Positions 1 through 64,000 of a DNA stretch of 64,000 nt are shown here, in pieces. The DNA lies in assembly GCA_937872925.1 (NCBI GenBank), contig CALMUT010000027.1:6763-70762 (forward strand). The letters run 5' to 3'. The stretch is from an uncultured Myxococcales bacterium (GTDB lineage: Bacteria > Myxococcota_A > Polyangia > Polyangiales > Polyangiaceae). The notes below the pieces were generated by a model, which was given only the letters and a program-made list of their open reading frames with translations, made no database searches and had not been told where the DNA came from. How positions within the stretch are numbered: the first letter of the stretch is position 1; each line of letters opens with the position of its first letter. Position numbers and translations under genes: made by a program.

Positions 1-781
1 GCGCCAGGGCGCCGCTGTCCGCCGCGCTCACGAGGGTCTCTTTGCCGCCTCCGTTGGCCGCGTCGCCGGTTCGGCGCGCGGCAATGGTGACTTTGTTCCT
101 GCGTGCCCACTCGACGGCCTGGGCGTTCAACACTTTTGCGCCGGCTTCCGCCATCTCTTGCATGGTTTCGTAGTCCAGCGCGAGCATGTGCTCGGCGTGG
201 GGGACCACACGGGGATCCGCCGTATAAACACCGTCTACGTCGCTGTAGATCTCGCAGCGTTCGGCGCCGAGTGCTGCGGCAAGGGCTACCGCTGTGGTGT
301 CGGAACCGCCGCGCCCAAGGGTCGTGATCTCCCGGCGGTAGCTCATGCCTTGGTAGCCCGCGACGATGACGATCCGACCCCGCGCGATTTCGTCGTCGAT
401 GCGATGGGGGCGGACCTCGATGATGCGCGCGTCGAAGTGACGATCGTTCGTGATGATGCCGGACTGGGAACCCGTGAAGCTGACAGCATCGTAGCCGCGC
501 GCTTGGATCGCGATCGACAAGAGCGCCATGCTCACCCGTTCCCCCGTGCTGACGAGCATGTCGAGTTCGCGCTTAGGCGCGGCGGCCGCCGTGTTGTCCG
601 AGCCCTGAGCGGCTTCGCTAGCAAGGCTGAGTAACTTGTCGGTGGTCTTGCCCATGGCGCTGACGACGACGACGACGTCGTTGCCAGCTCGCTTAGTATC
701 GACCACCTGGTCCGCGACGCTTCGCAGCTTGTCGATATCCGCAACGCTGGAGCCGCCATACTTCTGAACGACAATCGGCAT
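1..781 (-). CDS. lysC: aspartate kinase, N-terminal ~260 aa (3' end runs off the window)
   Basis: Own translation of the minus strand from ATG 781-779: [22 protein letters not shown]...[15 protein letters not shown]...[39 protein letters not shown]. These are the amino-acid-kinase/aspartokinase signatures. Absent from the ORF track because the frame is open-ended at position 1. Confidence 0.9.
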
Positions 782-839
782 GACCATGCCGGCTACCACA
801 GGCCCCGGTCTGGGGCCAAATCTCCCGCAATTCGCCCGG

Positions 840-2030
840 CTACAGATCGAGTTGCACGGCCCGGGGCCCGCTCGCCTCCAGGAGCCAGGCCGTCCACGGT
901 TGAAAGCCGACGCCCGAAGCGTCGGCCGCCATGCTGCCGGCGAGCGTCATGGCGGATCTTGGGTGCTGCTCTACCAAGTCAGCCAACGCTTCCGTCGCGG
1001 CTCCGCCCGTGGGGGAGATCACCGCAAGCCGTTTCCCGTTTTCGTCTTCCAAGTGCAAGCCGTCGCCACGTTCCACCACGACCCGGGCCGGGGCGAGCAA
1101 TACCGCAAGGGGTTGATACACCAGGCGCAGGGGATCCTGACGTACTCCTGGGGCAAGCGCCATGTCAGTGCGTGCGCCGGACAGGGCGCGTTCTAGTTGC
1201 GCTCGTGCAGCGAGGGGGCGCATTTCGTACTGATGGATCAGGATACGTGGGGGCTCCGTGCTCGCGAGCCGTTGCGCCAAGTCCACGTCGAGCATGCGTC
1301 CGGTCTGGCCGTGTGAGAGACCGCGCCCCGGGCAAGCAACTTCCCGAAACATCTCGCCGGTCGATAGGTCGACCAAGAGGCGCGTCTCGACGGTCAAGAC
1401 ACCGCGCTGTCTTGTCCTCCCGACTTCTACGAGTTCGAGACCGCTGAGCTCTTTGGCGCCAAGCGGTCCTGGCCCACAGAGTTCCGCCTGCAGTTCCGAG
1501 GCGGCTCCGCGCAGCGCATCCACCGCGTGGCCCAAGGCCGCCAGGGTGATGGCCAGTTTTGCGGCAGCGCGTTCCTCAACGGCGCGTTCTATCGCGTCTA
1601 CCAAGCGCGCCAGCGCGTCGAGTTCGCGGCCGCGGACCAATTCGACGATGTCGTCGAGCGCCTCGTCGGTGCTCGAGCTTTCCCCGACAAGCCCCGCGCG
1701 CAGGACGGCGGCGGCGAGCTTCTCGAGCTCTTCTGCGAGGCCCAGCTCCGCAACCCTCTCGAGGTGCAGGGAGCTGGGAGGCACCGTTTCCGACGCAGGG
1801 CCCGCGCTGGGTCGGATCGAAGGGCGGATGGAGTGGGGTGCTGCCGAGCCCAGCCCGACTCCTCCGGCGAGGCCCAAGCGTTCGAGGGCATGGCTGACGT
1901 CCGAACCGGAACTAGTCCCGGCCACGAATACCTTGCGTCCGCGTCCGAAGGGATCGCGAACCACGACACTAGCGCCGCCCTGTTCGGATTCAATTTCCAC
2001 GACGACACTCACCACACGCGGTTCCTTCAT
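840..2030 (-). CDS. hypothetical protein (396 aa), last gene of a coupled three-gene module
   Basis: Long ORF with protein-like composition. Its ATG overlaps the stop of the upstream gene (ATGA at 2027-2030). No family recognised. Confidence 0.6.
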
Positions 2031-3724
2031 TCGCCGGCCTTCGCTGGTGGTAGCGCTCGGATGAGTTTGCGCCGGCGCCTGCGCGCGGCGTGGCGGACGT
2101 GGGACGCCACGCCGGAAAGATTGCTGAGCATGAGTTCATCGATCAGGGCGCGGGCGGCTTCTGTGCGTCCCTCCGCCAGCAGCTCGTCCGTGCGCTCCAA
2201 GTAGGTTCGGGCGATGCGCGTCATGGCGCCGGCGTTGCGCGCAAGGGCGTCAGAGAAGGACGAAAGCGCTCGGCGATAGCCGGCGACCGCGCGCGACAGG
2301 TTACCCGCGGTGAGCCACAAATTGCCCTGCAACAGTCCCGGTGTTGGCCAGCTTGGATCTGCGTCTTGGGCGCGATCCAGGGCCACACTGCTGGCCTCAC
2401 GCATGCCGAGGGCTCGTAAGATCCAGGACTTGATCACCAGTAAGAACGCTCCGAAGCGGTGACGCTTGGTTGGCGCCGCGCCTGGTGCGCGGGCCAGAGC
2501 CCGAGGCGTCTTTGGGCGCTCGGTCCGCTTGGCCAAATCCTCCGGTGCATCGCCGCGCATTTCCAGTCGAGCCAGGGTGGAGTCGCGGGCGGCTTCGACT
2601 TCGGTGGAAAGGGCTGGATCCGCGTCCAAGCTGTCCAGCCAGAGCAACGCGCGTTCGTCGCCAGCGCGGCCGATGGCGCGGAGCGCGGATCTGCGAAGCT
2701 CGACTTCGGGCTGCTGCATCTGAGCGAAGGCGAGCTCTGCGAGCGCGGGGTCCCAGATGGAGTCCAGGGCGGCGAGGCGTGTGGACTCTCGGGCGTCGCC
2801 CAAGGCCTCGCGGATGCAATCCGAACCCCGGAAGTCGCCCCAGAGCGCCAGACCCTCCGCGATCGCCAGGCGCTCGGCGAGGTCCGACGCGCGCGTGTCG
2901 GCTGCAGTGAGTAGTCCCACCACTCGGCGGTCGTCGATGCGAGCCAGGGCTCGGATCGCTTCGGTGCGCACATCGCTCCGCGGGTCGTCCAGCAGTGCAG
3001 ACGCAAGCATGGGTAGGGTGCGTGGGTCCGCCGAGGGCCGCAGGGCAGCGATGCGCTCCACGGCTTCGGCGCCGTCGGCCTGATCCAGCAGTTCCCCCAG
3101 GCGGTCCAACAGGAAGGCGGACGTGGAGTCGTCGGCATCACGAAGGTGCAACGCGACGCGAGCACGCTCCGCCGTCTTCAGTTTGCTGAAAGCGTCGCCG
3201 GCATCGGTGCCGTCGACGACTCGTGCGACTGCCTTCGACAAGACGTTGAGCTCGGCGGCGACTTCCGCGAGTTCATTCCGCGCGGAGCGACCAGCGGCAC
3301 CGCTGCGCTTGGCCTGGAGTTGGAGCAAATCTCGCTCCAGTTCAGGCTCCTGGGACGAGTAGGACAAGTCGAGATCGTCCAGGATATCTTCGTCGTCTTG
3401 CGCCAGTTCCGATAGCCTCAGCAGTGCGGTGCGCTTTTCGAGCAAGGATGCCCCGCGCGCCGCCGCCGTGAGTGCACGCAGATCGGAGCTTTGGCCGAGG
3501 GCGCGCCGACGCACGCGCGCCGCCAAGACGGCGGCCAAGAGTGAGCGACTGGTTGAAGTCGTGGCGGGCGTTGGCTCGGCTGCGCGGGCCAGCTGCTTGG
3601 AAAAATGCAGTTGCGCGTCTCGCAGCCAGTCGCTTACGGCGGTGGCAATGTCTTGCTCGCCGGGTTCGTGTCGGACAATTCCCTGCTCGACTAGTCGCAA
3701 GAGGTGGTCGTCGGTTTCCGTCAA
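2027..3724 (-). CDS. HEAT-repeat protein with TPR-like C-terminal region
   Basis: Repeated HEAT/PBS-lyase-like units (LLDDPRSDVRTEAIRALARIDDRRVVGLL; ELRRSALRAIGRAGDERALLWL). The track ORF extends to 3967 but overlaps the upstream gene, which ends at 3736. I place the start at TTG 3724-3722; the start is uncertain. Confidence 0.65.
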   Translation of the reverse strand: MTETDDHLLRLVEQGIVRHEPGEQDIATAVSDWLRDAQLHFSKQLARAAEPTPATTSTSRSLLAAVLAARVRRRALGQSSDLRALTAAARGASLLEKRTALLRLSELAQDDEDILDDLDLSYSSQEPELERDLLQLQAKRSGAAGRSARNELAEVAAELNVLSKAVARVVDGTDAGDAFSKLKTAERARVALHLRDADDSTSAFLLDRLGELLDQADGAEAVERIAALRPSADPRTLPMLASALLDDPRSDVRTEAIRALARIDDRRVVGLLTAADTRASDLAERLAIAEGLALWGDFRGSDCIREALGDARESTRLAALDSIWDPALAELAFAQMQQPEVELRRSALRAIGRAGDERALLWLDSLDADPALSTEVEAARDSTLARLEMRGDAPEDLAKRTERPKTPRALARAPGAAPTKRHRFGAFLLVIKSWILRALGMREASSVALDRAQDADPSWPTPGLLQGNLWLTAGNLSRAVAGYRRALSSFSDALARNAGAMTRIARTYLERTDELLAEGRTEAARALIDELMLSNLSGVASHVRHAARRRRRKLIRALPPAKAGE

Positions 3725-3735
3725 CTCCGGGCCCC

Positions 3736-5106
3736 TCAGCTTGGTCGTGGCTTTGCCATGAATAGCCCGGCGGTCGAGGCGATCCAGAGACTGCCGTCGT
3801 GCTGCGCTTGCGCGATCCCCGTGATGGATTGTCCCGTGCTGCCTGCAATGCTGCACGCTGTATGGGCCGCACCCGTCGATAGGTCGACCAAGAGCAGCGC
3901 GGCGTCTTGGAACGCAGTGCCAAAGACTCCGACCCACAGCGTCGTTTCGTCGAGGCACAGCGCACACGCGCCCTGAGTGCCGACAATGCGGCGAAAGGAG
4001 TGGCCGCCGTCTTTCGAATGCATGACGCCAATTTCGGGAATTGCGACCAACAGAGCCTCGGCGTTCCGGGCGACCAGTACGTGCTCTGGGGCGCGAGCTT
4101 GTTGCACTTCGGGCGGCAAAGGCATACGCGCGCCGGTCGCGATGAACAGCAAATCGCTGCTATCGCAGGCGACGGAGCCGCAGGGGGAAAGTGCTCGTAA
4201 GGGGTGCGGAGCCAATAGTTGGGAGAAACTGCCGCCGGCGTCCGTGCTCACCGCAATTTCGCCCGTGTCGAGGAGCAGGGCGATCCCTTGAGCATTTGCC
4301 CCCGCTTGCAACACGTAGGGCATGCTTGAAAGCGCGCGCGGAGCATCTCGTTCGAAGGCAGAGACCGTCTCGAGACGGCCATCGGGTCGCGCCCGAAAGA
4401 GCTTGCCGGTAACCGTCGCGACTAAGACCGCGTCATCTAGCGCTGTGAGCGTGGTTGCGCGTGCGGGCAGAGCGACGGAGCGCACCGGAGAGCCGAGTCG
4501 GTGGAATGCGAGTTCGGCACCCAGGGCAGCAACACCCATTCCGACCGCGGCGACCTGAGACTGTTCGCCGCTCTCGAGGCGTTCGACCTGCCAGGACGGC
4601 GCAAGGGGCAGGGGTCGGGCGTCGTCAACGACCTGCAGTTGCCCGAAATTGCCCTCTTCGAAGTCTCCCTCAGCGTCCGCATCCAGCCCGGGCAATTCTT
4701 CGTCCACCAAGTCTTCAAGAGGCTCCCCCAGGCCTTCATCCGAGCCGGCAGCGATCCCCTCGAGTTGCACTTCCTGCACGCCCTCGGAGATGTCGAGTTC
4801 CGGCAATCCAACGCGGTCATCGCCGGGCTGTCCTTCCTCGATACTCATCAGCAAATCACCGACGTCCAACCCCAGTTCGGTGCTTGTTTCCGCCCCAGAG
4901 TGATCCTCTAACTCCGAAAGGTCGACGCCGATGTCCAGGTCGTCGGCGCTATCGTCGTCGGCGTCGTCGCCGTCCAGGGTTGAGAGTTCGGCGAGCTCCG
5001 AGCCATAGCTATCTTGAGGCCCCTCTATGTCGTCGTCGTCGCTATGCTCAAGGGGCGGCAATCGTGTCAGCAACTCCTCGTCGTTTTGTGCCGCGGCGAT
5101 GTCCAT
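3736..5106 (-). CDS. protein with ~170-aa highly acidic N-terminal region and C-terminal Asp-box (BNR-like) beta-propeller-like region
   Basis: The N-terminus is D/E-rich and low complexity. The C-terminal part carries STDAGGSF and SKDGGHSF, which resemble the SxDxGxTW Asp-box. Confidence 0.6.
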   Translation of the reverse strand: MDIAAAQNDEELLTRLPPLEHSDDDDIEGPQDSYGSELAELSTLDGDDADDDSADDLDIGVDLSELEDHSGAETSTELGLDVGDLLMSIEEGQPGDDRVGLPELDISEGVQEVQLEGIAAGSDEGLGEPLEDLVDEELPGLDADAEGDFEEGNFGQLQVVDDARPLPLAPSWQVERLESGEQSQVAAVGMGVAALGAELAFHRLGSPVRSVALPARATTLTALDDAVLVATVTGKLFRARPDGRLETVSAFERDAPRALSSMPYVLQAGANAQGIALLLDTGEIAVSTDAGGSFSQLLAPHPLRALSPCGSVACDSSDLLFIATGARMPLPPEVQQARAPEHVLVARNAEALLVAIPEIGVMHSKDGGHSFRRIVGTQGACALCLDETTLWVGVFGTAFQDAALLLVDLSTGAAHTACSIAGSTGQSITGIAQAQHDGSLWIASTAGLFMAKPRPS

Positions 5107-5290
5107 CTAGGGCATTTTCACACTAGATCCACTGCAAGGGAAAGGCCTACGCGAGGCCGGCGTGAAGATACACGCTGCGGCGAAGCATCTCTGCGGCATC
5201 GCTGGCCACAGCAAACCGGACAAACCCGACAATGCAGTCGCACCTGTCCGCCGGGAGCGCTATGCAAAAGTGGTGACAGTGGAGCCACTC

Positions 5291-5515
5291 ATGGCCGAGG
5301 GTCTATGCTCGCGACGGGTCACCGTGCGTGCGCGGGATGTGGTGTATGTCAAAGGAATATTTGAAGCAAGCGAGGGCTTGGGCGTACTTTTTTCGAAGGC
5401 CGGAGGCGACTTGATCATTTCAGCCCACGCAAGTCGTCTAGCTGAACTCGACGAGGTCTTGCGCGACCTCACATTAGAAATCGGCGCTATTGTGGAACCT
5501 GACACATCCGGTTGA
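5291..5515 (+). CDS. small protein, possibly DUF4911-like
   Basis: Track ORF 5162-5515. An internal ATG at 5291 gives ~75 aa (MAEGLCSRRVTVRARDVVYVKGIFEASEGLGVLFSKAGGDLIISAH...), which resembles my recollection of DUF4911. The family call is weak. Confidence 0.4.
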   Translation: MAEGLCSRRVTVRARDVVYVKGIFEASEGLGVLFSKAGGDLIISAHASRLAELDEVLRDLTLEIGAIVEPDTSG

Positions 5516-5601
5516 CAGCGTCGGCACAAAGGGCCAAAGGTGGGCGCTTCGCTGCGCGGCTCTGGTGTCCCCCGGCCGGGCAAAGCAACCGATGGTGTGA
5601 C

Positions 5602-6288
5602 ATGGCCGCTGTGCCGCCCAAACCAGACGCGGAACAGTCCGCTGAGCGCACGCCGCTGCCGGCGGACGGAGCATCTCGGTCGGATGCGCGCGTCGTGCTC
5701 GCGTGGCGCGAGTGGCTGGGTGCATTGGCGACGGACGCGGAAGCTGCTTTGGCCGCGTCCATGGCTTACAAGGCCCTCGACGATTCTGCTCGGGACGAAT
5801 GGCTCGGAGCGTTGGAGCAAGATGCGCCGCGCTTGGGTGTGCCGCGTATCGCGGTGTACGCGCCCCTGCTTGCAGTAGAGACTTCCCACGAGCGTCGCCG
5901 GCGCATCCTCGACGCCGTAGGTCCCGACGGCGTCCGGGCGGGGCCACGGGTGCCCCCGCGCGGCTTGGTCGGCCGGGGCTCCGATGGGGAGCATGTTGCC
6001 GCCGTGATTTGGCCGCTCTATCTTGATTTCGTGCAGGTATTGGCGTGCGGTTTCCGGACCGAACGGGGCTTTTCGTGGGTGCGACACGATCCGATCCTGC
6101 AGGACACCGCTGCCCCGCGGGGAGGAGACAGTGTTCAGGGCGTGCAGCTCGACGCCGTGCCACTGAAGAGCTTGATCGACGATCTTGCCATGGCCGTGCT
6201 GAGCCACGAACGAAGCGGCAAGGTCCTTCCAGAAGCACTGCGGCTTTTTGCTGACCTTTTTGGTCCTCTGGAGCCCCTCGGAGCCTGA
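5602..6288 (+). CDS. hypothetical protein
   Basis: Track ORF 5512-6288. Likely start at ATG 5602 (MAAVPPKPD...). No family recognised. Confidence 0.5.
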   Translation: MAAVPPKPDAEQSAERTPLPADGASRSDARVVLAWREWLGALATDAEAALAASMAYKALDDSARDEWLGALEQDAPRLGVPRIAVYAPLLAVETSHERRRRILDAVGPDGVRAGPRVPPRGLVGRGSDGEHVAAVIWPLYLDFVQVLACGFRTERGFSWVRHDPILQDTAAPRGGDSVQGVQLDAVPLKSLIDDLAMAVLSHERSGKVLPEALRLFADLFGPLEPLGA

Positions 6289-6298
6289 CACGCCGCAG

Positions 6299-6838
6299 AT
6301 GATTTCGTTGCGTGCGCTTTGCTTGGGGCTCTCGGTCGCAGCGTTTGCGGCGTGCGGCAGCGAGAGTGCACCGCGGCCAAAGCCCCAGAGCCCCTTCGCA
6401 TCCGGCGGCGTGGCGTTTGTGTACACGGCCGTCGATGGCAGTGAGCTGTCCAGCGCTACGACCCGCGGTCGGGCCACGGCCGTGCTGTTTCTCACGACCT
6501 ACGATCTCGCGTCGCAGCTCATGGCGCGGCGCTTGGATGGCGTCGTGCGACGTCATGTGCCGCGAACCAACGCGGCGGCGGTAGTGCTGGAGCCGCCAAA
6601 GTACGTGGTCATGGCCCAAAGCTTTGGGTCCGCCTTGAACTTGTCGTATCCCGTGGCGATGGCCGACGAATGGAAGGATCGACACACGCCCTTTGGGCGT
6701 ATCGACCGCGTTCCGACGGTGATCATACTGGATCGTTCTGGGGCTGAAACGACGCGTTTTATTGGAGTTGTGAGCGAGGCTGAATTGGAGTCGGCACTCA
6801 CCGCCGCCTCCAAGCGGGGCTTTTCCCTTTCTCGCTAA
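6299..6838 (+). CDS. lipoprotein with thioredoxin-like (TlpA/AhpC-TSA-like) fold lacking the CxxC site
   Basis: The internal ATG at 6299 gives MISLRALCLGLSVAAFAAC (signal peptide + lipobox). It has the TlpA-like layout (RGRATAVLFLTTYDLASQ...VPTVIILDRSG), but YDLAS sits where WCxxC is expected. Confidence 0.5.
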   Translation: MISLRALCLGLSVAAFAACGSESAPRPKPQSPFASGGVAFVYTAVDGSELSSATTRGRATAVLFLTTYDLASQLMARRLDGVVRRHVPRTNAAAVVLEPPKYVVMAQSFGSALNLSYPVAMADEWKDRHTPFGRIDRVPTVIILDRSGAETTRFIGVVSEAELESALTAASKRGFSLSR

Positions 6839-6861
6839 GGGGGTCGGTTCACGAGGGAGGC

Positions 6862-7113
6862 TTGGCGCTCGCTCCTGGAATATGCGCACCCTGCGCGTGG
6901 CCGGGTACGACAGGGTTTGGGGGCGGTGTGCTGGGCGCCGGCGGCCCGGAGGACGGGGTGGAGCCGCGAGAAGTACGGACTCTCCGCGTAGCGTTTGACC
7001 ACCGCGGGTTGGACGGCTATCAGGCGGGCCGCATGGCGAAGCGGCTCCGGGAGGCACTGGAGGATCCGGATCGCTGGCTCGGCGACGTAGCCGAGTCTGC
7101 CCTGCCGTATTGA
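6862..7113 (+). pseudogene. orphan C-terminal fragment of a 2-oxoacid dehydrogenase E2 acyltransferase catalytic domain
   Basis: ...GGGVLGAGGPEDGVEPREVRTLRVAFDHRGLDGYQAGRMAKRLREALEDPDRWL carries the catalytic DHRxxDG motif and the usual tail. Only ~60 aa of a ~230-aa domain are present, with no lipoyl or E3-binding domain upstream. Confidence 0.45.
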
Positions 7114-7126
7114 TAAGGAGCATCCC

Positions 7127-8347
7127 GTGAAAGCCATCAAGAAGGTCGTACTTGCGTACTCTGGGGGATTGGACACCAGCGTGATCCTGACTTGGATCAA
7201 AGAGAAGTACGGCTGCGAGGTCGTCGCTTGGTGCGCGGACGTTGGCCAAGCCGAGGAGCTGACGGGGCTTGAAGAAAAGGCCAAGGCCACGGGCGCCGCG
7301 AGCTACGTGGTCAAGGACCTGCGCGAACGCTTCGTTCGGGATTTCGTCTATCCGGCCATTCGCGCCAACGCGCTTTACGAGGGCGAGTATCTACTTGGCA
7401 CGTCCCTGGCTCGCCCTTGCATCATCGAAGGCATGATGGACACCGTGCGGGAGGTCGGCGCGGACGCCATCGCTCATGGCGCGACGGGTAAGGGCAACGA
7501 CCAAGTTCGCTTTGAGCTCGGCGCCATGCACTTCGACCCCGGTGTGCAGGTCATTGCGCCTTGGCGCGAGTGGGACTTCAAGGGGCGGGCGGATCTGATC
7601 GAAGACGCCAAGGCTCGCGACATTCCGGTCGCCGCCAGCGCCGAAAAGCCCTACAGCATTGATCGCAACCTGCTGCATTTGTCGTTCGAGGGCGGCATTC
7701 TGGAAGACCCGTGGGCGGAGCCGCCCCCGGATATGTTCATTCTGACCAAGAACCCCGAGGACGCTCCTTCCGAGGGTGAAGTGCTCGAGCTCGGATTCGA
7801 AGCGGGCAACCCCGTGAGCATCAACGGCCAGAGCTTTGCGCCAGTCGCGCTACTCAGCCGTCTCAACGACCTCGTCGGCAAGCACGGAGTGGGGCGGGTC
7901 GATATCGTCGAGAGGCGCTTCGTCGGCATGAAGAGCCGCGGCGTCTACGAGACGCCAGGTGGCACCGTGCTGGCCAAGGCGCACCGCGCCATGGAGTCCA
8001 TCACTTTGGACCGCGAGCAGATCCGGATCCGCGACTCGCTCATCCCCGAATACTCCACCCTGGTGTACCGGGGCCTGTGGTTCTCGCCAGAGCGAGAAAT
8101 GCTGCAGCAGATGATGGACGGGATCCAAAGCCTCGTGAGCGGTGTGGTCCGCCTCAAGCTCTACAAGGGCTCCGTGACGGTGCTGGGGCGCAAGAGCGAC
8201 AATACGCTGTACCGCGAGGACTTCGTCACTTTCGAAAAGGACGAGGTCTACAATCAGGCTGACGCCGGCGGCTTCATTCGCTTGAATGGTCTTCGGATCC
8301 GCCTCGAGGCGCTGCGGCGCCAGAAGCTTGCGGAAAGCGGCAAGTGA
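7127..8347 (+). CDS. argG: argininosuccinate synthase
   Basis: KKVVLAYSGGLDTSV (ATP pyrophosphatase P-loop SGGxDTS), AHGATGKGNDQVRFE, full length 406 aa, GTG start. Confidence 0.95.
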   Translation: MKAIKKVVLAYSGGLDTSVILTWIKEKYGCEVVAWCADVGQAEELTGLEEKAKATGAASYVVKDLRERFVRDFVYPAIRANALYEGEYLLGTSLARPCIIEGMMDTVREVGADAIAHGATGKGNDQVRFELGAMHFDPGVQVIAPWREWDFKGRADLIEDAKARDIPVAASAEKPYSIDRNLLHLSFEGGILEDPWAEPPPDMFILTKNPEDAPSEGEVLELGFEAGNPVSINGQSFAPVALLSRLNDLVGKHGVGRVDIVERRFVGMKSRGVYETPGGTVLAKAHRAMESITLDREQIRIRDSLIPEYSTLVYRGLWFSPEREMLQQMMDGIQSLVSGVVRLKLYKGSVTVLGRKSDNTLYREDFVTFEKDEVYNQADAGGFIRLNGLRIRLEALRRQKLAESGK

Positions 8348-8363
8348 AGGCTGCGTCAAATTT

Positions 8364-9065
8364 GTGAGCACCCTCTACTTGGTGCGTCACGCGCAGGCGT
8401 CCTTCTTGTCGGACAATTACGATCGGCTGAGTGAGCATGGGCGAAGCCAGGCGCGCGCGCTGGGCCAGGCTTGGCACGCACGCAAGCTGCGGCTGGACCG
8501 GGTGCTTAGCGGACCACGCGAGCGTCAGCGGGATACCGCCAGCGAGGTGCTGGGTGTTCTTGGGGTCCAGCAGTGCAGCCTGGAAAGTGTTGCGGCTTTT
8601 GACGAGTACCCCGCCGAGGAGGTGCTGGGCGGCTTCGCCCCGGAGATGCAAGAGCAGCGGGAGTTTTCACAGCTCTTCGCGGACGCGCAGCAGTCCGCGG
8701 ATCCGCGAGCGCGCGGTCGCGCCTTTGACAAGCTCTTGCAGCACGCCCTGAGACTATGGGCGGCGGGTCGCACGCCCAGGGGCGTGGATAGTCACGTCAC
8801 GTTCGAAAGGCGCGTGCACGAAGCCTTTAGCGAGCTGATCCAAGGGCAGGGATCCGGACGTAGCCTGGCGTTATTCAGCTCCGCCGGCACCATCGGCGCG
8901 ATCGTGGGACACGTGCTCGGCACGGATGTGGCGCGACGTCTCGAACTCGGTTGGTCGCTGAACAACGCGAGCGTGAGCGAGATCGCCTTTTCTGCGGGTC
9001 GCGTGTCGCTGGTGCGCTTCAACGACGTTGGGCACCTCCCGCACGGGACCTGGACGCGGCGCTAG
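8364..9065 (+). CDS. histidine phosphatase family protein (phosphoglycerate-mutase-like)
   Basis: LYLVRHAQASF...LSEHGRSQA (RHG motif family). In-frame GTG at 8364, just after the argG stop. Confidence 0.75.
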   Translation: MSTLYLVRHAQASFLSDNYDRLSEHGRSQARALGQAWHARKLRLDRVLSGPRERQRDTASEVLGVLGVQQCSLESVAAFDEYPAEEVLGGFAPEMQEQREFSQLFADAQQSADPRARGRAFDKLLQHALRLWAAGRTPRGVDSHVTFERRVHEAFSELIQGQGSGRSLALFSSAGTIGAIVGHVLGTDVARRLELGWSLNNASVSEIAFSAGRVSLVRFNDVGHLPHGTWTRR

Positions 9066-9296
9066 GTTCGAAGGCGGGACGGGACGGCGACGGGGGCAGG
9101 GGCAGCGACAGCGACAAGGGCAGCGCTGAGCCCCCCGCCCCGCCACTGATCCCAGCACTGCCACTACACCCAGCCCCCGACTCTTTCGCTGCCACTGCCA
9201 CTGAACGAGGCCACTCGCACTCCGGCGGCACCGATCGAGGTTGGGGGGATGCCAGTCGTGGATCCGGCGGGCGGAGAGGAGTAAGACCCTTGGGTC

Positions 9297-10514
9297 ATGC
9301 TGTCCTTCGAATTGAACGAAAAAATGAGCGCCCTGCTCGAGCGCGCCAGCGCTGAAATGCAGAGCGTCGTCTATCCGTTGGAGACCGAGATCGCGGGGCG
9401 ACCCTTTGCGGACTGTGCCGACGAACTGAACGCCGCCCGCGCCAAGATCAAAGCTGCCGGGCTCTGGGCACCGCAAGTGCCGAAAGAGTACGGGGGGCTC
9501 GGGCTCACCTTTCGCGAGCACGGCCTCATGAGTGAAGTGCTGGGGCGCAGTCCCCTTGGGCACTATCTGTTTGGTTGCCAGGCCCCGGACGCGGGGAATA
9601 TGGAAGTGCTGCACAAATTTGGCAGCGACACTCAAAAGCAAAAGTATCTGAAGCCGCTGGCCGCGGGCGAGATCCGCAGCTGCTTTTCCATGACCGAGCC
9701 GGATAAGGCCGGCTCCAATCCCGCCTGGCTCGCAACCAGCGCAGTTCTAGACGGCGATCACTACGTCATCAACGGGCGCAAGTGGTTCACCACCGCTGCT
9801 GACGGTTCGGAATTCGCCATCGTCATGGCCGTGACGAACGCTGACGCCTCGCCCTACGCGCGGGCCAGTATGATCATCGTGCCGACGAGCACCCCCGGAT
9901 TCCGGCAAGTACGGCGCATTTCGGTCATGGGCGAAACCGGTTCGGGCTGGGCGAGTCACTCGGAGATTGCCTATGAAAACTGCCGCGTGCCCGTCGAAAA
10001 CCGACTGGGCGACGAGGGTGCGGGCTTTTCCATTGCGCAGGAGCGGCTCGGTCCAGGTCGGATCCATCACTGTATGCGCTGGATTGGGATCTGCGAGCGT
10101 TCCTTCGAATTGATGTGCAAGCAAGCCGTGCAGCGCGAGATTGCGCCAGGCAAAGCCTTGGGCACCCGTCAGATCGTGCAACAGTGGATTGCGGAGAGTC
10201 GCGCCGAGATCGACGCGGCGCGTCTGCTGGTGCAACACGCGGCGTGGAAAATCGACACGGCCGGCAACTATGGGGCACGCATCGAGGTCAGTTGCATCAA
10301 GTTCCACGTGGCCGGTGTGTTGCAGCGCGTGGTCGATCGAGCCATTCAAGCGCACGGCGCTCTCGGCATGACCGACGATACTCCCTTGGCCTCGTTCTTC
10401 CGTCACGAACGTGCCGCGCGCATCTACGACGGTCCGGACGAGGTGCATAAGGCCGTCGTGGCGCGGCGGATCCTAAAGCAGTTTGGTCTTGAGATCGGCG
10501 CGCTAGCGGGATGA
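9297..10514 (+). CDS. acyl-CoA dehydrogenase family protein, ACAD10/ACAD11-type
   Basis: CFSMTEPDKAGSN, YVINGRKWF, GFSIAQERLGPGRIHHCMRWIG, DGPDEVH. The RLGPGRIHHCMR block is characteristic of the ACAD10/11 clade as I recall it. Confidence 0.85.
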   Translation: MLSFELNEKMSALLERASAEMQSVVYPLETEIAGRPFADCADELNAARAKIKAAGLWAPQVPKEYGGLGLTFREHGLMSEVLGRSPLGHYLFGCQAPDAGNMEVLHKFGSDTQKQKYLKPLAAGEIRSCFSMTEPDKAGSNPAWLATSAVLDGDHYVINGRKWFTTAADGSEFAIVMAVTNADASPYARASMIIVPTSTPGFRQVRRISVMGETGSGWASHSEIAYENCRVPVENRLGDEGAGFSIAQERLGPGRIHHCMRWIGICERSFELMCKQAVQREIAPGKALGTRQIVQQWIAESRAEIDAARLLVQHAAWKIDTAGNYGARIEVSCIKFHVAGVLQRVVDRAIQAHGALGMTDDTPLASFFRHERAARIYDGPDEVHKAVVARRILKQFGLEIGALAG

Positions 10515-10521
10515 AAGGCTA

Positions 10522-11301
10522 ATGGCGATGCGTCTTGCAACCTGGAACGTAAACGGCCTGCGGGCGCGTTTGGACTTCTTTTTCGCGTGGCTCGATGCGC
10601 GCAAACCTGACGTGGTGGGGCTGCAGGAGCTCAAGCTCACCGAAGAACAGTTTCCCTTCCTCGAACTCCAAGCTCGAGGGTACGTCGCCCAAGTCCTGGG
10701 TCAGAAGAGCTGGAACGGCGTGGCGGTGGTGTCGAAAGAGCCAGCCACAGTGGTGCAGCGCGGTTTGCCGGGGCGAGAAGCAGACGGGGCGCGATTGATC
10801 AGTGTGGACGTCAGTGGGATCCGCTTTTCGACGGTGTATGTGCCGAATGGCAAAAGCGTGAGCCACGCGGACTATGCCAAGAAGCTCGCGTGGCTTGACC
10901 GTCTCGTCGAGCACATGGGCGAGATCCATAGCGCTGATCGGCCCGGGCTGATTGGTGGTGATTTCAATGTGGTGCCCGCTGCCATCGACAGCTGGGACGA
11001 AGACCGACTCCAAGGGCATATTTTCCACACGGCTGCTGAGCGGGCGCGTCTGGAAGCGCTGACGGCCGTGGGTCTGTCGGATTTGTATCGAGCGAAGCAT
11101 CCCGAGGCTCAAGCCTTCTCGTGGTGGGACTACCGCGGCGGCGCCTTCCACAAGAAACAAGGCTTGCGCATCGATCTGATCTACGGAACCCCGGCGCTAA
11201 AAGCGCGCATGACCGACGCAGTGATCGACCGAGACTTCCGCAAGAAACAAGCGGGGCTGACGGCTTCCGACCATGCTCCGGTCTGGGTCGACATTGACTG
11301 A
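10522..11301 (+). CDS. xthA: exodeoxyribonuclease III
   Basis: MRLATWNVNGLRARL...GLQELK...DYRGGAF...GLRIDLI...SDHAPVWVDI. This is the ExoIII/APE1 EEP-fold signature. Confidence 0.9.
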   Translation: MAMRLATWNVNGLRARLDFFFAWLDARKPDVVGLQELKLTEEQFPFLELQARGYVAQVLGQKSWNGVAVVSKEPATVVQRGLPGREADGARLISVDVSGIRFSTVYVPNGKSVSHADYAKKLAWLDRLVEHMGEIHSADRPGLIGGDFNVVPAAIDSWDEDRLQGHIFHTAAERARLEALTAVGLSDLYRAKHPEAQAFSWWDYRGGAFHKKQGLRIDLIYGTPALKARMTDAVIDRDFRKKQAGLTASDHAPVWVDID

Positions 11302-11332
11302 AGCGGGCGGAGCCGAGCTTGGGCGCGCCCCG

Positions 11333-12727
11333 TCAGCCCAAGAACACCACGACGTAGACCACCGCTAGCGCGATTTGCAGCAAGGCGAAAGGGATCGCCA
11401 TGCGGACGAAGCGCGCGAAGCTCACGCCCAGATTGTGTTTGTGCATCACGGTGACGGCGACCACTGTGGAAGCCGAGCCGATGGGCGTGATGTTGCCGCC
11501 CAGGTTGGCTCCGAAGACGACTGCCCACCACATGCCGTCCGTAGCGACTTCCTCGGGCATGCCGCCGAGGATCTTTGCCAGCACCGCGGCCAGGGGGATG
11601 TTGTCGGTGACCGAGCTGGCCGCTGCGCTGGCGGCCAACAGCAGTCCGGCGCCGGATTTTGGTCCCAAGGCAATCAAACCCTCCAACCCCTGACCGATCA
11701 CATGAAGCACCCGCGCGTGCTCCATGACGTTGATCACGATGAACAGCGACGCGAAGAAGAGCAGTAGGTCCCAGTCGAGGGCCTTGTAGAAGCGGTCGAC
11801 GGTGCTCTTGTAGCGGAGCGTCATCACCGTCGCAAAAGCGAGCGCAACGTACGCCATGCCCAGGTCCTTCACGTACGGCACAACGGATGCGGTAGCGAGC
11901 CCGAGGATGAACAGCACGAACATGCCGGCGGCAAAATAGAAGAATCCCTGGCTCGTGATGCCATCACGTTCATCAAAACCGGCGACCTGCCTCTGGGCGG
12001 CCTGCTTCTCTTCGGTGGTCTTCAACGCATGCACGTCAAAGATGCGTGCTCCCAGGATCAGGGTGCCGACGGTTGCCAGGAGGACGAAGGGCGCGCTGAC
12101 CAGAAAAAATTGCACGAAACCGATGCCGGCGGCGTTGCCGATAATGATGTTCGGCACGCTGGAGATCAGTGTCAACAGCCCGCCCACGTTGGTGAGGAGT
12201 CCTTCGATCATGAGGAAGCCCAGAAGGCGGTCGGAGCGATCGAGCTTGTCGAGGCTTACGGCGGAAAGCGATCCGACGATCAGCATGGCCGTGACATTGT
12301 TGAGCACTGCGGAAAAGACCACGGTCATTGCGCCGTAGTAGAACAACAATTTGCGGGGGTCGCCGCCGCTCTGCTTGGTGAGCTTGATGGCGACGAAGGA
12401 GAACAAGCCGCTCTTGCTGGTGACGTCTACGAATAGACTGGCACCGAAAATGATTGCGACCACTTCCCAGTCGATGGCCGGGATGTAGACTGGCAGGGCG
12501 AGCTCTTCTCCGAAGACGTTGCGAACGCTTCCGAAGGGCAGGATCCCCACGGCGGTTGCGATCAGGAGGCAGACGATCGCGCTCACCCCGGTGATGACGC
12601 TCTTCTTCGCGTGGATCTTTTCTTCAAAGGCTAGCGCCAGCACCATCAGCGCGAGCAGACCAAAGAAGAGCCAGGTCACGCCGGCGGAAGGAGGGGCGTG
12701 CGCCGCGCTGGAAGCGAGTACGGGCAT
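11333..12727 (-). CDS. ArsB/NhaD (CitMHS/SLC13-like) permease family transporter
   Basis: Polytopic membrane protein. The repeated halves resemble ArsB/NhaD permeases. Likely start at ATG 12727 (MPVLASS...); the track ORF extends to 12817. Confidence 0.65.
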   Translation of the reverse strand: MPVLASSAAHAPPSAGVTWLFFGLLALMVLALAFEEKIHAKKSVITGVSAIVCLLIATAVGILPFGSVRNVFGEELALPVYIPAIDWEVVAIIFGASLFVDVTSKSGLFSFVAIKLTKQSGGDPRKLLFYYGAMTVVFSAVLNNVTAMLIVGSLSAVSLDKLDRSDRLLGFLMIEGLLTNVGGLLTLISSVPNIIIGNAAGIGFVQFFLVSAPFVLLATVGTLILGARIFDVHALKTTEEKQAAQRQVAGFDERDGITSQGFFYFAAGMFVLFILGLATASVVPYVKDLGMAYVALAFATVMTLRYKSTVDRFYKALDWDLLLFFASLFIVINVMEHARVLHVIGQGLEGLIALGPKSGAGLLLAASAAASSVTDNIPLAAVLAKILGGMPEEVATDGMWWAVVFGANLGGNITPIGSASTVVAVTVMHKHNLGVSFARFVRMAIPFALLQIALAVVYVVVFLG

Positions 12728-12940
12728 CACAGCAAGAGTTGAGGCAGGTTGCGCGATTCCACCGCGAAGGGATAGGCCATTTCGGGTCCATCTAGCGGGC
12801 CGCCGGAAAAGTAACAATCCAGGTCACCACCGCCAGACCGTTTCATTGGGATCAGTACTGCGCCGCACTAGAGGTGATTTGTTCGCGTTTCGCAAGGGCT
12901 TCTCCCGTTCCGGGCGCAAGGGCTTTAGTATCCGCCTATC

Positions 12941-14668
12941 GTGAACTTCACACTGAAAAAGGGTCACTTTGAACCGCGCCCGGGCCCCTTGGTCACGGTC
13001 GTGATGGACGGCGTTGGCATTGGTGCGGGGGACGAAGGTGACGCCGTGCACTTGGCGCGCACACCCGTGCTCGACGGCCTCTTCGAGTCGTCGCCCCACC
13101 TTGCGCTTTTGGCGCATGGCACCGCTGTGGGCATGCCAAGCGACGGCGACATGGGCAACAGCGAGGTCGGGCACAACGCGCTGGGCGCGGGTCGTGTCTT
13201 CGACCAAGGAGCGAAGCTCGTCGATGCCGCCATTGAAAGCGGTTCAGTCTTCGAGAGCGCGCTCTGGCAGGAAATCGTGGCTCGCAGCCGAGCCGGCGGC
13301 GCGCTGCACTTCGTTGGACTCTTGAGCGACGGCAACGTGCACAGCCACATCGAACACCTATTTGCTCTGCTGCGACGCGCCCATGCGTCCCAGGTACGCA
13401 GCGTATACGTGCACGTATTGCTGGACGGTCGGGACGTGGAGGAGACCAGTGCACTGCTGTACCTGGCGCAGCTCGAAGAACTCTTGGGCGCCTTCGACGG
13501 AAAAGACGGTTGCCGCTATAAAATCGCATCCGGCGGCGGGCGCATGTTGGTGACCATGGACCGCTACGAAGCGGACTGGAGCATCGTTGAACGCGGCTGG
13601 CGCGCCCACGTGCTCGGTGACGCTCGCAAATTCCCTTCCGCGCGCGCCGCGGTTGAAGCATTCCGCGCCGAAGACCCCGGGGTGATCGATCAGTTCTTGC
13701 CTGCTTTTGTGGTGGAAGAAGCGGGCCGCCCCCTCGGCCCTATCGTTGACGGCGATAGCGTGGTGCTGTTTCACTTCCGTGGGGACCGCGCCATCGAGAT
13801 CAGCCAGGCATTCGAGCAAGACGACTTCCCGCACTTTGATCGGGAGCGCCGTCCGGATGTGCTGTACGCCGGACTCATGGAATACGACGGCGACTTGCAC
13901 GTGCCGTCCAAGTTCCTGGTCGCCCCGCCGGCGATTGACCGCACGCTGGGGCAGTATTTGGCCGAAAGCGGCGTGACGCAGTTGGCCATCGCTGAAACTC
14001 AAAAGTACGGTCATGTGACCTACTTTTGGAATGGCAACTGCACCGGGCTCTACGATCCGAAGAGCGGCAGGTATCACGAAGTGCCCGCGGAAAACTGGGA
14101 GGAAGCGAATTTCTTCGCTCGCCGGCGTCGCTCGGAATTGGAGACCTTCATTGAGGTACCGAGCGATACCGTGCCTTTCGAGCAGCGACCCTGGATGAAA
14201 GCCGCGGAAGTGACCGACGCCCTGATCGCCGAAATGCGCAGCGGTCGGCACCGCTTCCTCCGCGTCAACTACGCGAACGGCGATATGGTCGGACACACTG
14301 GGGATCGCGAGGCGACGTGCATCGCCGTTTCGGCGGTCGATCTGTGTCTGGGCCGCTTGCTCAAGAGCGTGGCCGCGTTGGACGGTTTGGCCCTCGTCAC
14401 TGCCGACCATGGCAACGCCGACGAGATGTATATGCGCGACAAGGGCGGCGGGTTCAAGCGCGACCCAAGGGGACGTATCCAGCCGAAAACGAGCCACACT
14501 CTTAGTCGCGTGCCCTGCATGCTTTTTGATCCGCGCTCGGCGCGCAGTCTGCACTTGCGCCGGGATCTGGAAGCACCCGGGCTATCCAACGTCGCAGCGA
14601 CCCTGCTCGAGTTGCTGGGGTTTGCGCCGCCCGAAGACTATGCGCCTTCTCTGTTGCGGCAGTCCTAA
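12941..14668 (+). CDS. gpmI: 2,3-bisphosphoglycerate-independent phosphoglycerate mutase
   Basis: VVMDGVGIG, MGNSEVGHNALGAGR, SDGNVHSH, ADHGNADEM. Long (575 aa) iPGM form, GTG start. Confidence 0.9.
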   Translation: MNFTLKKGHFEPRPGPLVTVVMDGVGIGAGDEGDAVHLARTPVLDGLFESSPHLALLAHGTAVGMPSDGDMGNSEVGHNALGAGRVFDQGAKLVDAAIESGSVFESALWQEIVARSRAGGALHFVGLLSDGNVHSHIEHLFALLRRAHASQVRSVYVHVLLDGRDVEETSALLYLAQLEELLGAFDGKDGCRYKIASGGGRMLVTMDRYEADWSIVERGWRAHVLGDARKFPSARAAVEAFRAEDPGVIDQFLPAFVVEEAGRPLGPIVDGDSVVLFHFRGDRAIEISQAFEQDDFPHFDRERRPDVLYAGLMEYDGDLHVPSKFLVAPPAIDRTLGQYLAESGVTQLAIAETQKYGHVTYFWNGNCTGLYDPKSGRYHEVPAENWEEANFFARRRRSELETFIEVPSDTVPFEQRPWMKAAEVTDALIAEMRSGRHRFLRVNYANGDMVGHTGDREATCIAVSAVDLCLGRLLKSVAALDGLALVTADHGNADEMYMRDKGGGFKRDPRGRIQPKTSHTLSRVPCMLFDPRSARSLHLRRDLEAPGLSNVAATLLELLGFAPPEDYAPSLLRQS

Positions 14669-14710
14669 GTCATTGACCTGCGCCGTCGGTGCGGCCACGC
14701 TCTGCCTGCG

Positions 14711-15784
14711 ATGAGTGAGCATATCGACACCCCAGGTGGCGTGCGCGCCGGTGAAGAACTCGAACTCGAACCGCTGTGTGCGTATCTGCGCGAGCACATC
14801 GACGAGATCCCTGAACACGCCGAGGTGATTGTCGAACAGTTTCACCGGGGGCACTCGAATCTGACGTACTTGGTTCGTGCTGCCGGCCACGAATACGTGC
14901 TGCGTCGGCCTCCCTTCGGCAGCAAAGTCAAGAGCGCCCACGACATGGGCCGCGAGTACCGCGTATTGGAGAAGTTGCACGCGGTGTACCCCCTCGCCCC
15001 GGCGCCTTTGCTCCATTGCTCGGACACCTCGGTGCTCGGAGCGGAGTTCTACGTCATGCGACGCTTGCGAGGCATCATTTTGCGCAAGGACCTGCCTCCG
15101 GGGCTGTCGCTTTCGCCCGCGGAAGTTCGCAGCCTTCACCAGAACCTGATCGGCGAGTTGGTGAAGTTGCACGGTTTGGACTACCGCGGGATCGGCCTGG
15201 GGGACCTGGGCAAGCCCGAGGGCTATGTGCAGCGTCAGGTCCAGGGCTGGACCAAGCGCTATGCGGCATCGAAGACCGATGGGATCCCCAGCGTTCCTCT
15301 GCTGGCGGAATGGCTAGACAGCCACCAACCCAAAGCGTGCGCGCCCACGCTGATTCACAATGACTACAAGCTGGACAACGTCGTGCTCGACCCGGCCGAC
15401 CCCACGCGCATCGTTGGGGTTTTGGACTGGGAGATGAGCACCGTGGGCGACCCGTTGATGGACCTGGGCACGAGCCTCAGCTACTGGGTGGAGGCTTCCG
15501 ACAGCGACGTGTTCCAACTCACCCGCTGGGGCCCGACCACGCTTCCGGGTAGCCTGACGCGGCAGCAGATCCTGGACCTTTACGCCGAGCAGAGCGGTCG
15601 GGACGTCGGGGACGCAGTTTTCTACTACGCCTTCGGCTTGTTCAAGACGGCCGTGGTCTTGCAACAGATCTACTATCGCTACAAACAAGGGCTGACCCAG
15701 GACGAGCGCTTTGCGCAGTTGATCCATGGTGTGCGTGTGCTTGCCGATCGCGGCGTAGAAGCGGTCGAAGCTGGGCACGTCTGA
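14711..15784 (+). CDS. phosphotransferase (APH/ChoK-like kinase) family protein, ACAD10/11 N-terminal-domain type
   Basis: [62 protein letters not shown]. Confidence 0.8.
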
Positions 15785-15793
15785 GAGGCGAAG

Positions 15794-16798
15794 GTGGCCC
15801 GGGGCGTGCAACTTGATTTGTTTGGCGGGTCGCCGGCGCCCGCAACGCTGGACTCGGGGATGCTCGAGCGCGATCGCGCGCTGATGGCCAGGGTGCCGAG
15901 CCATGTGCGCTTCGGGACATCGAGCTGGAGCTTTCCGGGTTGGGCGGGCCTGGTGTATGCCGGCGCTCCGACCGAAAAGGAGCTGGCGGACCGTGGGCTC
16001 GAGGAGTACGCACGGCACCCGCTCTTTTCCGCAGTGGGCATTGACCGAGGCTACTACGCGCCTCTCACCCGGCCGACTCTTGAGCGCTACGCGCAGCAGT
16101 TGCCCGAGGGTTTCCCCTGCGTGATCAAGGCCTTTAGCGAGATCACCAGCCGCGTGCACCCACGCACTCGCGAGAAAAATCCACACTTCTTCGACGCCGA
16201 GGCGTGCAAGCGCGACGTGATCGAGCCGCTGCAGGAAGCTTTCGCAGATCACGTTGGGGCGCTGGTGTTCGAACTCATGCCGCTGCGCCGCAGCGAGTTG
16301 CCAACGCCGCAAGCCTTCGAAGTCGAGCTGCAGCAGTTCCTTGCTGCACTGCCGAAGGGCATTCCCTATGCCGTGGAGTTGCGCAATCGGGAGTTGTTCA
16401 CCCACGGCTACTTGGACGTTCTGGCCGCGACGGGCGTGGGCCATGTGCTCAATTTCTGGGAACGCATGCCGGCGATCGGGCGGCAGCTGGAAGTGCCGAA
16501 TGTGCTGTCCGCTCCCTTCGTCGTTTCCCGGGTGCTGATCCCGCCGGGTCAGCGCTACGCCGACACGAAACGCGCGTTTTCTCCCTTCGATCGGATGGTG
16601 GCACCCCAACCGGAGATGCGTCTGGATATCGCCAAGTTGAGCGAAGCATGCGCGCTCCTGGGCAAGACTTTGCTCGTCATTGTGAACAACAAGGCCGAGG
16701 GGTCGAGTCCGCTGACCATACGGGCCTTGGCCGAGACGATCGTCTCGCAGGCCGGCGCGGCGGAGCCGGCGGCCGAGCCGGACTTGCTTCGGGACTGA
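15794..16798 (+). CDS. DUF72 family protein
   Basis: RFGTSSWSFPGWAGLVY and the overall DUF72 (UPF0759) layout. Confidence 0.7.
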   Translation: MARGVQLDLFGGSPAPATLDSGMLERDRALMARVPSHVRFGTSSWSFPGWAGLVYAGAPTEKELADRGLEEYARHPLFSAVGIDRGYYAPLTRPTLERYAQQLPEGFPCVIKAFSEITSRVHPRTREKNPHFFDAEACKRDVIEPLQEAFADHVGALVFELMPLRRSELPTPQAFEVELQQFLAALPKGIPYAVELRNRELFTHGYLDVLAATGVGHVLNFWERMPAIGRQLEVPNVLSAPFVVSRVLIPPGQRYADTKRAFSPFDRMVAPQPEMRLDIAKLSEACALLGKTLLVIVNNKAEGSSPLTIRALAETIVSQAGAAEPAAEPDLLRD

Positions 16799-16833
16799 TG
16801 TGCGGCTTCCGCACGGACCGGAGGAGCTGAGGC

Positions 16834-17847
16834 GTGGCCGCCGCGAAGCGCAGGGTTGAGCTGCCGCAGCCTGATCCCGTTCGCCTTTCCCTGGCGGAAG
16901 CGCTGGCGGCGCGCGCGGCGACGCCCGCGGCGTGGGACAACGTGCTGTTCGGAACGGCGGGCTGGACGGACCCCACTCTGCTGAAGAGTCGCAGCTTCTA
17001 TCCGAAAGTTTCGCAGTCCGCGGAGGAACGCCTGCGCTTTTACGCCGCACACTTCAGCATGGTCGAAGTCGATGCGACCTACTACACGCTCCTGCCCGTG
17101 GACGCCGCGCGCCGTTGGACTGAATGCACTCCGCCGGGCTTCGTCTTCAACATCAAAGCCCACCCCATCGTGACGGGACACCCCATCGACGTCGCGCGCA
17201 TGCCCGCAGACTTGCGAGACGAGTTGACGCGCGCCGGGCATGCGCGGCGGGTCTATCCGGACAAGCTGCCTCAGGAGATCTACGCGGAAATCGAGAGGCG
17301 ATTCTTTGCGCTGCTGGCGCCCCTGTCGGAAACGGGAAAGCTTGGCGCGGTGCTGGCGCAGTTTCCACCTTGGTTTCGGGCAACCCGAGGCAATGCCAAG
17401 CAGGTTGCCGCCTTGCGCGGGCGCCACCCAGAGGTGCCCTTTGCGGTGGAGTTCCGCCATCGAAGCTGGCTCGAAACAGAGCGCCGAAGTCGAGTCCAGG
17501 CGCTATTGTCCGAAAACCAGCTTTCCTATGTCTGCGTGGATGAGCCCAGTTCCGAAGTTGGCGGCCTGCCGCCCGCCGCTTTCGTGACCCACCCAGAACT
17601 CGCGATCGTGCGTTTTCACGGCCACAACCTGGGCGGTTGGAACAAGCAGGGCGCCAGCGTGCACGAGCGTTTTGACTACCTGTACACGCCGCAGGAGTTG
17701 CAAGTCTGGGCGAAACCCGTCGCCCGCTTGGCGCGGGAGGCCAAGCGCGTACACGCCGTGTTCAACAACTGCGTGCGCAACTATGCCGTGCTCGGCGCCA
17801 AAGGGCTAAGCGTGCTCTTGGAACAGGAGCCCGCCGCTTCAAGTTGA
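16834..17847 (+). CDS. DUF72 family protein (tandem paralog)
   Basis: LFGTAGWTDPTLL...FYP...RLRFYAAHFSMVEVDATYY...FEFRHRSW. Classic DUF72 motifs. Confidence 0.75.
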   Translation: MAAAKRRVELPQPDPVRLSLAEALAARAATPAAWDNVLFGTAGWTDPTLLKSRSFYPKVSQSAEERLRFYAAHFSMVEVDATYYTLLPVDAARRWTECTPPGFVFNIKAHPIVTGHPIDVARMPADLRDELTRAGHARRVYPDKLPQEIYAEIERRFFALLAPLSETGKLGAVLAQFPPWFRATRGNAKQVAALRGRHPEVPFAVEFRHRSWLETERRSRVQALLSENQLSYVCVDEPSSEVGGLPPAAFVTHPELAIVRFHGHNLGGWNKQGASVHERFDYLYTPQELQVWAKPVARLAREAKRVHAVFNNCVRNYAVLGAKGLSVLLEQEPAASS

Positions 17848-18780
17848 GACGGGGTGCGCCCGTTTGCGTGTGGCGACTGCGACGACGATGGCCAGCACAA
17901 GGCTGAGCGCGGCGAGAAGCATGAGTAGCGTCGGGATGCCGTATTTCAACGGCAATTCGTCCGTGACAACCCAGCGCCGGGCGGTGGCGACCGAAGCCGT
18001 GTTGAAAACGATGTGTAACAGCAGCGGTGCAGCGAGCCCCCCGGTTTTGTGACGAAGCACGCCGGTACAGAGCCCGAGCCCGAGGGCACTGACGGTGCGC
18101 ACAATGCCCAGGCCACCCGGAGTATCTGCGTGCAACAGTCCGAAGATCGTCGCGGTGACCAGAGTGGCGACGCCGCCACTGCGTAGATGCTCCCACAGCG
18201 CGCGGGCAGCCCGTTCTAGCCACGACGTCTGCAGCACGCCTTCGGGCAGCGCGTTCGACTCGGGTGCTTTGGCTTCGCGCACTTTGGGCATCAATCGGTT
18301 GACGAAGGACCACAGCGCGCCCCGGAACAACAACTCCTCCGCCACGGGAGAAATCAGTGCCCCCCAGAGCAGGGTCAGCCACGCGGGGGTTTGCACCAAA
18401 GAGCGACCGAATTCGCCGGTGCTCTGCTGCGCCAGCTGCCGGCCGCCGCGTCGCAGTTCATCAAGCAAAGTCGGCAGCGCGATGGCAATAGCAATGCCGC
18501 TACAGAGCACGAACGCGGGCAGCGCCAGGGTCGTGGCCATAGCCAGGGCGCGACGGCTGGGTCGGACCCAGCCGAGTTGGGCGCGAACGTCTTGGATCAA
18601 TAGTGCGCTCAGTCCCACGCCAATGACGGTGCTGATCACCGCGACCCAGGCCAGATACCCCTGCAGCGACAGTTCGTTCGTGATCGAGTCCGGCAACAGG
18701 TACACGCCGTAGCGGGCGAGTAGACGGAACAGCGCCAGCCAAAGCAGCGCGGCTGCGCCGTGCGTGAGGGTGCGTCGCAT
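17839..18780 (-). CDS. CPBP family intramembrane glutamic endopeptidase (CAAX protease-like)
   Basis: SPVAEELLFRG, FGLLHAD, LLLHIVFN in a polytopic membrane protein. Start at ATG 18780 (MRRTLTHGAAALLWL); the track ORF extends further upstream. Its 3' end overlaps the convergent DUF72 gene by 9 nt. Confidence 0.8.
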   Translation of the reverse strand: MRRTLTHGAAALLWLALFRLLARYGVYLLPDSITNELSLQGYLAWVAVISTVIGVGLSALLIQDVRAQLGWVRPSRRALAMATTLALPAFVLCSGIAIAIALPTLLDELRRGGRQLAQQSTGEFGRSLVQTPAWLTLLWGALISPVAEELLFRGALWSFVNRLMPKVREAKAPESNALPEGVLQTSWLERAARALWEHLRSGGVATLVTATIFGLLHADTPGGLGIVRTVSALGLGLCTGVLRHKTGGLAAPLLLHIVFNTASVATARRWVVTDELPLKYGIPTLLMLLAALSLVLAIVVAVATRKRAHPVST

Positions 18781-18806
18781 GGGGGAGGCGTCGGCGTTCA
18801 CGGGAG

Positions 18807-19763
18807 TCACTTGGGTGGAAGCAGCGCGCGTTTGCGTGGGCTGCGGCGCACGCTCTCTGGCAAGCCTTCCTGCACGCAGTCGACAATGGCCTCTCCGATC
18901 CGACGGCGCAGGTGCTCTCGGGCGTAGACGAAGCTGACCTGGCGGACGGGAGTGGGCGCTGAAAACGCGCGGACGCGGCTGCGCTGGCGCTTGTGCGGGA
19001 GTTGGTCCACGGACAGCGCGGGCAGCACCGTGATGCCGAAGCCGCGATCCACAAGCTGCACGAGGGTTTCGAAGCTTCCGCTTTCGAAGCGCACGGCATC
19101 GGAGCCCGTCGCCTGGCGATCGACGCGGCACAGCTGCATAACTTGGGTGCGGAAGCAGTGTCCCTCCGCCATGAGCCAGAGATGCTCGCCGACGAGGTCG
19201 GATTGCCGCAGCGTCTGCTTCTTCGCTAAGGCATGGCGCGGAGGCAGATACGCGAACAGCGGTTCGTCATACAGGGGCTCTTCGAAAATGCCGGCAACGC
19301 TCAGGGGAGTGGCTGCCAGGCCGCCGTCGAGGCTGTCATCGAGTAGCCGTTCGACCAAGGTGTCGGTTTGTGTTTCTTCCACCACGAGTTCCACGTCTGG
19401 GAAGTGTTGGCAGAAGCGCGGGAGCAACAGCGGCAGCAGAGTGGTTGCCAGCGTCGGGATCACGCCTAGGCGGTAGCGTCCGGCCACCTGACCGTCTGGT
19501 GTCAGCAGGTCACGGAAGCGATCGAGCTCGCGCAGCACGACTTGAGCTTGGCGCAGCAGCGCCTTCCCGCGCTCCGTGGGTACGACGGGTTGTTGCGAGC
19601 GGTCGAAGACAACCTGACCCAGGAGGTCTTCGGCCTTTTGCACTTGCATACTGAGCGCTGGTTGCGAAACGTGACACTGCTCGGCGGCGCCTCGAAAGGA
19701 GCGCTGGCTCTCGACCGCAACGAGGTAGCGGAGCTGGGTCAGGGTCAGGGCCGATAAGTCCAT
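18807..19763 (-). CDS. oxyR: LysR-family peroxide-sensing regulator OxyR
   Basis: N-terminal HTH (LTQLRYLVAVESQRSFRGAAEQCHVSQPALSMQVQKAEDLLG). The redox pair EGHCFRTQVMQLC has two Cys nine residues apart, as in E. coli OxyR C199/C208. Start at ATG 19763. Confidence 0.75.
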   Translation of the reverse strand: MDLSALTLTQLRYLVAVESQRSFRGAAEQCHVSQPALSMQVQKAEDLLGQVVFDRSQQPVVPTERGKALLRQAQVVLRELDRFRDLLTPDGQVAGRYRLGVIPTLATTLLPLLLPRFCQHFPDVELVVEETQTDTLVERLLDDSLDGGLAATPLSVAGIFEEPLYDEPLFAYLPPRHALAKKQTLRQSDLVGEHLWLMAEGHCFRTQVMQLCRVDRQATGSDAVRFESGSFETLVQLVDRGFGITVLPALSVDQLPHKRQRSRVRAFSAPTPVRQVSFVYAREHLRRRIGEAIVDCVQEGLPESVRRSPRKRALLPPK

Positions 19764-19773
19764 GTGATGTGCT

Positions 19774-19849
19774 GATTGGAAGAAGCGATTGGAAATCCAG
19801 CGGGACTCAGTGCACTTTAGTCGCATCTCTAGGAGTTGCCTCGATTGGA
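19774..19849. promoter_or_regulatory. three direct copies of GATTGGA in the oxyR/rubrerythrin divergent intergenic region
   Basis: GATTGGA at 19774-19780, 19787-19793 and 19843-19849. The first two are 13 nt apart start to start. Confidence 0.25.
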
Positions 19850-19869
19850 CCGTGGCGGCTCTGAGAAAA

Positions 19870-19886
19870 GAACAATAATATTCAAC
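19870..19886. promoter_or_regulatory. AT-rich near-palindrome, possible Fur-family (PerR-like) operator or -10 region
   Basis: GAACAATAATATTCAAC is conspicuously AT-rich for this window and sits ~130 nt upstream of the rubrerythrin start. Confidence 0.25.
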
Positions 19887-19981
19887 AGTTGCGCTCATTG
19901 CGACCCCGGGGAACATGGACCTGTGTCCGAGGGTTCCCCTCCCACGGACAAGTCCGTATCTTCGCGGCGCAAACCAGCCGT

Positions 19982-19998
19982 CGCCCCGCTTCGGGGCG
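19982..19998 (+). other. GC hairpin in the rubrerythrin leader
   Basis: CGCCCC(G CTT C)GGGGCG, a 6-7 bp G:C stem ending 20 nt before ATG 20019. The SD AGGAGA follows it. Confidence 0.3.
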
Positions 19999-20018
19999 GA
20001 CACCTTTCAGGAGACACG

Positions 20019-20438
20019 ATGCCCAAGCTCGACGGAACCAAGACCCACACGCACCTCAAAGAAGCTTTTGCCGGGGAGTCCCAGGCCAACCGACGCTATC
20101 TGTACTTCGCGAAGGTCGCCGACGTCGAAGGTTTGCCCGACGTGGCCGGCCTCTTCAAAGACACCGCTGACGGCGAGACCGGACACGCGCACGGCCATCT
20201 GGACTTCTTGAAGCAAGTCGGCGACCCGGCCACCGGCAAGAAGATCGGTGCCACCAAGGACAATCTCGCTGCCGCTGTTGCGGGCGAGACGCACGAATAC
20301 GAAACCATGTACCCCGGGTTTGCGAAGACGGCCCGCGAAGAAGGTTTTGACGAGATCGCGGAGTGGTTCGAGACCTTGGCCAAAGCCGAGAAGAGCCATG
20401 CCGGGCGTTTCCAAAAGGCTCTCGATACCCTCGACTGA
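20019..20438 (+). CDS. rubrerythrin-family diiron protein without rubredoxin domain
   Basis: HLKEAFAGESQANRRYLYFA, AVAGETHEYETMYPGF, KAEKSHAGRF (ExxH diiron ligand motifs). Start at ATG 20019 with SD GGAGA. 139 aa, no C-terminal CxxC pairs. Confidence 0.85.
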   Translation: MPKLDGTKTHTHLKEAFAGESQANRRYLYFAKVADVEGLPDVAGLFKDTADGETGHAHGHLDFLKQVGDPATGKKIGATKDNLAAAVAGETHEYETMYPGFAKTAREEGFDEIAEWFETLAKAEKSHAGRFQKALDTLD

Positions 20439-20455
20439 GCCGCACTTCCGGAACC

Positions 20456-20500
20456 GAAAGCCATCGGTCGTGCGTGCGTCCGATGGCTTTCTTCATTTTT
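20456..20500 (+). terminator. Rho-independent terminator after the rubrerythrin gene
   Basis: Perfect 12-bp stem GAAAGCCATCGG / CCGATGGCTTTC with a 12-nt loop, followed by TTCATTTTT. Confidence 0.75.
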
Positions 20501-20522
20501 CACGCAGAGAGGCCTTGCCGTC

Positions 20523-21890
20523 ATGAGTCACATTCCACGCGAGCCTGAGGCTCTGCCCGCCACCGACCCCAACGACGACCGCTATTGGGATGCTCGGGAC
20601 CTAGAAACCGAGCTGCGGCGCACCTATCAGATCTGCCACGAATGCCGCATGTGCGTGACCTACTGCGGTTCGTTTCCGATCCTATTCGACGCCATCGATG
20701 CGGACGTCGACGCGGGTCGTGCCGAGGGCGCCGAGCAGATCGGGCCCGACACGGTGCGCCAGGTCACGGACCACTGTTGGCAGTGCAAGCTTTGCTATAT
20801 CAAGTGCCCCTATACGAAGGACGAGGGCGCTCGCGAACTGCTCGATTTTCCTCGCTTGATGGCACGGGAGAAGGCACAGCGTGCGCGACGTGACGGCATC
20901 CCGTTGGTGGATCGCATCCTGGGGGAGCCGCGCCTGGTCGGGCTGTTGGGTTCTGGGATCAACGCCGCGCCTGCGAATTTCGTGAACGCGAATCGACTTG
21001 CGCGCAAAGTAACCGAGAAGGTGGCAGGCATCAGTGCGGAGTTTCCGTTGCCACCCATGGTGGCAAAGCCCTTCGCAAAGTGGTTCGCTGCCCATGCGCC
21101 GCTGCAAACCGCGGGTGATGCCGGCAGCGTGGTGCTGTTCGCCACGTGCTACGGCGAATACAACTTTCCGGAAGTCCCCCAAGCGGCGGTGCAGGTGCTC
21201 GAGCACAACGGCTACGAAGTCATCGCCCCCGAAGAAGTCGACTGTTGCGGCATGCCCAATTTGGACGGCGGCGACGTGGCTGCCGCCAAAGCGAAGATGC
21301 AGCGCAACGTCGACCGCTTGCTGCCCCTCGTGCGGCAGGGAATGAAGATCGTCACGCCGGGCCCCACCTGCGGCTACACCATCAAAGAGGAGTGGGCCGT
21401 CTACCTGGGCACCCCGGAGGCCAAAGAAGTGGCCGAAGCGACCCTGGATTTGATGGAGTTCCTGGACGGTCTGCGCCGGGATAAGGCTCTCAGTCGCGAG
21501 TTCAGCAGCGGGCTCGGCAAGGTGGCGTACCACGCCGCTTGCCATTTGCGCGCGCAGAAGATCGCGCTGCCTGGCGCGCGGCTCCTGGGCCTCTTGCCGG
21601 ACACTGAGGTGCGCAGCGTGGAGCGCTGCTCAGCCGTCGACGGTACTTGGGGCATGAAGGCTGAGTACTACGACGAAGGCGTGCACTACGCGCGGCGCAT
21701 GGCCCGCGCTTTGGCGCCGGAAGACGATCCGCCCGACGTCATCGTTACCGATTGCAGCTTGGCAGGGCAGCGCATCCTGAAGGAAAACCGCATGCAAGCC
21801 TTGCATCCGATCGTGGCGCTTGCCGGTGCCTACGGACTCATGGAGTCCGGCGCTCCGGCTCGGGCGAAACCGGAAGCGGAGGAAGCATGA
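20523..21890 (+). CDS. (Fe-S)-binding oxidoreductase, HdrD/GlpC-like (two 4Fe-4S motifs + CCG domains)
   Basis: CHECRMCVTYCGSFP and CWQCKLCYIKCPY ferredoxin-type motifs. Cysteine-rich CCG-type segments (EVDCCGMP, ACHLRAQ). Confidence 0.8.
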   Translation: MSHIPREPEALPATDPNDDRYWDARDLETELRRTYQICHECRMCVTYCGSFPILFDAIDADVDAGRAEGAEQIGPDTVRQVTDHCWQCKLCYIKCPYTKDEGARELLDFPRLMAREKAQRARRDGIPLVDRILGEPRLVGLLGSGINAAPANFVNANRLARKVTEKVAGISAEFPLPPMVAKPFAKWFAAHAPLQTAGDAGSVVLFATCYGEYNFPEVPQAAVQVLEHNGYEVIAPEEVDCCGMPNLDGGDVAAAKAKMQRNVDRLLPLVRQGMKIVTPGPTCGYTIKEEWAVYLGTPEAKEVAEATLDLMEFLDGLRRDKALSREFSSGLGKVAYHAACHLRAQKIALPGARLLGLLPDTEVRSVERCSAVDGTWGMKAEYYDEGVHYARRMARALAPEDDPPDVIVTDCSLAGQRILKENRMQALHPIVALAGAYGLMESGAPARAKPEAEEA

Positions 21891-22465
21891 AACCCGTCGA
21901 ACGCAATGAAGTGCTCGCTTTGGGCGCCTACGAAGAGATCCGCGATCGCTTCCGTGGGCGCATCATTGAGGAAAAGAAACGCCGACGCGTCGCCCTGGGT
22001 TCCAACATGACGGGTGTGTTCGAAAACCACGACACGGCGCTGTACCAGATCCAGGAAATGCTGCGCACCGAACGCATCAGCAGCGAGGCCGCTGTCGCCC
22101 ATGAAATCGAGACCTACAATGCGCTCGTTCCGAAGGCTCATTGCCTATCCTTCACCCTGATGGTGGAGTACCCGGAGCGGGAGGAGCGTGAGCGCATGCT
22201 GAGCGCCTTAGCTGGGCTCGAAGACGCGGTGTTCTTGCGCGTGGGTCAGCAGCGCGTTGCCGCAACCTCGGACGAGCGTTCGGACGACAAGACGCGAACG
22301 ACCGCGGTGCACTACTTGCGCTTCCATTTGGGCCCGCAACTCACCCAAGCGCTCCTGGACGGCGAGCCGGCCGCGCTCCTGGTGGAGCATGCCGCCTATT
22401 CGGCCGAAACGCCTTTGAGCGCGGCGACGCTGCAGAGTCTGCGCGCGGATTTGAGCGAGGACTGA
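21887..22465 (+). CDS. DUF3501 family protein
   Basis: The start ATG overlaps the upstream stop (ATGA). YEEIRDRFRGRIIEEKKRRRVALG...FENHDTALYQIQEMLRTERI...YNALVP matches my recollection of DUF3501. Confidence 0.65.
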   Translation: MKPVERNEVLALGAYEEIRDRFRGRIIEEKKRRRVALGSNMTGVFENHDTALYQIQEMLRTERISSEAAVAHEIETYNALVPKAHCLSFTLMVEYPEREERERMLSALAGLEDAVFLRVGQQRVAATSDERSDDKTRTTAVHYLRFHLGPQLTQALLDGEPAALLVEHAAYSAETPLSAATLQSLRADLSED

Positions 22466-22506
22466 GCCGGCGGTCCGTCCGAAACCCTTGTTGCCTTTTT
22501 GACGCG

Positions 22507-22968
22507 CTATCTGAGGCGAGAGGAGGGGGGCGGCGGTGGGCTATTGCCGGTCGCCAGACGAATGAACAACCGGATGAAATCGGCTTCCGTCAGGATCCCG
22601 AGCAAGGTGCCGTCTTCCTCGGTGACCGGAAGACAGCCGAGCTTGGCTTCCCACATCAGGCTCGCCGCACCGACGAGGGTCTCCGTGGGCCGAATGGTGA
22701 TCATCTCCCGCTGCATGATGGCGCTGGCGGGTTGTTTGTGAATGACCTCGTCGCGCTTGTCGGCGGCATTCGAGAGGAAGCTGGATGAGGCGTGCAGCAG
22801 ATCTCGGTGGCTCACGACGCCGATCAACTTGCCATCTTCAACCACAGGCAAGTGGCGAAAGCGGAAACGAATCATTCCGTCTTCGAGCTTGCCAAGGGTG
22901 TCGTCTTTGCTGATGGTGACCAGCTTGCGCGTCATCACTTCGGCAACAGTTTTGGGCAGTTCCGGCAT
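22507..22968 (-). CDS. CBS domain pair protein
   Basis: Two CBS units (VMTRKLVTISKDDTL...HLPVVEDGKLIGVVSHRDLL; IMQREMITIRPTETL...CLPVTEEDGTLLGILTEADF). Confidence 0.85.
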   Translation of the reverse strand: MPELPKTVAEVMTRKLVTISKDDTLGKLEDGMIRFRFRHLPVVEDGKLIGVVSHRDLLHASSSFLSNAADKRDEVIHKQPASAIMQREMITIRPTETLVGAASLMWEAKLGCLPVTEEDGTLLGILTEADFIRLFIRLATGNSPPPPPSSRLR

Positions 22969-22980
22969 GCCCCCGTCATA

Positions 22981-23256
22981 CTAGTGGTCGGGGGCCTGTG
23001 CAATCGCCAGGCCGAGGCGTTCCATCCAGACCCTAGGCGTGCAGTCGCGGCGGAGCTTGCCGTCACGCCTGGGCTCTGCACGCCGCACAGGGCGTGCGTC
23101 GCGTCCGCGCTCGATCCAGCCGCTGGCGAGGCGCGCCTCTTGATGCGCCTGGCGCCTGCCCCAGTCCAGCTCGGGATCTGCGGGTCGGATCGAGTCCGAC
23201 GCACTGGCCGTGGAGCGAACGCGACGTCCTTTGCCCGGTTTGGCCAGTGCAGCCAT
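22981..23256 (-). CDS. possible small basic protein (91 aa) upstream of the CBS gene
   Basis: The ORF ends 12 nt before the CBS start. Third-codon positions are mostly G/C by eye. No family recognised, so it may be a GC-shadow ORF. Confidence 0.3.
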   Translation of the reverse strand: MAALAKPGKGRRVRSTASASDSIRPADPELDWGRRQAHQEARLASGWIERGRDARPVRRAEPRRDGKLRRDCTPRVWMERLGLAIAQAPDH

Positions 23257-23351
23257 GGGACGTGGCCCGCGCGACCGGGGTCATGCATGTCGGATGCGGG
23301 CACACAAAAATGGTGCGAAACGTTGTTCGCGTTGGTCTCGAGTCCGCCGAC

Positions 23352-24161
23352 ATGCTCGGCAAGGCTACTGCGAAGCGGGGCACGCGGTCGCCTCCCCAGG
23401 CCGAAAAGGTGCCGGCTTGGCAGTGCTTGCGCTATCTATTTGGGCGTATGGGCTTCGATCGGGTCGTACCTTCCGAAGGGCGCCGTCGGCGGATCAGCTT
23501 GATCGGCAAGGAGGCGCTCGCGTTTGCACGTCAAGCCGCGCTGATGGCGCGCAACGTGAACGGCCAGACTCCATCGCAGGTGCTCGAGAGTGACGATGTC
23601 GTTGTGTTGTTGCACGGCCTCTTTGCGACTGCGGGAGTACTTCGACCGCTTTCTGAACGCATCCAGCTCGAGGCGTCCGCACACACGGCGACCTTTTCGT
23701 ACGCACCCGGTCCCGGCGTGCATGCCATCGCGCGTCGCCTCAGTCATCTGCTGGCGGAATTGCCGAGCGGAGCGCGCCTACATCTGGTGGGGCACAGTCT
23801 TGGCGGCGTAGTGGCCCGCTGGTTCGTGCAGGAGCTCGGGGGGGATCCGCGGATCGTGCAGACGATTTCCCTGGGTAGCCCCTTCAATGGCACGCGCAGC
23901 GCGCGCTTCATGCCCACCACCGCAGGGCGAGATATTTCCCTGGACTCGAAGGTGCTGCGTCGCTTGCGGGAACGACCCAATCACGGCGTGCCCCATGTCT
24001 CCGTGGCAGCCTCGGACGACACCGTCGTGAGCGAACCCGCGGTCTTCTGCCAGGGCGAGCGCGTGCTGGTCGAAGGCTGCGGCCACAACGGTCTACTCTT
24101 CGATCAGCGCGTAGCACATTTGGTCGTATCGCGGATCGTGGCGAGTCGCGGCTGGGCCTGA
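23352..24161 (+). CDS. alpha/beta hydrolase (lipase/esterase, PGAP1-like)
   Basis: VVLLHGLFATAG, nucleophile elbow LVGHSLGG, ISLGSPFNGT. The start is uncertain: ATG at 23352 or 23448, while the track ORF starts at 23094. Confidence 0.7.
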   Translation: MLGKATAKRGTRSPPQAEKVPAWQCLRYLFGRMGFDRVVPSEGRRRRISLIGKEALAFARQAALMARNVNGQTPSQVLESDDVVVLLHGLFATAGVLRPLSERIQLEASAHTATFSYAPGPGVHAIARRLSHLLAELPSGARLHLVGHSLGGVVARWFVQELGGDPRIVQTISLGSPFNGTRSARFMPTTAGRDISLDSKVLRRLRERPNHGVPHVSVAASDDTVVSEPAVFCQGERVLVEGCGHNGLLFDQRVAHLVVSRIVASRGWA

Positions 24162-24227
24162 GACAAAGCCAGGCGTCGCGCGCACATTCTGTTTATCTTT
24201 TGGGCGGGGCCGTGGTAGCTCGGGCAC

Positions 24228-24785
24228 GTGCGACAGCGTCTGCCCCGGCTCGCCCTGCTTCCCGTTTGCGCGGCGGCGTTGCTCTGGCCCACGGTGGCAA
24301 GCGCGGATGTTTCCAGTTGGCTCTATTTGGGCGGGGGCCCCGGCCTGGTCGAGGCCCCCGACAAGACCCGCGAGTGGGTTCCCTCCCTGCAGATCGACAC
24401 GGGAATGGGCACCCCGCCCTCGGGCTTGGTCATGGTGGGCGGGGGCTTCCGGATGCACACTTTCTTCGGTGAGGGCTCGGACTTGGGCCTGGTGGCGCGT
24501 ACCGCCACTCGGGGATACGTCAACGGTGGGTTCGGGGCGGCGGTCGATCTTGGCGGCTATCAACGTTGGTGGGGGCCTGGATCCACGGGCTTGATGGCGT
24601 CTGTGAACCTAGGAGCGCCCTGGGGCATCACCCTCAGCGGCACTGGCGGCCGGGGCAGCAACGAAGGGCAGCATTTTGCGGTCACTTTGGGCATCGACCT
24701 GGCCCGGCTGACCGTCTATCGGCGCACCGGCGACAGCTGGTGGAAGAACACTTTTCCCGCGTATCGTCCCGAAGAAGAGCGCTGA
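24228..24785 (+). CDS. secreted Gly-rich hypothetical protein
   Basis: Signal peptide MRQRLPRLALLPVCAAALLWPTVASA. The alternating Gly/aromatic composition suggests beta structure. Confidence 0.55.
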   Translation: MRQRLPRLALLPVCAAALLWPTVASADVSSWLYLGGGPGLVEAPDKTREWVPSLQIDTGMGTPPSGLVMVGGGFRMHTFFGEGSDLGLVARTATRGYVNGGFGAAVDLGGYQRWWGPGSTGLMASVNLGAPWGITLSGTGGRGSNEGQHFAVTLGIDLARLTVYRRTGDSWWKNTFPAYRPEEER

Positions 24786-24913
24786 GGCCGCGGCGCTGCC
24801 CCTGGGCCCGGGCGCACGTCGCAAGGTTTGCCCGTGGTCCGGAGCAAGTTTAGGCCGACAAATGCCCCGTCGGGCTTCGACGCCGCTGGATATTGGTTTA
24901 GTATGGAGGGGTC

Positions 24914-26416
24914 ATGGGAAGTTCTCCGGTCCAGCCTGGCAGCCTGTTGGCGGGCAAGTACGAGGTCAGCCAGATCCTAGGCGAAGGGGGCATGGGCGTG
25001 GTCGTAGAGGCGCGCCATGTTGATCTCGATCAACGCGTCGCGGTGAAATTCCTGCTGCCGGAAGTGGCGGAGCATCAGGACGCGGCTGAGCGCTTTCGTC
25101 GCGAGGCCCGAGCGGCGGTCAAGATCACGAGCGAGCACGTGGCGCGGGTGATCGACGTCGGCAGTATGGACGATGGGATCCCCTACATGGTCATGGAGTA
25201 CCTGCAGGGTCAGGATCTGTCCGACGAGCTGCGCAGCACGGGGCCGCTGCCAGTGGAGGAGGCCGTGGGCTACGTGCTGCAGGCTTGCGAGGCGGTCGCG
25301 GAGGCGCACTCTGCCGGCATCATCCATCGCGATCTCAAGCCCGCCAATTTGTTTTTGCATCGGAAGGCGGACGGCACCCGCATTGTCAAAGTGTTGGACT
25401 TCGGCATTTCCAAATCCATCCCTGGCGGCTCGTTGGATGACTTGGCGCTTACCAGCACCGCTGCTCTGATCGGCTCTCCACTTTATATGTCGCCGGAACA
25501 GATGCACTCGGCAAAGAGCGTCGACGTGCGTACGGACATTTGGGCACTGGGCGCGATCCTGTACCAGCTGTTGGCGGGGCGGCCGCCCTATGTGGCGGAG
25601 TCGTTGCCGCAGCTCTGCTCCGCCCTGCTCAACGACGTGCCGCCGTCGCTGACTTCGCTGCGCGCCGAGGTGCCCGTTGGCCTCGAAAACGTGGTGTTTC
25701 ATGCCCTCGCCAAGGACAAGAACGAGCGCTACCCCAGCGTGGCGGAGTTCGCCATGTCGCTCCTTGAGTTTGCGCCCGGCATGCAAGTGCATGTGGAGCG
25801 GGCCTCGCGCATGCTTTCCGGGACCGACGTCAAATTCACGCCAAGAACGAAGGCTGTCGTTGCGCCACCGCCGAGCGCCGCGGTCACCACGGCGGATGGG
25901 CCGAACAACTCCGAAGCTGCGACCTTGGCGGAGGCGGCTTTTCGGGAAACGATTGCCAGCCAGCACCCCGTGAGCGACGACGCACCCGGAGCGAATACCC
26001 TGGCCTCTTGGGGCAAAACCGGTGACCGTGATCGCGACTCCGCGTCCCCACCGCGGCGGGCTCGGTTTATCGGTGCCGGCGTCGCGGGAGTGCTCGTGGC
26101 CGGCGCGTTGGTCGCATTCGGTGTGTCGCGCACGACGGCGGTGGCCCAAGCGCCGGCCGCCGGGGCCGAGCTTGCGGCCGCATCGGCGCCGGAGCCCGAG
26201 CCGGAGCCGCCCGAGGTCACACCGACCCCAACTGCCGCGCCGGAAATAGCAGCGGCTGAAGACGCGGGCGCCAGTGAAAAGCCTTCCCAAGACGAGCCGG
26301 CGGCGGTGGTCGAAAAGCCGACCCCGCCGACGCGAGCCGCGCCGCGTCCTCCCGCCCGTCCGACAACCAAGCCGACGCCTGCTGCACTGCCGACGCAATT
26401 CGGCGGCCGTCGCTGA
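24914..26416 (+). CDS. Hanks-type Ser/Thr protein kinase with TM segment and Pro/Ala-rich tail
   Basis: GEGGMGVV, VAVKFL, HRDLKPANLF, DFGISK, SPEQ. TM at FIGAGVAGVLVAGALVAFGV. Confidence 0.9.
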   Translation: MGSSPVQPGSLLAGKYEVSQILGEGGMGVVVEARHVDLDQRVAVKFLLPEVAEHQDAAERFRREARAAVKITSEHVARVIDVGSMDDGIPYMVMEYLQGQDLSDELRSTGPLPVEEAVGYVLQACEAVAEAHSAGIIHRDLKPANLFLHRKADGTRIVKVLDFGISKSIPGGSLDDLALTSTAALIGSPLYMSPEQMHSAKSVDVRTDIWALGAILYQLLAGRPPYVAESLPQLCSALLNDVPPSLTSLRAEVPVGLENVVFHALAKDKNERYPSVAEFAMSLLEFAPGMQVHVERASRMLSGTDVKFTPRTKAVVAPPPSAAVTTADGPNNSEAATLAEAAFRETIASQHPVSDDAPGANTLASWGKTGDRDRDSASPPRRARFIGAGVAGVLVAGALVAFGVSRTTAVAQAPAAGAELAAASAPEPEPEPPEVTPTPTAAPEIAAAEDAGASEKPSQDEPAAVVEKPTPPTRAAPRPPARPTTKPTPAALPTQFGGRR

Positions 26417-26426
26417 AGAGGGGATC

Positions 26427-27479
26427 ATGGTCAGTCGCAGGAACCGATGGATCGGCGCTAGTTGTGCGTCTGTGGTGATCTTGCTGGGCACGACGGGGGC
26501 ATCTGCGCAGCCGTCCGCGAGCGACAAGGCCGCCGCCGAAGCCCTCTTCGACGACGCCCAACGATTGATACAGGCCGGCAAGATCAAGGAGGCGTGCGTC
26601 AAGTATGAGCAGAGCCAGCGCATCGATCCGGCGATCGGCACGGTGCTCTACCTGGCGGATTGCTACGAGCGTTCTGGTCGCCTCGCCAGTGCATGGGCAA
26701 CCTTTCGCGAGGGCGCGAGCATGGCGCGTTCCGCCGGGCAGTCGGACCGCGCCGCCGCGGGAGACAAGCGGGCAAGCGCCCTCGAGCCGCGCCTGGGCAA
26801 ACTGGTGCTGCAAGTCGACGCCGCCACCCGCGGGCTAGAAGGCCTGTCCATCGAACATGGTGGCAAGCAGGTCAATCCGGCGCTCTACGGTGTGTCCTCT
26901 CCGGTGGACGCGGGGACGCACCAGGTGCACGTGACCGCGCCAGGTCACGAGTCCTGGTCCGGGGTCGTCGAAGTCAAAGATGGGTCGGAGTCGCGGCTCG
27001 CCATCCCGGCGCTCAGGAAAGTTGCAGAACCGGTCGCGGTGGACCCCACGCCCGCTCCCGCGGCCGTGCCCGCAGCGAATACGACGCCCACACCTGCGCC
27101 CACGCCTGCTCAGCCGCTTCCGAGCGGGGACAGCGGAACGGGCGATGGCCAGCGCATGGCAGGCGTGGTGCTCGGCGGCGTCGGTGTGGTCGGCGTTGCG
27201 ATTGGCAGCGTGTTTGGCATCACGGCGATCAACAAGAACAGCGACGCCGAGAAGCTGTGCCCACGGGGAGACGTTTGTGACGACCCCGAGGGTGTTACCC
27301 TCACGGACGACGCAAAGAGCGCCGCTCTCGTAAGCAACATCGCTTTCGGAGTCGGGGGCGCCGCGCTGGTCGCGGGCGCCGTGCTGTATCTGACTGCGCC
27401 GACGGAGCAGGCTGCATTGCGCGTCGTGCCGTCAGTCGGCAAAGGCTCCGGTTTCATCCAGCTCGGGGGGCGATTCTGA
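26427..27479 (+). CDS. secreted TPR-like / PEGA-like protein with C-terminal TM anchor
   Basis: Start at ATG 26427 (MVSRRNRWIGASCASVVILLGTTGASAQ). Helical repeat N-terminus, PEGA-like GTHQVHVTAPGHESWSGVVEVKDG, C-terminal hydrophobic segment. Confidence 0.65.
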   Translation: MVSRRNRWIGASCASVVILLGTTGASAQPSASDKAAAEALFDDAQRLIQAGKIKEACVKYEQSQRIDPAIGTVLYLADCYERSGRLASAWATFREGASMARSAGQSDRAAAGDKRASALEPRLGKLVLQVDAATRGLEGLSIEHGGKQVNPALYGVSSPVDAGTHQVHVTAPGHESWSGVVEVKDGSESRLAIPALRKVAEPVAVDPTPAPAAVPAANTTPTPAPTPAQPLPSGDSGTGDGQRMAGVVLGGVGVVGVAIGSVFGITAINKNSDAEKLCPRGDVCDDPEGVTLTDDAKSAALVSNIAFGVGGAALVAGAVLYLTAPTEQAALRVVPSVGKGSGFIQLGGRF

Positions 27480-28570
27480 TGCGCCGGTTTCGAGTGCTGG
27501 GGATTCTGATCATCGGAGCTTTGGGCTGCGAGAGCATCGCGGGCATCGAAGACCGAACCTTCGAGGCTCCCATCACCGGAAGCGCCGAGTGTGAGGCGTA
27601 TTGCAACGACGTCATGACCGCATGCTCGGGGCAGTTCGCTGCGTACTCGAGCCGCGCTAGCTGCGTGCGCACCTGCGATGCGTTCCCACGCGGAGAGGCT
27701 TCGCAGCAGAACACCGTCGAGTGTCGCGCCCAGAAAGCAAACATCGCTGTCACGACCAAGGAGCCCGCCAGCGACTGCCCGGCCGCCGGTCCTTTTGGCA
27801 TCGGCGCTTGCGGCTCCACCTGCGACGCTTATTGCAGCCTGCTCGCTGAGCTGTGCCCAGAAAAAAACAACACAGTAACCAACTGCAACGCCAGCTGCGA
27901 GGCGCTATTGGTATCCAAGGTCTACGACCTGTCGAAGCTTGCCACTGGCGACACCCTTGAGTGCCGCATCCATCACCTTTCCTTGGCGGCCTTGGACCCT
28001 AAGGAGTGCAACAACGCTGCGATCCTGCCCCGCCCGGGCAATGCGTGTTCCGACCCTGCGGATTCGGCGCCAGAGTGCGAGGACTACTGTCGCGTGGCGC
28101 GGGTCGCGTGCAGCGGCGGCTTGTCGGTCTACGAGAACGAAGCGCAGTGTCTGGCGACCTGCAAAGCGCTGCCGGTCGGAATCATTGGGCACACCACAGA
28201 AAACAGCGTCGGCTGTCGGCTGTACCATTCCTATAGTGCGGTCGCGAACCCGGCCGGGCACTGCTCCCATGCGGGTCCCCTCGGGGACGGGCACTGTGGT
28301 TTGGATCAGGGAGCCGTCTTCGGAAACTGTGAGTCTTACTGCGCAGTGCTCGAGGCCAGTTGCAAGACGGACTTCGCCGGGAAGTTTGCATCGCAATCCG
28401 ACTGTATCAAGGACTGCGCTTCGCTGAATGGCGCCGCGAAGGATCAGGGCTACGACGTCACTAGCGCCAGCAGCGGTGACAGCGTGCAGTGCCGCACTCT
28501 GCATGCCAGCCGCGCCTTCGGTGACGCAGGCCAATGCGCCGCCGCCATGGGCGCCGCACCCTGTAACTAG
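27479..28570 (+). CDS. cysteine-rich lipoprotein made of four ~80-aa eight-Cys repeat modules
   Basis: Lipobox LGC at residue 17. Its start overlaps the upstream stop (TGATG). Four modules start near 27590, 27821, 28076 and 28328, each with C-x3-C-x6-C-x(9-13)-C-x3-C...CR-x2-H...C...C. Confidence 0.8.
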   Translation: MRRFRVLGILIIGALGCESIAGIEDRTFEAPITGSAECEAYCNDVMTACSGQFAAYSSRASCVRTCDAFPRGEASQQNTVECRAQKANIAVTTKEPASDCPAAGPFGIGACGSTCDAYCSLLAELCPEKNNTVTNCNASCEALLVSKVYDLSKLATGDTLECRIHHLSLAALDPKECNNAAILPRPGNACSDPADSAPECEDYCRVARVACSGGLSVYENEAQCLATCKALPVGIIGHTTENSVGCRLYHSYSAVANPAGHCSHAGPLGDGHCGLDQGAVFGNCESYCAVLEASCKTDFAGKFASQSDCIKDCASLNGAAKDQGYDVTSASSGDSVQCRTLHASRAFGDAGQCAAAMGAAPCN

Positions 28571-28588
28571 CTGCCTGGTCAGGGGGCG

Positions 28589-29941
28589 TTAGATCGCGTC
28601 GAGCAAGGAGACGAGTCGGTCCAGATCGGCGCGGGCGTGTTTTTCGGTCACGGCGATCAGGAGCTGGTCTTTGCGCGCGTTTTCAAAGCGGCCGAGGTCG
28701 ACCCCCGCGAGTACGCCTTGGGCTGCGAGCTTGTTGCAAACCCTTGCCGCATCGCCACCGCGTACGCGCACGGTGAACTCGTTAAAGAATGGAGCGGTGT
28801 CGATGGCGGAGGTGTAGCCATCGAGCCCCATCAGTGCGGTCTTCAGGTAGCGCGCCTTCGCGGCGCAATGCTCCGCCACGCGCACGAAGCCTTGTTTCCC
28901 GAGCAAGCTGGCCCGGATCAAGAATGAGAGGGCGAGCAACCCTTGGTTTGTGCAGATATTGCTGGTGGCCCGTTCGCGGCGGATGTGCTGCTCACGGGTG
29001 GATAAGGTGAGCACATAACCACGCTTGCCGTTGGCATCGACGGTTTCACCGCAGAGGCGTCCGGGCAACTGCTGCAGGTAGTTGCGTTCCCCACGGCACG
29101 CAAAAAGCCCAACGCCCGGCCCGCCGAAATTGGGGCCGCAGGCCAGTGCTTGGCCTTCTCCGACGGCGATGTCCGCACCCAATGCGCCCGGGGACTCTAT
29201 CAACGCTAGGGCGTAGGGCTCGCTGGTGGCCGTCACCAAGAGGCAGCCCTTTGCATGGGCGGCTTCGGCAAGCTTGCGCAAGTCTGAGATGGTGCCGAAG
29301 AAACTCGGGTAGCCCACGATGACCGCTGCGGTGTCGTCGTCGATGGCGGTCGTGATACGCGCGATGTCGACTCCGCCATCTTTCGCGGCTTCCACTTCCA
29401 CGTAAGCGTCGACTTGGGCGGTCAAGTAGGTGCGCGTGGAGTCCCGGTAGTCCGGATGCACGCAGTGGCTCACGAGGACCTTGGAGCGCTTCGTCAGCCG
29501 GCGCGCCATGAGCGCCGCTTCCGCGGTTGCGCTGGCGCCATCGTAGAGGCTGGCATTGGCCAGGGGCAGCCCCAATAGCTCGCTGACGATAGTTTGGAAC
29601 TCCCAGATCGCCTGCAGGGTGCCCTGCGCCACTTCGGGCTGATACGGCGTATAGGCGGTGTAGAACTCGCTGCGCAGAAGCAACTGATCCACCGCGGGCG
29701 GGATGTGGTGGTCGTACATGCCGCCCCCCAAGAACGACAGCATGCTCGCCCCGTTGCTCTTTTCGGCGAGGGAAGCCAGATGCGCCATCAACCGAGGCTC
29801 GTCGAGAGCTGGGGGCACCTCAAGATGCCCGGCGAAGCGCGCCTCCTCGGGGATGGTCAGGAACAGCTCGTCTAGGTGCCCACGGCCTACCGCCGCGAGC
29901 ATGGCCTGCACTTCCTCAGGGGTGTGCGGCAGATAGCGCAT
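28589..29941 (-). CDS. gcvPA: glycine dehydrogenase (decarboxylating) subunit 1
   Basis: MRYLPHTPEE...FLGGGMYDHHIP...YTPYQPEVAQGTLQ. 450 aa, typical of the split P-protein alpha subunit. Confidence 0.9.
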   Translation of the reverse strand: MRYLPHTPEEVQAMLAAVGRGHLDELFLTIPEEARFAGHLEVPPALDEPRLMAHLASLAEKSNGASMLSFLGGGMYDHHIPPAVDQLLLRSEFYTAYTPYQPEVAQGTLQAIWEFQTIVSELLGLPLANASLYDGASATAEAALMARRLTKRSKVLVSHCVHPDYRDSTRTYLTAQVDAYVEVEAAKDGGVDIARITTAIDDDTAAVIVGYPSFFGTISDLRKLAEAAHAKGCLLVTATSEPYALALIESPGALGADIAVGEGQALACGPNFGGPGVGLFACRGERNYLQQLPGRLCGETVDANGKRGYVLTLSTREQHIRRERATSNICTNQGLLALSFLIRASLLGKQGFVRVAEHCAAKARYLKTALMGLDGYTSAIDTAPFFNEFTVRVRGGDAARVCNKLAAQGVLAGVDLGRFENARKDQLLIAVTEKHARADLDRLVSLLDAI

Positions 29942-30348
29942 CAGTGCGCCGACTCCTCGACGTGTTTCTGATAGGCGGCTACGTCGAGCAGATCGTCGTG
30001 TTTCGCGTCCGCGTCATCGGGCGTGATGGCGATCATCCAGCCCTGTCCCCAACAGTCGTCGTTGACGAGCTCCGGGGTATTTTCCAGGGCGTCGTTGATC
30101 TTGGCCACGGTGCCACTGAAGGGTGCGTACAGGTCGCTCAGGGTCTTGACGCTCTCGATGGTGCCAAAGGCCTTATGCGCCTGCACCTTGTCGCCAGGCT
30201 TTACGTCGAGGCTCACCAAGGTGATATCGCCGAGTTGTTCGACGGCAAAGGCAGTGATGCCGATCAGCCAGTCTGCGCCCTCCTGCTTCGCCCACTCGTG
30301 GTCCTTGGTGTACTTGCGGTCCGACTTGACTTCTTGGGGTGCGCTCAT
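29941..30348 (-). CDS. gcvH: glycine cleavage system H protein
   Basis: YTKDHEW...GITAFAVEQLGDI...GTIESVKTLSDLYAP (lipoyl-lysine motif). Its stop overlaps the gcvPA start (TGATG). Confidence 0.95.
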   Translation of the reverse strand: MSAPQEVKSDRKYTKDHEWAKQEGADWLIGITAFAVEQLGDITLVSLDVKPGDKVQAHKAFGTIESVKTLSDLYAPFSGTVAKINDALENTPELVNDDCWGQGWMIAITPDDADAKHDDLLDVAAYQKHVEESAH

Positions 30349-30403
30349 GATGTGCCTCGCCTAGGGCTATACAATTTTTGACAGGGCTTTTTCTATACGT
30401 TGT

Positions 30404-31507
30404 TCAGACTGATTTGGGACGCCTATAAAAAGGCGTTTTGACCACCACGGCTTCGATCTGTTTCCCCCGGCAGTCGACGAGAAACGGCGTCCCAACCTCG
30501 GACAGTTCTGGCGGCAAGTAGCCAAGGCCGATGCTCTTGCCCAAGGTTGGGGAAGGGCTCCCCGAGGTGCAGATGCCGACGGCCGTTCCCTTGGTGTCGA
30601 GCAGGGGATACCCGTGGCGCGCGATGCCGCGCCCCGTCATTTCGAAGCCAACCATCTTACGCGTGACACCCTGCTCTTTGACCCGGATCAGGGCTGCCTT
30701 GCCCATGAAGTCGTCCGCATCGAGTTTCACCGTCCAGCCCAGACCCGCTTCCAAAGGGTTGGTCGTTTCATCGATGTCGTTTCCGTACAGCGAGAGGCGT
30801 GCTTCGAGGCGCAGGGTATCCCGCGCACCGAGCCCCGCCGCGGCGATGCCGGCGTCCTTGCCGGCGGCGAGCAGCGCGCGCCATAGCGCGGCGGCTTTGT
30901 CCGCGGCCACGAAGATCTCCGCTCCGTCTTCTCCCGTGTAGCCGGTCCGCGCCAAAGTGACTTGGCTCCCCGCGAGCTCTTGAGTGCGGAAGCGGAATGG
31001 CTTTATGTCGCTCAGGGACGCGCCCATGGCGCCGAGGACGGACAGCGCGCGGGGCCCCTGCACCGCGATCAGCGCTAGCTCGTCGCTGACGTCTCGGAAA
31101 TCACAATGCCCCTCTGCGGCGGCTTTGAAATGCGCCACGATCTTTTCGCGATTGGAAGCGTTGCAGACCACGAGAATGTCGTCGGGACTGCGCTTGTAGA
31201 CGATCAAGTCGTCCAGGATGGTGCCCCCGAGGTTGCAGCAGCAGGTGTACATGGCCTGACCGACGTCGATGCGGTCCAAGTCGTTGGTGACCAAGTAGTT
31301 GACGACCGCAGCGGCGTGTTCGCCAGAGAGCTCGAGCTCGCCCATATGCGAGACGTCGAATAGGCCGACGCGTGTGCGCACGGCCTCGTGCTCCGCGCTG
31401 ATGCCCGCGTACTGGATCGGCATCTCGTAGCCCGCGAAGGGCACGAGGCGCGCTCCCAGGGCTTTGTGTTCGTCGTATAAAGGGGTGCGCCGCGGTGCCT
31501 CAGCCAT
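30404..31507 (-). CDS. gcvT: aminomethyltransferase (glycine cleavage T protein)
   Basis: [23 protein letters not shown]...[10 protein letters not shown]...[10 protein letters not shown]. Start at ATG 31507 ([11 protein letters not shown]). Confidence 0.9.
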
Positions 31508-31565
31508 TGTGGGCAAGGTCGTAGATCGTCCCGCCCCTAGACACAATCACTTGCGCTGCGTGAAG

Positions 31566-32807
31566 CTACTTGCCCGCCCAGGAGAAGGCGACGGTATTGC
31601 AGGCTCCGGTGAAGGTCTGAATGTCGCCATCCGTCGGGCCCGGCTTGGCTTCGTCCACCCGCGACTCGAAGGCCATGGGGCTCTCGAAGAAACCGAGCAC
31701 TTCGCACATCTCTTGGTCGCCAATCCCGTACTTGATGGTGCTGTTGCGTGGGTTTTTGAACTCGCAGCCAAAGCGAAAGCCGCTGGCGCTGGAGAGATCC
31801 ACGGCCGGGCCGAAGCGTTTGCCTCGGGCTTCGCCGTTGAAACCGCGCACGTCGAGGAGAGACTGTCCGTCGTTCGGGCCGCCCAGCAATTCCACGAAGA
31901 CGCGGCTGCCCAGGGCGTGGGTATGCGGCAGCAAGTAGAAGAGCTTCGCGTCAAGGCTTCCACCGAAATCCTGCAGCAAGTCGCATTCTGCGCTGAAGCG
32001 CGAGGTTGCTTTGGGCGGGATCGCCAGCCCATGATAGTCCAGGTGGAAAGGCGCCAAGCGCACGGTTACGTCCTTGGGGTCCAGCGCGTAGATCGTGAAT
32101 TTGGTGTTGCCGGTGACGCCGGACTTCGTGGTGTTGAGCAGATGCGTGTCGCTTGTGATCTTGGATCGCGGCGGGATGCGGACGGCCACGCCGTCGGGGA
32201 ATTTCTGTACTTCGCGCTTGGCCTGCGTGGACTGCGCGTAAAGCGCGCCGCCGGCCAGGGCAGCTGCGAGTTGGCTGTAGCCACGGTCTTTGCAGTCCCA
32301 TAGCCCGTCCGGGCCCGGGTACTGGTCTTCGGGCACGAACATCCAGTTGGAGTGGTGGGAAGCTTCGTTCTGCTCCAGCTCGACAGCGTTGATGAAAAGC
32401 TCCGTATCGTTGTCCAGCGTCCAGCTGCGGCAGCGATACGCTTCCTCCCCGGCGCCGACGGTTTGTTCCGGGAAGTCGTGAGCATGGGGCGTGCCGACCA
32501 GTGCGGCGCAACTCCCGCTTTCATCCGCGTACTTTCCCGAGGGGCAGGCTTCGCAGCTGGCCCCGGAGCTGCCCTCCACGCATTGCTGCTGGTTTTCGAG
32601 GCATTCCGGCAAGAGCTCGCTGCACGTCTTGCCGCTGCCCACGCCGCCCGCGCCCCCCAAGCCGCCGGTGCCGGCGCTGCCGCCGCTCGCGGGGGTGCCA
32701 GACGTGTCGTCAGAGCCGCAGCCGCAAGCCAGGACAAGGAGCAGAGCGGGCGCCAGGTATTTCAGGGTCACGAGGCAGAGCATGACCAAAATCAAGCCGA
32801 GTCGCAA
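31566..32807 (-). CDS. lipoprotein resembling copper type II ascorbate-dependent monooxygenases (PHM/DBH-like)
   Basis: Signal/lipobox LLVLACGC and a Cys-rich linker. The ligand-like motifs appear in PHM order: ASHHSNWMF (HH), SDTHLLN (H), LLPHTHALG (HxH), GDQEMCEVLGF (M). Confidence 0.45.
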   Translation of the reverse strand: MRLGLILVMLCLVTLKYLAPALLLVLACGCGSDDTSGTPASGGSAGTGGLGGAGGVGSGKTCSELLPECLENQQQCVEGSSGASCEACPSGKYADESGSCAALVGTPHAHDFPEQTVGAGEEAYRCRSWTLDNDTELFINAVELEQNEASHHSNWMFVPEDQYPGPDGLWDCKDRGYSQLAAALAGGALYAQSTQAKREVQKFPDGVAVRIPPRSKITSDTHLLNTTKSGVTGNTKFTIYALDPKDVTVRLAPFHLDYHGLAIPPKATSRFSAECDLLQDFGGSLDAKLFYLLPHTHALGSRVFVELLGGPNDGQSLLDVRGFNGEARGKRFGPAVDLSSASGFRFGCEFKNPRNSTIKYGIGDQEMCEVLGFFESPMAFESRVDEAKPGPTDGDIQTFTGACNTVAFSWAGK

Positions 32808-32840
32808 ACGCCAATCCGCGAGGGCGCCGGGGCTACCGGG

Positions 32841-33362
32841 CTACTGCAGCTTCTTTGGATTGAGCAATTCGCCGCTGGGCGTCATGCCGGCACGTTTCCA
32901 GCGCTCTTCTTCGGAAAGCCCCTGGGGCGTCGGCGGCGGCGTAATGTCCTTGATCACGAGGCGCGTGACCGGACCATCCGCGACCACTTCAAAGCGGTAG
33001 ACGTGACCCTTGGCCCCGCCCTTGATCGCCACTTTGGGAAATACGGTGCGGGCGGCTCCGACTTCGACTTGCGCGGCAAGCACACGTTCCCGCACGTAGT
33101 TGGCGACGGCCTCGGGCCGGACCTGACCGACGAAGTGCGCCGCGTCGGGGAACCGGCGTTCCAGCTTCATCTGTCGCGGCGCGATGAATCCGAAGGCGTT
33201 CGATTTGCCTTGTCCCAGTTCGCCGGGCGCGAGGCGATCCAGCGGCTTGCTGACGGCGGAGGGCACGGGCGCGCCCGGTCCGACGACTTCCTGCTCAGCA
33301 TTGTTGCAGCCGACGACGCCCCACGTAGTGAGGCCCACAGCCAAGAGCCAACAGCGATTCAT
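32841..33362 (-). CDS. hypothetical lipoprotein immediately downstream of pilY1
   Basis: MNRCWLLAVGLTTWGVVGC lipobox. There is a 16-nt gap after the pilY1 stop. Confidence 0.6.
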   Translation of the reverse strand: MNRCWLLAVGLTTWGVVGCNNAEQEVVGPGAPVPSAVSKPLDRLAPGELGQGKSNAFGFIAPRQMKLERRFPDAAHFVGQVRPEAVANYVRERVLAAQVEVGAARTVFPKVAIKGGAKGHVYRFEVVADGPVTRLVIKDITPPPTPQGLSEEERWKRAGMTPSGELLNPKKLQ

Positions 33363-33378
33363 GGCGCGGAGTGTCGCC

Positions 33379-36300
33379 CTATTCGATGATCGCGGCCCAA
33401 GAATCGATACTCGTCGTGCTGGGCGGCGTGGGCAGCTCGATTTCGAGGCGTCGGGACTTGCCGCCAGTCACCGCGGTTCCTGTATTGCCGGTATGCATCA
33501 CGAGCTGGAACTTCCCAGGAGCGATGTTCGAGATCGAGGTGTGGGTGCCGGATCCGAAGTAGGGGTCCGTCACCGTGGCTTCTTCGGTGCAGGACGGCAG
33601 CTGGGTCACGCCCACGCCGAAGATCACCGAGCCGTCCTGGAGCAGCGAGCTGGTATTGTCGATGAACTGCACCACGCTGCCGCCATCGGGGAGGCGCGCG
33701 AGGCCGCCATTGGAGAGATCGCCCAGGGTCGTGCCCGCCTGTTTCGGTGTCAGGTAGTCCACGCCCCACACGCGGCTATTGCCGGCCTTGCAGACCTGGG
33801 TGCTGTTGGGGGACTCGGGCTTGAAGGTCGAGAAGAACAGCGCGCCGTTGAACAACGACATCGGGCCCGCCACGCGCTCGCCGTCGATCAGCTTGGTGTA
33901 CCAGTTGACGTTCGAAGTGAAGGGAGGGCCGACCGTCGCGACCTTCTCCGTCAAGGACACAGCGTAGGTCGCCATGCCCACGGTTGCCGTGAGCACGTCT
34001 TGGTCACCCGTGGACAGCGCCACGGTGACGTTGCCGGTGTCGTCGACGGAGAGGATCGGAGGCGTCTCGATGGCGTGCCCGTCGTCCCAATCATGACCCA
34101 GGGTCGTGGCGTAGGTGTCGAAGAAAAGCTTCATGCTCCAGTTGGCCGGATTGGTCGAAGAAACGTCGACGCGCCACAGGCCGCCATCGCGATCTCCAAC
34201 GAACATGCGATCGGCGATGGCGCCAGTGGTGCCCGGGAAGGGGATGGGCGTGCCCGTGATCGGCGAGTCGATGGGCGCCTGGGTCACTCGTGACGACGCG
34301 CTCAGCCCCGCGGGAGCGTCCGTCAGTTCGCCCCGGAACGTGCGCACGATTTCGCCGGTGTCCAAGCGTACGATGGTGAGCGAGCGTGCGGGCACGGCAT
34401 TGCCGTAGCAAGGCACACTGGGGCGTGGCGTGAACCGCGAATCGACGCCCGTGGGGACCGGATCCCGACGCGGGCAGGGGCCGCCCGTGGGCACCGCGTC
34501 GCCGCCGGGCAGCACCGCCACGGCCACTTCCTTCACGTCATTGCCGCCGCTGTCGAAGAAGAGCGTCGTGATCAGTGGGGTGCCACTGTTGTTGCCGAAG
34601 ATGGGCGCGCCGGTGTCGTCTTCGGTGAGCTGCCACAGGAATTTGGGCCCGGCGACCGGATCCGTCACGTCCAGGGCGAAGTAGCCGCCGCGGCTGCCGC
34701 CGAAGCCTTGCAGCAGCACCGTGCGCCAGGTGCCTTGGCCCACCGAGGCTTGGCTGGGGGAGCGCTCGAAACGCAACCCTTGTGCGCCGCTGAGCGCCAC
34801 GACGTCTTTGACGATCGGGATGCCGTCGAGCAGGATTTGGTGCGTGCCGGGGTATTGCGAGGGGATGCCCGGCAGCACCGCTGGCGGGATGAACGCCCAC
34901 AGCTCGTTGTTCTGCTTGGAATCGACTTTGAAGGTGTCCGTGGGGTCCACCGCCGCAACCTTGAATGCGTGCAGGAAGCCATCGTTCGTCGAGGTGTACA
35001 TCACGATCGGGCGCCGGGCGTTGTTGGACGTAAAAAGCTGATAGGTCTCGTCGCGCAGCAGCGCGGACGGAGGACCGACAATCCGGGGCGTCGAGTGAAA
35101 GATGTCGCCAACCAGATTGCAGTCGGCGGCGCCAGGCACTGCGCAGCGATGGTACGGAGTGCCGTTGTTCAACCCCACCACCCAGCGCAGGTACTTGTCC
35201 CGGCATTGACTGGCGGAGAGGGCCACACAACTGGTGCCATCCAGCCCCATGGCTTCGGGCAGCACCGTGGACGCGATCGTCGCGGGGTCCCCATTGAGCT
35301 CGCTGCCGGAGTAGCTGCTGATGCTGTCGGGGTTGCTGGGCAGGGACGGGCGGATGGTTCGGGTCGAGTAGATCTTGCCCGTCGAAATATTGCCCTGCAC
35401 CGTGAACAGCTTGCGCGCCGGGCCCGCGCCGGAGTTCACGTTGGCCACAAAGTCGTCGCCCTTGGTGGCGTCGATGTCCTGAGGCTCCGGGGTCAGGTCA
35501 CCGGTGAACGTGTCCTTCTTGCACACATAGCGTTGGCGCTCGATCACGCCGTTCCACAGGGTGAATTGCTTGGTCTCGAAGGAGGAGAAGAAGCGATAGC
35601 CCGCCGCAAAGGGATCGCTGACCGTCGGCGAGGACGCAAATACCGGGATGGTGCGGCTGGTGCTGTTCTTCGCGATGCTGGACAGCACTGCGGAGAGGCT
35701 CGCCCGAAGCTCGTCCTTGTCATCGGCGAAGTAGGCGCGAGTAGTGCCGCCATTGAAGGCGACGCGATTCAAGGTGCAGCAGGCTTGGAGCTGTCGTTCG
35801 TTGGGGTTGGTGGCGCACAGACCGGTTGGGCTAGTCAGGTCCGCGGTCGTTAGGTTTTCGCAATCCACTGTCGAGGCGTTCTGCAAGGTGACGTTCGACA
35901 CCGCGAAGCCGATCACGAACACCTTCGTGCGCTTCGTCGTGTCCGATGCGTTGGCCAGGTCGAAAGAGATGTCCTCGGGCTTCTGGTACGGGCACACGCC
36001 CGCTGGGGGACCCGCGCCCTCGCAGAACGGACGCAGATCGAGGTTCGGCTCACCGTCCGAGAGCAGCACGATGAAGTTTTCGCGGCAGCCTCCGGTGATG
36101 AATGGGTCCCGGTAGGGCCCAAAGTCGTCGGAGTTGATCAGGGGATCCAGCGAGGTGTCGTTCCACAAGAAATCACGCGTGTCGTCCAACATGCCCGCGA
36201 TCGGGGTGGCGCCGTAGGGCCGGGTGGCGAGCAAGATTTCTTGGATCTGTGCATTTTTGGTGGCGAGGGTCGCGCCGCTGGCGCTGGAGGCGCCGAAGCC

Positions 36301-37032
36301 GACCATGCGCCCTTCCCAGGGTGGCGCCGCGGCGTTGCGCGCGCCGACTTCCAGGGTGCTGAGTAGCGAACAGGCCGCGGGCTTGCCCTGGGTGGGCTGG
36401 GCATTCAGAAAATAGCTCCAGGTGCCCGACACTCCCGCGTTGTAGTTGGGCGTGGTGCCGGTCACACCCGTGCCGCCGCCGGTATGTGGGTCGAAGGTCA
36501 TCAGGCCGAAACGCACCGAAGACCCGAAGGAGTCGAGCAGACCGTCCGAGGCCTGGGTGAAGTTGGAGCAGGTCGTGTTGGGATCGTTGTAGGGGTGGTA
36601 TTTGATGGCGCCAGCGGGATAGTCGTAGGCGTTGGCTGGGAGCACACCCGGGCCCACGGTGCAGGTGCCAGACAGGGGTCGGTGGTAGGGATTCAGGTAG
36701 TCGGCGTCTGGCGGCAACACACCGCTCAAGCTGTATTCGTTCTTGAACGCCGCCGAGCCGCGGTCCACCGCGTCGCAGCGGTAGTCCTGGATCGAGCCCG
36801 TCATGACCTCGAGCAGTTCTACCCAGCGGCTGCGCTCGCTGCCGGGGCCCGTGGGCACACAGCTGGGGAAGCCCGCGCTCGACGACTTGTACTCCATCGA
36901 CCCGGAGGTATCGACCAGGAGCATCACGTTGGGCAGGGGCGGGTTGACGTCGACCTGCGCTTTCGCGGTGCTCGCTGCTACGGCGGAGCCGACGAGCGCC
37001 GCGAGCGAAATGAATGTCCTTGCCTGCCTCAT
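33379..37032 (-). CDS. pilY1: PilY1-like type IV pilus tip-associated protein with N-terminal vWA (MIDAS) domain
   Basis: Start at ATG 37032 preceded by GGAGA. Signal peptide, then VMLLVDTSGSMEY (DxSxS MIDAS). ~1200 aa with a C-terminal propeller-like region. Position after pilX. Confidence 0.8.
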   Translation of the reverse strand: MRQARTFISLAALVGSAVAASTAKAQVDVNPPLPNVMLLVDTSGSMEYKSSSAGFPSCVPTGPGSERSRWVELLEVMTGSIQDYRCDAVDRGSAAFKNEYSLSGVLPPDADYLNPYHRPLSGTCTVGPGVLPANAYDYPAGAIKYHPYNDPNTTCSNFTQASDGLLDSFGSSVRFGLMTFDPHTGGGTGVTGTTPNYNAGVSGTWSYFLNAQPTQGKPAACSLLSTLEVGARNAAAPPWEGRMVGFGASSASGATLATKNAQIQEILLATRPYGATPIAGMLDDTRDFLWNDTSLDPLINSDDFGPYRDPFITGGCRENFIVLLSDGEPNLDLRPFCEGAGPPAGVCPYQKPEDISFDLANASDTTKRTKVFVIGFAVSNVTLQNASTVDCENLTTADLTSPTGLCATNPNERQLQACCTLNRVAFNGGTTRAYFADDKDELRASLSAVLSSIAKNSTSRTIPVFASSPTVSDPFAAGYRFFSSFETKQFTLWNGVIERQRYVCKKDTFTGDLTPEPQDIDATKGDDFVANVNSGAGPARKLFTVQGNISTGKIYSTRTIRPSLPSNPDSISSYSGSELNGDPATIASTVLPEAMGLDGTSCVALSASQCRDKYLRWVVGLNNGTPYHRCAVPGAADCNLVGDIFHSTPRIVGPPSALLRDETYQLFTSNNARRPIVMYTSTNDGFLHAFKVAAVDPTDTFKVDSKQNNELWAFIPPAVLPGIPSQYPGTHQILLDGIPIVKDVVALSGAQGLRFERSPSQASVGQGTWRTVLLQGFGGSRGGYFALDVTDPVAGPKFLWQLTEDDTGAPIFGNNSGTPLITTLFFDSGGNDVKEVAVAVLPGGDAVPTGGPCPRRDPVPTGVDSRFTPRPSVPCYGNAVPARSLTIVRLDTGEIVRTFRGELTDAPAGLSASSRVTQAPIDSPITGTPIPFPGTTGAIADRMFVGDRDGGLWRVDVSSTNPANWSMKLFFDTYATTLGHDWDDGHAIETPPILSVDDTGNVTVALSTGDQDVLTATVGMATYAVSLTEKVATVGPPFTSNVNWYTKLIDGERVAGPMSLFNGALFFSTFKPESPNSTQVCKAGNSRVWGVDYLTPKQAGTTLGDLSNGGLARLPDGGSVVQFIDNTSSLLQDGSVIFGVGVTQLPSCTEEATVTDPYFGSGTHTSISNIAPGKFQLVMHTGNTGTAVTGGKSRRLEIELPTPPSTTSIDSWAAIIE

Positions 37033-37042
37033 CGCTGTCTCC

Positions 37043-37750
37043 TCACCGATGCACATTCTTCAAAGTGACGTGGGCCCGGAGTGCCGCCACGCTGGCTGCT
37101 GTGCTCGAAGCGTTCACGGCACACCACGGGTCTGTGCCGAGTCCGCCTGCGTCCAGCGGTCGGATCTGACCAAAAGCGGTCAGGGTCACCTGCACGTCAC
37201 GAAAAGCGTTGTTTTGCTGCCCACCCGCTTCAGAACCGGGGTTGGGCACGGTCTCGAAGGGCTCCGTCATCTCCACCACGAACACCCCCTGCGCCGCGGA
37301 AGGCAGCCCGGCAACGCCAAGTTTCGGGCCCAAGCTGCCGCTGGTGGCGACGGTCTGATTCTCGATCAGCGCGGTGCCGGACTTCGCGTTCACGCGGTCG
37401 GCGATCTCCGAGATGTACAGCTTGTAACAGGGGATGGGCGTTCCAGCGGCCAGGGGCAGGACGTTCTTGTTGGTCTCGCACACGTCGCTGCCCAGCTGAA
37501 CTTTGTCCAGGTAGCTCTTGGCGGCGCCGTCCCCGAGCTCGGCACTGACGGCGCGCCCGGCAAACTCCGTCAAGAACTGGGTCTGCACCAGCTGGCGGTC
37601 GAAACCCGCGGCTTGATCCACCATGCTGGCCGAGCGCGCCGAAAAGATGCCGATGGCCGTCAGCAGCGTGATCACGAGCAAGACGATGAACACGGAGGCG
37701 CCGCGCTCCGAGCGCCGCTGGCGGCGAGTTTTTAGACCCGCGTTCACCAT
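37043..37750 (-). CDS. pilX: PilX-like minor pilin/pilus assembly protein
   Basis: ERGASVFIVLLVITLLTAIGIF (PilX N-terminal type hydrophobic segment). Gene order. Confidence 0.65.
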   Translation of the reverse strand: MVNAGLKTRRQRRSERGASVFIVLLVITLLTAIGIFSARSASMVDQAAGFDRQLVQTQFLTEFAGRAVSAELGDGAAKSYLDKVQLGSDVCETNKNVLPLAAGTPIPCYKLYISEIADRVNAKSGTALIENQTVATSGSLGPKLGVAGLPSAAQGVFVVEMTEPFETVPNPGSEAGGQQNNAFRDVQVTLTAFGQIRPLDAGGLGTDPWCAVNASSTAASVAALRAHVTLKNVHR

Positions 37751-39036
37751 AGGAGCTCCATCTGATTGTGCAGGGTGATGTCCGCTTGCAGCGTGCGTAC
37801 CCGTGCGTAGGGTGCTCCGGCGCCGTTGTTCCCCAGGGCGATCCGATACAGGCCCGGCGCAATGGGCGTGCCGAGGGCGCCGACGATCGGTGCGTCTCGG
37901 TCCGGCTCACGGGAGCGCACGCTGAGGCGCGCGCGCACGGCGCGGATGCGGTGGGGTCCCTGATTTGGATTGGCCAGCACGCTCACGTCCCCAGCCCAGT
38001 TGGGGATCTGTGCGTCTCCGGGAGCGAAGGTATTGAGCGTTGGATCCGTGTTGTTCAGGAGCGCGTTGATCACCGTCAGGCCCAGCTTGAAGTCGACGGC
38101 ATATTCGGCCACCAGCTCTTCAGTGCCGGCGATGGGCGTGCCGGAGGTATCGAGCTCGACCCGCACCAGATCCGTGCGGTCGCCGTCGAAGTCGGCGCTG
38201 ACCGTGTCGCCATACAGTGGCGCATAGGCCGGGTTGGCGCCGCCGAGATTCGACTCTTTGGACAGATCGCGCAGATCGTACTGGACGAAGTTCACCACGT
38301 TGGCGACGGCGCCGGTCACGTTGCCCTTCAGGCCGCAGGTATTGCCTGCCGTCTGGCGAAAACGGATGCCCGGGTTCTGTGACAGGATCACCTGCGGGAT
38401 CGGTCCGGCGACTGTTGCTTGGATGGTGCCGTACTGCAGCTCGCCGGACACGTCCTGGATGCGCAGTCCGCGGCCCGCGGTGAACACTTCGTTCAACAGC
38501 GCGGCCTGGTCTGCGCTGGCCGCGTAGCCCATGCGCGCCAGGGGGCCGATATTGGCTTGCAGGAATACGATGAAGGTGGCTCCAGTGTCCTGCACGTTCC
38601 AAATCGGGAATTGGTCCACGGAGGAGTAGCTGCCCGAGAGCACGACTGCGTCCGGGGCAAGTCCGTTCGCCGTTAGCGTCGCGTTGGCCGGCGAGCCGCC
38701 CTGGGTGATGCGGATACTAGCTAGCCGGCGATACTCTTGGGTCCAGCTGGGGTCCCCGACGGGGTCGCCGCAAAGGCGCGGATCGCGCCGCACATTCGGG
38801 GTGGTCAGAAAGCCGGCTCGAGCCAGATCCACCCGCAAGCGTTCAAAGCCGACCAGACCCGCCAGGGTCGCGTCCGAGACTCGGGACTCACGCTTGTAGA
38901 AACGCCCGGCGTCCGAGGCCAGCGCAAACACGGCCAGCGCGATGAACATGCCGCCGCTCACGGCCACCATCAGCTCCACCAGGGTGAAGCCGCGGGCTTT
39001 TCGCGAACGGGGCAGAGGGGTCAGGGGTCGCATCAC
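37744..39036 (-). CDS. pilW: PilW-like minor pilin
   Basis: Prepilin N-terminus ARGFTLVELMVAVSGGMFIALAVFAL. Overlaps pilV by 4 nt and pilX by 7 nt. Confidence 0.7.
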   Translation of the reverse strand: MMRPLTPLPRSRKARGFTLVELMVAVSGGMFIALAVFALASDAGRFYKRESRVSDATLAGLVGFERLRVDLARAGFLTTPNVRRDPRLCGDPVGDPSWTQEYRRLASIRITQGGSPANATLTANGLAPDAVVLSGSYSSVDQFPIWNVQDTGATFIVFLQANIGPLARMGYAASADQAALLNEVFTAGRGLRIQDVSGELQYGTIQATVAGPIPQVILSQNPGIRFRQTAGNTCGLKGNVTGAVANVVNFVQYDLRDLSKESNLGGANPAYAPLYGDTVSADFDGDRTDLVRVELDTSGTPIAGTEELVAEYAVDFKLGLTVINALLNNTDPTLNTFAPGDAQIPNWAGDVSVLANPNQGPHRIRAVRARLSVRSREPDRDAPIVGALGTPIAPGLYRIALGNNGAGAPYARVRTLQADITLHNQMELLW

Positions 39037-39626
39037 AGTGCCGTCGCCTGCTTGATGGCCGTGGCCAAATGTACGAAGTGGTAGCGCTCCGCGGCGCCTT
39101 CAATGGCGTTGGGGTCGCTGTTGGGATCGCAGACGTCGAGGCCGTCTACGGTCCCGCCCATGCCCTCACGCACCCAGAACACCCGCACTTCGGCTCGGAC
39201 GAGGCCGTTGCCGGCGGTATCCGGGTACAGCCAGGAAAGCCGGATGTGCGTGCAGTACTGGGCCTGGGGGATTTGCGTATTCGGGACGACGTTGCCCAGC
39301 ACGTCGAAGGCCGGGCCGAAGTCCAGGTTCGCGACGTAGCTAGGGCGGAACCATACGCCCGCGTTGCCCGTTACGTTCACTAGCCAGTTCGTTTGGCCAA
39401 TGTCGGTGGCGGCGTTGCGCGGCGAGGGGTGATTCCAGGCGGCAGCGTCCGAGGCGAGCTGCTCCTGCCAGGCTTGCGCGATATGCGTGGCCACCGACAG
39501 CTCTTTGGCGTGCTGGTTGGCCGCCACGGTCACTTTTTGCATCGCAATCACGCCGGTGACGCCGATGGCGAAGATCGTGACGGCGATCAAGAGCTCGATG
39601 AGGGTGTATCCGCGCTGGGCTTTCAT
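39033..39626 (-). CDS. pilV: PilV-like minor pilin
   Basis: Start at ATG 39626 (MKAQRGYTLIELLIAVTIFAIGVTGVIAMQ), overlapping the upstream stop (ATGA). Confidence 0.75.
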   Translation of the reverse strand: MKAQRGYTLIELLIAVTIFAIGVTGVIAMQKVTVAANQHAKELSVATHIAQAWQEQLASDAAAWNHPSPRNAATDIGQTNWLVNVTGNAGVWFRPSYVANLDFGPAFDVLGNVVPNTQIPQAQYCTHIRLSWLYPDTAGNGLVRAEVRVFWVREGMGGTVDGLDVCDPNSDPNAIEGAAERYHFVHLATAIKQATAL

Positions 39627-40312
39627 GGCGGTGCTCCCACGGCGGGTCCGCCTCGCGCGTGGCCGTTTGGCAGCACCAGCACCGTGCGTCCGAGACCCAG
39701 CCGCGTGCCGCCGCCATTCTGCCGTGTCACGTTGACCCGAGACACGCCGGTCAGCGGAGTGAAGGGGCCAACCTGGTTGAAGCGCACGAAGGCGCGACCC
39801 AGGGGCGTGAAACAGATGTCCATCTGCGGTTGGACGCCGCCGTTCAGTGGGGGCGGGCCCTCCATATCGAGGTAGATCGAGTCCCACTCCGAGCGGTTGG
39901 CCGGGTCGAACTGCGTGATCAGCTTGTTGTCGTTGTTACCGCCGTCGACCCAGCTGTTGGTGCAGCTCGAAACCGGCAGCTGCTCGCAGTTGGGATCCCC
40001 TCCGCCGGCCTGGCCGCGCAACGCTCCTCGGAGCTGCCCCCGACCCTGCGGGGTGGCGGTGCCGTCAAAGCGAACCAGCACGGCCCCGCCCCGGGCCATG
40101 GCCCGCATGCGGGCATTGCGGTAGAGGGCGCCGACCTCGAGGGCGGCATTTTGGACCCGACGGTCCCGCAGGGTGTTCAAAACCGACGGGATCGCCAGAA
40201 CGGCGAGCACGGCAATGATGATCACCACCACCACCAGCTCAAGCAGCGTGAACCCCCGCTGCTGCGCAAGCAGCGGCCGGATTGGCCTGGTCTGTCGCTT
40301 TGGATACACCAC
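39623..40312 (-). CDS. GspH/FimT/FimU-like minor pilin
   Basis: QQRGFTLLELVVVVIIIAVLAVLAIPS followed by a GspH-type segment (RRVQNAALEVGALYRNARMRAMARG). The true start may be the internal CTG at 40276-40274, giving a short MLAQQRG leader. Confidence 0.7.
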   Translation of the reverse strand: MVYPKRQTRPIRPLLAQQRGFTLLELVVVVIIIAVLAVLAIPSVLNTLRDRRVQNAALEVGALYRNARMRAMARGGAVLVRFDGTATPQGRGQLRGALRGQAGGGDPNCEQLPVSSCTNSWVDGGNNDNKLITQFDPANRSEWDSIYLDMEGPPPLNGGVQPQMDICFTPLGRAFVRFNQVGPFTPLTGVSRVNVTRQNGGGTRLGLGRTVLVLPNGHARGGPAVGAPP

Positions 40313-40328
40313 CGAGAGAGTCGTTTGA

Positions 40329-40342
40329 GCAAGGGTTGTGCC
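40329..40342 (-). promoter_or_regulatory. candidate sigma-54 (-24/-12) promoter for the minor-pilin operon
   Basis: The minus strand reads CCGGCACAACCCTTGCT. GG and GC are separated by exactly 10 nt, matching YTGGCACGrNNNTTGCW at 11 of 13 specified positions. It ends ~17 nt upstream of the annotated GTG start. Confidence 0.4.
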
Positions 40343-40517
40343 GGGCGGGTGGAACCAAGGCGCCCGGTATTTGCAGGCTTTTTGCCCAGGCGCTGCGCGC
40401 AGCCCGGTAAGGATTGCGACGCTATGTAATCATTGCGGAGCGCGGGGCTGCCGGCCCGCTGGCCGGATCTCCGTCGGACAATTGCGTGATCTCGGCCGGC
40501 GTTCTATTCGAAGCCCC

Positions 40518-41633
40518 ATGCGTGCACCTCTTCCGACCCTGTTTCTGTGCTGCGTCGCCCTGCTCGGCTGCGACAAAAAAGAAGGCCTCGAAAAAGAGCA
40601 GGGAGCGGCGCCTCCTCCGATAGCAAGTACCAAACCCGGCGCCTGCGCTGGCGGTGGCGGCAAGGTCGCCGACCCGGTCAGCGCGGCGTTCTTCCCTCGC
40701 GTCGCTGGCAGCTACTGCGTCGACCCGAACGGGGAGACCCGAGCCTTCGGAGAGGGCGCAAGCGGGTCCCTGGACAAGGTCTGCACGGAGCTCTTCGACG
40801 GCGAATGCGAAGTCTACAAGCAGTTCGGCCTCCAGCGGGTGGTGACGTTGCGTTACATCGACGGCAGCGGATCCCCCGGAGCCGTGAACGTGAATCTGAG
40901 TCGCTTCGCGACCCGTGAGGGCGCGTACGGCTTCTTCACGAAGCGCGTCATCGCCGACGGCGATCCCCTCGAGGTCGCCCCCGCTGCCCTCGAGGCGGGA
41001 ACGGCGGCGGCCCTGGGGACCGGGATCGCGTACGTGGGGCGCGGACAGCACGTCGCTGAACTCTCCTATACGAACGAACTTGAGTCGCCGGATCAACTCA
41101 AGACCAGCAGTCAGAAAGTGCTGCCGCCCTTGGGCAAGGACATGGGCGAAAAACTGCCGGGGGACAAAGGGTTCCCCAAACCCGTCACGGCGCTGCCAAC
41201 GGAAAAGCGAGTCGCGATGGGCGTGGCATTCATCTCTGGGGATTTGCTCGACGTTTCCGGCGCCGGCCCCGGGGCGCTCGGATATTACAAGGACGGCGAG
41301 CGGCGCTACCGTGTCCTGAGCGCCGAACGCGCCGACGAAGCGGGAGCTAAGGACGTGCTCAAAACGCTGCGCAAGCTCGACGGGGCCAAGGGCGTCAAAG
41401 GCGTGCTCTACGACGCCGTGAGCTTTACGCGCAAAGCGGACGATCAAAGCCCGGCGGTGGCCTGGGTGGTCGGTCGACATGAGGGCAAGCTGTTTGGAGT
41501 CGGTGACGAGGAACAGGTACTCAGCTCCGATCAGAGCGCAGAGGAAGCGGCGAAGTTGAAGCTGAGCGCAGACGAAAAAATGACAATGCTCAGCGCACTG
41601 ATCGAGGCCGCCAAGACCCCGGCATCGCCGTAG
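40518..41633 (+). CDS. hypothetical lipoprotein (371 aa)
   Basis: Start at ATG 40518: MRAPLPTLFLCCVALLGC lipobox. No family recognised. Confidence 0.6.
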   Translation: MRAPLPTLFLCCVALLGCDKKEGLEKEQGAAPPPIASTKPGACAGGGGKVADPVSAAFFPRVAGSYCVDPNGETRAFGEGASGSLDKVCTELFDGECEVYKQFGLQRVVTLRYIDGSGSPGAVNVNLSRFATREGAYGFFTKRVIADGDPLEVAPAALEAGTAAALGTGIAYVGRGQHVAELSYTNELESPDQLKTSSQKVLPPLGKDMGEKLPGDKGFPKPVTALPTEKRVAMGVAFISGDLLDVSGAGPGALGYYKDGERRYRVLSAERADEAGAKDVLKTLRKLDGAKGVKGVLYDAVSFTRKADDQSPAVAWVVGRHEGKLFGVGDEEQVLSSDQSAEEAAKLKLSADEKMTMLSALIEAAKTPASP

Positions 41634-41733
41634 TTTTTCCGCGCTGTTTGCGAATTGGTTCAACCTGCTCGGAGGCCTGCGAGCGGTGCGGGCACGACCG
41701 CGCAATGGAGGCATTCGTGCGCCAAATCCGTGG

Positions 41734-41758
41734 TAGTGGGCAGACCACTATTTTTCTT
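41734..41758 (+). terminator. weak candidate intrinsic terminator
   Basis: TAGTGG-GCAGA-CCACTA (6-bp stem) followed by TTTTTCTT, ~100 nt after the lipoprotein stop. Confidence 0.3.
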
Positions 41759-41781
41759 CCACAAGAGCAAGCAGGTGTCCC

Positions 41782-42927
41782 GTGGATTTCGAACTACCTG
41801 AGCCCCATCGCATTCTGCGCCAGTCCGTGCGGGAGTTTTGCGAAAGAGAAGTGCGCCCGCATGCGCGCGGCTGGGATGAAGAAGAACGCTTCCCGCAGGA
41901 GTTAGTGCCCAAGCTGGCGGGAATGGGCCTGCTCGGGATCCGCATCCCCGAGGAGTACGGCGGCGCCGGAATGGACACTTTGGCCTATGCGCTCTGCGTC
42001 GAGGAATGCGCCCGTGTGGATGGCTCCCTTGCACTCACCGTGGCGAGCCACAACGGTCTGGGCACCGGTCACATCCTGGCGTTCGGCAATGACGAGCAGA
42101 AGCGTCGTTATCTCGAGAAGGCCGCGACGGGCGAGTGGCTCGCGGCGTGGGCGTTGACGGAACCAGGCAGCGGGTCCGACAGCGCGGGTCTGCTCACCAC
42201 GGCGGTTCGTGACGGCAGCGACTGGGTCTTGAACGGCACCAAGATGTTCATCACCCAGGGCTCTGTTGGCGGATTCTGTGTGGTGTTGGCGCGGAGCAAC
42301 GTGGACGTGCCAGCAAGTCGCGGGATCACGGCCTTCATTGTCGATCGCGGGACGCCAGGTTTTTCCGCCTCGAAGAAGCTGGAAAAGTACGGCTGCCGCT
42401 CGAGCGACACCGTGGAGCTGTCCTTAGAAAACGTGCGCGTCAGCGACAGCCAGCGTCTCGGCGAGGTGGACTCCGGCTTCTACGACACCATGCAAATTCT
42501 CGATCGCGGGCGCATCTCCATCGCTGCCATGGCACTCGGGCTGGGTCGTGGCGCGCTGCGCTTGGCGCTGGCCTACGCCAAAGAACGAACGGCGTTTGGC
42601 AAACCGATTGCGGACTTTCAAGCCATTCAGTGGAAGCTTGCGGACGCCGGCACGAATCTAGACGCAGCGGAACTTCTGATTCATCGTGCCGCGTGGAAGT
42701 GTGACCGGGGCGAGCCGTATTCCTCCGAGGCGTCCATGGCGAAGTTGTTCGCCAGCGAGGCGGCGACCGCAGCGTGCAACGACGCGGTGCAGATCCATGG
42801 CGGCTACGGCTACACCCGCGAGTACGAGGTGGAGCGGTTCTTACGCGACGTGAAGATCTGCGAGATCGGTGAAGGCACCAGCGAAATCCAGCGCATGGTG
42901 ATCTCGAAGCATATGCTGCGCGCCTGA
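41782..42927 (+). CDS. acyl-CoA dehydrogenase (short/branched-chain type)
   Basis: GTG start. ALTEPGSGSDSAG, WVLNGTKMFITQG, QIHGGYGYTREYEVERFLRDVKICEIGEGTSEIQRMVI. Confidence 0.9.
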   Translation: MDFELPEPHRILRQSVREFCEREVRPHARGWDEEERFPQELVPKLAGMGLLGIRIPEEYGGAGMDTLAYALCVEECARVDGSLALTVASHNGLGTGHILAFGNDEQKRRYLEKAATGEWLAAWALTEPGSGSDSAGLLTTAVRDGSDWVLNGTKMFITQGSVGGFCVVLARSNVDVPASRGITAFIVDRGTPGFSASKKLEKYGCRSSDTVELSLENVRVSDSQRLGEVDSGFYDTMQILDRGRISIAAMALGLGRGALRLALAYAKERTAFGKPIADFQAIQWKLADAGTNLDAAELLIHRAAWKCDRGEPYSSEASMAKLFASEAATAACNDAVQIHGGYGYTREYEVERFLRDVKICEIGEGTSEIQRMVISKHMLRA

Positions 42928-42931
42928 GCGC

Positions 42932-43471
42932 CTACTCGGTGCGCTGGATGATGTGGTAGCCGAAGGGGGACTCCACCACTTCGCTGATTTCGCCCGGATC
43001 CAAGGCAAAGGCGACGTTCTCGAATTCGCGCACCATGACGCCCCGGGGGAACTTGCCGAGGCTCCCGCCGCGTCCCGGCGCGCCGGGTTCGTCGGAATAC
43101 TCACGCACAAGCTCGGTGAAGTCCTCGCCGGCCTTGGCGCGCGCCAAGGCTTCGTCGGCCAAGCTACGGGCCTCTTCCTTGCTGCGGGTCACGCTCGCCG
43201 GCGCTCGCATGCCGCCCCGGTACATCACCAGTATGTGGCGAGCGGCAATGGTTTCAGCGCCCGCGCCCGCCGTCGTCGTCGGACCGTCGGTCTCGGGCAG
43301 GGGAGTGCCCAGCGGCGGCCAGATGGGCTTGCTCGCGCCCCGCGGAGGTTCGTGCACACCCTCGTGGGTCGTGATCACGCAGCCACTGAGGGAAAGCAGC
43401 CATGCCGCGAGCAGGGCGGCTGCGCCGAGCCCGCGGGGGCGCGGCACGTGGCGCTGTGGAGTTGTCTTCAC
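42932..43471 (-). CDS. parvulin-type peptidyl-prolyl isomerase, lipoprotein
   Basis: Lipobox LSLSGC. ARHILVMY...GGSLGKFPRGVMVREFENVAF...SPFGYHIIQR. Confidence 0.85.
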   Translation of the reverse strand: MKTTPQRHVPRPRGLGAAALLAAWLLSLSGCVITTHEGVHEPPRGASKPIWPPLGTPLPETDGPTTTAGAGAETIAARHILVMYRGGMRAPASVTRSKEEARSLADEALARAKAGEDFTELVREYSDEPGAPGRGGSLGKFPRGVMVREFENVAFALDPGEISEVVESPFGYHIIQRTE

Positions 43472-43480
43472 TCAGCTCAC

Positions 43481-44236
43481 CTATTCCGTACGCTTGATGA
43501 CGTGGTAGCCGAAGGGCGTCTCCACTAGGCCGGAGACTTCGCCGACCTTCAGAGCGAAGGCAGCGTCGCTAAACGGCTTGACCATTTTTTCGGGCGTGAA
43601 ATTGCCCAGCTTGCCAAAGCCCGTCTTGGCGCCGGGTTCGTCCGAATACTCTGCCGCCAACTGGTCGAAGTTTGCGCCCGACTTGGCCTTCTTCAGGGCT
43701 TCCTCGGCGCGTGTCTTGGCTTCGTCCTTGCTGCGCGTGATGCTCGACGGCGCGCGGGCAGAGCCGGCGTATTGCACGAGCAAATGTTGCGCCGATACAG
43801 ACGCGGGCTTTGCCGTGTCGACGTCGACGGACTCGGTGCTGGCAGCGACGCTTGCGTCTGCCGAGCCGGGTTTCTTGGTTGAAAAGAATCCCGCCGCACC
43901 CATGGCGCCGACGGCGATCAGTCCGATCATGACCGCCCAGGGCAGCCAATCCGGCAGGCCATCGTCGGGCTCCTGAGCCCGAGCGGGTCGCCGCTCGCTC
44001 TCTTCGTCTTCGTCCGGCTCTTCGTCTTCGTCTTCGTCCTCGTCTTCGTCCGGCTCTTCGCCTTCGTCTTCGTCTTCGTCTTCGTCTTCGTCCGGCTCTT
44101 CGCCTTCGTCTTCGTCTTCGTCTTCGTCGTCTGAAGCGTCGTCCTGGTCCTCGCCTTTGGCGTCAGACTTCCACGGCGGGTCGTCCTGGTCGTCGTCGAT
44201 GGGCAATTTCGGCTCGTCTTTGTTCTTTTTCGCCAT
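43481..44236 (-). CDS. parvulin-type peptidyl-prolyl isomerase with acidic repeat N-terminus and TM anchor
   Basis: ~100-aa D/E-rich N-terminus, TM ([19 protein letters not shown]), then AQHLLVQY...[10 protein letters not shown]. Confidence 0.85.
44002..44130. repeat. in-frame ~42-nt tandem repeat encoding (D/E)n-GEEP units
   Basis: cgtccggctcttcgccttcgtcttcgtcttcgtcttcgtctt occurs twice in tandem, plus a partial copy. It encodes [12 protein letters not shown] repeats of the parvulin at 43481-44236. Confidence 0.8.
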
Positions 44237-44245
44237 GTTGCTTCG

Positions 44246-45085
44246 TCACGCTTTCAGTTTGGCCCAGGCGTTCGTGATCACCGCGTCCGGGCGTCCACCG
44301 GCGTACGCCGCGATCGCCAGCGTGGTCTCGTCCACCCGGGACATTTCGGTCCGTACGGTCTCCCCCGGCCAGACCGGCTTGCGAAATTGCACGCCAAGTT
44401 CGACCAGGCGATTGGCGTCGCCGTCCAGCCACTGCTGCGTGACCGCCCGGGCGACAAAACCATAGGTCGCCAGTCCGTGCAGGATGGGCCCCTGGGGAAA
44501 CCCGACCATCTTCGCGAAGTCCGGATCGGCGTGGAGCGGATTCAGATCCCCCGACAACCGGTAGAGCAGCGCCTGCTCGGGCAGGGTCGTCTCCTCGTGT
44601 ACCTTGTCGGCGTCACCCTTGGGACTCGCCGGGATTTCGGTCTTCGGGGGTGGCGGGCCACCGAAGCTGCCCGCGCCGCGAAATAGGATCGCCCACTCGG
44701 TATCGAAGCAAGGCTCACCTTTGACGCTTGTCTTGGTCTCAACCACCACCTGGGCCATCTTTTTCATGTCGTAGATGCCCTTGATAGTCCCGACCGTCGA
44801 GAGCGTGCCCTCGCTCGGGATCGGTCGGTGCACCCGCACGATTTGCCCGCCGTGCACGACCATCGCCAGATCGCCTTTGGTCTTGGCCAGCACGTCACCG
44901 ATGACGGGCAACACCGGAACCACGGCAAAGGTGGGGTAAACCTTGGGACCCTTGGATTCGTAAAGATAGTCCAGCTCGTCGCGCTTTGCGCCGATCCCGA
45001 GGGCGTACAACACGACCGTTTTCCAGTCGTAGGTGAATTCGTGGGCCTGTGTTTGGTAGCCCGCTGTGGAGACATCCAAGCTCAT
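44246..45085 (-). CDS. MaoC-family (R)-specific enoyl-CoA hydratase, double hot-dog
   Basis: LYRLSGDLNPLHADPDFAKMVGFPQGPILHGLATYGF. The 279-aa two-lobe layout resembles the hydratase-2 domain of MFE-2. Confidence 0.8.
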   Translation of the reverse strand: MSLDVSTAGYQTQAHEFTYDWKTVVLYALGIGAKRDELDYLYESKGPKVYPTFAVVPVLPVIGDVLAKTKGDLAMVVHGGQIVRVHRPIPSEGTLSTVGTIKGIYDMKKMAQVVVETKTSVKGEPCFDTEWAILFRGAGSFGGPPPPKTEIPASPKGDADKVHEETTLPEQALLYRLSGDLNPLHADPDFAKMVGFPQGPILHGLATYGFVARAVTQQWLDGDANRLVELGVQFRKPVWPGETVRTEMSRVDETTLAIAAYAGGRPDAVITNAWAKLKA

Positions 45086-45203
45086 CGTCTGCTCCGTTCT
45101 GTGGTCAGGGCCACCGGTTACTGGCCCGCCGCCTTGTCGTCAATCGCTGAACAACGCCCCGGGTTGACGCCGCGCGGAGGGGTGGGGGAGCGTCGGGGAA
45201 ATC

Positions 45204-45932
45204 GTGGCGCCCGGTGTCCTTTCTATCGCTTTCGATCTCGCTCAAGACCTGGGCGTCGATTTGCCCGCCTGGGGACTGGCGTGGGCTCGAACCGCTCCGA
45301 CGATCATCCTGGTGCCCGCCTTCGGATTGCGCGCCATCCCGGCGCCAGCCCGGGCCATGCTGGGTTTGGTGATCGCCGCCGCCGTTGCGCCAGCGATAGC
45401 CGTGACGCGCGATCCAAGTCTGCCCTGGGCGCTCGCAGCCGCCTACGAAGGGCTGCGTGGGGTGCCCGTGGCGATCGGAGCAGCCGCCGCGCTCTGGGCC
45501 GCCAGTCAAGCGGGTGGATTGGTGGACAACCTACGCGGCGGACGTGAACAGGCGAGTCTGCCCAACGTCGAATCCGGCAGCACACCCACGGGCGCCATGC
45601 TGTCCATGCTGATCGCCGTTGCGTTTCTGGAAGGTGGCGGTGCCAGCAAGGTGGCCCAGGCGTTGATTCGGGCAGATCAAGATGTCGAGCACGCATTCTC
45701 GCGGGCGGTGGTCACGCTGTTGGCCAGCATCGAGGTCTCCATTGCGGTTGCAGCGCCGGTTATCGCGGCATCGATCGTGTTGGAAGTTGCGAGCGCGCTC
45801 GTCTCCCGCGCTGCAAGTCCAGCGTACCTCCAGCCGCTGCTCGCTCCCTTGAAAAGCCTGGCCATTCTCGGAGTGTTTGCGCTGATTCTTGAACGCGTGG
45901 TCGAACTCCTCGCCATCGCGAGCTTGAGCTGA
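45204..45932 (+). CDS. SctT/FliR-family type III export-gate protein homologue (orphan)
   Basis: ARTAPTIILVPAFGLRAIPAPARAMLGLVIAAAVAP; EGLRGVPVAIGAAAALWAASQAGGLVDNLRGG...STPTGAMLSMLIAVAFLEGGG; AAPVIAASIVLEVASALVSRAASPAYLQPLLAPLKSLAIL. These are collinear with the conserved blocks of YscT/FliR (Bac_export_1) as I recall them. Confidence 0.65.
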   Translation: MAPGVLSIAFDLAQDLGVDLPAWGLAWARTAPTIILVPAFGLRAIPAPARAMLGLVIAAAVAPAIAVTRDPSLPWALAAAYEGLRGVPVAIGAAAALWAASQAGGLVDNLRGGREQASLPNVESGSTPTGAMLSMLIAVAFLEGGGASKVAQALIRADQDVEHAFSRAVVTLLASIEVSIAVAAPVIAASIVLEVASALVSRAASPAYLQPLLAPLKSLAILGVFALILERVVELLAIASLS

Positions 45933-45941
45933 CGTCGGCGC

Positions 45942-46661
45942 TTACAGACGGATGCTGTAGGCGACGCTGAGGAGCACGCTGAATACGTCGTTCTGCCCGA
46001 CCAACGACGCCTCGTCACCGAGGGGGTCTGTCTGGGGAGTTTCCGGCAAAAACCAGCTTCCGTAGCGTAGGCCAGCGCCGACACTCCAGCGCGGGGCGAA
46101 CTGATAGGCCGCGCCCGTCGCGAGGCCAACGGTGTAGCCTTCGCTCCGGATCGTCACACCCCGGGGGCCGACCAGGGCGCGGTCGCTCTTGCCCTCGGTG
46201 GATTCGAAGCGATCACTGACAACGACGAGACCGCTCGTCAGGCCGAACCAGAATTCGAAGGGGTCTTCGGAATAGGGGTAGTAGCGCGCGATGGCTTCCA
46301 CGGTGAAGTAGCCGCGGGAGTGGTCTCGGGAGACGCCAGGAGGATCTTGGCGGGGCGCATCAGTGGTGGGGGTCAGCCCCAAGGTCACGCCTGCACCGAC
46401 GGCGAAGGTTGGGTGGGCGCGATAGAGTTGGAACGCGTCGAGTTCGAAACTGGAATCCCCTTTGGTGCAGCCGGCGATGTCTCGTTCCACGCACACCTCC
46501 GCAGCGGGCAAGACGAGCCAGCCCAGGCCAACCTCTGCCATGGCGCGCGGGCGGTCCGGCAGACCCTTATGATGAGCGTCTGCGTCGTCTGGTAACGGCT
46601 CGGTTTGCGCGTGGCTCTGCGCGGCCAGGGCGAGACAGGTCGCCAGGACGCGCGCTCTCAT
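45942..46661 (-). CDS. outer-membrane beta-barrel protein (OmpA-like barrel/porin family)
   Basis: Signal peptide MRARVLATCLALAAQSHAQ. Alternating beta-strand pattern with Gly/aromatic girdle residues. Its ATG overlaps the kinase stop (ATGA, 46658-46661). Confidence 0.6.
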   Translation of the reverse strand: MRARVLATCLALAAQSHAQTEPLPDDADAHHKGLPDRPRAMAEVGLGWLVLPAAEVCVERDIAGCTKGDSSFELDAFQLYRAHPTFAVGAGVTLGLTPTTDAPRQDPPGVSRDHSRGYFTVEAIARYYPYSEDPFEFWFGLTSGLVVVSDRFESTEGKSDRALVGPRGVTIRSEGYTVGLATGAAYQFAPRWSVGAGLRYGSWFLPETPQTDPLGDEASLVGQNDVFSVLLSVAYSIRL

Positions 46662-48622
46662 AACCAGCGTCCCCCGGCGGGCGCGCTTGCACTCGGCGCG
46701 ACCCGGGCGTCGCTCTCGCCGGCGTCAACGGCACCCACGGGTTTCGGCCCTCCGGGACGTCCCTTCGGCGGGGGCCGGACCGCGCCCCCCGGCGCTTTCT
46801 CCGCGGCCTTACTCGGCAGGGTGCTTGCGCGCAGTATGAGCTGCGCCGCTTCGTTTTCGGGATCCAGCGCCAGGGCCCGCTGTGCCAAGTCTTGAGCGCG
46901 TGGCGGATCCACGCCGCGGGCGGCCTCTGCTGCGAGTCGCAGGCGATCCGCAGCGTTGCGACGCACGCGCAGCAGCGCAGGGTTTCCCGGATGCCGTCGC
47001 AGCGCCGTATCGGTGATTTCGCGCACGTTGTCGCCCACTGGCGCATCATACGCCCCGCGCTCGAACGCCGCATGGGCTCGCGCGATATCGCGGTCTACTG
47101 CGGTTTGTTTGTCGCCAAAGACCCCCATTTGCCGCGCCGCAAAGAACGCGAGTATGCCGCCGAGCACAAAGCAGATCAGGATCAGCGGCGCGCGCGACCG
47201 CTCCAGGGGTGGCGGAGGCACGGACTCTGGAAGCTCGTCGTATGAGCGCTGCGGCTCAGGCACAGACGTTGGACCGGGATCGCTGAGGGTGGGGATGCTC
47301 GGCCGTGACTCCGGGCCCGGGCGCGTCGGGGCGTCTTGGCTGTTCGGTGCGCCCTCGTCAGAATCAGAAAGGGTGGGCTCAATGCCGGACCGCGAATCGA
47401 CTTGTGTCTCAGTCGCAGCGTCGATTTCGGTTTCTGGGGTGGCGTCGCGTGCCCGAGGCTCGGTGGCGCTGCTGCCGCTCGGGTCGATCACTTCCGTATG
47501 GCCGCTCCCGCCACGGAGCTTTTGTTCCAAGGACTCAGACAGGGGCAGCGCCTTGGTGCGCTGGATGCTTTCTAGGCTCAACGTGCCCTTGCTCATGAGT
47601 GTCGAGCGAACCATGAGCTCGTCGGGAGAAAGCCCTGACTTGCGCGCGGCGGTCACCAACATGCGTCCGAGCACTCGGGCGTTCTCCGCCCGCTTTGCCG
47701 GATCTTTCGCCAAATTCTGCATCACCACGTCCGCGATGGGCTTGGGCACGTAGCTGGCTCGCTCGATATCCGTGAGCTGCGGCGGCGGTTCGTTGGTGTG
47801 TTTGATCAGGATCCCGACCGGGCTGTCCGCGTCAAAGGGTGGCGAGCCACTCAGGCACTGAAACAGCATCACGGCGATGCTGTAGACGTCGCTGGCTGCA
47901 GTGACTTGCTTGCCTTGGGCGCCTTCGGGAGAAATGTAGCGCGCGGTTCCGAAGATGACGCCCGCCTGGGTGGCCACGGTATTGTCCGCCCAATCGATGC
48001 GAGCCACGCCAAAGTCGAGTACTTTGACGAAGTCTGGGTCGTCCCCCCGTCGCACGAGCATGACGTTTTCGGGCTTGAGATCTCGGTGCACGACGCCTTG
48101 ACTGTGCCCTTCGCCAACCGCGTCGCAGACCTGGAGCATCACATGCAGCGCACGTGGCAGCGGCAGGGATCCGCCTTCGGCGCCAAGGGCGGATCGTAGG
48201 GAGATGCCGTCCAAGTACTCCATCACGAGATACGCTTCACCGCCGATGTCGGCGCTGTGTTTTTCGACCTCGCCCGTCATCAGGACTTGCACGACATTGG
48301 GATGCGACAGGCGACTCGCCACTTTCGCTTCGCGCAAGAAACGTGCTTTCACCGTCGGATTGCGCAGCAGTTCCCGGTGGAGGATCTTCACCGCCACGTC
48401 GCGATCGATGCCACGCTGATGTGCGCGATAGACGCGCCCCATGGCACCAATGCCGATCAATTGCTGTAGGGACAGTTGATCGGCCAGCCGGATGCCGACG
48501 TAGGGATCGTCGAGTCCTTGGGTCTTCCGACCAGACAGCGGAGTGCCATCTTTTGGGCAAAAGATGACATCGTCGTCATATCGCTGGCCGCAGGCCGAGC
48601 AAACTTTGGTCAGCGGGGTCAT
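46658..48622 (-). CDS. Ser/Thr protein kinase with N-terminal zinc ribbon, TM segment and TPR-like C-terminus
   Basis: CSACGQRYDDDVIFCPKDG; GAMGRVY, VAVKIL, HRDLKPENVM, DFGVAR, SPEG; TM LILICFVLGGILAFFAA. Confidence 0.9.
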   Translation of the reverse strand: MTPLTKVCSACGQRYDDDVIFCPKDGTPLSGRKTQGLDDPYVGIRLADQLSLQQLIGIGAMGRVYRAHQRGIDRDVAVKILHRELLRNPTVKARFLREAKVASRLSHPNVVQVLMTGEVEKHSADIGGEAYLVMEYLDGISLRSALGAEGGSLPLPRALHVMLQVCDAVGEGHSQGVVHRDLKPENVMLVRRGDDPDFVKVLDFGVARIDWADNTVATQAGVIFGTARYISPEGAQGKQVTAASDVYSIAVMLFQCLSGSPPFDADSPVGILIKHTNEPPPQLTDIERASYVPKPIADVVMQNLAKDPAKRAENARVLGRMLVTAARKSGLSPDELMVRSTLMSKGTLSLESIQRTKALPLSESLEQKLRGGSGHTEVIDPSGSSATEPRARDATPETEIDAATETQVDSRSGIEPTLSDSDEGAPNSQDAPTRPGPESRPSIPTLSDPGPTSVPEPQRSYDELPESVPPPPLERSRAPLILICFVLGGILAFFAARQMGVFGDKQTAVDRDIARAHAAFERGAYDAPVGDNVREITDTALRRHPGNPALLRVRRNAADRLRLAAEAARGVDPPRAQDLAQRALALDPENEAAQLILRASTLPSKAAEKAPGGAVRPPPKGRPGGPKPVGAVDAGESDARVAPSASAPAGGRWL

Positions 48623-48850
48623 GCTGCGTGGGTGTCGCCGGGTGGCCTCAGGCTAGCAGGCCGGACCCGGGCGCAGAAATCCGAGGCGGGCGCAGGGGAC
48701 AAACCTGCCGTCCCGCGCCCGGATCTGCGCTTTCTTGCGCCCAGACGTCATGCTGCGGCCCAAAGGGCACTCACTTCGGGTCCCCGTCTGGTCTAGTCTC
48801 CAGCCCGACGTGCTGCCCACGAATTTGCTCCCCGCATTGCGCTCATTCTC

Positions 48851-49219
48851 GTGCCCCCGGTGCCCTTGGTCGTCCCCAGCGGCGTAATTTTGGCAATGAT
48901 TGCGCGCTATTCGCCTGGCCTCTTGTTTGCTCAGGACGGGCGCGGCCCCCTGGTGTATCTGCTGCGCGCCACGTGCATCGTCAACGTGGGCCTCCGTGTC
49001 TCCAACATGCTCCCCAGTCTTTCCCTCGATGGCGGCCGCCTCTTGCGGCGGAACCTGGATCGATCGCAAAAAATGCTAGCACCGATGTCATTACTCCTAC
49101 CGCTGCTCGTGCTTTATTCGGACACGCTGCGCTTGGGCTTGATTGAGACTTCGGTGACGCTTGGGACCGCGCTGCCGAAAATGGCGTCGGCCTTGACCGT
49201 CTGGGGAAGGCTTTCGTGA
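48851..49219 (+). pseudogene. degenerate site-2 protease (peptidase M50) family remnant, coupled to scpA
   Basis: NMLPSLSLDGGRLL matches the M50 NxxPxxxLDG motif. In-frame upstream codons (after the stop at 48794) read AAHEFAPRIAL, i.e. HExxH degraded to HEFAP with no start codon. A 45-codon ORF from ATG 48750 (MLRPKGHSLRVPVW...) in another frame may be the displaced N-terminus. The end overlaps the scpA GTG (GTGA). Confidence 0.45.
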
Positions 49220-50218
49220 GCGAGCAGCCCCACGCCACGGACGCCGCGCAGACCGAGCCCGCGGGCCCGGAGTTGGCGAAGACGAGCGCTGCGGCCTCGG
49301 ACGAGGTCTCGCTGCCGCGCGGTGGCGTGAGCTACACGGTCCAGCTGCCCAACTTCGAAGGGCCCCTCGACCTCCTGCTGCACCTGATCCAGCAACATGA
49401 ACTGGACATTCTCGACATCCCCATCGCTTTCATCACCGAGAAGTACGTTGACTACATCCTGTTGATGCAGGAACTGAATATCGACATTGCGAGCGAGTAT
49501 CTGGTGATGGCCGCGACTTTGGCGCACATCAAATCCAAGACGCTTCTGCCGGTGTCCCCGGACGACCAGGATGACGTGGATGAACCGGAATTGGATCCGC
49601 GTTCCGAGCTCGTGCGCCGGCTGCTGGAGTATCAGAAGTACAAGCTGGTTGCGGAGCAGCTCTCGGAACGTTCGGTATTCGGTCGAGACGTCTTTTCCCG
49701 GGGCCAACCAGCGGCACAGGCCGAGGGCACCGCGCCCTTGGCGCCCGTGAGCCTATTTAAGCTGCTGGACGCCTTTCAAGGCGTGTTGACGCGGGCGAAA
49801 ACCGTCATCGATCACGAAATCGAGCTCGACCGCTTCTCGATCACCGATCGCATCAACCAGTTGGCGGATCGCCTCCGCGAACGTTCGCGGCTCAGTTTCG
49901 AAGAGCTGTTTGAGGGACAACGCAGTCGCGCAGATCTGATTGTCACGTTCCTAGCGCTGCTTGAGATGACGCGGCTACGTATGACGCGCCTGCTTCAGGA
50001 GAGTGCGCTGGCTCCCATCGTCATCGAGTTGGCCGTCAGCGATGACGAATCTGTCGAGCCGCCCCAGCAGACATCGACGCAACCAGGGGATGCCTTCACG
50101 CCTTCACAGGATCCGCATCCGGAGCAATCAGCGGATGCTGACGCCTCCGCGGCGGCAGAGGGCGAGCCTTTAGTGACGGAATTGATAACGAACGGCGACG
50201 TGGAGTTGGATTCAAGCG

Positions 50219-50226
<8 letters not shown>
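49216..50226 (+). CDS. scpA: segregation and condensation protein A
   Basis: LPNFEGPLDLLLHLIQQHELDILDIPIAFITEKY, YLVMAATLAHIKSKTLLP. Confidence 0.9.
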
Positions 50227-51328
<1,102 letters not shown>

Positions 51329-51340
51329 ACGTGCGGCGCG

Positions 51341-51673
51341 CTAGCCGTCGATGGGGTCGGCGTAGTCTTTGCTGAGGGCGAGTGCCGCGTCGAAGAGCGC
51401 GGGATGTGCGACCAGCTTACGGAGCAGGGTCCAGAGCTCCGGATCCGCCAGGCGCTCGGGTCCCGTTGGCTGTTTGGATTTCGGTCGCTTTGGAAATGCG
51501 CTCGCGCCCTGCGCTTCGAGTTCGCGGAGCTTTTCGACGTATTGCTTGGTTGGGAATTTCTCACCCGACTCCCAGGCGAAGACGGTTTTGTCGTCCACGC
51601 CCAGGGCTCCGGCGAGCTGCCGGGCGGTTGCGCCCAGCGCCTTGCGGACCCTTTGAACTTCTTCCGGAGACAC
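51341..51673 (-). CDS. XRE-family helix-turn-helix protein
   Basis: VRKALGATARQLAGALGVDDKTVFAWESGEKFP. Typical HTH_XRE. Confidence 0.7.
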   Translation of the reverse strand: MSPEEVQRVRKALGATARQLAGALGVDDKTVFAWESGEKFPTKQYVEKLRELEAQGASAFPKRPKSKQPTGPERLADPELWTLLRKLVAHPALFDAALALSKDYADPIDG

Positions 51674-51773
51674 GGTCCGACACGCTAGCCGAAGTCGGAC
51701 TGCGGCGTCTGCTAGCGACGCGATCCGGCTAGAAAATCACGAAACTGGAGGCTGCGGAGACCGACAGCTCCCC

Positions 51774-53213
51774 ATGCGACAGCTCTGCCTTGCAGCCGCG
51801 GTCCTGGCAACCGCGTGCGCGCCCGAAGTTGGTTCCGATCCGCCGCGCGCGAACCCGCCCAGCGTGACCATCGAACCGAGCGCGCCCCTTGATGCGGTCC
51901 CGGCGGTGGTGCGGATCACAGTGGCGGGACATCCTGCCGAGGAGATCGCCCTGTTCACGGGAGAACTGTCGGAGTATCACTCCGGGCGCTTGCGCCGAGG
52001 CGACCTGCCCAAGACCCTCGTCGACCGCATCGTGCCAGCGATCACCTATGCCACGCCAACGGGCGCTGTGCTGGCGCCTGCGCGGGCGCTGACCGGCTTG
52101 GCCCGTTACACCCTGGGCGCGCTTGGGGTCGGCACCTTCGCGGTGATCCAGGTACGCCCCGAAGGGCCGCCGCTGCTTTCGCGGCGTTGGCCGATGCCGG
52201 ACGCAGCGGCGGACACCGGTCTGGCGGTGTACTGCGCCTACGACCCGTTGGTCCCGGACGGCTTCTGGGAGCAGGTAGTGCTGCAACCCGGGTCGGTGCG
52301 CGCCGAGGTCCGGGCGGGCGCCGGCAGCTCAAGCGTGCTGCCGCGGCATTGCCTAAGCCTACGTTTCGAAACCCAAGCAGAGGCGGATCTCGTGCCTCCG
52401 CCGGAAATCGCAGGGCTGGTCCTGGACCCTTCTCCCTTGCTGCTCCGCGAGCAGCAGAGCCCACCGCATCTGCCTTGTCCCGCGGATTGGCAGGTGCTCA
52501 GCGTTGGCTGTCTCCAGGTACAAGATGATCGCGTGACCTATCGTTCCGCGTATGGTCCCGCCGCGATCGCTCTCGAGAGCCCGGGGGTCGGCGCGGTGGT
52601 TGCCGTGCAGCCCGGCGAAGAAGCGACCATTAAGGGCTTCACGCCTGGCAGCTCCGCGCAGCTGCACGTTTTTGAAGTGGCCACGGGAGTGGCACAGCAG
52701 GAAAGCTCTCTGATCGTGCACATGGCCGCAGCGACGGCGCATCCGCTGCTCAGCGAAGTGTACGCAAACGCCGTCGGCCCGGAACCGCAACAAGAGTGGA
52801 TCGAAATCTACAACGACGGGCTCGCCGCCTGGGCCATGTCCGGCGCCGTCTTGCAGGACGCCGGCGGCAAGATCGACCTGCCTCAGGCAGAGCTCGCTCC
52901 TGGCGCGTTTTCCCTCATCGTCAACGAATCTTACGAACCCAATTCGCTGACCGATCTGCCACCCGCGGCCGGAACGCTCCTAGTGCGCGTGCCGGATTTG
53001 GGCACCAATGGCTTGTCCAACGCTGGCGAACCCCTGGTCCTATTCGACCCGGCCGGCGGGCTCTTGTCGAGATTCCCCAGTCTAAAACACAGCAAACAGG
53101 GCGTGAGTGCGGCACGGCGTCCGGGGACGGTCTCTCACGCGCCAGGCGACTTCGGCCTGTCCAGCGACCCGGGCGCAAGCCCCGGTGCACCGAATCTGGT
53201 CGAAGCGCCGTGA
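51774..53213 (+). CDS. lipoprotein with C-terminal lamin-tail-domain (LTD)-like region
   Basis: MRQLCLAAAVLATAC lipobox. LLSEVYANAVGPEPQQEWIEIYNDG...GAVLQDAGG...SLIVNE resembles the LTD signature. Confidence 0.6.
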   Translation: MRQLCLAAAVLATACAPEVGSDPPRANPPSVTIEPSAPLDAVPAVVRITVAGHPAEEIALFTGELSEYHSGRLRRGDLPKTLVDRIVPAITYATPTGAVLAPARALTGLARYTLGALGVGTFAVIQVRPEGPPLLSRRWPMPDAAADTGLAVYCAYDPLVPDGFWEQVVLQPGSVRAEVRAGAGSSSVLPRHCLSLRFETQAEADLVPPPEIAGLVLDPSPLLLREQQSPPHLPCPADWQVLSVGCLQVQDDRVTYRSAYGPAAIALESPGVGAVVAVQPGEEATIKGFTPGSSAQLHVFEVATGVAQQESSLIVHMAAATAHPLLSEVYANAVGPEPQQEWIEIYNDGLAAWAMSGAVLQDAGGKIDLPQAELAPGAFSLIVNESYEPNSLTDLPPAAGTLLVRVPDLGTNGLSNAGEPLVLFDPAGGLLSRFPSLKHSKQGVSAARRPGTVSHAPGDFGLSSDPGASPGAPNLVEAP

Positions 53214-53236
53214 AAGGACGACTACCAGACAGAACA

Positions 53237-54601
53237 CTAGTTGCCCGCGATCGTCATCTTCGAAATACGCAAAGTCGGTGATGCGGTGCTTGTCTTGAAT
53301 TCCAGGTCGTCGCCTACGGCATCGATGTTCTTGAGCATGTCGTCGAGATTGGAAGAGACGGTGACCTCGCTGACCGGGAAGGCGCGCTTGCCGTCCTCAA
53401 TCCAAAACCCAGCGGCGCCGCGGGAGTAATCTCCGGTGATCGCGTTGAAGCCGAAGCCCATCATCTCCGTGACGTAGAGCCCCTGCTTCACGCCACGGAT
53501 CACGTCCTCGGGGGTCGATTTGCCGGCTTCCAGGTAGCAATTGGTTGTGGATGGGCCAATGCCTCCACCACGGCGGGAGGCGCTCGCAGTGGAACGCAGC
53601 TTCAATTTGCGCGCGCTGTAGCAGTCCAGCAAATAGGTCTTGAGTGTTCCTCGTTCAACAATGACGTTTTTCTGGGAAGGCAGTCCTTCGCCGTCGAAAG
53701 CGCGGGACCCCGGGCCTCGTGGACGCAGTGGGTCGTCAACCACCGTGACGAGATCGCTCGCGACTTGGGTGTCCTGTCGATCGACCAGGTAGCTGGATTT
53801 GCGCCAGATGGCGCTGCCTGTGGCGCAACCGACGAGGGTTCCGATCAAGCCACGCGCCACGTCCGGGTCAAACACGACGGGCACTTCGCAAGTGTCTACT
53901 TTTCGGGCTCCGAGTTTGGCCAGCGTGCGTTTCGCCGCCTCGATCCCCACCGCTTCCTCGCTCTCCATCGAGGAGAGGTGGCGCCCGGCGGTCCAATAGT
54001 AGCCGCGCCGCCGCTTGCCACCGGCATCTTCGGCGACTGGCGTGACCACGAGTGACGCATAGGATCCGATTTGTTCGCCGACGAAGCCGGAGCTCAGTAC
54101 CAGCACGCTCTTGCCGGACACACGCGAAAACGTAGCGCCTTCGCTAAGGGAAAGCCGTGGGTCAAATGCCAGTGCTGTCTTCTCGGCGGCAACGGCCCGG
54201 CGCAGGGCTTCGTCGGCGCGAATGTTCGCAACTTCTTCGCTGTAGAGGTCCAAGTCTGCGAAGGGGCCCTTGGCCAGGCGCTCGGGATCGGCGGGCCCGG
54301 CGCATGGGTCCGGCTCTGTGAGATCCAAGAGCTCCAAAGCGTCGCTCACGCAGCGGGCCAGACCGGTTTCGGATAGGTCGCTCGTGGAGGTGACCGCGAC
54401 GCGTTGATCTCGCAGGACTCGCAGGGAAACCCCGCGACTGCCGGCTTCTTCCACCAACTCCGGCTCACCGAGGCGGATTTTCGCTGAGAGTTCCCAACCT
54501 TCGCTGGCGCTGGCTTCGGCGACGTCGGCGCCGCCTTTGCGGGCGTCCTCAACGAGTCTGTGGGCTAGAGCGGAAAGATCCTGCGCGTCGTTGGTGCTCA
54601 T
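53237..54601 (-). CDS. pmbA: TldD/PmbA family metalloprotease component
   Basis: Start at ATG 54601 (MSTNDAQDLSALAHRLVEDARKGGADVAEASASEGWELSAKIRLGE). C-terminal GDYSRGAAGFWIEDGKRAFPVSEVT. Confidence 0.8.
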   Translation of the reverse strand: MSTNDAQDLSALAHRLVEDARKGGADVAEASASEGWELSAKIRLGEPELVEEAGSRGVSLRVLRDQRVAVTSTSDLSETGLARCVSDALELLDLTEPDPCAGPADPERLAKGPFADLDLYSEEVANIRADEALRRAVAAEKTALAFDPRLSLSEGATFSRVSGKSVLVLSSGFVGEQIGSYASLVVTPVAEDAGGKRRRGYYWTAGRHLSSMESEEAVGIEAAKRTLAKLGARKVDTCEVPVVFDPDVARGLIGTLVGCATGSAIWRKSSYLVDRQDTQVASDLVTVVDDPLRPRGPGSRAFDGEGLPSQKNVIVERGTLKTYLLDCYSARKLKLRSTASASRRGGGIGPSTTNCYLEAGKSTPEDVIRGVKQGLYVTEMMGFGFNAITGDYSRGAAGFWIEDGKRAFPVSEVTVSSNLDDMLKNIDAVGDDLEFKTSTASPTLRISKMTIAGN

Positions 54602-54635
54602 GGGGCCACCACCCTGTTGTCGGGGCTGTGCGCTG

Positions 54636-55271
54636 TCAATCCCGGGAAACCGCTGCGTGGTGTCTGCGAATGCCGCGCGCCGTGAGTGCGACCCCCACCG
54701 CGACAATGGAGAAGAGCCAGAGCAGCGCGTAGCCGAGGGGACTGCCGGCGACGGGCCGTACCCCGAAGTCATCGTGAAATTGCGTGTAGCTGGCGACGCG
54801 TCCCAATCGCGCCGATCCGACCAGCAGCAAGGCGGCGATGCTGCCCAGAGTGAGCGCGAATAACTGCCACAGCAGTCTGGGTCGCCGGGACCAGGACAGG
54901 GCCCGTGCGCAGACGACCCCCAAGACGGGGCCGCAGGCGCTGCCAAGTGCCAGCAGGGCCGGAAAAAAGCCGGGCAATCGCCGCGAATCGACGCGATAGG
55001 ACAGGCACCAGTCCGGGGATAGGGCAAACAGAAATGCCGTGGTCGGTCCCAGCAGGACGGCTCCGAAGCAGGCTGCTAGGACTACATCCCTACTCTCAGT
55101 GGTTGAGCCGCGTTCCCCGCTGGCGATGCGCGCGAGGCCAAGGCCAATCACGAAGCCAAGCAGGGGAAAAACGAGAGCCGGCATGGCGACGACGAGAAAA
55201 GCACTTCTGAGCGCCCAAGAAAAGTGGGACAAGCGATCCTGCGGCGGATCGCGACTTAAGCCGAGGTACAC
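54636..55271 (-). CDS. hypothetical polytopic membrane protein
   Basis: Several hydrophobic segments. The start is uncertain (ATG 55184, MPALVFPLL, is an alternative). Confidence 0.5.
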   Translation of the reverse strand: MYLGLSRDPPQDRLSHFSWALRSAFLVVAMPALVFPLLGFVIGLGLARIASGERGSTTESRDVVLAACFGAVLLGPTTAFLFALSPDWCLSYRVDSRRLPGFFPALLALGSACGPVLGVVCARALSWSRRPRLLWQLFALTLGSIAALLLVGSARLGRVASYTQFHDDFGVRPVAGSPLGYALLWLFSIVAVGVALTARGIRRHHAAVSRD

Positions 55272-55279
55272 AGACTCCG

Positions 55280-56050
55280 ATGGATGAAGATTCGATCAAA
55301 CGGCTGTTGGCTCGTGTGCAAGCGGGCGAGCTGGACGTTGGCAAAGCAGTTGCCGAATTGCGTAGTTTGCCCTTCGCGGACTTGGGGTACGCCCGCGTGG
55401 ATCACCACCGCGCACTGCGCCAGGGGTTGCCCGAGGTGGTGTTGGGGGAGGGGAAGCAGACGGAACACATCATCGGGATCGCCGAACGACTCATCGAGTC
55501 CGGTCAAAACGTATTGATCACGCGCGTTGCTCCGGCGGTTGCGGAAGCGGTGCGAGAGCGCGTGCCGGCGCTGCAGTTTGCGGCGGTGGCCCGAGTGCTC
55601 AGCTTCGAGCACGCCCCAGTGGTCCCAAAGCAGATGCGCCCAGTCGCGGTGGTTACCGCGGGCACTAGTGACTTGCCGGTTGCAGAAGAGGCCACCGAGA
55701 CTTTGCGCATGGCGGGAGTGCCCTTTGAGCGCTTGGTGGATGTTGGCGTTGCGGGGATCCACCGTTTGTTCAGCGGTCTCGACTCCCTTTCAACAGCGCC
55801 AGCGGTGATCGTCGTCGCCGGAATGGAAGGAGCACTGCCAAGCGTGGTCGGCGGCTTGATTGCGGGTCCCGTGATCGCCGTCCCGACGTCCATTGGTTAC
55901 GGCACGGCGCTCGGTGGCTTCGCAGCTCTATTCGGCATGCTCACGGGCTGCGCCGCAGGAGTCACGGTGGTGAATATCGACAACGGCTTTGGTGCCGCGA
56001 TGGCCGTGGTGCGCTACGTCCGGGCATTGGAGATGGCGAGCCAAGCATGA
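55280..56050 (+). CDS. larB: nickel-pincer cofactor biosynthesis protein LarB (PurE-like carboxylase/hydrolase)
   Basis: VDHHRALRQGLPEVVLGEGK, VVTAGTSDLPVAEEA, VVAGMEGALPSVVGGL, VNIDNGFGAA. Confidence 0.8.
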   Translation: MDEDSIKRLLARVQAGELDVGKAVAELRSLPFADLGYARVDHHRALRQGLPEVVLGEGKQTEHIIGIAERLIESGQNVLITRVAPAVAEAVRERVPALQFAAVARVLSFEHAPVVPKQMRPVAVVTAGTSDLPVAEEATETLRMAGVPFERLVDVGVAGIHRLFSGLDSLSTAPAVIVVAGMEGALPSVVGGLIAGPVIAVPTSIGYGTALGGFAALFGMLTGCAAGVTVVNIDNGFGAAMAVVRYVRALEMASQA

Positions 56051-57405
56051 CGAAGTCGTCCGACGGCGGTCATGCCCACGGCGGTCATGCCCACGGGGGG
56101 CATGCCCACGGCGGCCCTGCCCCCCGCGGCCATGCCCACGGCGGCCATGCCCACGGTGACGACGCCAAGGCCCCCGCCCCAGCGCCGCGCCCGGAACTGA
56201 GCGCAGGCTCGGGCCGGGGCAAATGGATCCATTTTGACGCCCCCAGCGGGATCGCGGGCGATATGACCGTGGCTGCGCTCCTGGATCTGGGGGTCCCGCT
56301 ATCGGTGGTTGAAGCTGCCGTCGCCGCCGTTGGTATCCCCGGAGTGAGTGTGCAGGCTCAAGGCGTGTTTCGTGGTGCCATCGCAGCCACGTCCTTCGTG
56401 GTGCATCCGACCCCCGAAGATCGCGAGCGGACCCTCGGGGAAATTCTTGCCTTGCTGGATGCTTCGGGACTCGAAGCTGGGGTTCGCGATCTTTCCAAGC
56501 GCATCTTCATGCGACTCGGTCGTGCCGAGGCAAAGGTGCATCGCATCGCCCTGATGGACGTCGCGTTCCACGAAGTCGGTGCTGTGGACGCGATCGTGGA
56601 CATCGTGGGTGCCGCGGCCTGCATTGACTATCTGGGTGCAGAGATTTCAGCGTCGCCCTTGCCGGTGGGCCGCGGGTTCGTCGAGTGCCGTCATGGGATC
56701 CTGCCCCTGCCTGCGCCGGCGACCCTGGAGTGCCTGACCGGCGTGCCGACCTACGACGGTGGCATTGACGCCGAACTTGTTACGCCGACGGGCGCTGCCA
56801 TCATCTCAACAGTAGCTCGTGAGTTTTGCCGCTTTCCAAGCTGGACGCCGGAGGCGATTGGCTGGGGAGCTGGCACCCGAAAGCTCGCCGACCGCCCGAA
56901 CGCTCTGCGTGCGATCCTGGGATTTCGCGGCACGGAGCCTCACGTGAACCCGGGAACACACGCGGTGCTTGAGGCGAATATGGACGACGCCACTGGCGAG
57001 GTCATTGGCCATGCCGTTGAAGTCTTGCTCGCGGCTGGCGCACTCGACGTGTGGATCAATTCTGTGACCATGAAGAAGGGGCGCCCAGGTTTGGTTCTGC
57101 ACGCGCTGGCGCCTTTCGAGGAGGCAGAATCCGTTGCCGCCACGATGCTTCGGGAAACCCCCAGCATCGGTGTGCGTTGGAGTGCCTATTCCCGCTTGGA
57201 ACGGCCCCGCCGGCAGATCCAGGTCACGACGCCATTCGGGGACGTGCCCGTAAAGGTCAGTTCGGGTCCTTTCGGGCCCGCCGAGATCAAACCTGAGTTC
57301 GATCGCTGCGCCGAACTCGCAGCAGCCTCAGGGGTTCCGGTACGCAGCGTGATCCAAAGCGCATTCGATGCTGCCATTGCTGCCGTGGGTGCGGACTCGG
57401 ATTAG
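56047..57405 (+). CDS. larC: nickel insertion protein LarC (DUF111) with N-terminal His-rich repeat
   Basis: FDAPSGIAGDMTVAALLDLGVP, FHEVGAVDAIVDIVG, MKKGRPG. Overlaps larB by 4 nt. Confidence 0.85.
   Translation: MTKSSDGGHAHGGHAHGGHAHGGPAPRGHAHGGHAHGDDAKAPAPAPRPELSAGSGRGKWIHFDAPSGIAGDMTVAALLDLGVPLSVVEAAVAAVGIPGVSVQAQGVFRGAIAATSFVVHPTPEDRERTLGEILALLDASGLEAGVRDLSKRIFMRLGRAEAKVHRIALMDVAFHEVGAVDAIVDIVGAAACIDYLGAEISASPLPVGRGFVECRHGILPLPAPATLECLTGVPTYDGGIDAELVTPTGAAIISTVAREFCRFPSWTPEAIGWGAGTRKLADRPNALRAILGFRGTEPHVNPGTHAVLEANMDDATGEVIGHAVEVLLAAGALDVWINSVTMKKGRPGLVLHALAPFEEAESVAATMLRETPSIGVRWSAYSRLERPRRQIQVTTPFGDVPVKVSSGPFGPAEIKPEFDRCAELAAASGVPVRSVIQSAFDAAIAAVGADSD
56071..56160 (+). repeat. six tandem 15-nt units (one degenerate) encoding HAHGG repeats
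   Basis: catgcccacggcggt-type unit at 56071, 56086, 56101, (56116 degenerate), 56131 and 56146. It encodes GGHAHGGHAHGGHAHGG...GHAHGGHAHG. Confidence 0.9.
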
Positions 57406-58061
57406 TCCGGGCGGTCAACGGGTAGCCCTGCGGCTTCCCAGGACAGGACTCCGCCTTCTAGGAACGATACGGGCACGCCTTGGGTGGCGAGTTCTGCTGC
57501 GAGATCTTTGGTTCGGTCACCCGCACGGCAATAGACGACCGGCGAGCCGGGCAGCATGTGCAGCTCTGCGAGCCGGGTCGGAACCTCCGTCAACGGGATG
57601 TTGATGGCACTCGGAAGGTGCGCTCGGGCAAAAACCTCTTTGTCACGGGTATCCACGAGGCTGATCTGTTGCCGCGTCAGCAAGACTGCGACTTCCTCGG
57701 CCTTGAGTGCTCCCTGGGCGCGCGGCAGGTACGGCTCTAGAAGCTGGCGTAACTCCATCCGCTTGAGCGCACCGACGCGCCCACCGACGGGACGCCCCTG
57801 GTGAAACACAGCGAAGGTCGGCACCGACTGTACCCCGAGCTCGCGCGCGAGCATCGGAGAGCGGTCGATATCCACCTGCACGATCTTGGCCTTGCCCGAC
57901 AGATCTTCGGAAAGCGCTGCGAGTTCCGGCGCAACGGTCTTGCACGGGGCACACCACTCTGCGCCGAACTCCACGAGCACGGGTAGCTCGCTCATCAGGA
58001 CTTCTTGTTCGAAATTTTTCTCTGAGACCGGGATTACCGCCATGGACTTGCTCCAATGCAT
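57402..58061 (-). CDS. thioredoxin-rhodanese fusion protein
   Basis: N-terminal VLVEFGAEWCAPCK (WCxPC thioredoxin site). C-terminal rhodanese with VVYCRAGDRT active-site loop. Its stop codon overlaps the convergent larC stop. Confidence 0.85.
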   Translation of the reverse strand: MHWSKSMAVIPVSEKNFEQEVLMSELPVLVEFGAEWCAPCKTVAPELAALSEDLSGKAKIVQVDIDRSPMLARELGVQSVPTFAVFHQGRPVGGRVGALKRMELRQLLEPYLPRAQGALKAEEVAVLLTRQQISLVDTRDKEVFARAHLPSAINIPLTEVPTRLAELHMLPGSPVVYCRAGDRTKDLAAELATQGVPVSFLEGGVLSWEAAGLPVDRPD

Positions 58062-58088
58062 GCGTATAGCGCGAACGTCGCCGTTTCG

Positions 58089-58850
58089 TCACCCGCGTCG
58101 ACTTGCCATGCGGAGATCCGGGCGTAGTGGGTCACTGGACTCCACGCTCGATTCTGCAACGGTGCATAGCGCCCAAGTGACGGTCACCAGGGCAATACCC
58201 GCCAGCAGCGCCGCGCCCGCAGGGCTGGGCTGGGCTGGGCTCAAGGCCGTCCCCCAAGATACCCAGGCCGATGGCTCCCGCAAGCCGACGAAGGAGGTCA
58301 TGGCCTCAATTCCGATCGCGTACGCCGCGGTCAACGAAACATTGACGGCGACTGGTCGCAGGCAGTGCGGCAGGACGTGGCGGAGAAGCGTGCGGGACGA
58401 TGACGCGCCCAGCGCCCGCGCGGCAAGGACGAAATCTTGGCAGGCCAGGCGGTGGATCTCTCCGCGTACGACCCGAGCCAGTTCGACTGCCCTGAGCAGA
58501 CCGAGGCAAACCCCAAGGGAGACCAGGGTGCCGCCGGCGGTCCAGCTGGCGACCACGCCGGCGAAGATGATGATGGGCAGCGTGCTGGTTACTTCCACTG
58601 CCCGGGCAAGCAGCGCATCCGCGCGCCGTCCGTACCAACCTGCCATGGCGCCAACGATCAGACCGATCGGGAGCGCGGTGAGCACAGTGAGCGCGGCCAA
58701 CCAAACCGCTGTGCGGGTTCCCGACAGCGTGATGCCCACAGCGCCAACCGCCTCGGTGCCCATGACTGCAGCGCCGCCGGCGATCCCGACGAAGGCCAGC
58801 AGTATCGCAGCCGCAACGCGGGTTCGGAGTGACCACGAGCGCCGCGTCAT
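58089..58850 (-). CDS. ABC transporter permease, DppC/OppC-like
   Basis: Six-TM BPD-transport-type protein. Overlaps the upstream permease gene by 4 nt. Confidence 0.7.
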   Translation of the reverse strand: MTRRSWSLRTRVAAAILLAFVGIAGGAAVMGTEAVGAVGITLSGTRTAVWLAALTVLTALPIGLIVGAMAGWYGRRADALLARAVEVTSTLPIIIFAGVVASWTAGGTLVSLGVCLGLLRAVELARVVRGEIHRLACQDFVLAARALGASSSRTLLRHVLPHCLRPVAVNVSLTAAYAIGIEAMTSFVGLREPSAWVSWGTALSPAQPSPAGAALLAGIALVTVTWALCTVAESSVESSDPLRPDLRMASRRG

Positions 58851-60307
58851 TGCTGCACCGCTTCTTCACCCGCATCGCGCAACCGTGGGTCCAATCGAGC
58901 CAGCGCTAGGTCGCTCGTTATCTGCAGCAGTGCTGCGAAAGCCATGATTCCCAGGCCGACGGCCATGAGCCAGGTCGTGTCGCCCACGCGGACCGCCTCA
59001 ATCGTGACGGAGCCGAGGCCGTCCAAGGACAGGGCGTGTTCCACCACGAAGGCAAGCGAGAGCAGCGTCGGCATGTCCCGTCCGAGCAGTGAAAGCAGGG
59101 CACTGCTCGCGTTTCGGCTGGACAGCCGCGCGACGGAAAGCTCCGAGTGGCCAAAAGCGCGGCGGGTGCGCGCCGCGTCTTGGGCCAGTTCGTTGCGTAG
59201 GGAAAGCCGTTGGTAGCGCAGCAACAAGGCCGACGTGGCCAGCGTCATCACGAGTAGTCCGACGCAGAACCGCAAGGACTCAGTTGCGTGGGCCGCACCT
59301 CCGGCGAACACGGCGCAAGGCAGCGCGACTACCATCAACGCGCCCGGGGAGAAGTAGCGATCCACTCGCGCATTCGCGGCGACTGCCATCGCGGCAAGGA
59401 AAGCACCCGCGTAACCGAAGAGAATCGCGAGCCAGGCGAGGGCGAGGGTCAGGGGCGCGCGACTTGCGAGCACGTCGAGGACGGACTGCCCACGGCTATT
59501 GGCGCCCAGGCGGGCGTACACGGCGTTCTCAGCCCATCGCCCGAACTCGGTTTCGGTCAGCATCGCCAAGACCCGTTCCGGGCCGTCCAGCGCCACATAG
59601 TCCAAGCGATGCTCCCGCCACCATTGACGCCACACCAAGCGCAGCGAACGCGCCTCGTCCAAGCTGGCGTCGGGTTTGATGGTCCAGGGCTGGCCGGTGA
59701 TATGAGCCAGCAGGGGCGTCACCCGCGCCATTTGTTCCACGTGTTCTTGAGCTCGAATGTTCGGCAGCGCGGCGATGAGTTCCGCCAGCGCGTACGTGTC
59801 GAGGCCGATCACGTCGTCGCGTCTTCCTTCGCTGGCACGCTGCGCGATGCGGCGCACCGCACGTTTTGCCACTCCAGGACGGAAGTCGATGGAGCGATCT
59901 TGCCAAAAGCGGTTCCAGAAGAGGACTGCCGTTTCCGGGTGTTTGAGTTCTTCGCGGGAGCCGAGGCCGATCCGGTATGCGATCGGTGTCAGGGCGAGGG
60001 CGACCCGAGCCCGTTGGTTCGGTGGCAGGGCATCGAGCTCTGGCAGCACATGCGGCAACGCCGCCCCGCCGATTTTCTCGAGCCTCCGCGCCGCGGCGTC
60101 TGCATCCGGTCCCCCCGCTGCGATCCGGGCAGTCAGCGCTTGGGTGGTCTGGCGCACGGAGACCGGGTCAGGTTGAAAAAAACGCGGTAGTGGCGCTCGC
60201 CCCTGCGTCGGGTGGTGTTTTCCGTGGGAGAGAAAGGCAAACAAGAGCGCTGACATCAGCACGAGGGTCGGGCCGATCCACAGGACGCGCCTGAGGGCAT
60301 GCCGCAT
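58847..60307 (-). CDS. ABC transporter permease, DppB/OppB-like, with ~250-aa insertion after TM1
   Basis: N-terminal RRVLWIGPTLVLMSALLFAFL and C-terminal VVEHALSLDGLGSVTIEAV...LARLDPRLR match the DppB-type ends. Long helical (HEAT-like) insert between TM1 and TM2. Confidence 0.65.
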   Translation of the reverse strand: MRHALRRVLWIGPTLVLMSALLFAFLSHGKHHPTQGRAPLPRFFQPDPVSVRQTTQALTARIAAGGPDADAAARRLEKIGGAALPHVLPELDALPPNQRARVALALTPIAYRIGLGSREELKHPETAVLFWNRFWQDRSIDFRPGVAKRAVRRIAQRASEGRRDDVIGLDTYALAELIAALPNIRAQEHVEQMARVTPLLAHITGQPWTIKPDASLDEARSLRLVWRQWWREHRLDYVALDGPERVLAMLTETEFGRWAENAVYARLGANSRGQSVLDVLASRAPLTLALAWLAILFGYAGAFLAAMAVAANARVDRYFSPGALMVVALPCAVFAGGAAHATESLRFCVGLLVMTLATSALLLRYQRLSLRNELAQDAARTRRAFGHSELSVARLSSRNASSALLSLLGRDMPTLLSLAFVVEHALSLDGLGSVTIEAVRVGDTTWLMAVGLGIMAFAALLQITSDLALARLDPRLRDAGEEAVQQ

Positions 60308-60311
60308 CAGC

Positions 60312-61559
60312 TCAACGCAGAAACACGAAGCCTGTAACCGCGACCACGAGCAGCACGCCTAGCACTGTGAGTCCGACGACATGGGGCGGCCATCCGGTGG
60401 TCGGGATGTCCACGGGCTCGTCGTCCTGCGCGAATACCGGCGGCGGTGTGGAGGGTACGGCACGGCCTCGGTTGGCGTCAGCATCTTCCGCTGCGTCGTC
60501 TAGGACGGGGCTCGTCATGCCCATCATCGTGTGTCCGACGCGAAGCGAACGGGACTCCCGAGCGGCCTCGTCGCTCATATCTGGCGTGAGCACATCATGG
60601 GTCTGCACGGCCTGGGCGCGCATGGTGGAGTCGGCTGACGCGGCTTCGGAAAGCGCGTACTTCTTGTACGTGAGGGTGTCGTCGGCGGTCGCTTCGGGCA
60701 GGCTATCGCCTTCGAAGCGCGCGACGATCACGGTGATGTTGTCATGGCCCCCCGCGAGATTCGCTCGCTCGGTCAGCACTTTGCACGCCTCAAGAGGATC
60801 CGAGACCGAGACCAAGACTTCGCGAATTTCGTCTGCCCGGATCATTCCGGAGAGCCCGTCCGAGCACACCAGCAGGGTGTCGCCCTGCCTGAGTTCCACA
60901 TGTGTCAGATCGACCTGGACCGTATCGGCCGTGCCCAGCGCCTGCAGGATGATGTTGTTGTGCTCGAAGGTCTCGGCCTCTTCCTCGGTCAGCTGCCCGG
61001 CTTCGATCAACTGGTTTACCAGGGACTGGTCGCGGGTGACCTGTACGAGCTTTTCCCCGCGAAGGATGTACGCTCGACTGTCGCCCACTTGAGCGAGGAA
61101 TAAGGTCTGATCCAGAAGTGCCGCAACCGTCGCGGTCGTTCCCATGCCGCGCCGGGTACGGTCGGCGCGCGCTTCGTTGAAGATGCGTACGCCCGCGTCC
61201 TCGACGGCACGCACCAGGCGCCGCGCGAGATCATCCCGCTCAAGGGGGGGCTCCCCCTCCGTGAGACGCTCATAGATGATGTCGACGGCGAGTTGGCTTG
61301 CGACTTCGCCAGCAGCCGCGCCGCCCATGCCGTCGCAAACGCCCAGCGCCGTTCCGCGGCGACCGACCGTCTGCATGCGGTCGCCTTCCATGAGGCTCCG
61401 GGATTTCCGGGACAAGTCCGCAACGAGGAAGTTGTCTTCGTTGTGTTCTCGGATCTGTCCGACATCGGTCCGACCAAATACGAGCATGCGAATTCCGGCC
61501 TCTGCGGATTCAGCAGTCCCGTTGGGGTCGGCGGAGTCGTCCTTTTCGTCGTCGCTCAT
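60312..61559 (-). CDS. PP2C-family Ser/Thr phosphatase with C-terminal TM anchor
   Basis: GRTDVGQIREHNEDNF, CDGMGGAAAGEVAS, GTTATVA, VGDSRAY, CSDGLSGMI, GGHDNITVIV. C-terminal VVGLTVLGVLLVVAVTGFVFL. Confidence 0.9.
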   Translation of the reverse strand: MSDDEKDDSADPNGTAESAEAGIRMLVFGRTDVGQIREHNEDNFLVADLSRKSRSLMEGDRMQTVGRRGTALGVCDGMGGAAAGEVASQLAVDIIYERLTEGEPPLERDDLARRLVRAVEDAGVRIFNEARADRTRRGMGTTATVAALLDQTLFLAQVGDSRAYILRGEKLVQVTRDQSLVNQLIEAGQLTEEEAETFEHNNIILQALGTADTVQVDLTHVELRQGDTLLVCSDGLSGMIRADEIREVLVSVSDPLEACKVLTERANLAGGHDNITVIVARFEGDSLPEATADDTLTYKKYALSEAASADSTMRAQAVQTHDVLTPDMSDEAARESRSLRVGHTMMGMTSPVLDDAAEDADANRGRAVPSTPPPVFAQDDEPVDIPTTGWPPHVVGLTVLGVLLVVAVTGFVFLR

Positions 61560-61560
61560 T

Positions 61561-62842
61561 TCACACTCGAGCGCCCGGTTGGAGTTCTATCCGGAACAGA
61601 TGTTGCCCGATTCGCACGTGGTCCCCATCCTCTAGAGCACGCTCTTGGCGCAGTGCCAAGAAGGTCCCGTTGGAAGAGCCCAAATCCCGCAGTGAAAAGC
61701 TCGCGCTCTCCACGTTCCGAGTAATGCTTGCGTGGCGGCGGCTCATGAAAGGGTCTGCTGTAAACACGATGTCACCGTTTTCCCGGCCGATGACGGTTTC
61801 CTCGCGGCAGACGTAGTAGATATCACGTCCGACGCCCTCAACGGTGTGCTGCCGTAGCCGTGCGAAGCGAGGAGTCGCCGGGGACCCAAAAACGTGGGTT
61901 CCCTGATCAACGGCCGGCCCGAAGCCCTTCTCGGCGTCGTTCACGACCTCGAACCTTAACACCTCCAGGCCTACTAACACCAAGTCCCCATGCTCCAGGG
62001 CCGCCGGCCCGCGGAGCCGAAGGTAGACGCCGTTGGTCGACCCCAAATCTCGCAGATAATAGCGGCCATTTCTGGCGGTGATGCGCGCGTGCAGAGGAGA
62101 GACGTAGGGGTCGTTGGGCAGCTGGATCTGGCCGCCCTCGCGCCCGATGTCTGACTGGTCGGCGGCCAAGGCGTATTCTCGGCCCGGCGAGCCGTCCTGA
62201 GCAATGACCACCAAGCGGGCGGCGGGGGCGGCCTGGGGCGGGGGGGCGCAGCGCCCGGTGACTTGCGGACGCCCTTTCCGCAACCTCGCGTTCCGGACGA
62301 TGCACTTCGGGCACCGGGTTGTGCGCCGGAGCAGGCGCGGGGGCTGCCACCGCGGGTCCACCTGCTCGGCCGCCACCCGTTTCGGGCTGGGCGGGATCAC
62401 CCAGGCGCGCGCCGCAGTATTGGCAATAAGCCATATGCGGTTCGTTCTTGCCCCGACACCGGCCGCATACGATGTCCGTCTGGGCCGGTTGGGGGGCCGC
62501 GACGCCGACCACGGGTGCGCCCGCCACTGCTGCGGCGCCGCCGCCCGCGTCCGCGGCGCCCACCGCCACACCGCATTCCGCGCAGAAGCGCGCTTCGCTT
62601 GGATTCTGCGCCCCGCACCGCGTGCACGAGATCTCTTGGTCCGCGGGCTTTGGCGCAAAGTTGAAAGCGGGTGCTTGTGGGCGCGGACGCGGCGCATCAC
62701 CGCCCGCGTCCGCTACCAATGCGCGCGGTGGAGTCGCGACGGCGGCGGGCGCCGGCGCCTGCAGCCGATTGCCGCAGTCCTGGCAGAACCTCAGGTCCCC
62801 GGGGTTGTCCCGGCCGCAACGGTCACACTTCACGGAGCGCAA
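61561..62842 (-). pseudogene. triple zinc-ribbon + double FHA domain protein, reading frame interrupted (two track ORFs 61907-62842 and 61561-62700)
   Basis: Frame 1 from ATG 62842: CDRCGRDNPGDLRFCQDCG, CTRCGAQNPSEARFCAECG, CGRCRGKNEPHMAYCQYCG. Frame 2, ending at 61561: two FHA units (IGREGGQIQLPNDPYVSPLHARI...LRDLGSTNGVYL; IGRENGDIVFTADPFMSRRHASI...LRDLGSSNGTFL). A +1 shift is needed to join them. This could be a sequencing error, so the gene may be intact. Confidence 0.7.
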
Positions 62843-62879
62843 GAGGACCGCGCACGGCGAACCGAGTCAAGAGCAGTAT

Positions 62880-63539
62880 TTACCAGCGCGGCAGCGGGTC
62901 CCGGACCTCCAGGATCAGCTCCAGAAACGCCCCGTGAGCCATTCCGAAGCCAAGATAGCCGTCCGCCCTTCGCTGGCCGGCCGAATCTGTCCAACCCCGG
63001 AAGAAAAACGGCCGATATCCCGCTGCGACGCCAACCACGGCGGTTCGGCTGAGCTGGAGCTCCAAGCCGGCCCCCAGGGCAGCTGTCATTCCGCCGCTAT
63101 CTGCCCCCCATTCGCTGCCGTACAGGGCGGCCCCGACTGCGAAGGCGCCGTAGGGAGTGACCCGGGAGCCCTGATCCAGGTAGTAGCGGCTTTCGGCCCG
63201 CAACTGTTGGAGGATCGCCAGCCGCAGCAGGTTGGAGGACTCGTGCCGCGAGGCTTCGTACGCTCCCCCCACGTACCAACTGCCCCGCGCCCGGTAGCCC
63301 ACACGCACGCCGAGCCCGCCGCCAGAGCCGAAAATGCATGGCGCAACGGCTCCTTCGGGGCAGATGTTTCCGGCCGACGCGACGGTTTCGGCAGCGAACG
63401 CGACGCCGTACTGCAAATAGTCGAAACTGGATGAGGGGGGGGTCGCCGTTGCGTGGTCGCCGTCGGCGGCATTTGCCGGGTTGGCTCCCATGCCGATTGA
63501 CGCCGCCAGGGCTACCGCCGCGGTTCTCACGAAGCGCAC
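62880..63539 (-). CDS. outer-membrane beta-barrel protein
   Basis: Signal peptide MRFVRTAAVALAASIGMGANPANA. Gly/Tyr-rich alternating strands and a C-terminal aromatic residue (...PRW). Confidence 0.6.
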   Translation of the reverse strand: MRFVRTAAVALAASIGMGANPANAADGDHATATPPSSSFDYLQYGVAFAAETVASAGNICPEGAVAPCIFGSGGGLGVRVGYRARGSWYVGGAYEASRHESSNLLRLAILQQLRAESRYYLDQGSRVTPYGAFAVGAALYGSEWGADSGGMTAALGAGLELQLSRTAVVGVAAGYRPFFFRGWTDSAGQRRADGYLGFGMAHGAFLELILEVRDPLPRW

Positions 63540-63664
63540 CGTACTCTAACTATCCGACGAGCGCCCTCGTGCAGCGCCGTTTTCGGCGCAAAGGAGTCTG
63601 CCGGCGATCCTTGCCCGGATCCCGCTCAAATCCGGGGCCGGCACTGCGTCAGACGACGCCGGGC

Positions 63665-63692
63665 TTGACGGGGCGAACGCCATTCGTTTAAT
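63665..63692 (+). promoter_or_regulatory. candidate sigma-70-type promoter
   Basis: TTGACG (63665-63670), 16-nt spacer, TTTAAT (63687-63692), ~30 nt upstream of ATG 63722. Confidence 0.3.
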
Positions 63693-63721
63693 GGCGGTGC
63701 AAAACAAGGGCAAGAACTTCG

Positions 63722-64000
63722 ATGGACATTCACTTAGACCGGCGCGCCGTGCGCCACATCCGCCTTTCCGCTCAAGAGGCCGTCGATGAGGGGGACACCG
63801 AGTCGCTACGCGAGGACATTCTTGAAGCGTTCACCGAGGACCAGGTCGAGGAAATCGAGCGTCGCCTGGACAACGGCGATTTCTTCGAGTTCCTGACGGA
63901 CATCATCGACGAATGGGCAGGGGACGACGTCGACGAGTTGTTCGAACTGCTCGAAACACAACTCGGAGAAGTCGGGATCGATCTGAAGACCGATCAAAAA
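63722..64000 (+). CDS. acidic hypothetical protein, N-terminal fragment (runs off the window)
   Basis: Own translation: MDIHLDRRAVRHIRLSAQEAVDEGDTESLREDILEAFTEDQVEEIERRLDNGDFFEFLTDIIDEWAGDDVDELFELLETQLGEVGIDLKTDQK, open to the window end. The track ORF 63806-63997 on the minus strand is its shadow. Confidence 0.5.
   Translation, partial: MDIHLDRRAVRHIRLSAQEAVDEGDTESLREDILEAFTEDQVEEIERRLDNGDFFEFLTDIIDEWAGDDVDELFELLETQLGEVGIDLKTDQK

Follow-up and report, generated by a model that had tools for sequence, protein, structure and literature searches.

What does a type III export gate subunit do when the genes for its partners are nowhere near its own? The question is raised by sctT, a gene of the SctT/FliR family in the window analysed here, a 64,000-nucleotide stretch that is part of contig C27 of assembly G000, from an uncultured Myxococcales bacterium. 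Flagellar and injectisome export-apparatus genes rank among the most syntenic genes known, and strict sctRSTU synteny was found in 87% of 1,152 clusters (bioRxiv 10.64898/2026.02.19.706803). The solved gates of injectisomes and flagella hold five SctR and four SctS in a helix closed by a single SctT/FliR, whose central loop (R-plug/Q2-belt) plugs the channel (PMC8726614). A sequence-only reading of the window had proposed that the gene is either what remains of an injectisome or flagellar cluster since lost, or a stand-alone paralogue recruited to another task.

The open reading frame list contains sctT exactly as delimited in that reading, at 45204..45932 on the plus strand, encoding 242 aa from a GTG start. 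The Pfam profile PF01311 (Bac_export_1) matched the product significantly over profile positions 3-222 of 230 (73.6 bits, cut-off 27.8; E=2.4e-20), and this confirmed the proposed SctT/FliR family assignment. Every sequence motif quoted in its support was present in the translation, which contains LVPAFGLRAIPAP, GGLVDNLRGGREQASLPNVESGSTPTGAML, FLEGGGA and VAAPVIAASIVLEVASALVSRAASPAYLQPLLAPLKSL. Among the NCBIfam models, TIGR01401 (SctT) scored highest with 73 bits and TIGR01400 (FliR) reached 43 bits, both scores lying under the respective equivalog cut-offs of 163 and 168.6. A profile built from 35 SctT orthologues was compared with the PDB, and the best match was Salmonella SpaR (SctT, 6pem_5; E=1.6e-11), aligned end to end including the DN.RG motif and the loop after it; in this plug-loop region (DN.RG...LP), GGLVDNLRGGREQASLPNVESG of SctT was aligned to IIDNQRGATLSSSIDPANG of SpaR. 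The 35-orthologue alignment has 32 invariant columns, among them G104, D108 and R111. The AF2 monomer model of SctT was of moderate confidence only (pLDDT 65.6), and in a Foldseek search of the PDB with this model the top nine matches were FliR, SpaR and Spa29 chains, at low TM-scores of 0.32-0.39. SpaR, Spa29 and EscT (Salmonella SPI-1, Shigella, EPEC; PDB 6pem, 6r6b) are thus the best solved-structure match by profile over the full length, at about 20% identity to the window SctT, but their genes are found inside sctRSTU operons, with sctT translation coupled to sctS in Salmonella.

Upstream of sctT lies a MaoC-like dehydratase gene (44246..45085, minus strand; Pfam MaoC_dehydratas and MFE-2_hydrat-2_N), a conserved neighbour outside the T3SS set, and downstream lie two further conserved neighbours, the genes for an OMP-like protein of 239 aa (45942-46661, minus strand) and a Ser/Thr kinase (46658-48622, minus strand), the kinase stop overlapping the ATG of the OMP-like gene by 4 nt (ATGA, 46658-46661). 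The earlier description of these flanks as a MaoC dehydratase and an OMP/kinase pair on the opposite strand was confirmed by the open reading frames and Pfam. Profile searches of the 81-kb contig C27 revealed no T3SS family match besides sctT. A scan of species-representative genomes yielded 80 sctT loci, including those of Polyangiaceae and Labilithrix MAGs and of the complete Labilithrix luteola DSM 27648 chromosome, and in none of the 80 was a gene for SctR/S/U/V/N/J/Q or FliO, or a flagellar export gene, located within 6 kb of sctT. The reported lack of a T3SS neighbour therefore holds both on the contig and throughout the related loci.

The order maoC <- | sctT -> | <- OMP <- kinase was found in relatives on long contigs at 46-89% identity, and of the 80 loci, 73 have MaoC as a neighbour, 69 the OMP and 64 the kinase. 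The MAG origin of the assembly (9.39 Mb, 377 contigs, 95% complete, 1.1% estimated contamination) would allow sctT to sit on a foreign contig placed there by a binning or assembly error, but this is refuted, with a negligible chance left to it, by the same gene and neighbourhood on contigs of 0.2-5.7 Mb and on the complete L. luteola chromosome.

Isolation from all partner genes and divergence from the curated SctT models would also be expected of a decaying relic. Homologues of SctT at E<=0.001 numbered 183 among 8,000 candidates scored, and the frame was intact in more than 180 homologues. Pairwise dN/dS of sctT against the closest orthologues was 0.05-0.07 (with dS saturated), similar to the 0.03-0.04 of the adjacent maoC. 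From these comparisons, sctT is under strong purifying selection and is maintained. With its position kept in 80 species and the 32 invariant columns added to this, the relic explanation can be dismissed as refuted, with at most a very slight probability remaining. Start-codon usage of the orthologues was also considered as a proxy for low translation and was found uninformative, as the sources rewrite the first residue as M.

Whole-genome profile searches of G000 then bear on whether partners exist at all. Two genes each were found for the Bac_export_1, FliP, FlhB and FlhA families, together with two FliI/SctN ATPases above the cut-off, two YscJ/FliF genes, and one FliQ-family gene only. One member of each pair belongs to a full-looking flagellar gene set outside the window (C357:39473-48024, C145:2-4851 and C95:47495-52858), which comprises flgC, fliF, fliG, fliH, fliI, fliJ, flgD and flgE on C357, a FliM-like gene, fliN, fliO, fliP, fliQ, fliR and flhB on C145, and flhA, flhF and fliW on C95. 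The clustered FliP (251 bits, cut-off 217), FlhB (311 bits vs 269) and FlhA (836 bits, cut-off 772) scored as flagellar with NCBIfam models, and the FliR on C145 scored 140 bits with the FliR model vs 88 with the SctT model. Joining contigs C145 and C95 into one flagellar cluster was considered and set aside, as the two share no sequence overlap and the join is unproven. Flagellar genes in uncultured Myxococcota were mentioned earlier (bioRxiv 10.1101/2021.07.06.451402); flagellar-type export genes were seen here in 14/18 clusters sampled from other Myxococcota families, 11 of them beside flgD/flgE.

The second set is solitary throughout. The sctR gene on C228 (214 bits, yscR cut-off 208.6) is preceded only by a FliO homologue gene and is followed by neither sctS nor sctT. 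Also solitary are sctU on C344 (285 bits vs 248 with the FlhB model), sctV at C183:23332-25344 (673 bits vs 552 with the FlhA model), sctN on C141 (547 bits; between dnaJ and a lipoprotein gene), sctJ at C91:5229-6008 (81 bits; a lipoprotein with a C-terminal TM helix) and a sctQ-like gene of 360 aa on C178 (C-terminal FliMN_C domain, 67.5 bits). Of the non-flagellar T3SS (NF-T3SS) core of Abby & Rocha 2012 (SctC, J, N, Q, R, S, T, U, V), G000 therefore encodes SctJ, SctN, SctQ, SctR, SctT, SctU and SctV, with non-flagellar-type scores. SctU carries the NPTH autocleavage site, the Walker A motif of SctN reads AGSGVGKS and its Walker B motif VLLLVDS, and the M-gate position is occupied by GMQMM in SctR and by GMMM in FliP; judged by these residues, the three partners look intact. 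The NF-T3SS core profile searches covered SctR/S/T/U/V/N/J/Q and the secretin. No SctC-type secretin was found in six family genomes, in which the best TIGR02516 score was 122 bits against a cut-off of 238 and the generic C-terminal secretin domain alone was matched. Second copies of FliH and FliJ (non-flagellar SctL and SctO) were not detected by single-sequence phmmer searches with FliH and FliJ.

These results overturn the premise that SctT lacks SctR, SctU and SctV, all of which are encoded as solitary genes elsewhere in the same genome along with SctN, SctJ and SctQ. They also dispose of the suggestion that a T3SS or flagellar cluster elsewhere simply lacks its own sctT, as G000 has a single cluster, the flagellar one, and FliR is encoded in it.

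The remaining partner, SctS, was sought by tblastn of G000 with the protein from a relative, G001 (GCA_041389725.1), whose SctT is 75% identical to the window SctT, and the flagellar fliQ was the only match. The solitary SctS of G001 is a protein of 85 aa (79.8 bits, cut-off 76.5) with a QVQD motif and, in place of the salt-bridge lysine, an arginine, and the gene flanking sctS in G001 has no orthologue in the G000 assembly. Besides G001 and G002, at least 12 other genomes of the family have a solitary sctS. Since most other genomes of the family have it, its absence from G000 is likely an assembly gap, and the claim that an SctS partner is lacking does not extend to the relatives.

The positions of R, S and T, the three subunits covered by the cross-genome co-occurrence, were compared in 18 family genomes (16 from the phylum sample, G001 and G002). 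The non-flagellar trio was complete in 13 of the 18 and all three were missing from two; of the others, one has T in fragments, G000 is without S, and one has R and a weak S without T. In eight family genomes the trio is present without flagellar-type FliP/Q/R, so the set is independent of the flagellar genes. Flagellar-type fliP itself was seen in 8/18 family genomes.

The co-occurrence bears directly on the second proposal of the sequence-only reading, a stand-alone SctT paralogue that does a job without SctR/S/U/V, for example with the OMP/kinase pair. Such a role would agree with the OMP/kinase adjacency conserved in 64-69 of the 80 loci, with the long stem branch and low equivalog score of SctT, and with a T3SS neighbour being found nowhere in the clade. 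However, the whole sctT region is syntenic in relatives (acyl-CoA dehydrogenase, PPIases, MaoC, ScpA), and the adjacency therefore need not mean a functional link; non-flagellar SctR and SctS accompany SctT in the 13 genomes and are jointly absent with it in two; and in export gates of known structure SctT forms part of the SctR5S4T1 helix. With non-flagellar SctR (with FliO), SctU, SctV, SctN, SctJ and SctQ encoded in the same genome, we regard a stand-alone recruit as unlikely.

The presence of a full flagellar export set in G000 allows a further explanation, in which the cell's flagellar apparatus can take SctT in place of FliR as its gate subunit. FliR belongs to the same Pfam family and has the same helical-hairpin architecture, but the flagellar FliR model scored lower on SctT (43 vs 73 bits), and the FliR of this genome is encoded in a fliPQR-flhB cluster, whereas sctT is solitary. 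A BLASTP comparison of the two proteins aligned 25 residues only (E=0.006), and being barely alignable they are taken to be old paralogues. The flagellar cluster has its own FliR, and the eight family genomes described above have SctT with non-flagellar SctR and SctS in the absence of flagellar-type FliP/Q/R; such a swap is disfavoured and highly improbable.

A maximum-likelihood tree of 30 SctT/FliR sequences placed the solitary SctT sequences in one clade (support 100/99) on a long stem branch (1.32), next to sequences from genomes in which sctS and sctT are adjacent (91/94). Both groups fall within a non-flagellar clade of 17 sequences (92/85), which takes in SctT from sctRSTU clusters of two other Myxococcota families, and all of the flagellar FliR (12/12) form a separate clade outside it. 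Given the long branches of this tree, nothing finer than the coarse split can be relied on, and the internal order is uncertain. Because the score lies far under the equivalog cut-off (73 vs 163 bits) and the stem branch is long, the function of SctT may have shifted.

Gene order in sister families offers intermediate layouts. The genes fliO-sctR-sctS-sctT are kept together in genomes from two other families of the same class. In genomes from three further families, which belong to the same order, sctS is next to sctT, and fliO-sctR was located elsewhere in those checked (f4 and f6). In Polyangiaceae, fliO-sctR, sctS and sctT are all apart. From these arrangements, an ancestral fliO-sctR-sctS-sctT cluster looks to have been broken up stepwise, a machine operon being dismantled while its genes were retained.

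The distances involved were measured in more contiguous assemblies. In G142, a near-complete genome in three contigs, sctT (1.28 Mb), sctS (2.67 Mb) and sctR (6.39 Mb) are located on one 7.0-Mb contig, 1.4-5 Mb from each other. In G102, sctT and sctS are 0.8 Mb apart and sctR is on another contig. A different layout was observed in the small family genome G004 (3.4 Mb), in which just 6.6 kb separates sctT from a fliO-sctR pair of the same orientation (G004:C2:85163-93202, L126), an arrangement that is either intermediate or secondary.

The closest described counterpart is the needle-less T3SS* of Myxococcus xanthus, or "Myxo" NF-T3SS (Abby & Rocha 2012, PMC3459982; PMC10433427), from the same phylum as G000. 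Its core of SctRSTUV, SctN, SctJ and SctQ with a FliO homologue is shared by the Polyangiaceae set, both are without a T3SS secretin, and in the tree SctT stands with the clustered non-flagellar SctT of other Myxococcota families and not with FliR. With an export apparatus, an ATPase and a small inner ring, and no secretin, the set thus has the content described for the "Myxo" NF-T3SS (PMC3459982). FliO homologues have been reported in Myxococcota non-flagellar T3SS (bioRxiv 10.1101/2025.05.06.652439), and the fliO-sctR pairing therefore fits. The two differ in that the Myxococcus genes form one cluster of conserved order (MXAN_2434-2464), whereas those of Polyangiaceae are separate loci megabases apart, in pairs at most, and in that the parts found in Polyangiaceae do not include SctD, SctL or SctI (SctL having been sought by phmmer with FliH). 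The T3SS* helps M. xanthus to lyse prey in a contact-dependent way, a role known from the genetics of M. xanthus only (PMC10433427).

Taking this together, we put at roughly three chances in four the reading in which SctT is the single-copy gate subunit of a secretin-less export apparatus resembling the Myxococcus T3SS*, with its genes fully scattered. SctT would be one subunit of a non-flagellar gate of the SctR5:SctS4:SctT1 type, and the parts would be encoded not by an operon but as singletons across the chromosome (fliO-sctR, sctT, sctU, sctV, sctN, sctJ and sctQ), with sctJ behind a conserved pseudokinase-TM gene and sctS solitary in the relatives. This apparatus would be separate from the flagellar one of the same genome. 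We infer that the products of the scattered genes come together in a single machine, which would export a substrate. A bolder form of this proposal, which we advance as a tentative possibility of low probability, is that Polyangiaceae have a working secretin-less machine built from fully unlinked genes, in which the 5:4:1 gate would form without operon order or sctS-sctT coupling, perhaps controlled by the adjacent kinases, the PP2C phosphatase and the pseudokinase-TM-periplasmic protein.

Several observations count against the scattered apparatus. Among them are the missing sctS of the G000 draft, the low equivalog score and long stem branch of SctT, and the moderate confidence of its AF2 model with the low TM-scores. 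In Salmonella, experiments pointed to a role for sctS-sctT adjacency, and for the translational coupling of the two genes, in correct assembly, and their uncoupling led to futile SctT multimers (bioRxiv 10.64898/2026.02.19.706803). Moreover, a search for an upstream motif shared by the seven scattered G000 genes, using 9-mers and the sigma-54-like pattern described below, found none, which counts against one machine.

Non-flagellar T3SS genes outside a single locus are known from Chlamydiales (PMC3459982), whose system is functional. There, however, about four multi-gene loci exist, three of them with core genes, whereas in Polyangiaceae the core occurs as singletons with sctR, sctS and sctT separated; Chlamydiae also possess a secretin and needle, and no SctC-type secretin was found in Polyangiaceae. 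What is new here is the splitting of the core into singletons, the known scattered case still having multi-gene loci. In the literature searched, neither T3SS genes of Labilithrix nor a scattered T3SS from Polyangia were described. The survey of 1,152 clusters required a detectable cluster, so that this layout could not be counted in it (bioRxiv 10.64898/2026.02.19.706803), and cluster-based detection tools will call Polyangiaceae genomes T3SS-less. At least 80 species, including a cultured isolate whose genome is complete, keep these genes under purifying selection although they lie megabases apart, which makes the Polyangiaceae layout a natural test of the sctS-sctT adjacency and coupling idea.

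Some small units have been kept. The fliO-sctR pair was found in every genome examined. In this unit (G000:C228:78293-80004 and L007:12823-13236), a 137-aa open reading frame without a Pfam match lies between fliO and sctR or overlaps them, and the gene after sctR, in G001 as well, encodes an RRM protein whose long tail is Gly-rich. The order dnaJ, sctN, lipoprotein, kinase is conserved in G000, G001 and G002. On C183, sctV is preceded by a FIST-domain gene, beside which is a PP2C phosphatase gene.

In each of the five loci examined, the gene immediately upstream of sctJ encodes a 520-aa pseudokinase-TM protein without a Pfam match (G000:C91:6022-7698, minus strand). Its kinase-like domain has no N-lobe, and the protein further comprises a small GYF-like domain, a single long TM helix and a periplasmic domain of alpha/beta type (residues 404-519). 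Homologues number more than 1,600, with at least 59% identity over the full length among the best 120, and the matches of a fold search were dominated by the kinase-like domain. It is a candidate that might replace the missing SctD ring protein. Three of the seven loci, those of sctT, sctR and sctN, have a kinase open reading frame no more than 1.5 kb away, vs 10% of the genome. Kinase adjacency was rejected as a common theme and is not built on here, because the kinase beside fliO-sctR is kept in close relatives only.

The divergent intergenic region between maoC and sctT (45086..45203) was also analysed. Close orthologous loci share a conserved block upstream of sctT at about 45117-45150 (GTTACTGGCCCGC..GTCGTCAATCGCTGA), with a GTCAA core that is invariant in 8/8 aligned orthologous upstream regions, and GGGGA is located 7 nt ahead of the GTG start. 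No sigma-70-like site was found in this region. A sigma-54-like TGGCCCG-N5-TTGT is present upstream of sctT, its spacer being one base longer than that of the sigma-54 consensus, and a counterpart is absent at the other scattered sct loci of G000. The conserved block itself is similar to a sigma-54 promoter apart from this extra spacer base. Further out, a DUF6599 gene lies upstream of the syntenic block (window 40338-41633), and in three loci of relatives (L015, L017 and L018) two N_methyl (pseudopilin-like) genes lie upstream of this block, in a conserved context.

Follow-up and report, generated by a model that had tools for sequence, protein, structure and literature searches.

The locus analysed here raises the question of why genes for an FHA-domain protein and a PP2C phosphatase should lie in one string with a pair of Opp/Dpp-like permeases that has no ATPase gene beside it. 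Six co-directional, tightly packed open reading frames occupy the minus strand between positions 57402 and 63539 of the window, by which we mean the whole 64-kb stretch of DNA that was analysed. An earlier note had proposed that these genes form a single unit; ORF re-calling reproduced its coordinates and spacings (37, 1, 4, -4 and 27 nt between successive genes), and these gaps, together with the lack of terminator-like sites between the genes (7 weak sites versus 4.7 +/- 2.1 expected, all within coding sequence), support the proposal. Profile searches matched BPD_transp_1, FHA, PP2C, Thioredoxin and Rhodanese, and five of the six domain assignments of that note were confirmed by Pfam, NCBIfam or structure prediction, the sixth, an outer-membrane barrel, finding its matches in orthologues only. 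A literature search gave no published description of the operon, in line with the earlier view that the architecture corresponds to no described system. We conclude that the operon represents a genuine, hitherto undescribed form of FHA/PP2C signalling, the mechanism of which we infer, linked to a membrane pair of permease origin, and that it is specific to the Polyangia, a class of soil myxobacteria.

Table 1. Features of the operon and its boundaries (positions in the window)
Feature	Position	Strand	Basis
Secreted 219-aa protein, probable small outer-membrane beta-barrel (OMP)	62880..63539	-	Signal peptide, orthologue Pfam matches
Three Zn ribbons and two FHA domains, predicted cytoplasmic phospho-threonine reader; frameshifted in window	61561..62842	-	Pfam
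Stp1/IreP-type PP2C Ser/Thr phosphatase, C-terminal tail anchor	60312..61559	-	NCBIfam NF033484, motifs
PermB, OppB/DppB-like membrane protein, degenerate EAA (ATPase-coupling) loop	58847..60307	-	Pfam, AF2 model, Foldseek
All-helical, family-specific 232-aa PermB insert, between TM1 and TM2	59492..60187	-	Model, conservation
PermC, OppC/DppC-like partner, EAA loop largely retained	58089..58850	-	BPD_transp_1
Cytoplasmic thioredoxin (WCAPC) and single-domain rhodanese (CRAGDR) fusion, last gene	57402..58061	-	Pfam
Divergent intergenic region, ~180 nt, presumed promoter region of unit	63540..63720	.	Sequence
Start of small acidic ORF, divergently transcribed; upstream boundary, non-member	63721..64000	+	Read from sequence
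LarC (Ni_insertion), downstream boundary, non-member	56047..57405	+	Convergent ORF

The intergenic region ahead of the first gene contains no sigma-70-like match. The divergent ORF beyond it, for which NCBIfam gave no family match, is called as a 128-134-aa gene in the same place and orientation at loci L001 and L083-L086. At the downstream end, the convergent LarC gene overlaps the stop codon of the last operon gene by 4 nt; the LarC protein of the window bears a His-rich N-terminus.

The domains ascribed earlier to the second gene, a triple zinc ribbon and two FHA domains, are present: Pfam detects DZR (5.6e-14) and both FHA domains (2.4e-28), the protein sequence shows the conserved FHA residues, and the top NCBIfam match is FhaB/FipA. 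What does not hold in the window is a single ORF, as the 1282 nt of the gene comprise two ORFs in different frames, one with the Zn ribbons (61907-62842) and one with the two FHA domains (61561-62700), and the +1 frameshift is an extra G near 62270, inside the Pro/Ala-rich linker. A metagenome contig that is 99.85 % identical (L001) lacks that G and encodes an intact 423-aa protein; the gene is likewise intact in a locus of 95 % identity (L002), and L084 has an intact 434-aa ORF with three ribbons. The occurrence of the frameshift in this very window counts against the proposed signalling role. The adjoining gene is indeed a PP2C with a C-terminal membrane anchor, since its product clears the NCBIfam cut-off for the Stp1/IreP model (234.8 versus 230 bits), contains the PP2C motifs and ends in a hydrophobic stretch; its homologues form more than 120 clusters at an identity of at least 68 %.

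Both permeases score above the BPD_transp_1 gathering threshold (3.2e-23 for PermC), and the top Foldseek matches of the PermB model (pLDDT 87.8) are OppB/DppB of M. tuberculosis and of E. coli (E-values from 5e-7 to 4e-4), which bears out their description as DppB- and DppC-like. Their NCBIfam equivalog scores are far under every Opp/Dpp/Nik cut-off (for example, 59.7 versus 450), in PermC for every model, and the weak matches include the nickel models Opp2B, Opp1B and NikB/NikC, with peptide models scoring no worse. In PermB, BPD_transp_1 is limited to residues 303-477. The large insert reported before for this protein, measured here, is modelled with pLDDT 90.2 and pTM 0.84 and has no fold match in the PDB (Foldseek; best E-value 0.26, TM-score at most 0.25). 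No other part of PermB is conserved as well: of the 43 invariant residues, 31 lie within residues 1-258, and most of the invariant positions belong to the insert. The insert has the same length in 130 of 132 representatives, whereas a full core match is missing in 31 of the 132. A search with the insert returned 294 matches among 1.84 billion representatives; in all of the 150 matches listed, the insert sits close to the N-terminal end of a permease-like protein, provided that the sequence includes this end. By analogy with the topology of OppB/DppB, the insert would be periplasmic.

The two subunits differ in the loops through which permeases couple to ATPases. All 28 stand-alone permease pairs contain the canonical PermB motif QDYVRTARAKG...HALRNALxPxVTLAGL, and most operon-linked PermB proteins are without a canonical EAA loop, the window having QDAARTRRAFGHSELSVARLSSRNASSALLSLLG at this site. 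PermC keeps most of its EAA loop in near-canonical form, conserved in the window, and PermB retains the A384/G386 loop core and, toward the C-terminus, P413, E423, G430, G432, D443, W446 and DPR. The erosion of the PermB coupling loop weighs against transport of the classical kind. With transporter hallmarks being lost, the pair may have been co-opted for a role that is not classical import; one event in a single lineage could explain why eroded loops go together with operon linkage.

Recurrence of the gene order beyond this strain was what the earlier proposal depended on, and many Polyangia genomes have it, that of Chondromyces apiculatus among them. A census took in 65 Polyangia genome loci whose upstream sequence is long enough; the FHA, PP2C, PermB and PermC genes are contiguous in 33, with a PP2C-to-PermB gap of ~3-18 nt in most of them. 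An insertion separates PP2C from PermB in another five; in Sorangium (L078) it consists of two protease genes on the same strand, annotated as a TM-trypsin-like and an FHA-TM-trypsin-like protease, so that the signalling theme is kept, and an insertion of similar size is found in three Polyangium loci and in Minicystis. The remaining 27 loci have the permease pair alone, without OMP, FHA or PP2C genes, and so the pair can work by itself. The 4-nt overlap of the PermB stop with the PermC start recurs despite PermB identities as low as 35-40 %, the permeases being the fastest-evolving of the operon genes (compared with the window, their median identities are 40 and 39 %, as against 67 % for PP2C and 68.5 % for the thioredoxin-rhodanese). 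At L083-L085 the operon is kept and the insert retained (41 % identity), with the PermB core cut to ~3 TM helices and no BPD_transp_1 signal, and at L086 and L087 PermB::PermC fusions lie directly 3' of PP2C.

For the first gene, the earlier claim of a beta-barrel gains support from orthologues, 18 of 29 of which match PF13505 OMP_b-brl (best 1e-6), and from a signal-peptide-like N-terminus followed by alternating strand-like sequence in the orthologue alignment; the protein of the window itself has no Pfam, NCBIfam or PDB sequence match. Cysteines C60 and C68 are invariant among the orthologues, and the product is probably, judged by sequence, a small outer-membrane beta-barrel. The last gene is a thioredoxin-rhodanese fusion as described before, with both Pfam domains (Thioredoxin 7e-26, Rhodanese 9e-14) and both motifs. 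In most database entries its start is placed 6 codons later (213 aa), and its relatives, among the matches listed, are 67-100 % identical, the named ones belonging to Polyangiaceae or Myxococcales. In 45 of 69 loci it is the gene right after PermC, and in the other 24 it is displaced or absent, a PEP carboxylase gene intervening in Labilithrix. The six genes do not always stay together as one unit.

The partners expected of an importer are missing, as had been remarked for the ATPase and the solute-binding protein. The window contains no ABC domain anywhere, and L082-L087 have none among their gene calls; across 87 loci, the permease pair is never flanked by a gene for a transporter-type ABC ATPase. 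An ABC domain of any kind lies within 10 kb in 8 of the 81 loci scanned, none as a co-oriented neighbour, and those that adjoin the pair in the Labilithrix clade encode ABC-F orthologues (Pfam, shown for L062). No binding-protein gene is present among the annotated genes of nine loci with Pfam gene calls. The absence of a kinase, also remarked upon, is true inside the window; past its edge, the matching contig L001 encodes, ~5 kb further upstream and in the same orientation, a membrane-anchored Hanks kinase, and 20 of the 33 contiguous loci have an orthologue of this membrane kinase upstream.

On these data, we consider it about an even prospect that PermB-PermC is the membrane partner of a Ser/Thr signalling module and not the core of a classical, binding-protein-dependent ABC importer. 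The Zn-ribbon/FHA reader and the tail-anchored Stp1-type PP2C, as eraser, would be expressed from one transcript, with translational coupling, together with an Opp/Dpp-derived PermB-PermC heterodimer, in which PermB would display its helical domain on the periplasmic side; the heterodimer could be a sensor or scaffold of the module, or its regulated target. The likely writer would be the membrane-anchored Hanks kinase of the neighbouring same-strand gene group, with the putative barrel and the thioredoxin-rhodanese as co-expressed accessories. FHA domains require pThr, and no conserved Thr target for them was identified. A physical interaction of FHA protein and PP2C with PermBC, the identity of the kinase and any signalling role are matters that we infer.

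A less probable but serious alternative is that PermB-PermC is a genuine Opp/Dpp/Nik importer core that draws ATPases, and perhaps a binding protein, from elsewhere, and that the FHA protein, PP2C and kinase regulate it by phosphorylation, for which PknF and Rv1747 offer a precedent (PMC8339232). The OppB/DppB fold, the gathering scores and the conserved A384/G386 core of the PermB loop favour this, and the conserved PermC loop and PermB C-terminal motifs fit a working translocation core that could use ATPases encoded elsewhere; moreover, as the stand-alone relatives have fully canonical loops and likewise no adjacent ATPases, trans-encoded ATPases seem to be ancestral for the family. Against an importer stand the missing partner genes, the sub-threshold equivalog scores, the degenerate PermB loop of most operon-linked members and the truncated or unrecognisable core of some. 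The insert, in addition, occupies the TM1-TM2 loop of PermB, and this loop contacts the binding protein in OppABCD/DppABCDF structures.

It is improbable that the genes are neighbours by history alone, a co-transcribed but functionally unrelated housekeeping string. The region is strongly syntenic over 17 kb, the conserved block reaching SpoU methylase, a threonine-aldolase-like gene (Beta_elim_lyase), a TPR protein, convergent LarC/LarB and PmbA; because such unrelated genes are syntenic too, apparent conservation is inflated, and synteny alone is weak evidence for function. The stand-alone pairs and the PEP carboxylase gene of Labilithrix also agree with this view. Against it speak overlapping or near-abutting stop and start codons that persist over deep divergence, a PP2C link that survives PermB core truncation, PermB::PermC fusion and, in Sorangium, an insertion with an FHA gene, and the coincidence of coupling-loop change with linkage. 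That PermBC and the thioredoxin-rhodanese feed nickel and sulfur to the adjacent nickel-pincer cofactor pathway is very unlikely: LarC and LarB (AIRC) are convergent to the thioredoxin-rhodanese gene in Sorangium and at many loci of the contiguous, truncated-core and fusion types, nickel models are among the weak permease matches and LarC has its His-rich N-terminus, but the Lar genes are read from the other strand, nickel models do no better than peptide models and all fall far under cut-off, many stand-alone permease loci have no Lar genes nearby, and the locus has no ATPase or binding protein.

Read as a signalling module with a membrane partner, the operon can be compared with several known systems. 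In the actinobacterial locus, fhaA and fhaB adjoin pstP, and pstP shares a transcript with rodA and pbpA, both of which encode membrane proteins (PMC6554272). The operon shares with fhaA-fhaB-pstP-rodA-pbpA-pknA-pknB of M. tuberculosis (Rv0014c-Rv0020c) the FHA genes, a membrane PP2C, two membrane-protein genes and Hanks kinases nearby; here, however, the taxon is Polyangia (Myxococcota), the membrane proteins are Opp/Dpp-type permease derivatives instead of RodA/PbpA, the kinase gene belongs to a group of its own further upstream, the PP2C has a tail anchor and next to no sequence past the TM helix, the FHA protein has three Zn ribbons, and OMP and thioredoxin-rhodanese genes are added. With type I importers of the Opp/Dpp/Nik (PepT) family, such as E. 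coli DppBCDF and M. tuberculosis OppABCD, it has in common the BPD_transp_1 fold and the PermC EAA loop, but differs in the novel PermB insert and degenerate loop, the lack of ATPase and binding-protein genes, the sub-cut-off scores, and the truncation or fusion in some lineages. A large periplasmic domain in a type I importer membrane subunit is known from the MalF P2 loop, which docks MalE; the insertion in PermB, presumed periplasmic, is similarly big, whereas that of MalF lies between different helices, and the PermB insert is all-helical, with no PDB fold match and no known binding protein. Rv1747, an exporter, contains an ATPase domain of its own. It is a PknF substrate in phospho-threonine signalling, with two FHA domains that are part of the transporter itself (PMC8339232); two-FHA signalling attached to an ABC-type membrane transporter is common to both, although in the operon the FHA domains sit on a protein apart from the permeases, which are of importer type and have no ATPase. 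Finally, the CX4R loop (CRAGDR) and the WCxPC thioredoxin are those of GlpE/PspE-type rhodaneses acting with thioredoxin, and here both are fused in one predicted enzyme, encoded by the last gene of a signalling/permease operon.

In the ORF listing, the six genes of the operon (table) are separated by 37, 1, 4, -4 and 27 nt, as the earlier note had stated. No terminator-like site was found between them, the few weak sites lying within chance expectation, and the GC content is even throughout the region (0.62-0.71), with no sign of horizontal transfer. A chance or annotation artefact was rejected as the source of the six ORFs, each of which has orthologues and domain support. At the upstream edge, a small acidic ORF starts divergently near position 63721 on the plus strand. 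It encodes 128-134 aa without a family match (window 63721-64000, +; 6198-6587 in L001, a closely related contig), lies between the TPR and OMP genes, and keeps its place and orientation in L001 and in the related loci L083-L086. The downstream edge is formed by a convergent LarC gene that overlaps the last stop codon. The 5' end of LarC (window 56081-56140, +) encodes a His-rich N-terminus of G-G-H-A-H repeat units, which presumably binds metal; the repeat tract is length-polymorphic, being 15 nt longer in the window than in L001, with two substitutions.

Genes of the operon, with their positions in the window
Gene	Position	Strand	Length	Source
First gene (OMP)	62880-63539	-	219 aa	ORF listing
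Zn-ribbon/FHA	61561-62842	-	1282 nt, two frames (ORFs 61907-62842 and 61561-62700)	
PP2C	60312-61559	-	415 aa	ORF listing
PermB	58847-60307	-	486 aa	ORF listing
PermC	58089-58850	-	253 aa	ORF listing
Trx-rhodanese	57402-58061	-	219 aa	ORF listing

The first gene plausibly encodes an outer-membrane beta-barrel, judging by its orthologues. The window protein has no Pfam or NCBIfam match, 18 of 29 orthologues weakly match PF13505 OMP_b-brl (best 1e-6), and all 29 share a signal peptide, a strand-like alternation and two invariant cysteines; a PDB relative was sought by sequence and none was found. The second gene had been taken for one gene combining zinc ribbons and FHA domains. The domains are indeed present (double zinc ribbon and two FHA domains, 98.8 bits in Pfam), and the G-R, S-x-x-H and N-G positions for phosphothreonine binding appear to be in place in both FHA domains, but the window holds no single intact ORF, the gene being frameshifted in the Pro/Ala-rich stretch that links the third zinc ribbon to the first FHA domain. 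L001, which is 99.85 % identical to the window over 12.7 kb, has one G fewer near window position 62270, and its gene is intact, for a protein of 423 aa, as it also is in related genomes; the frameshift is therefore a strain-specific mutation or else an error of assembly. The extra G relative to L001 falls within window 62255-62285 (minus strand), where a neighbouring G/A difference turns a Tyr to Cys. A TagH-type identity of the FHA protein was not supported (TIGR03354, 57.5 versus a cut-off of 120.25), and no type VI secretion genes occur among the annotated neighbours of the operon in L001 and L083-L085. The phosphatase scores as a Stp1/IreP equivalog in NCBIfam (234.8 bits versus a cut-off of 230), contains all of the motifs REHNEDN, DGMGG, GDSR and GGHDN, and ends in a hydrophobic tail anchor; on these features it is predicted to be catalytically intact.

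The last gene product matches Thioredoxin and Rhodanese in Pfam and, from its WCAPC (WCxPC type) and CRAGDR (CX4R loop) motifs, appears to have the active-site features of both. Most database entries for this protein begin at the second Met (MAVIPV...; window 58043-58061) and are 213 aa long, so that the gap to PermC may be 45 nt, not 27 nt. Of 69 loci, 45 have the gene immediately after PermC, 9 have it at another place and 15 lack it. In Labilithrix luteola (L062 12497-16042), a PEP carboxylase gene separates the two, which are thus not always adjacent. The matches listed in homologue searches with PP2C and Trx-rhodanese are close Polyangia relatives, and the literature on rhodanese/thioredoxin pairing yielded general papers only.

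Both PermB and PermC match BPD_transp_1 in Pfam (40.9 and 82.9 bits versus a cut-off of 26.4). Neither reached an NCBIfam equivalog cut-off for OppB/C, DppB/C, NikB/C, GsiC/D or SapB/C, the best scores being 59.7 versus 450 for PermB and 116.5 versus 350 for PermC. A Foldseek search with the AlphaFold2 model of PermB (pLDDT 87.8) placed Mycobacterium tuberculosis OppB first (8j5q_B, E 5e-7) and also retrieved M. tuberculosis DppB and the permease chains of E. coli DppBCDF and OppBCDF, the structural matches running through the membrane core. Within the TM1-TM2 interval, at residues ~41-272, the model predicts an extra all-helical domain, which was also modelled with confidence on its own (pLDDT 90.2, pTM 0.84). 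Neither the full-length model nor that of the insert by itself recovered a known fold for it (best PDB E 0.26 and TM-score 0.25 for the insert by itself); the noise-level matches are alpha-solenoid-like. As the N-terminus of PermB (MRHALRRVLWIGPTL...) is presumably OppB/DppB-like, the insert should, by analogy, face the periplasm. A search of 1.84 billion representative proteins with the insert returned 294 matches. All 150 of those listed are permease-like and carry the insert near the N-terminus wherever that end is present; they are mostly 450-530 aa long, with ~16 of 700-738 aa. A doubled insert in these longer proteins was rejected, as the one compared, P0142, is a PermB::PermC fusion. 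A local HMM built for the membrane core matched 101 of 132 insert-bearing representatives over the full length, 14 partially and 17 not at all; the length of the insert is constant in 130.

A Polyangiaceae metagenome-assembled genome (MAG) encodes a protein with 100 % identity to the window permease, whose named relatives are all from Polyangia (Polyangiaceae, Sorangium, Chondromyces, Minicystis, Polyangium, Labilithrix and Byssovorax). We searched 80 genome loci with the window proteins, 65 of which had at least 4.5 kb of upstream sequence. FHA, PP2C, PermB and PermC are contiguous in 33 of the 65, including Chondromyces apiculatus, with the OMP gene in 28; five others (Sorangium, three Polyangium and Minicystis) have an insertion of 2.6-3.0 kb between PP2C and PermB; and the remaining 27, among them Labilithrix and many MAGs, contain a PermB-PermC pair with no OMP, FHA or PP2C gene within 10 kb. 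One such stand-alone pair, in L082, adjoins a DNA ligase gene. The gene order recurs beyond the source genome in many Polyangia loci, and a strain-specific arrangement, which would have counted against the earlier note's proposal, was discarded. In the contiguous loci the PP2C-to-PermB gap is typically 3-18 nt and the 4-nt PermB/PermC overlap recurs. The Sorangium insertion consists of genes for a TM-trypsin-like protease and an FHA-TM-trypsin-like protease on the same strand, both carried by Sorangium sp. So ce1099 (L078 7331-9981); insertions of similar size occur in L055, L068, L077 and L081. Further variants (L083-L087) were reached through PP2C homologues and long insert-bearing proteins. 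In L083-L085, PermB is shortened to 415-417 aa; it keeps the insert (41 % identity) but only about three TM helices at the C-terminus, and BPD_transp_1 does not match it. In L086 (4959-7172) and L087 (3198-5384), PermB::PermC fusions of 728-737 aa (P0142 and P0134) directly follow PP2C; their permease motifs are strongly eroded, and the PP2C...Trx-rhodanese context is kept.

In line with the earlier note, no transporter-type ATPase gene lies beside the permease pair in these neighbourhoods, and no family-5 binding protein occurs among the annotated genes. No ORF in the 64-kb window contains both Walker A and the ABC signature, and three ABC-domain queries gave zero matches there. ABC domains occur in 8 of 81 loci scanned, never as a co-oriented neighbour of the permease pair, and none was found in the gene calls of L082-L087; SBP_bac_5 is absent among the Pfam-annotated genes of L001, L082-L087 and the other neighbours scanned. 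An ordinary Dpp/Opp locus with its ATPase just outside was thereby rejected within 10 kb on either side in 87 loci and across the whole window, and one with its binding protein just outside was rejected among the annotated neighbours and across the whole window. A Labilithrix ABC gene beside PermB was considered as the missing ATPase and dismissed, being a divergent ABC-F gene (ABC_tran and ABC_tran_Xtn, L062) confined to that clade. In this clade, ABC-F-type double-ATPase genes lie divergently and directly upstream of the stand-alone pair in L062 (8286-9929), L047 (8144-9808) and L048 (3894-5477).

The EAA loop, through which ABC permeases couple to their ATPases, differs among these arrangements. 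In all 28 of 28 stand-alone pairs, PermB has the canonical Opp/Dpp form QDYVRTARAKG..RV.VVHALRNALxPxVTLAGL, and in the five insertion-type loci it is near canonical. Most members of the contiguous operon have lost the motif, the loop being one residue shorter and often Ser-rich (QDAARTRRAFGHSELSVARLSSRNASSALLSLLG in the window, where HALRNALxP is gone and the loop is degenerate), and in L083-L085 the region is absent. The EAA loop of window PermC is near canonical (QDFVLAARALGASSSRTLLRHVLPH), and PermC varies less than PermB. The C-terminal PermB motifs are invariant in an alignment of 24 sequences, so that in the window's clade the PermB core has escaped wholesale decay. The two permeases are the fastest-evolving genes of the contiguous loci: their median identities to the window are 40 % and 39 %, whereas PP2C reaches 67 %, Trx-rhodanese 68.5 %, the OMP 59 % and the FHA protein 48 %. 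In operon-linked PermB, HALRNALxP is replaced by a Ser-rich motif, ~FR[AS]SS (window 59090-59200, residues ~370-405), which could provide phosphorylation sites; FHA domains require phosphothreonine, and no conserved Thr was seen. These data bear on the explanation that the pair is a real importer whose ATPases are encoded elsewhere in the genome. It accounts for the retained EAA loop of PermC, for the conserved C-terminal core motifs of PermB and for stand-alone relatives that are canonical yet equally devoid of an ATPase; weighed with the degenerate PermB loop of the operon, we consider it possible, if rather doubtful.

The operon is part of a longer syntenic block: kinase, FGE-sulfatase, SpoU, Beta_elim_lyase, TPR, divergent ORF, operon, LarC (-), LarB (-) and PmbA. 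Because this block includes obviously unrelated genes, conservation of order alone says little, and the operon genes too might be functionally unrelated neighbours. What is informative is the conserved translational coupling and a PP2C-PermB link that survives insertion, truncation and fusion, and we judge mere neighbourhood improbable. That the pair supplies nickel and sulfur to the adjacent convergent LarB/LarC genes strikes us as very improbable. The trans-envelope transport or sulfur-relay module suggested in the earlier note met with neither support nor contradiction in these data.

The earlier note had placed no kinase in or beside the operon. Within the operon and the 64-kb window this is correct; the window, however, extends just 460 nt beyond the OMP gene on its upstream side, and in L001 a same-strand kinase gene lies ~5 kb upstream. 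Its product matches Pkinase, is 411 aa long and has a TM helix near residues 305-328; the gene for an FGE-sulfatase-domain protein comes next. Orthologues of the kinase occur in 20 of the 33 contiguous loci and also in L083-L085, in which the kinase gene forms a tight cluster with those for FGE, SpoU and TPR. In L001, positions 506-6315, beyond the upstream end of the window, hold a conserved one-strand series of Hanks kinase, 232-aa unknown protein, FGE-sulfatase-domain protein, SpoU methylase, Beta_elim_lyase and YbgF/CpoB-like TPR protein genes. The membrane-anchored kinase is the prime candidate for the writer of the operon.

Our preferred reading, held with moderate confidence, is that of a Polyangia-specific Ser/Thr signalling operon whose membrane partner is an Opp/Dpp-derived heterodimer, with the new periplasmic helical domain as its constrained part and the ATPase-docking loop of operon-linked PermB under relaxed or altered constraint. 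In this scheme, phosphothreonine sites written by the upstream kinase would be read by the FHA protein and cleared by the tail-anchored PP2C. They may lie on PermB, on PermC, on the kinase itself or in the PP2C linker, and PermBC would act as a sensor or scaffold, or else as a regulated effector. More tentatively, we suggest that an ABC-importer pair was exapted in Polyangia, shedding its ATPase and binding protein and gaining the periplasmic helical domain, and may now be a transmembrane receptor or scaffold that uses the former ATPase-docking loops on its cytoplasmic side to engage the FHA reader and the tail-anchored PP2C, in a new envelope-to-cytoplasm Ser/Thr signalling device.

Most of what is known of bacterial FHA/PP2C/Hanks-kinase modules comes from Actinobacteria, Firmicutes, type VI secretion and Myxococcus development, and to our knowledge their membrane partners have rarely been identified. 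Here, such a module is paired with a transporter-derived membrane complex in an operon conserved across a class of large-genome, metabolite-producing soil bacteria, and the pair forms a graded series from a canonical loop through an eroded coupling loop to a truncated core or a fusion, with the insert kept throughout. Should signalling rather than transport prove to be the role of the pair, it would clearly exemplify an ABC permease put to new use without its motor, and the five or six genes, present in cultivable Sorangium and Chondromyces strains, would offer a defined entry point to Polyangia Ser/Thr signalling. As a transporter that borrows its ATPases, the pair would still be unusual, being a phospho-regulated importer that has a periplasmic domain built in.

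We found no prior description in the literature of the operon, the PermB family or ATPase-less permease pairs. None of the building blocks falls outside known families, and membrane proteins under FHA/PP2C control are a well-established theme; what lifts the operon beyond the routine is its graded loss of ABC features, together with an insert lacking a PDB fold match. That FHA domains can control ABC machinery has a precedent in Rv1747 (PMC8339232). Among known arrangements, an actinobacterial locus comes closest: its fhaA and fhaB genes lie beside pstP, itself co-transcribed with rodA and pbpA (PMC6554272). Whereas that locus has a SEDS protein (RodA) and a class B PBP after the phosphatase, the Polyangia operon has BPD_transp_1 permease-like genes in their place.
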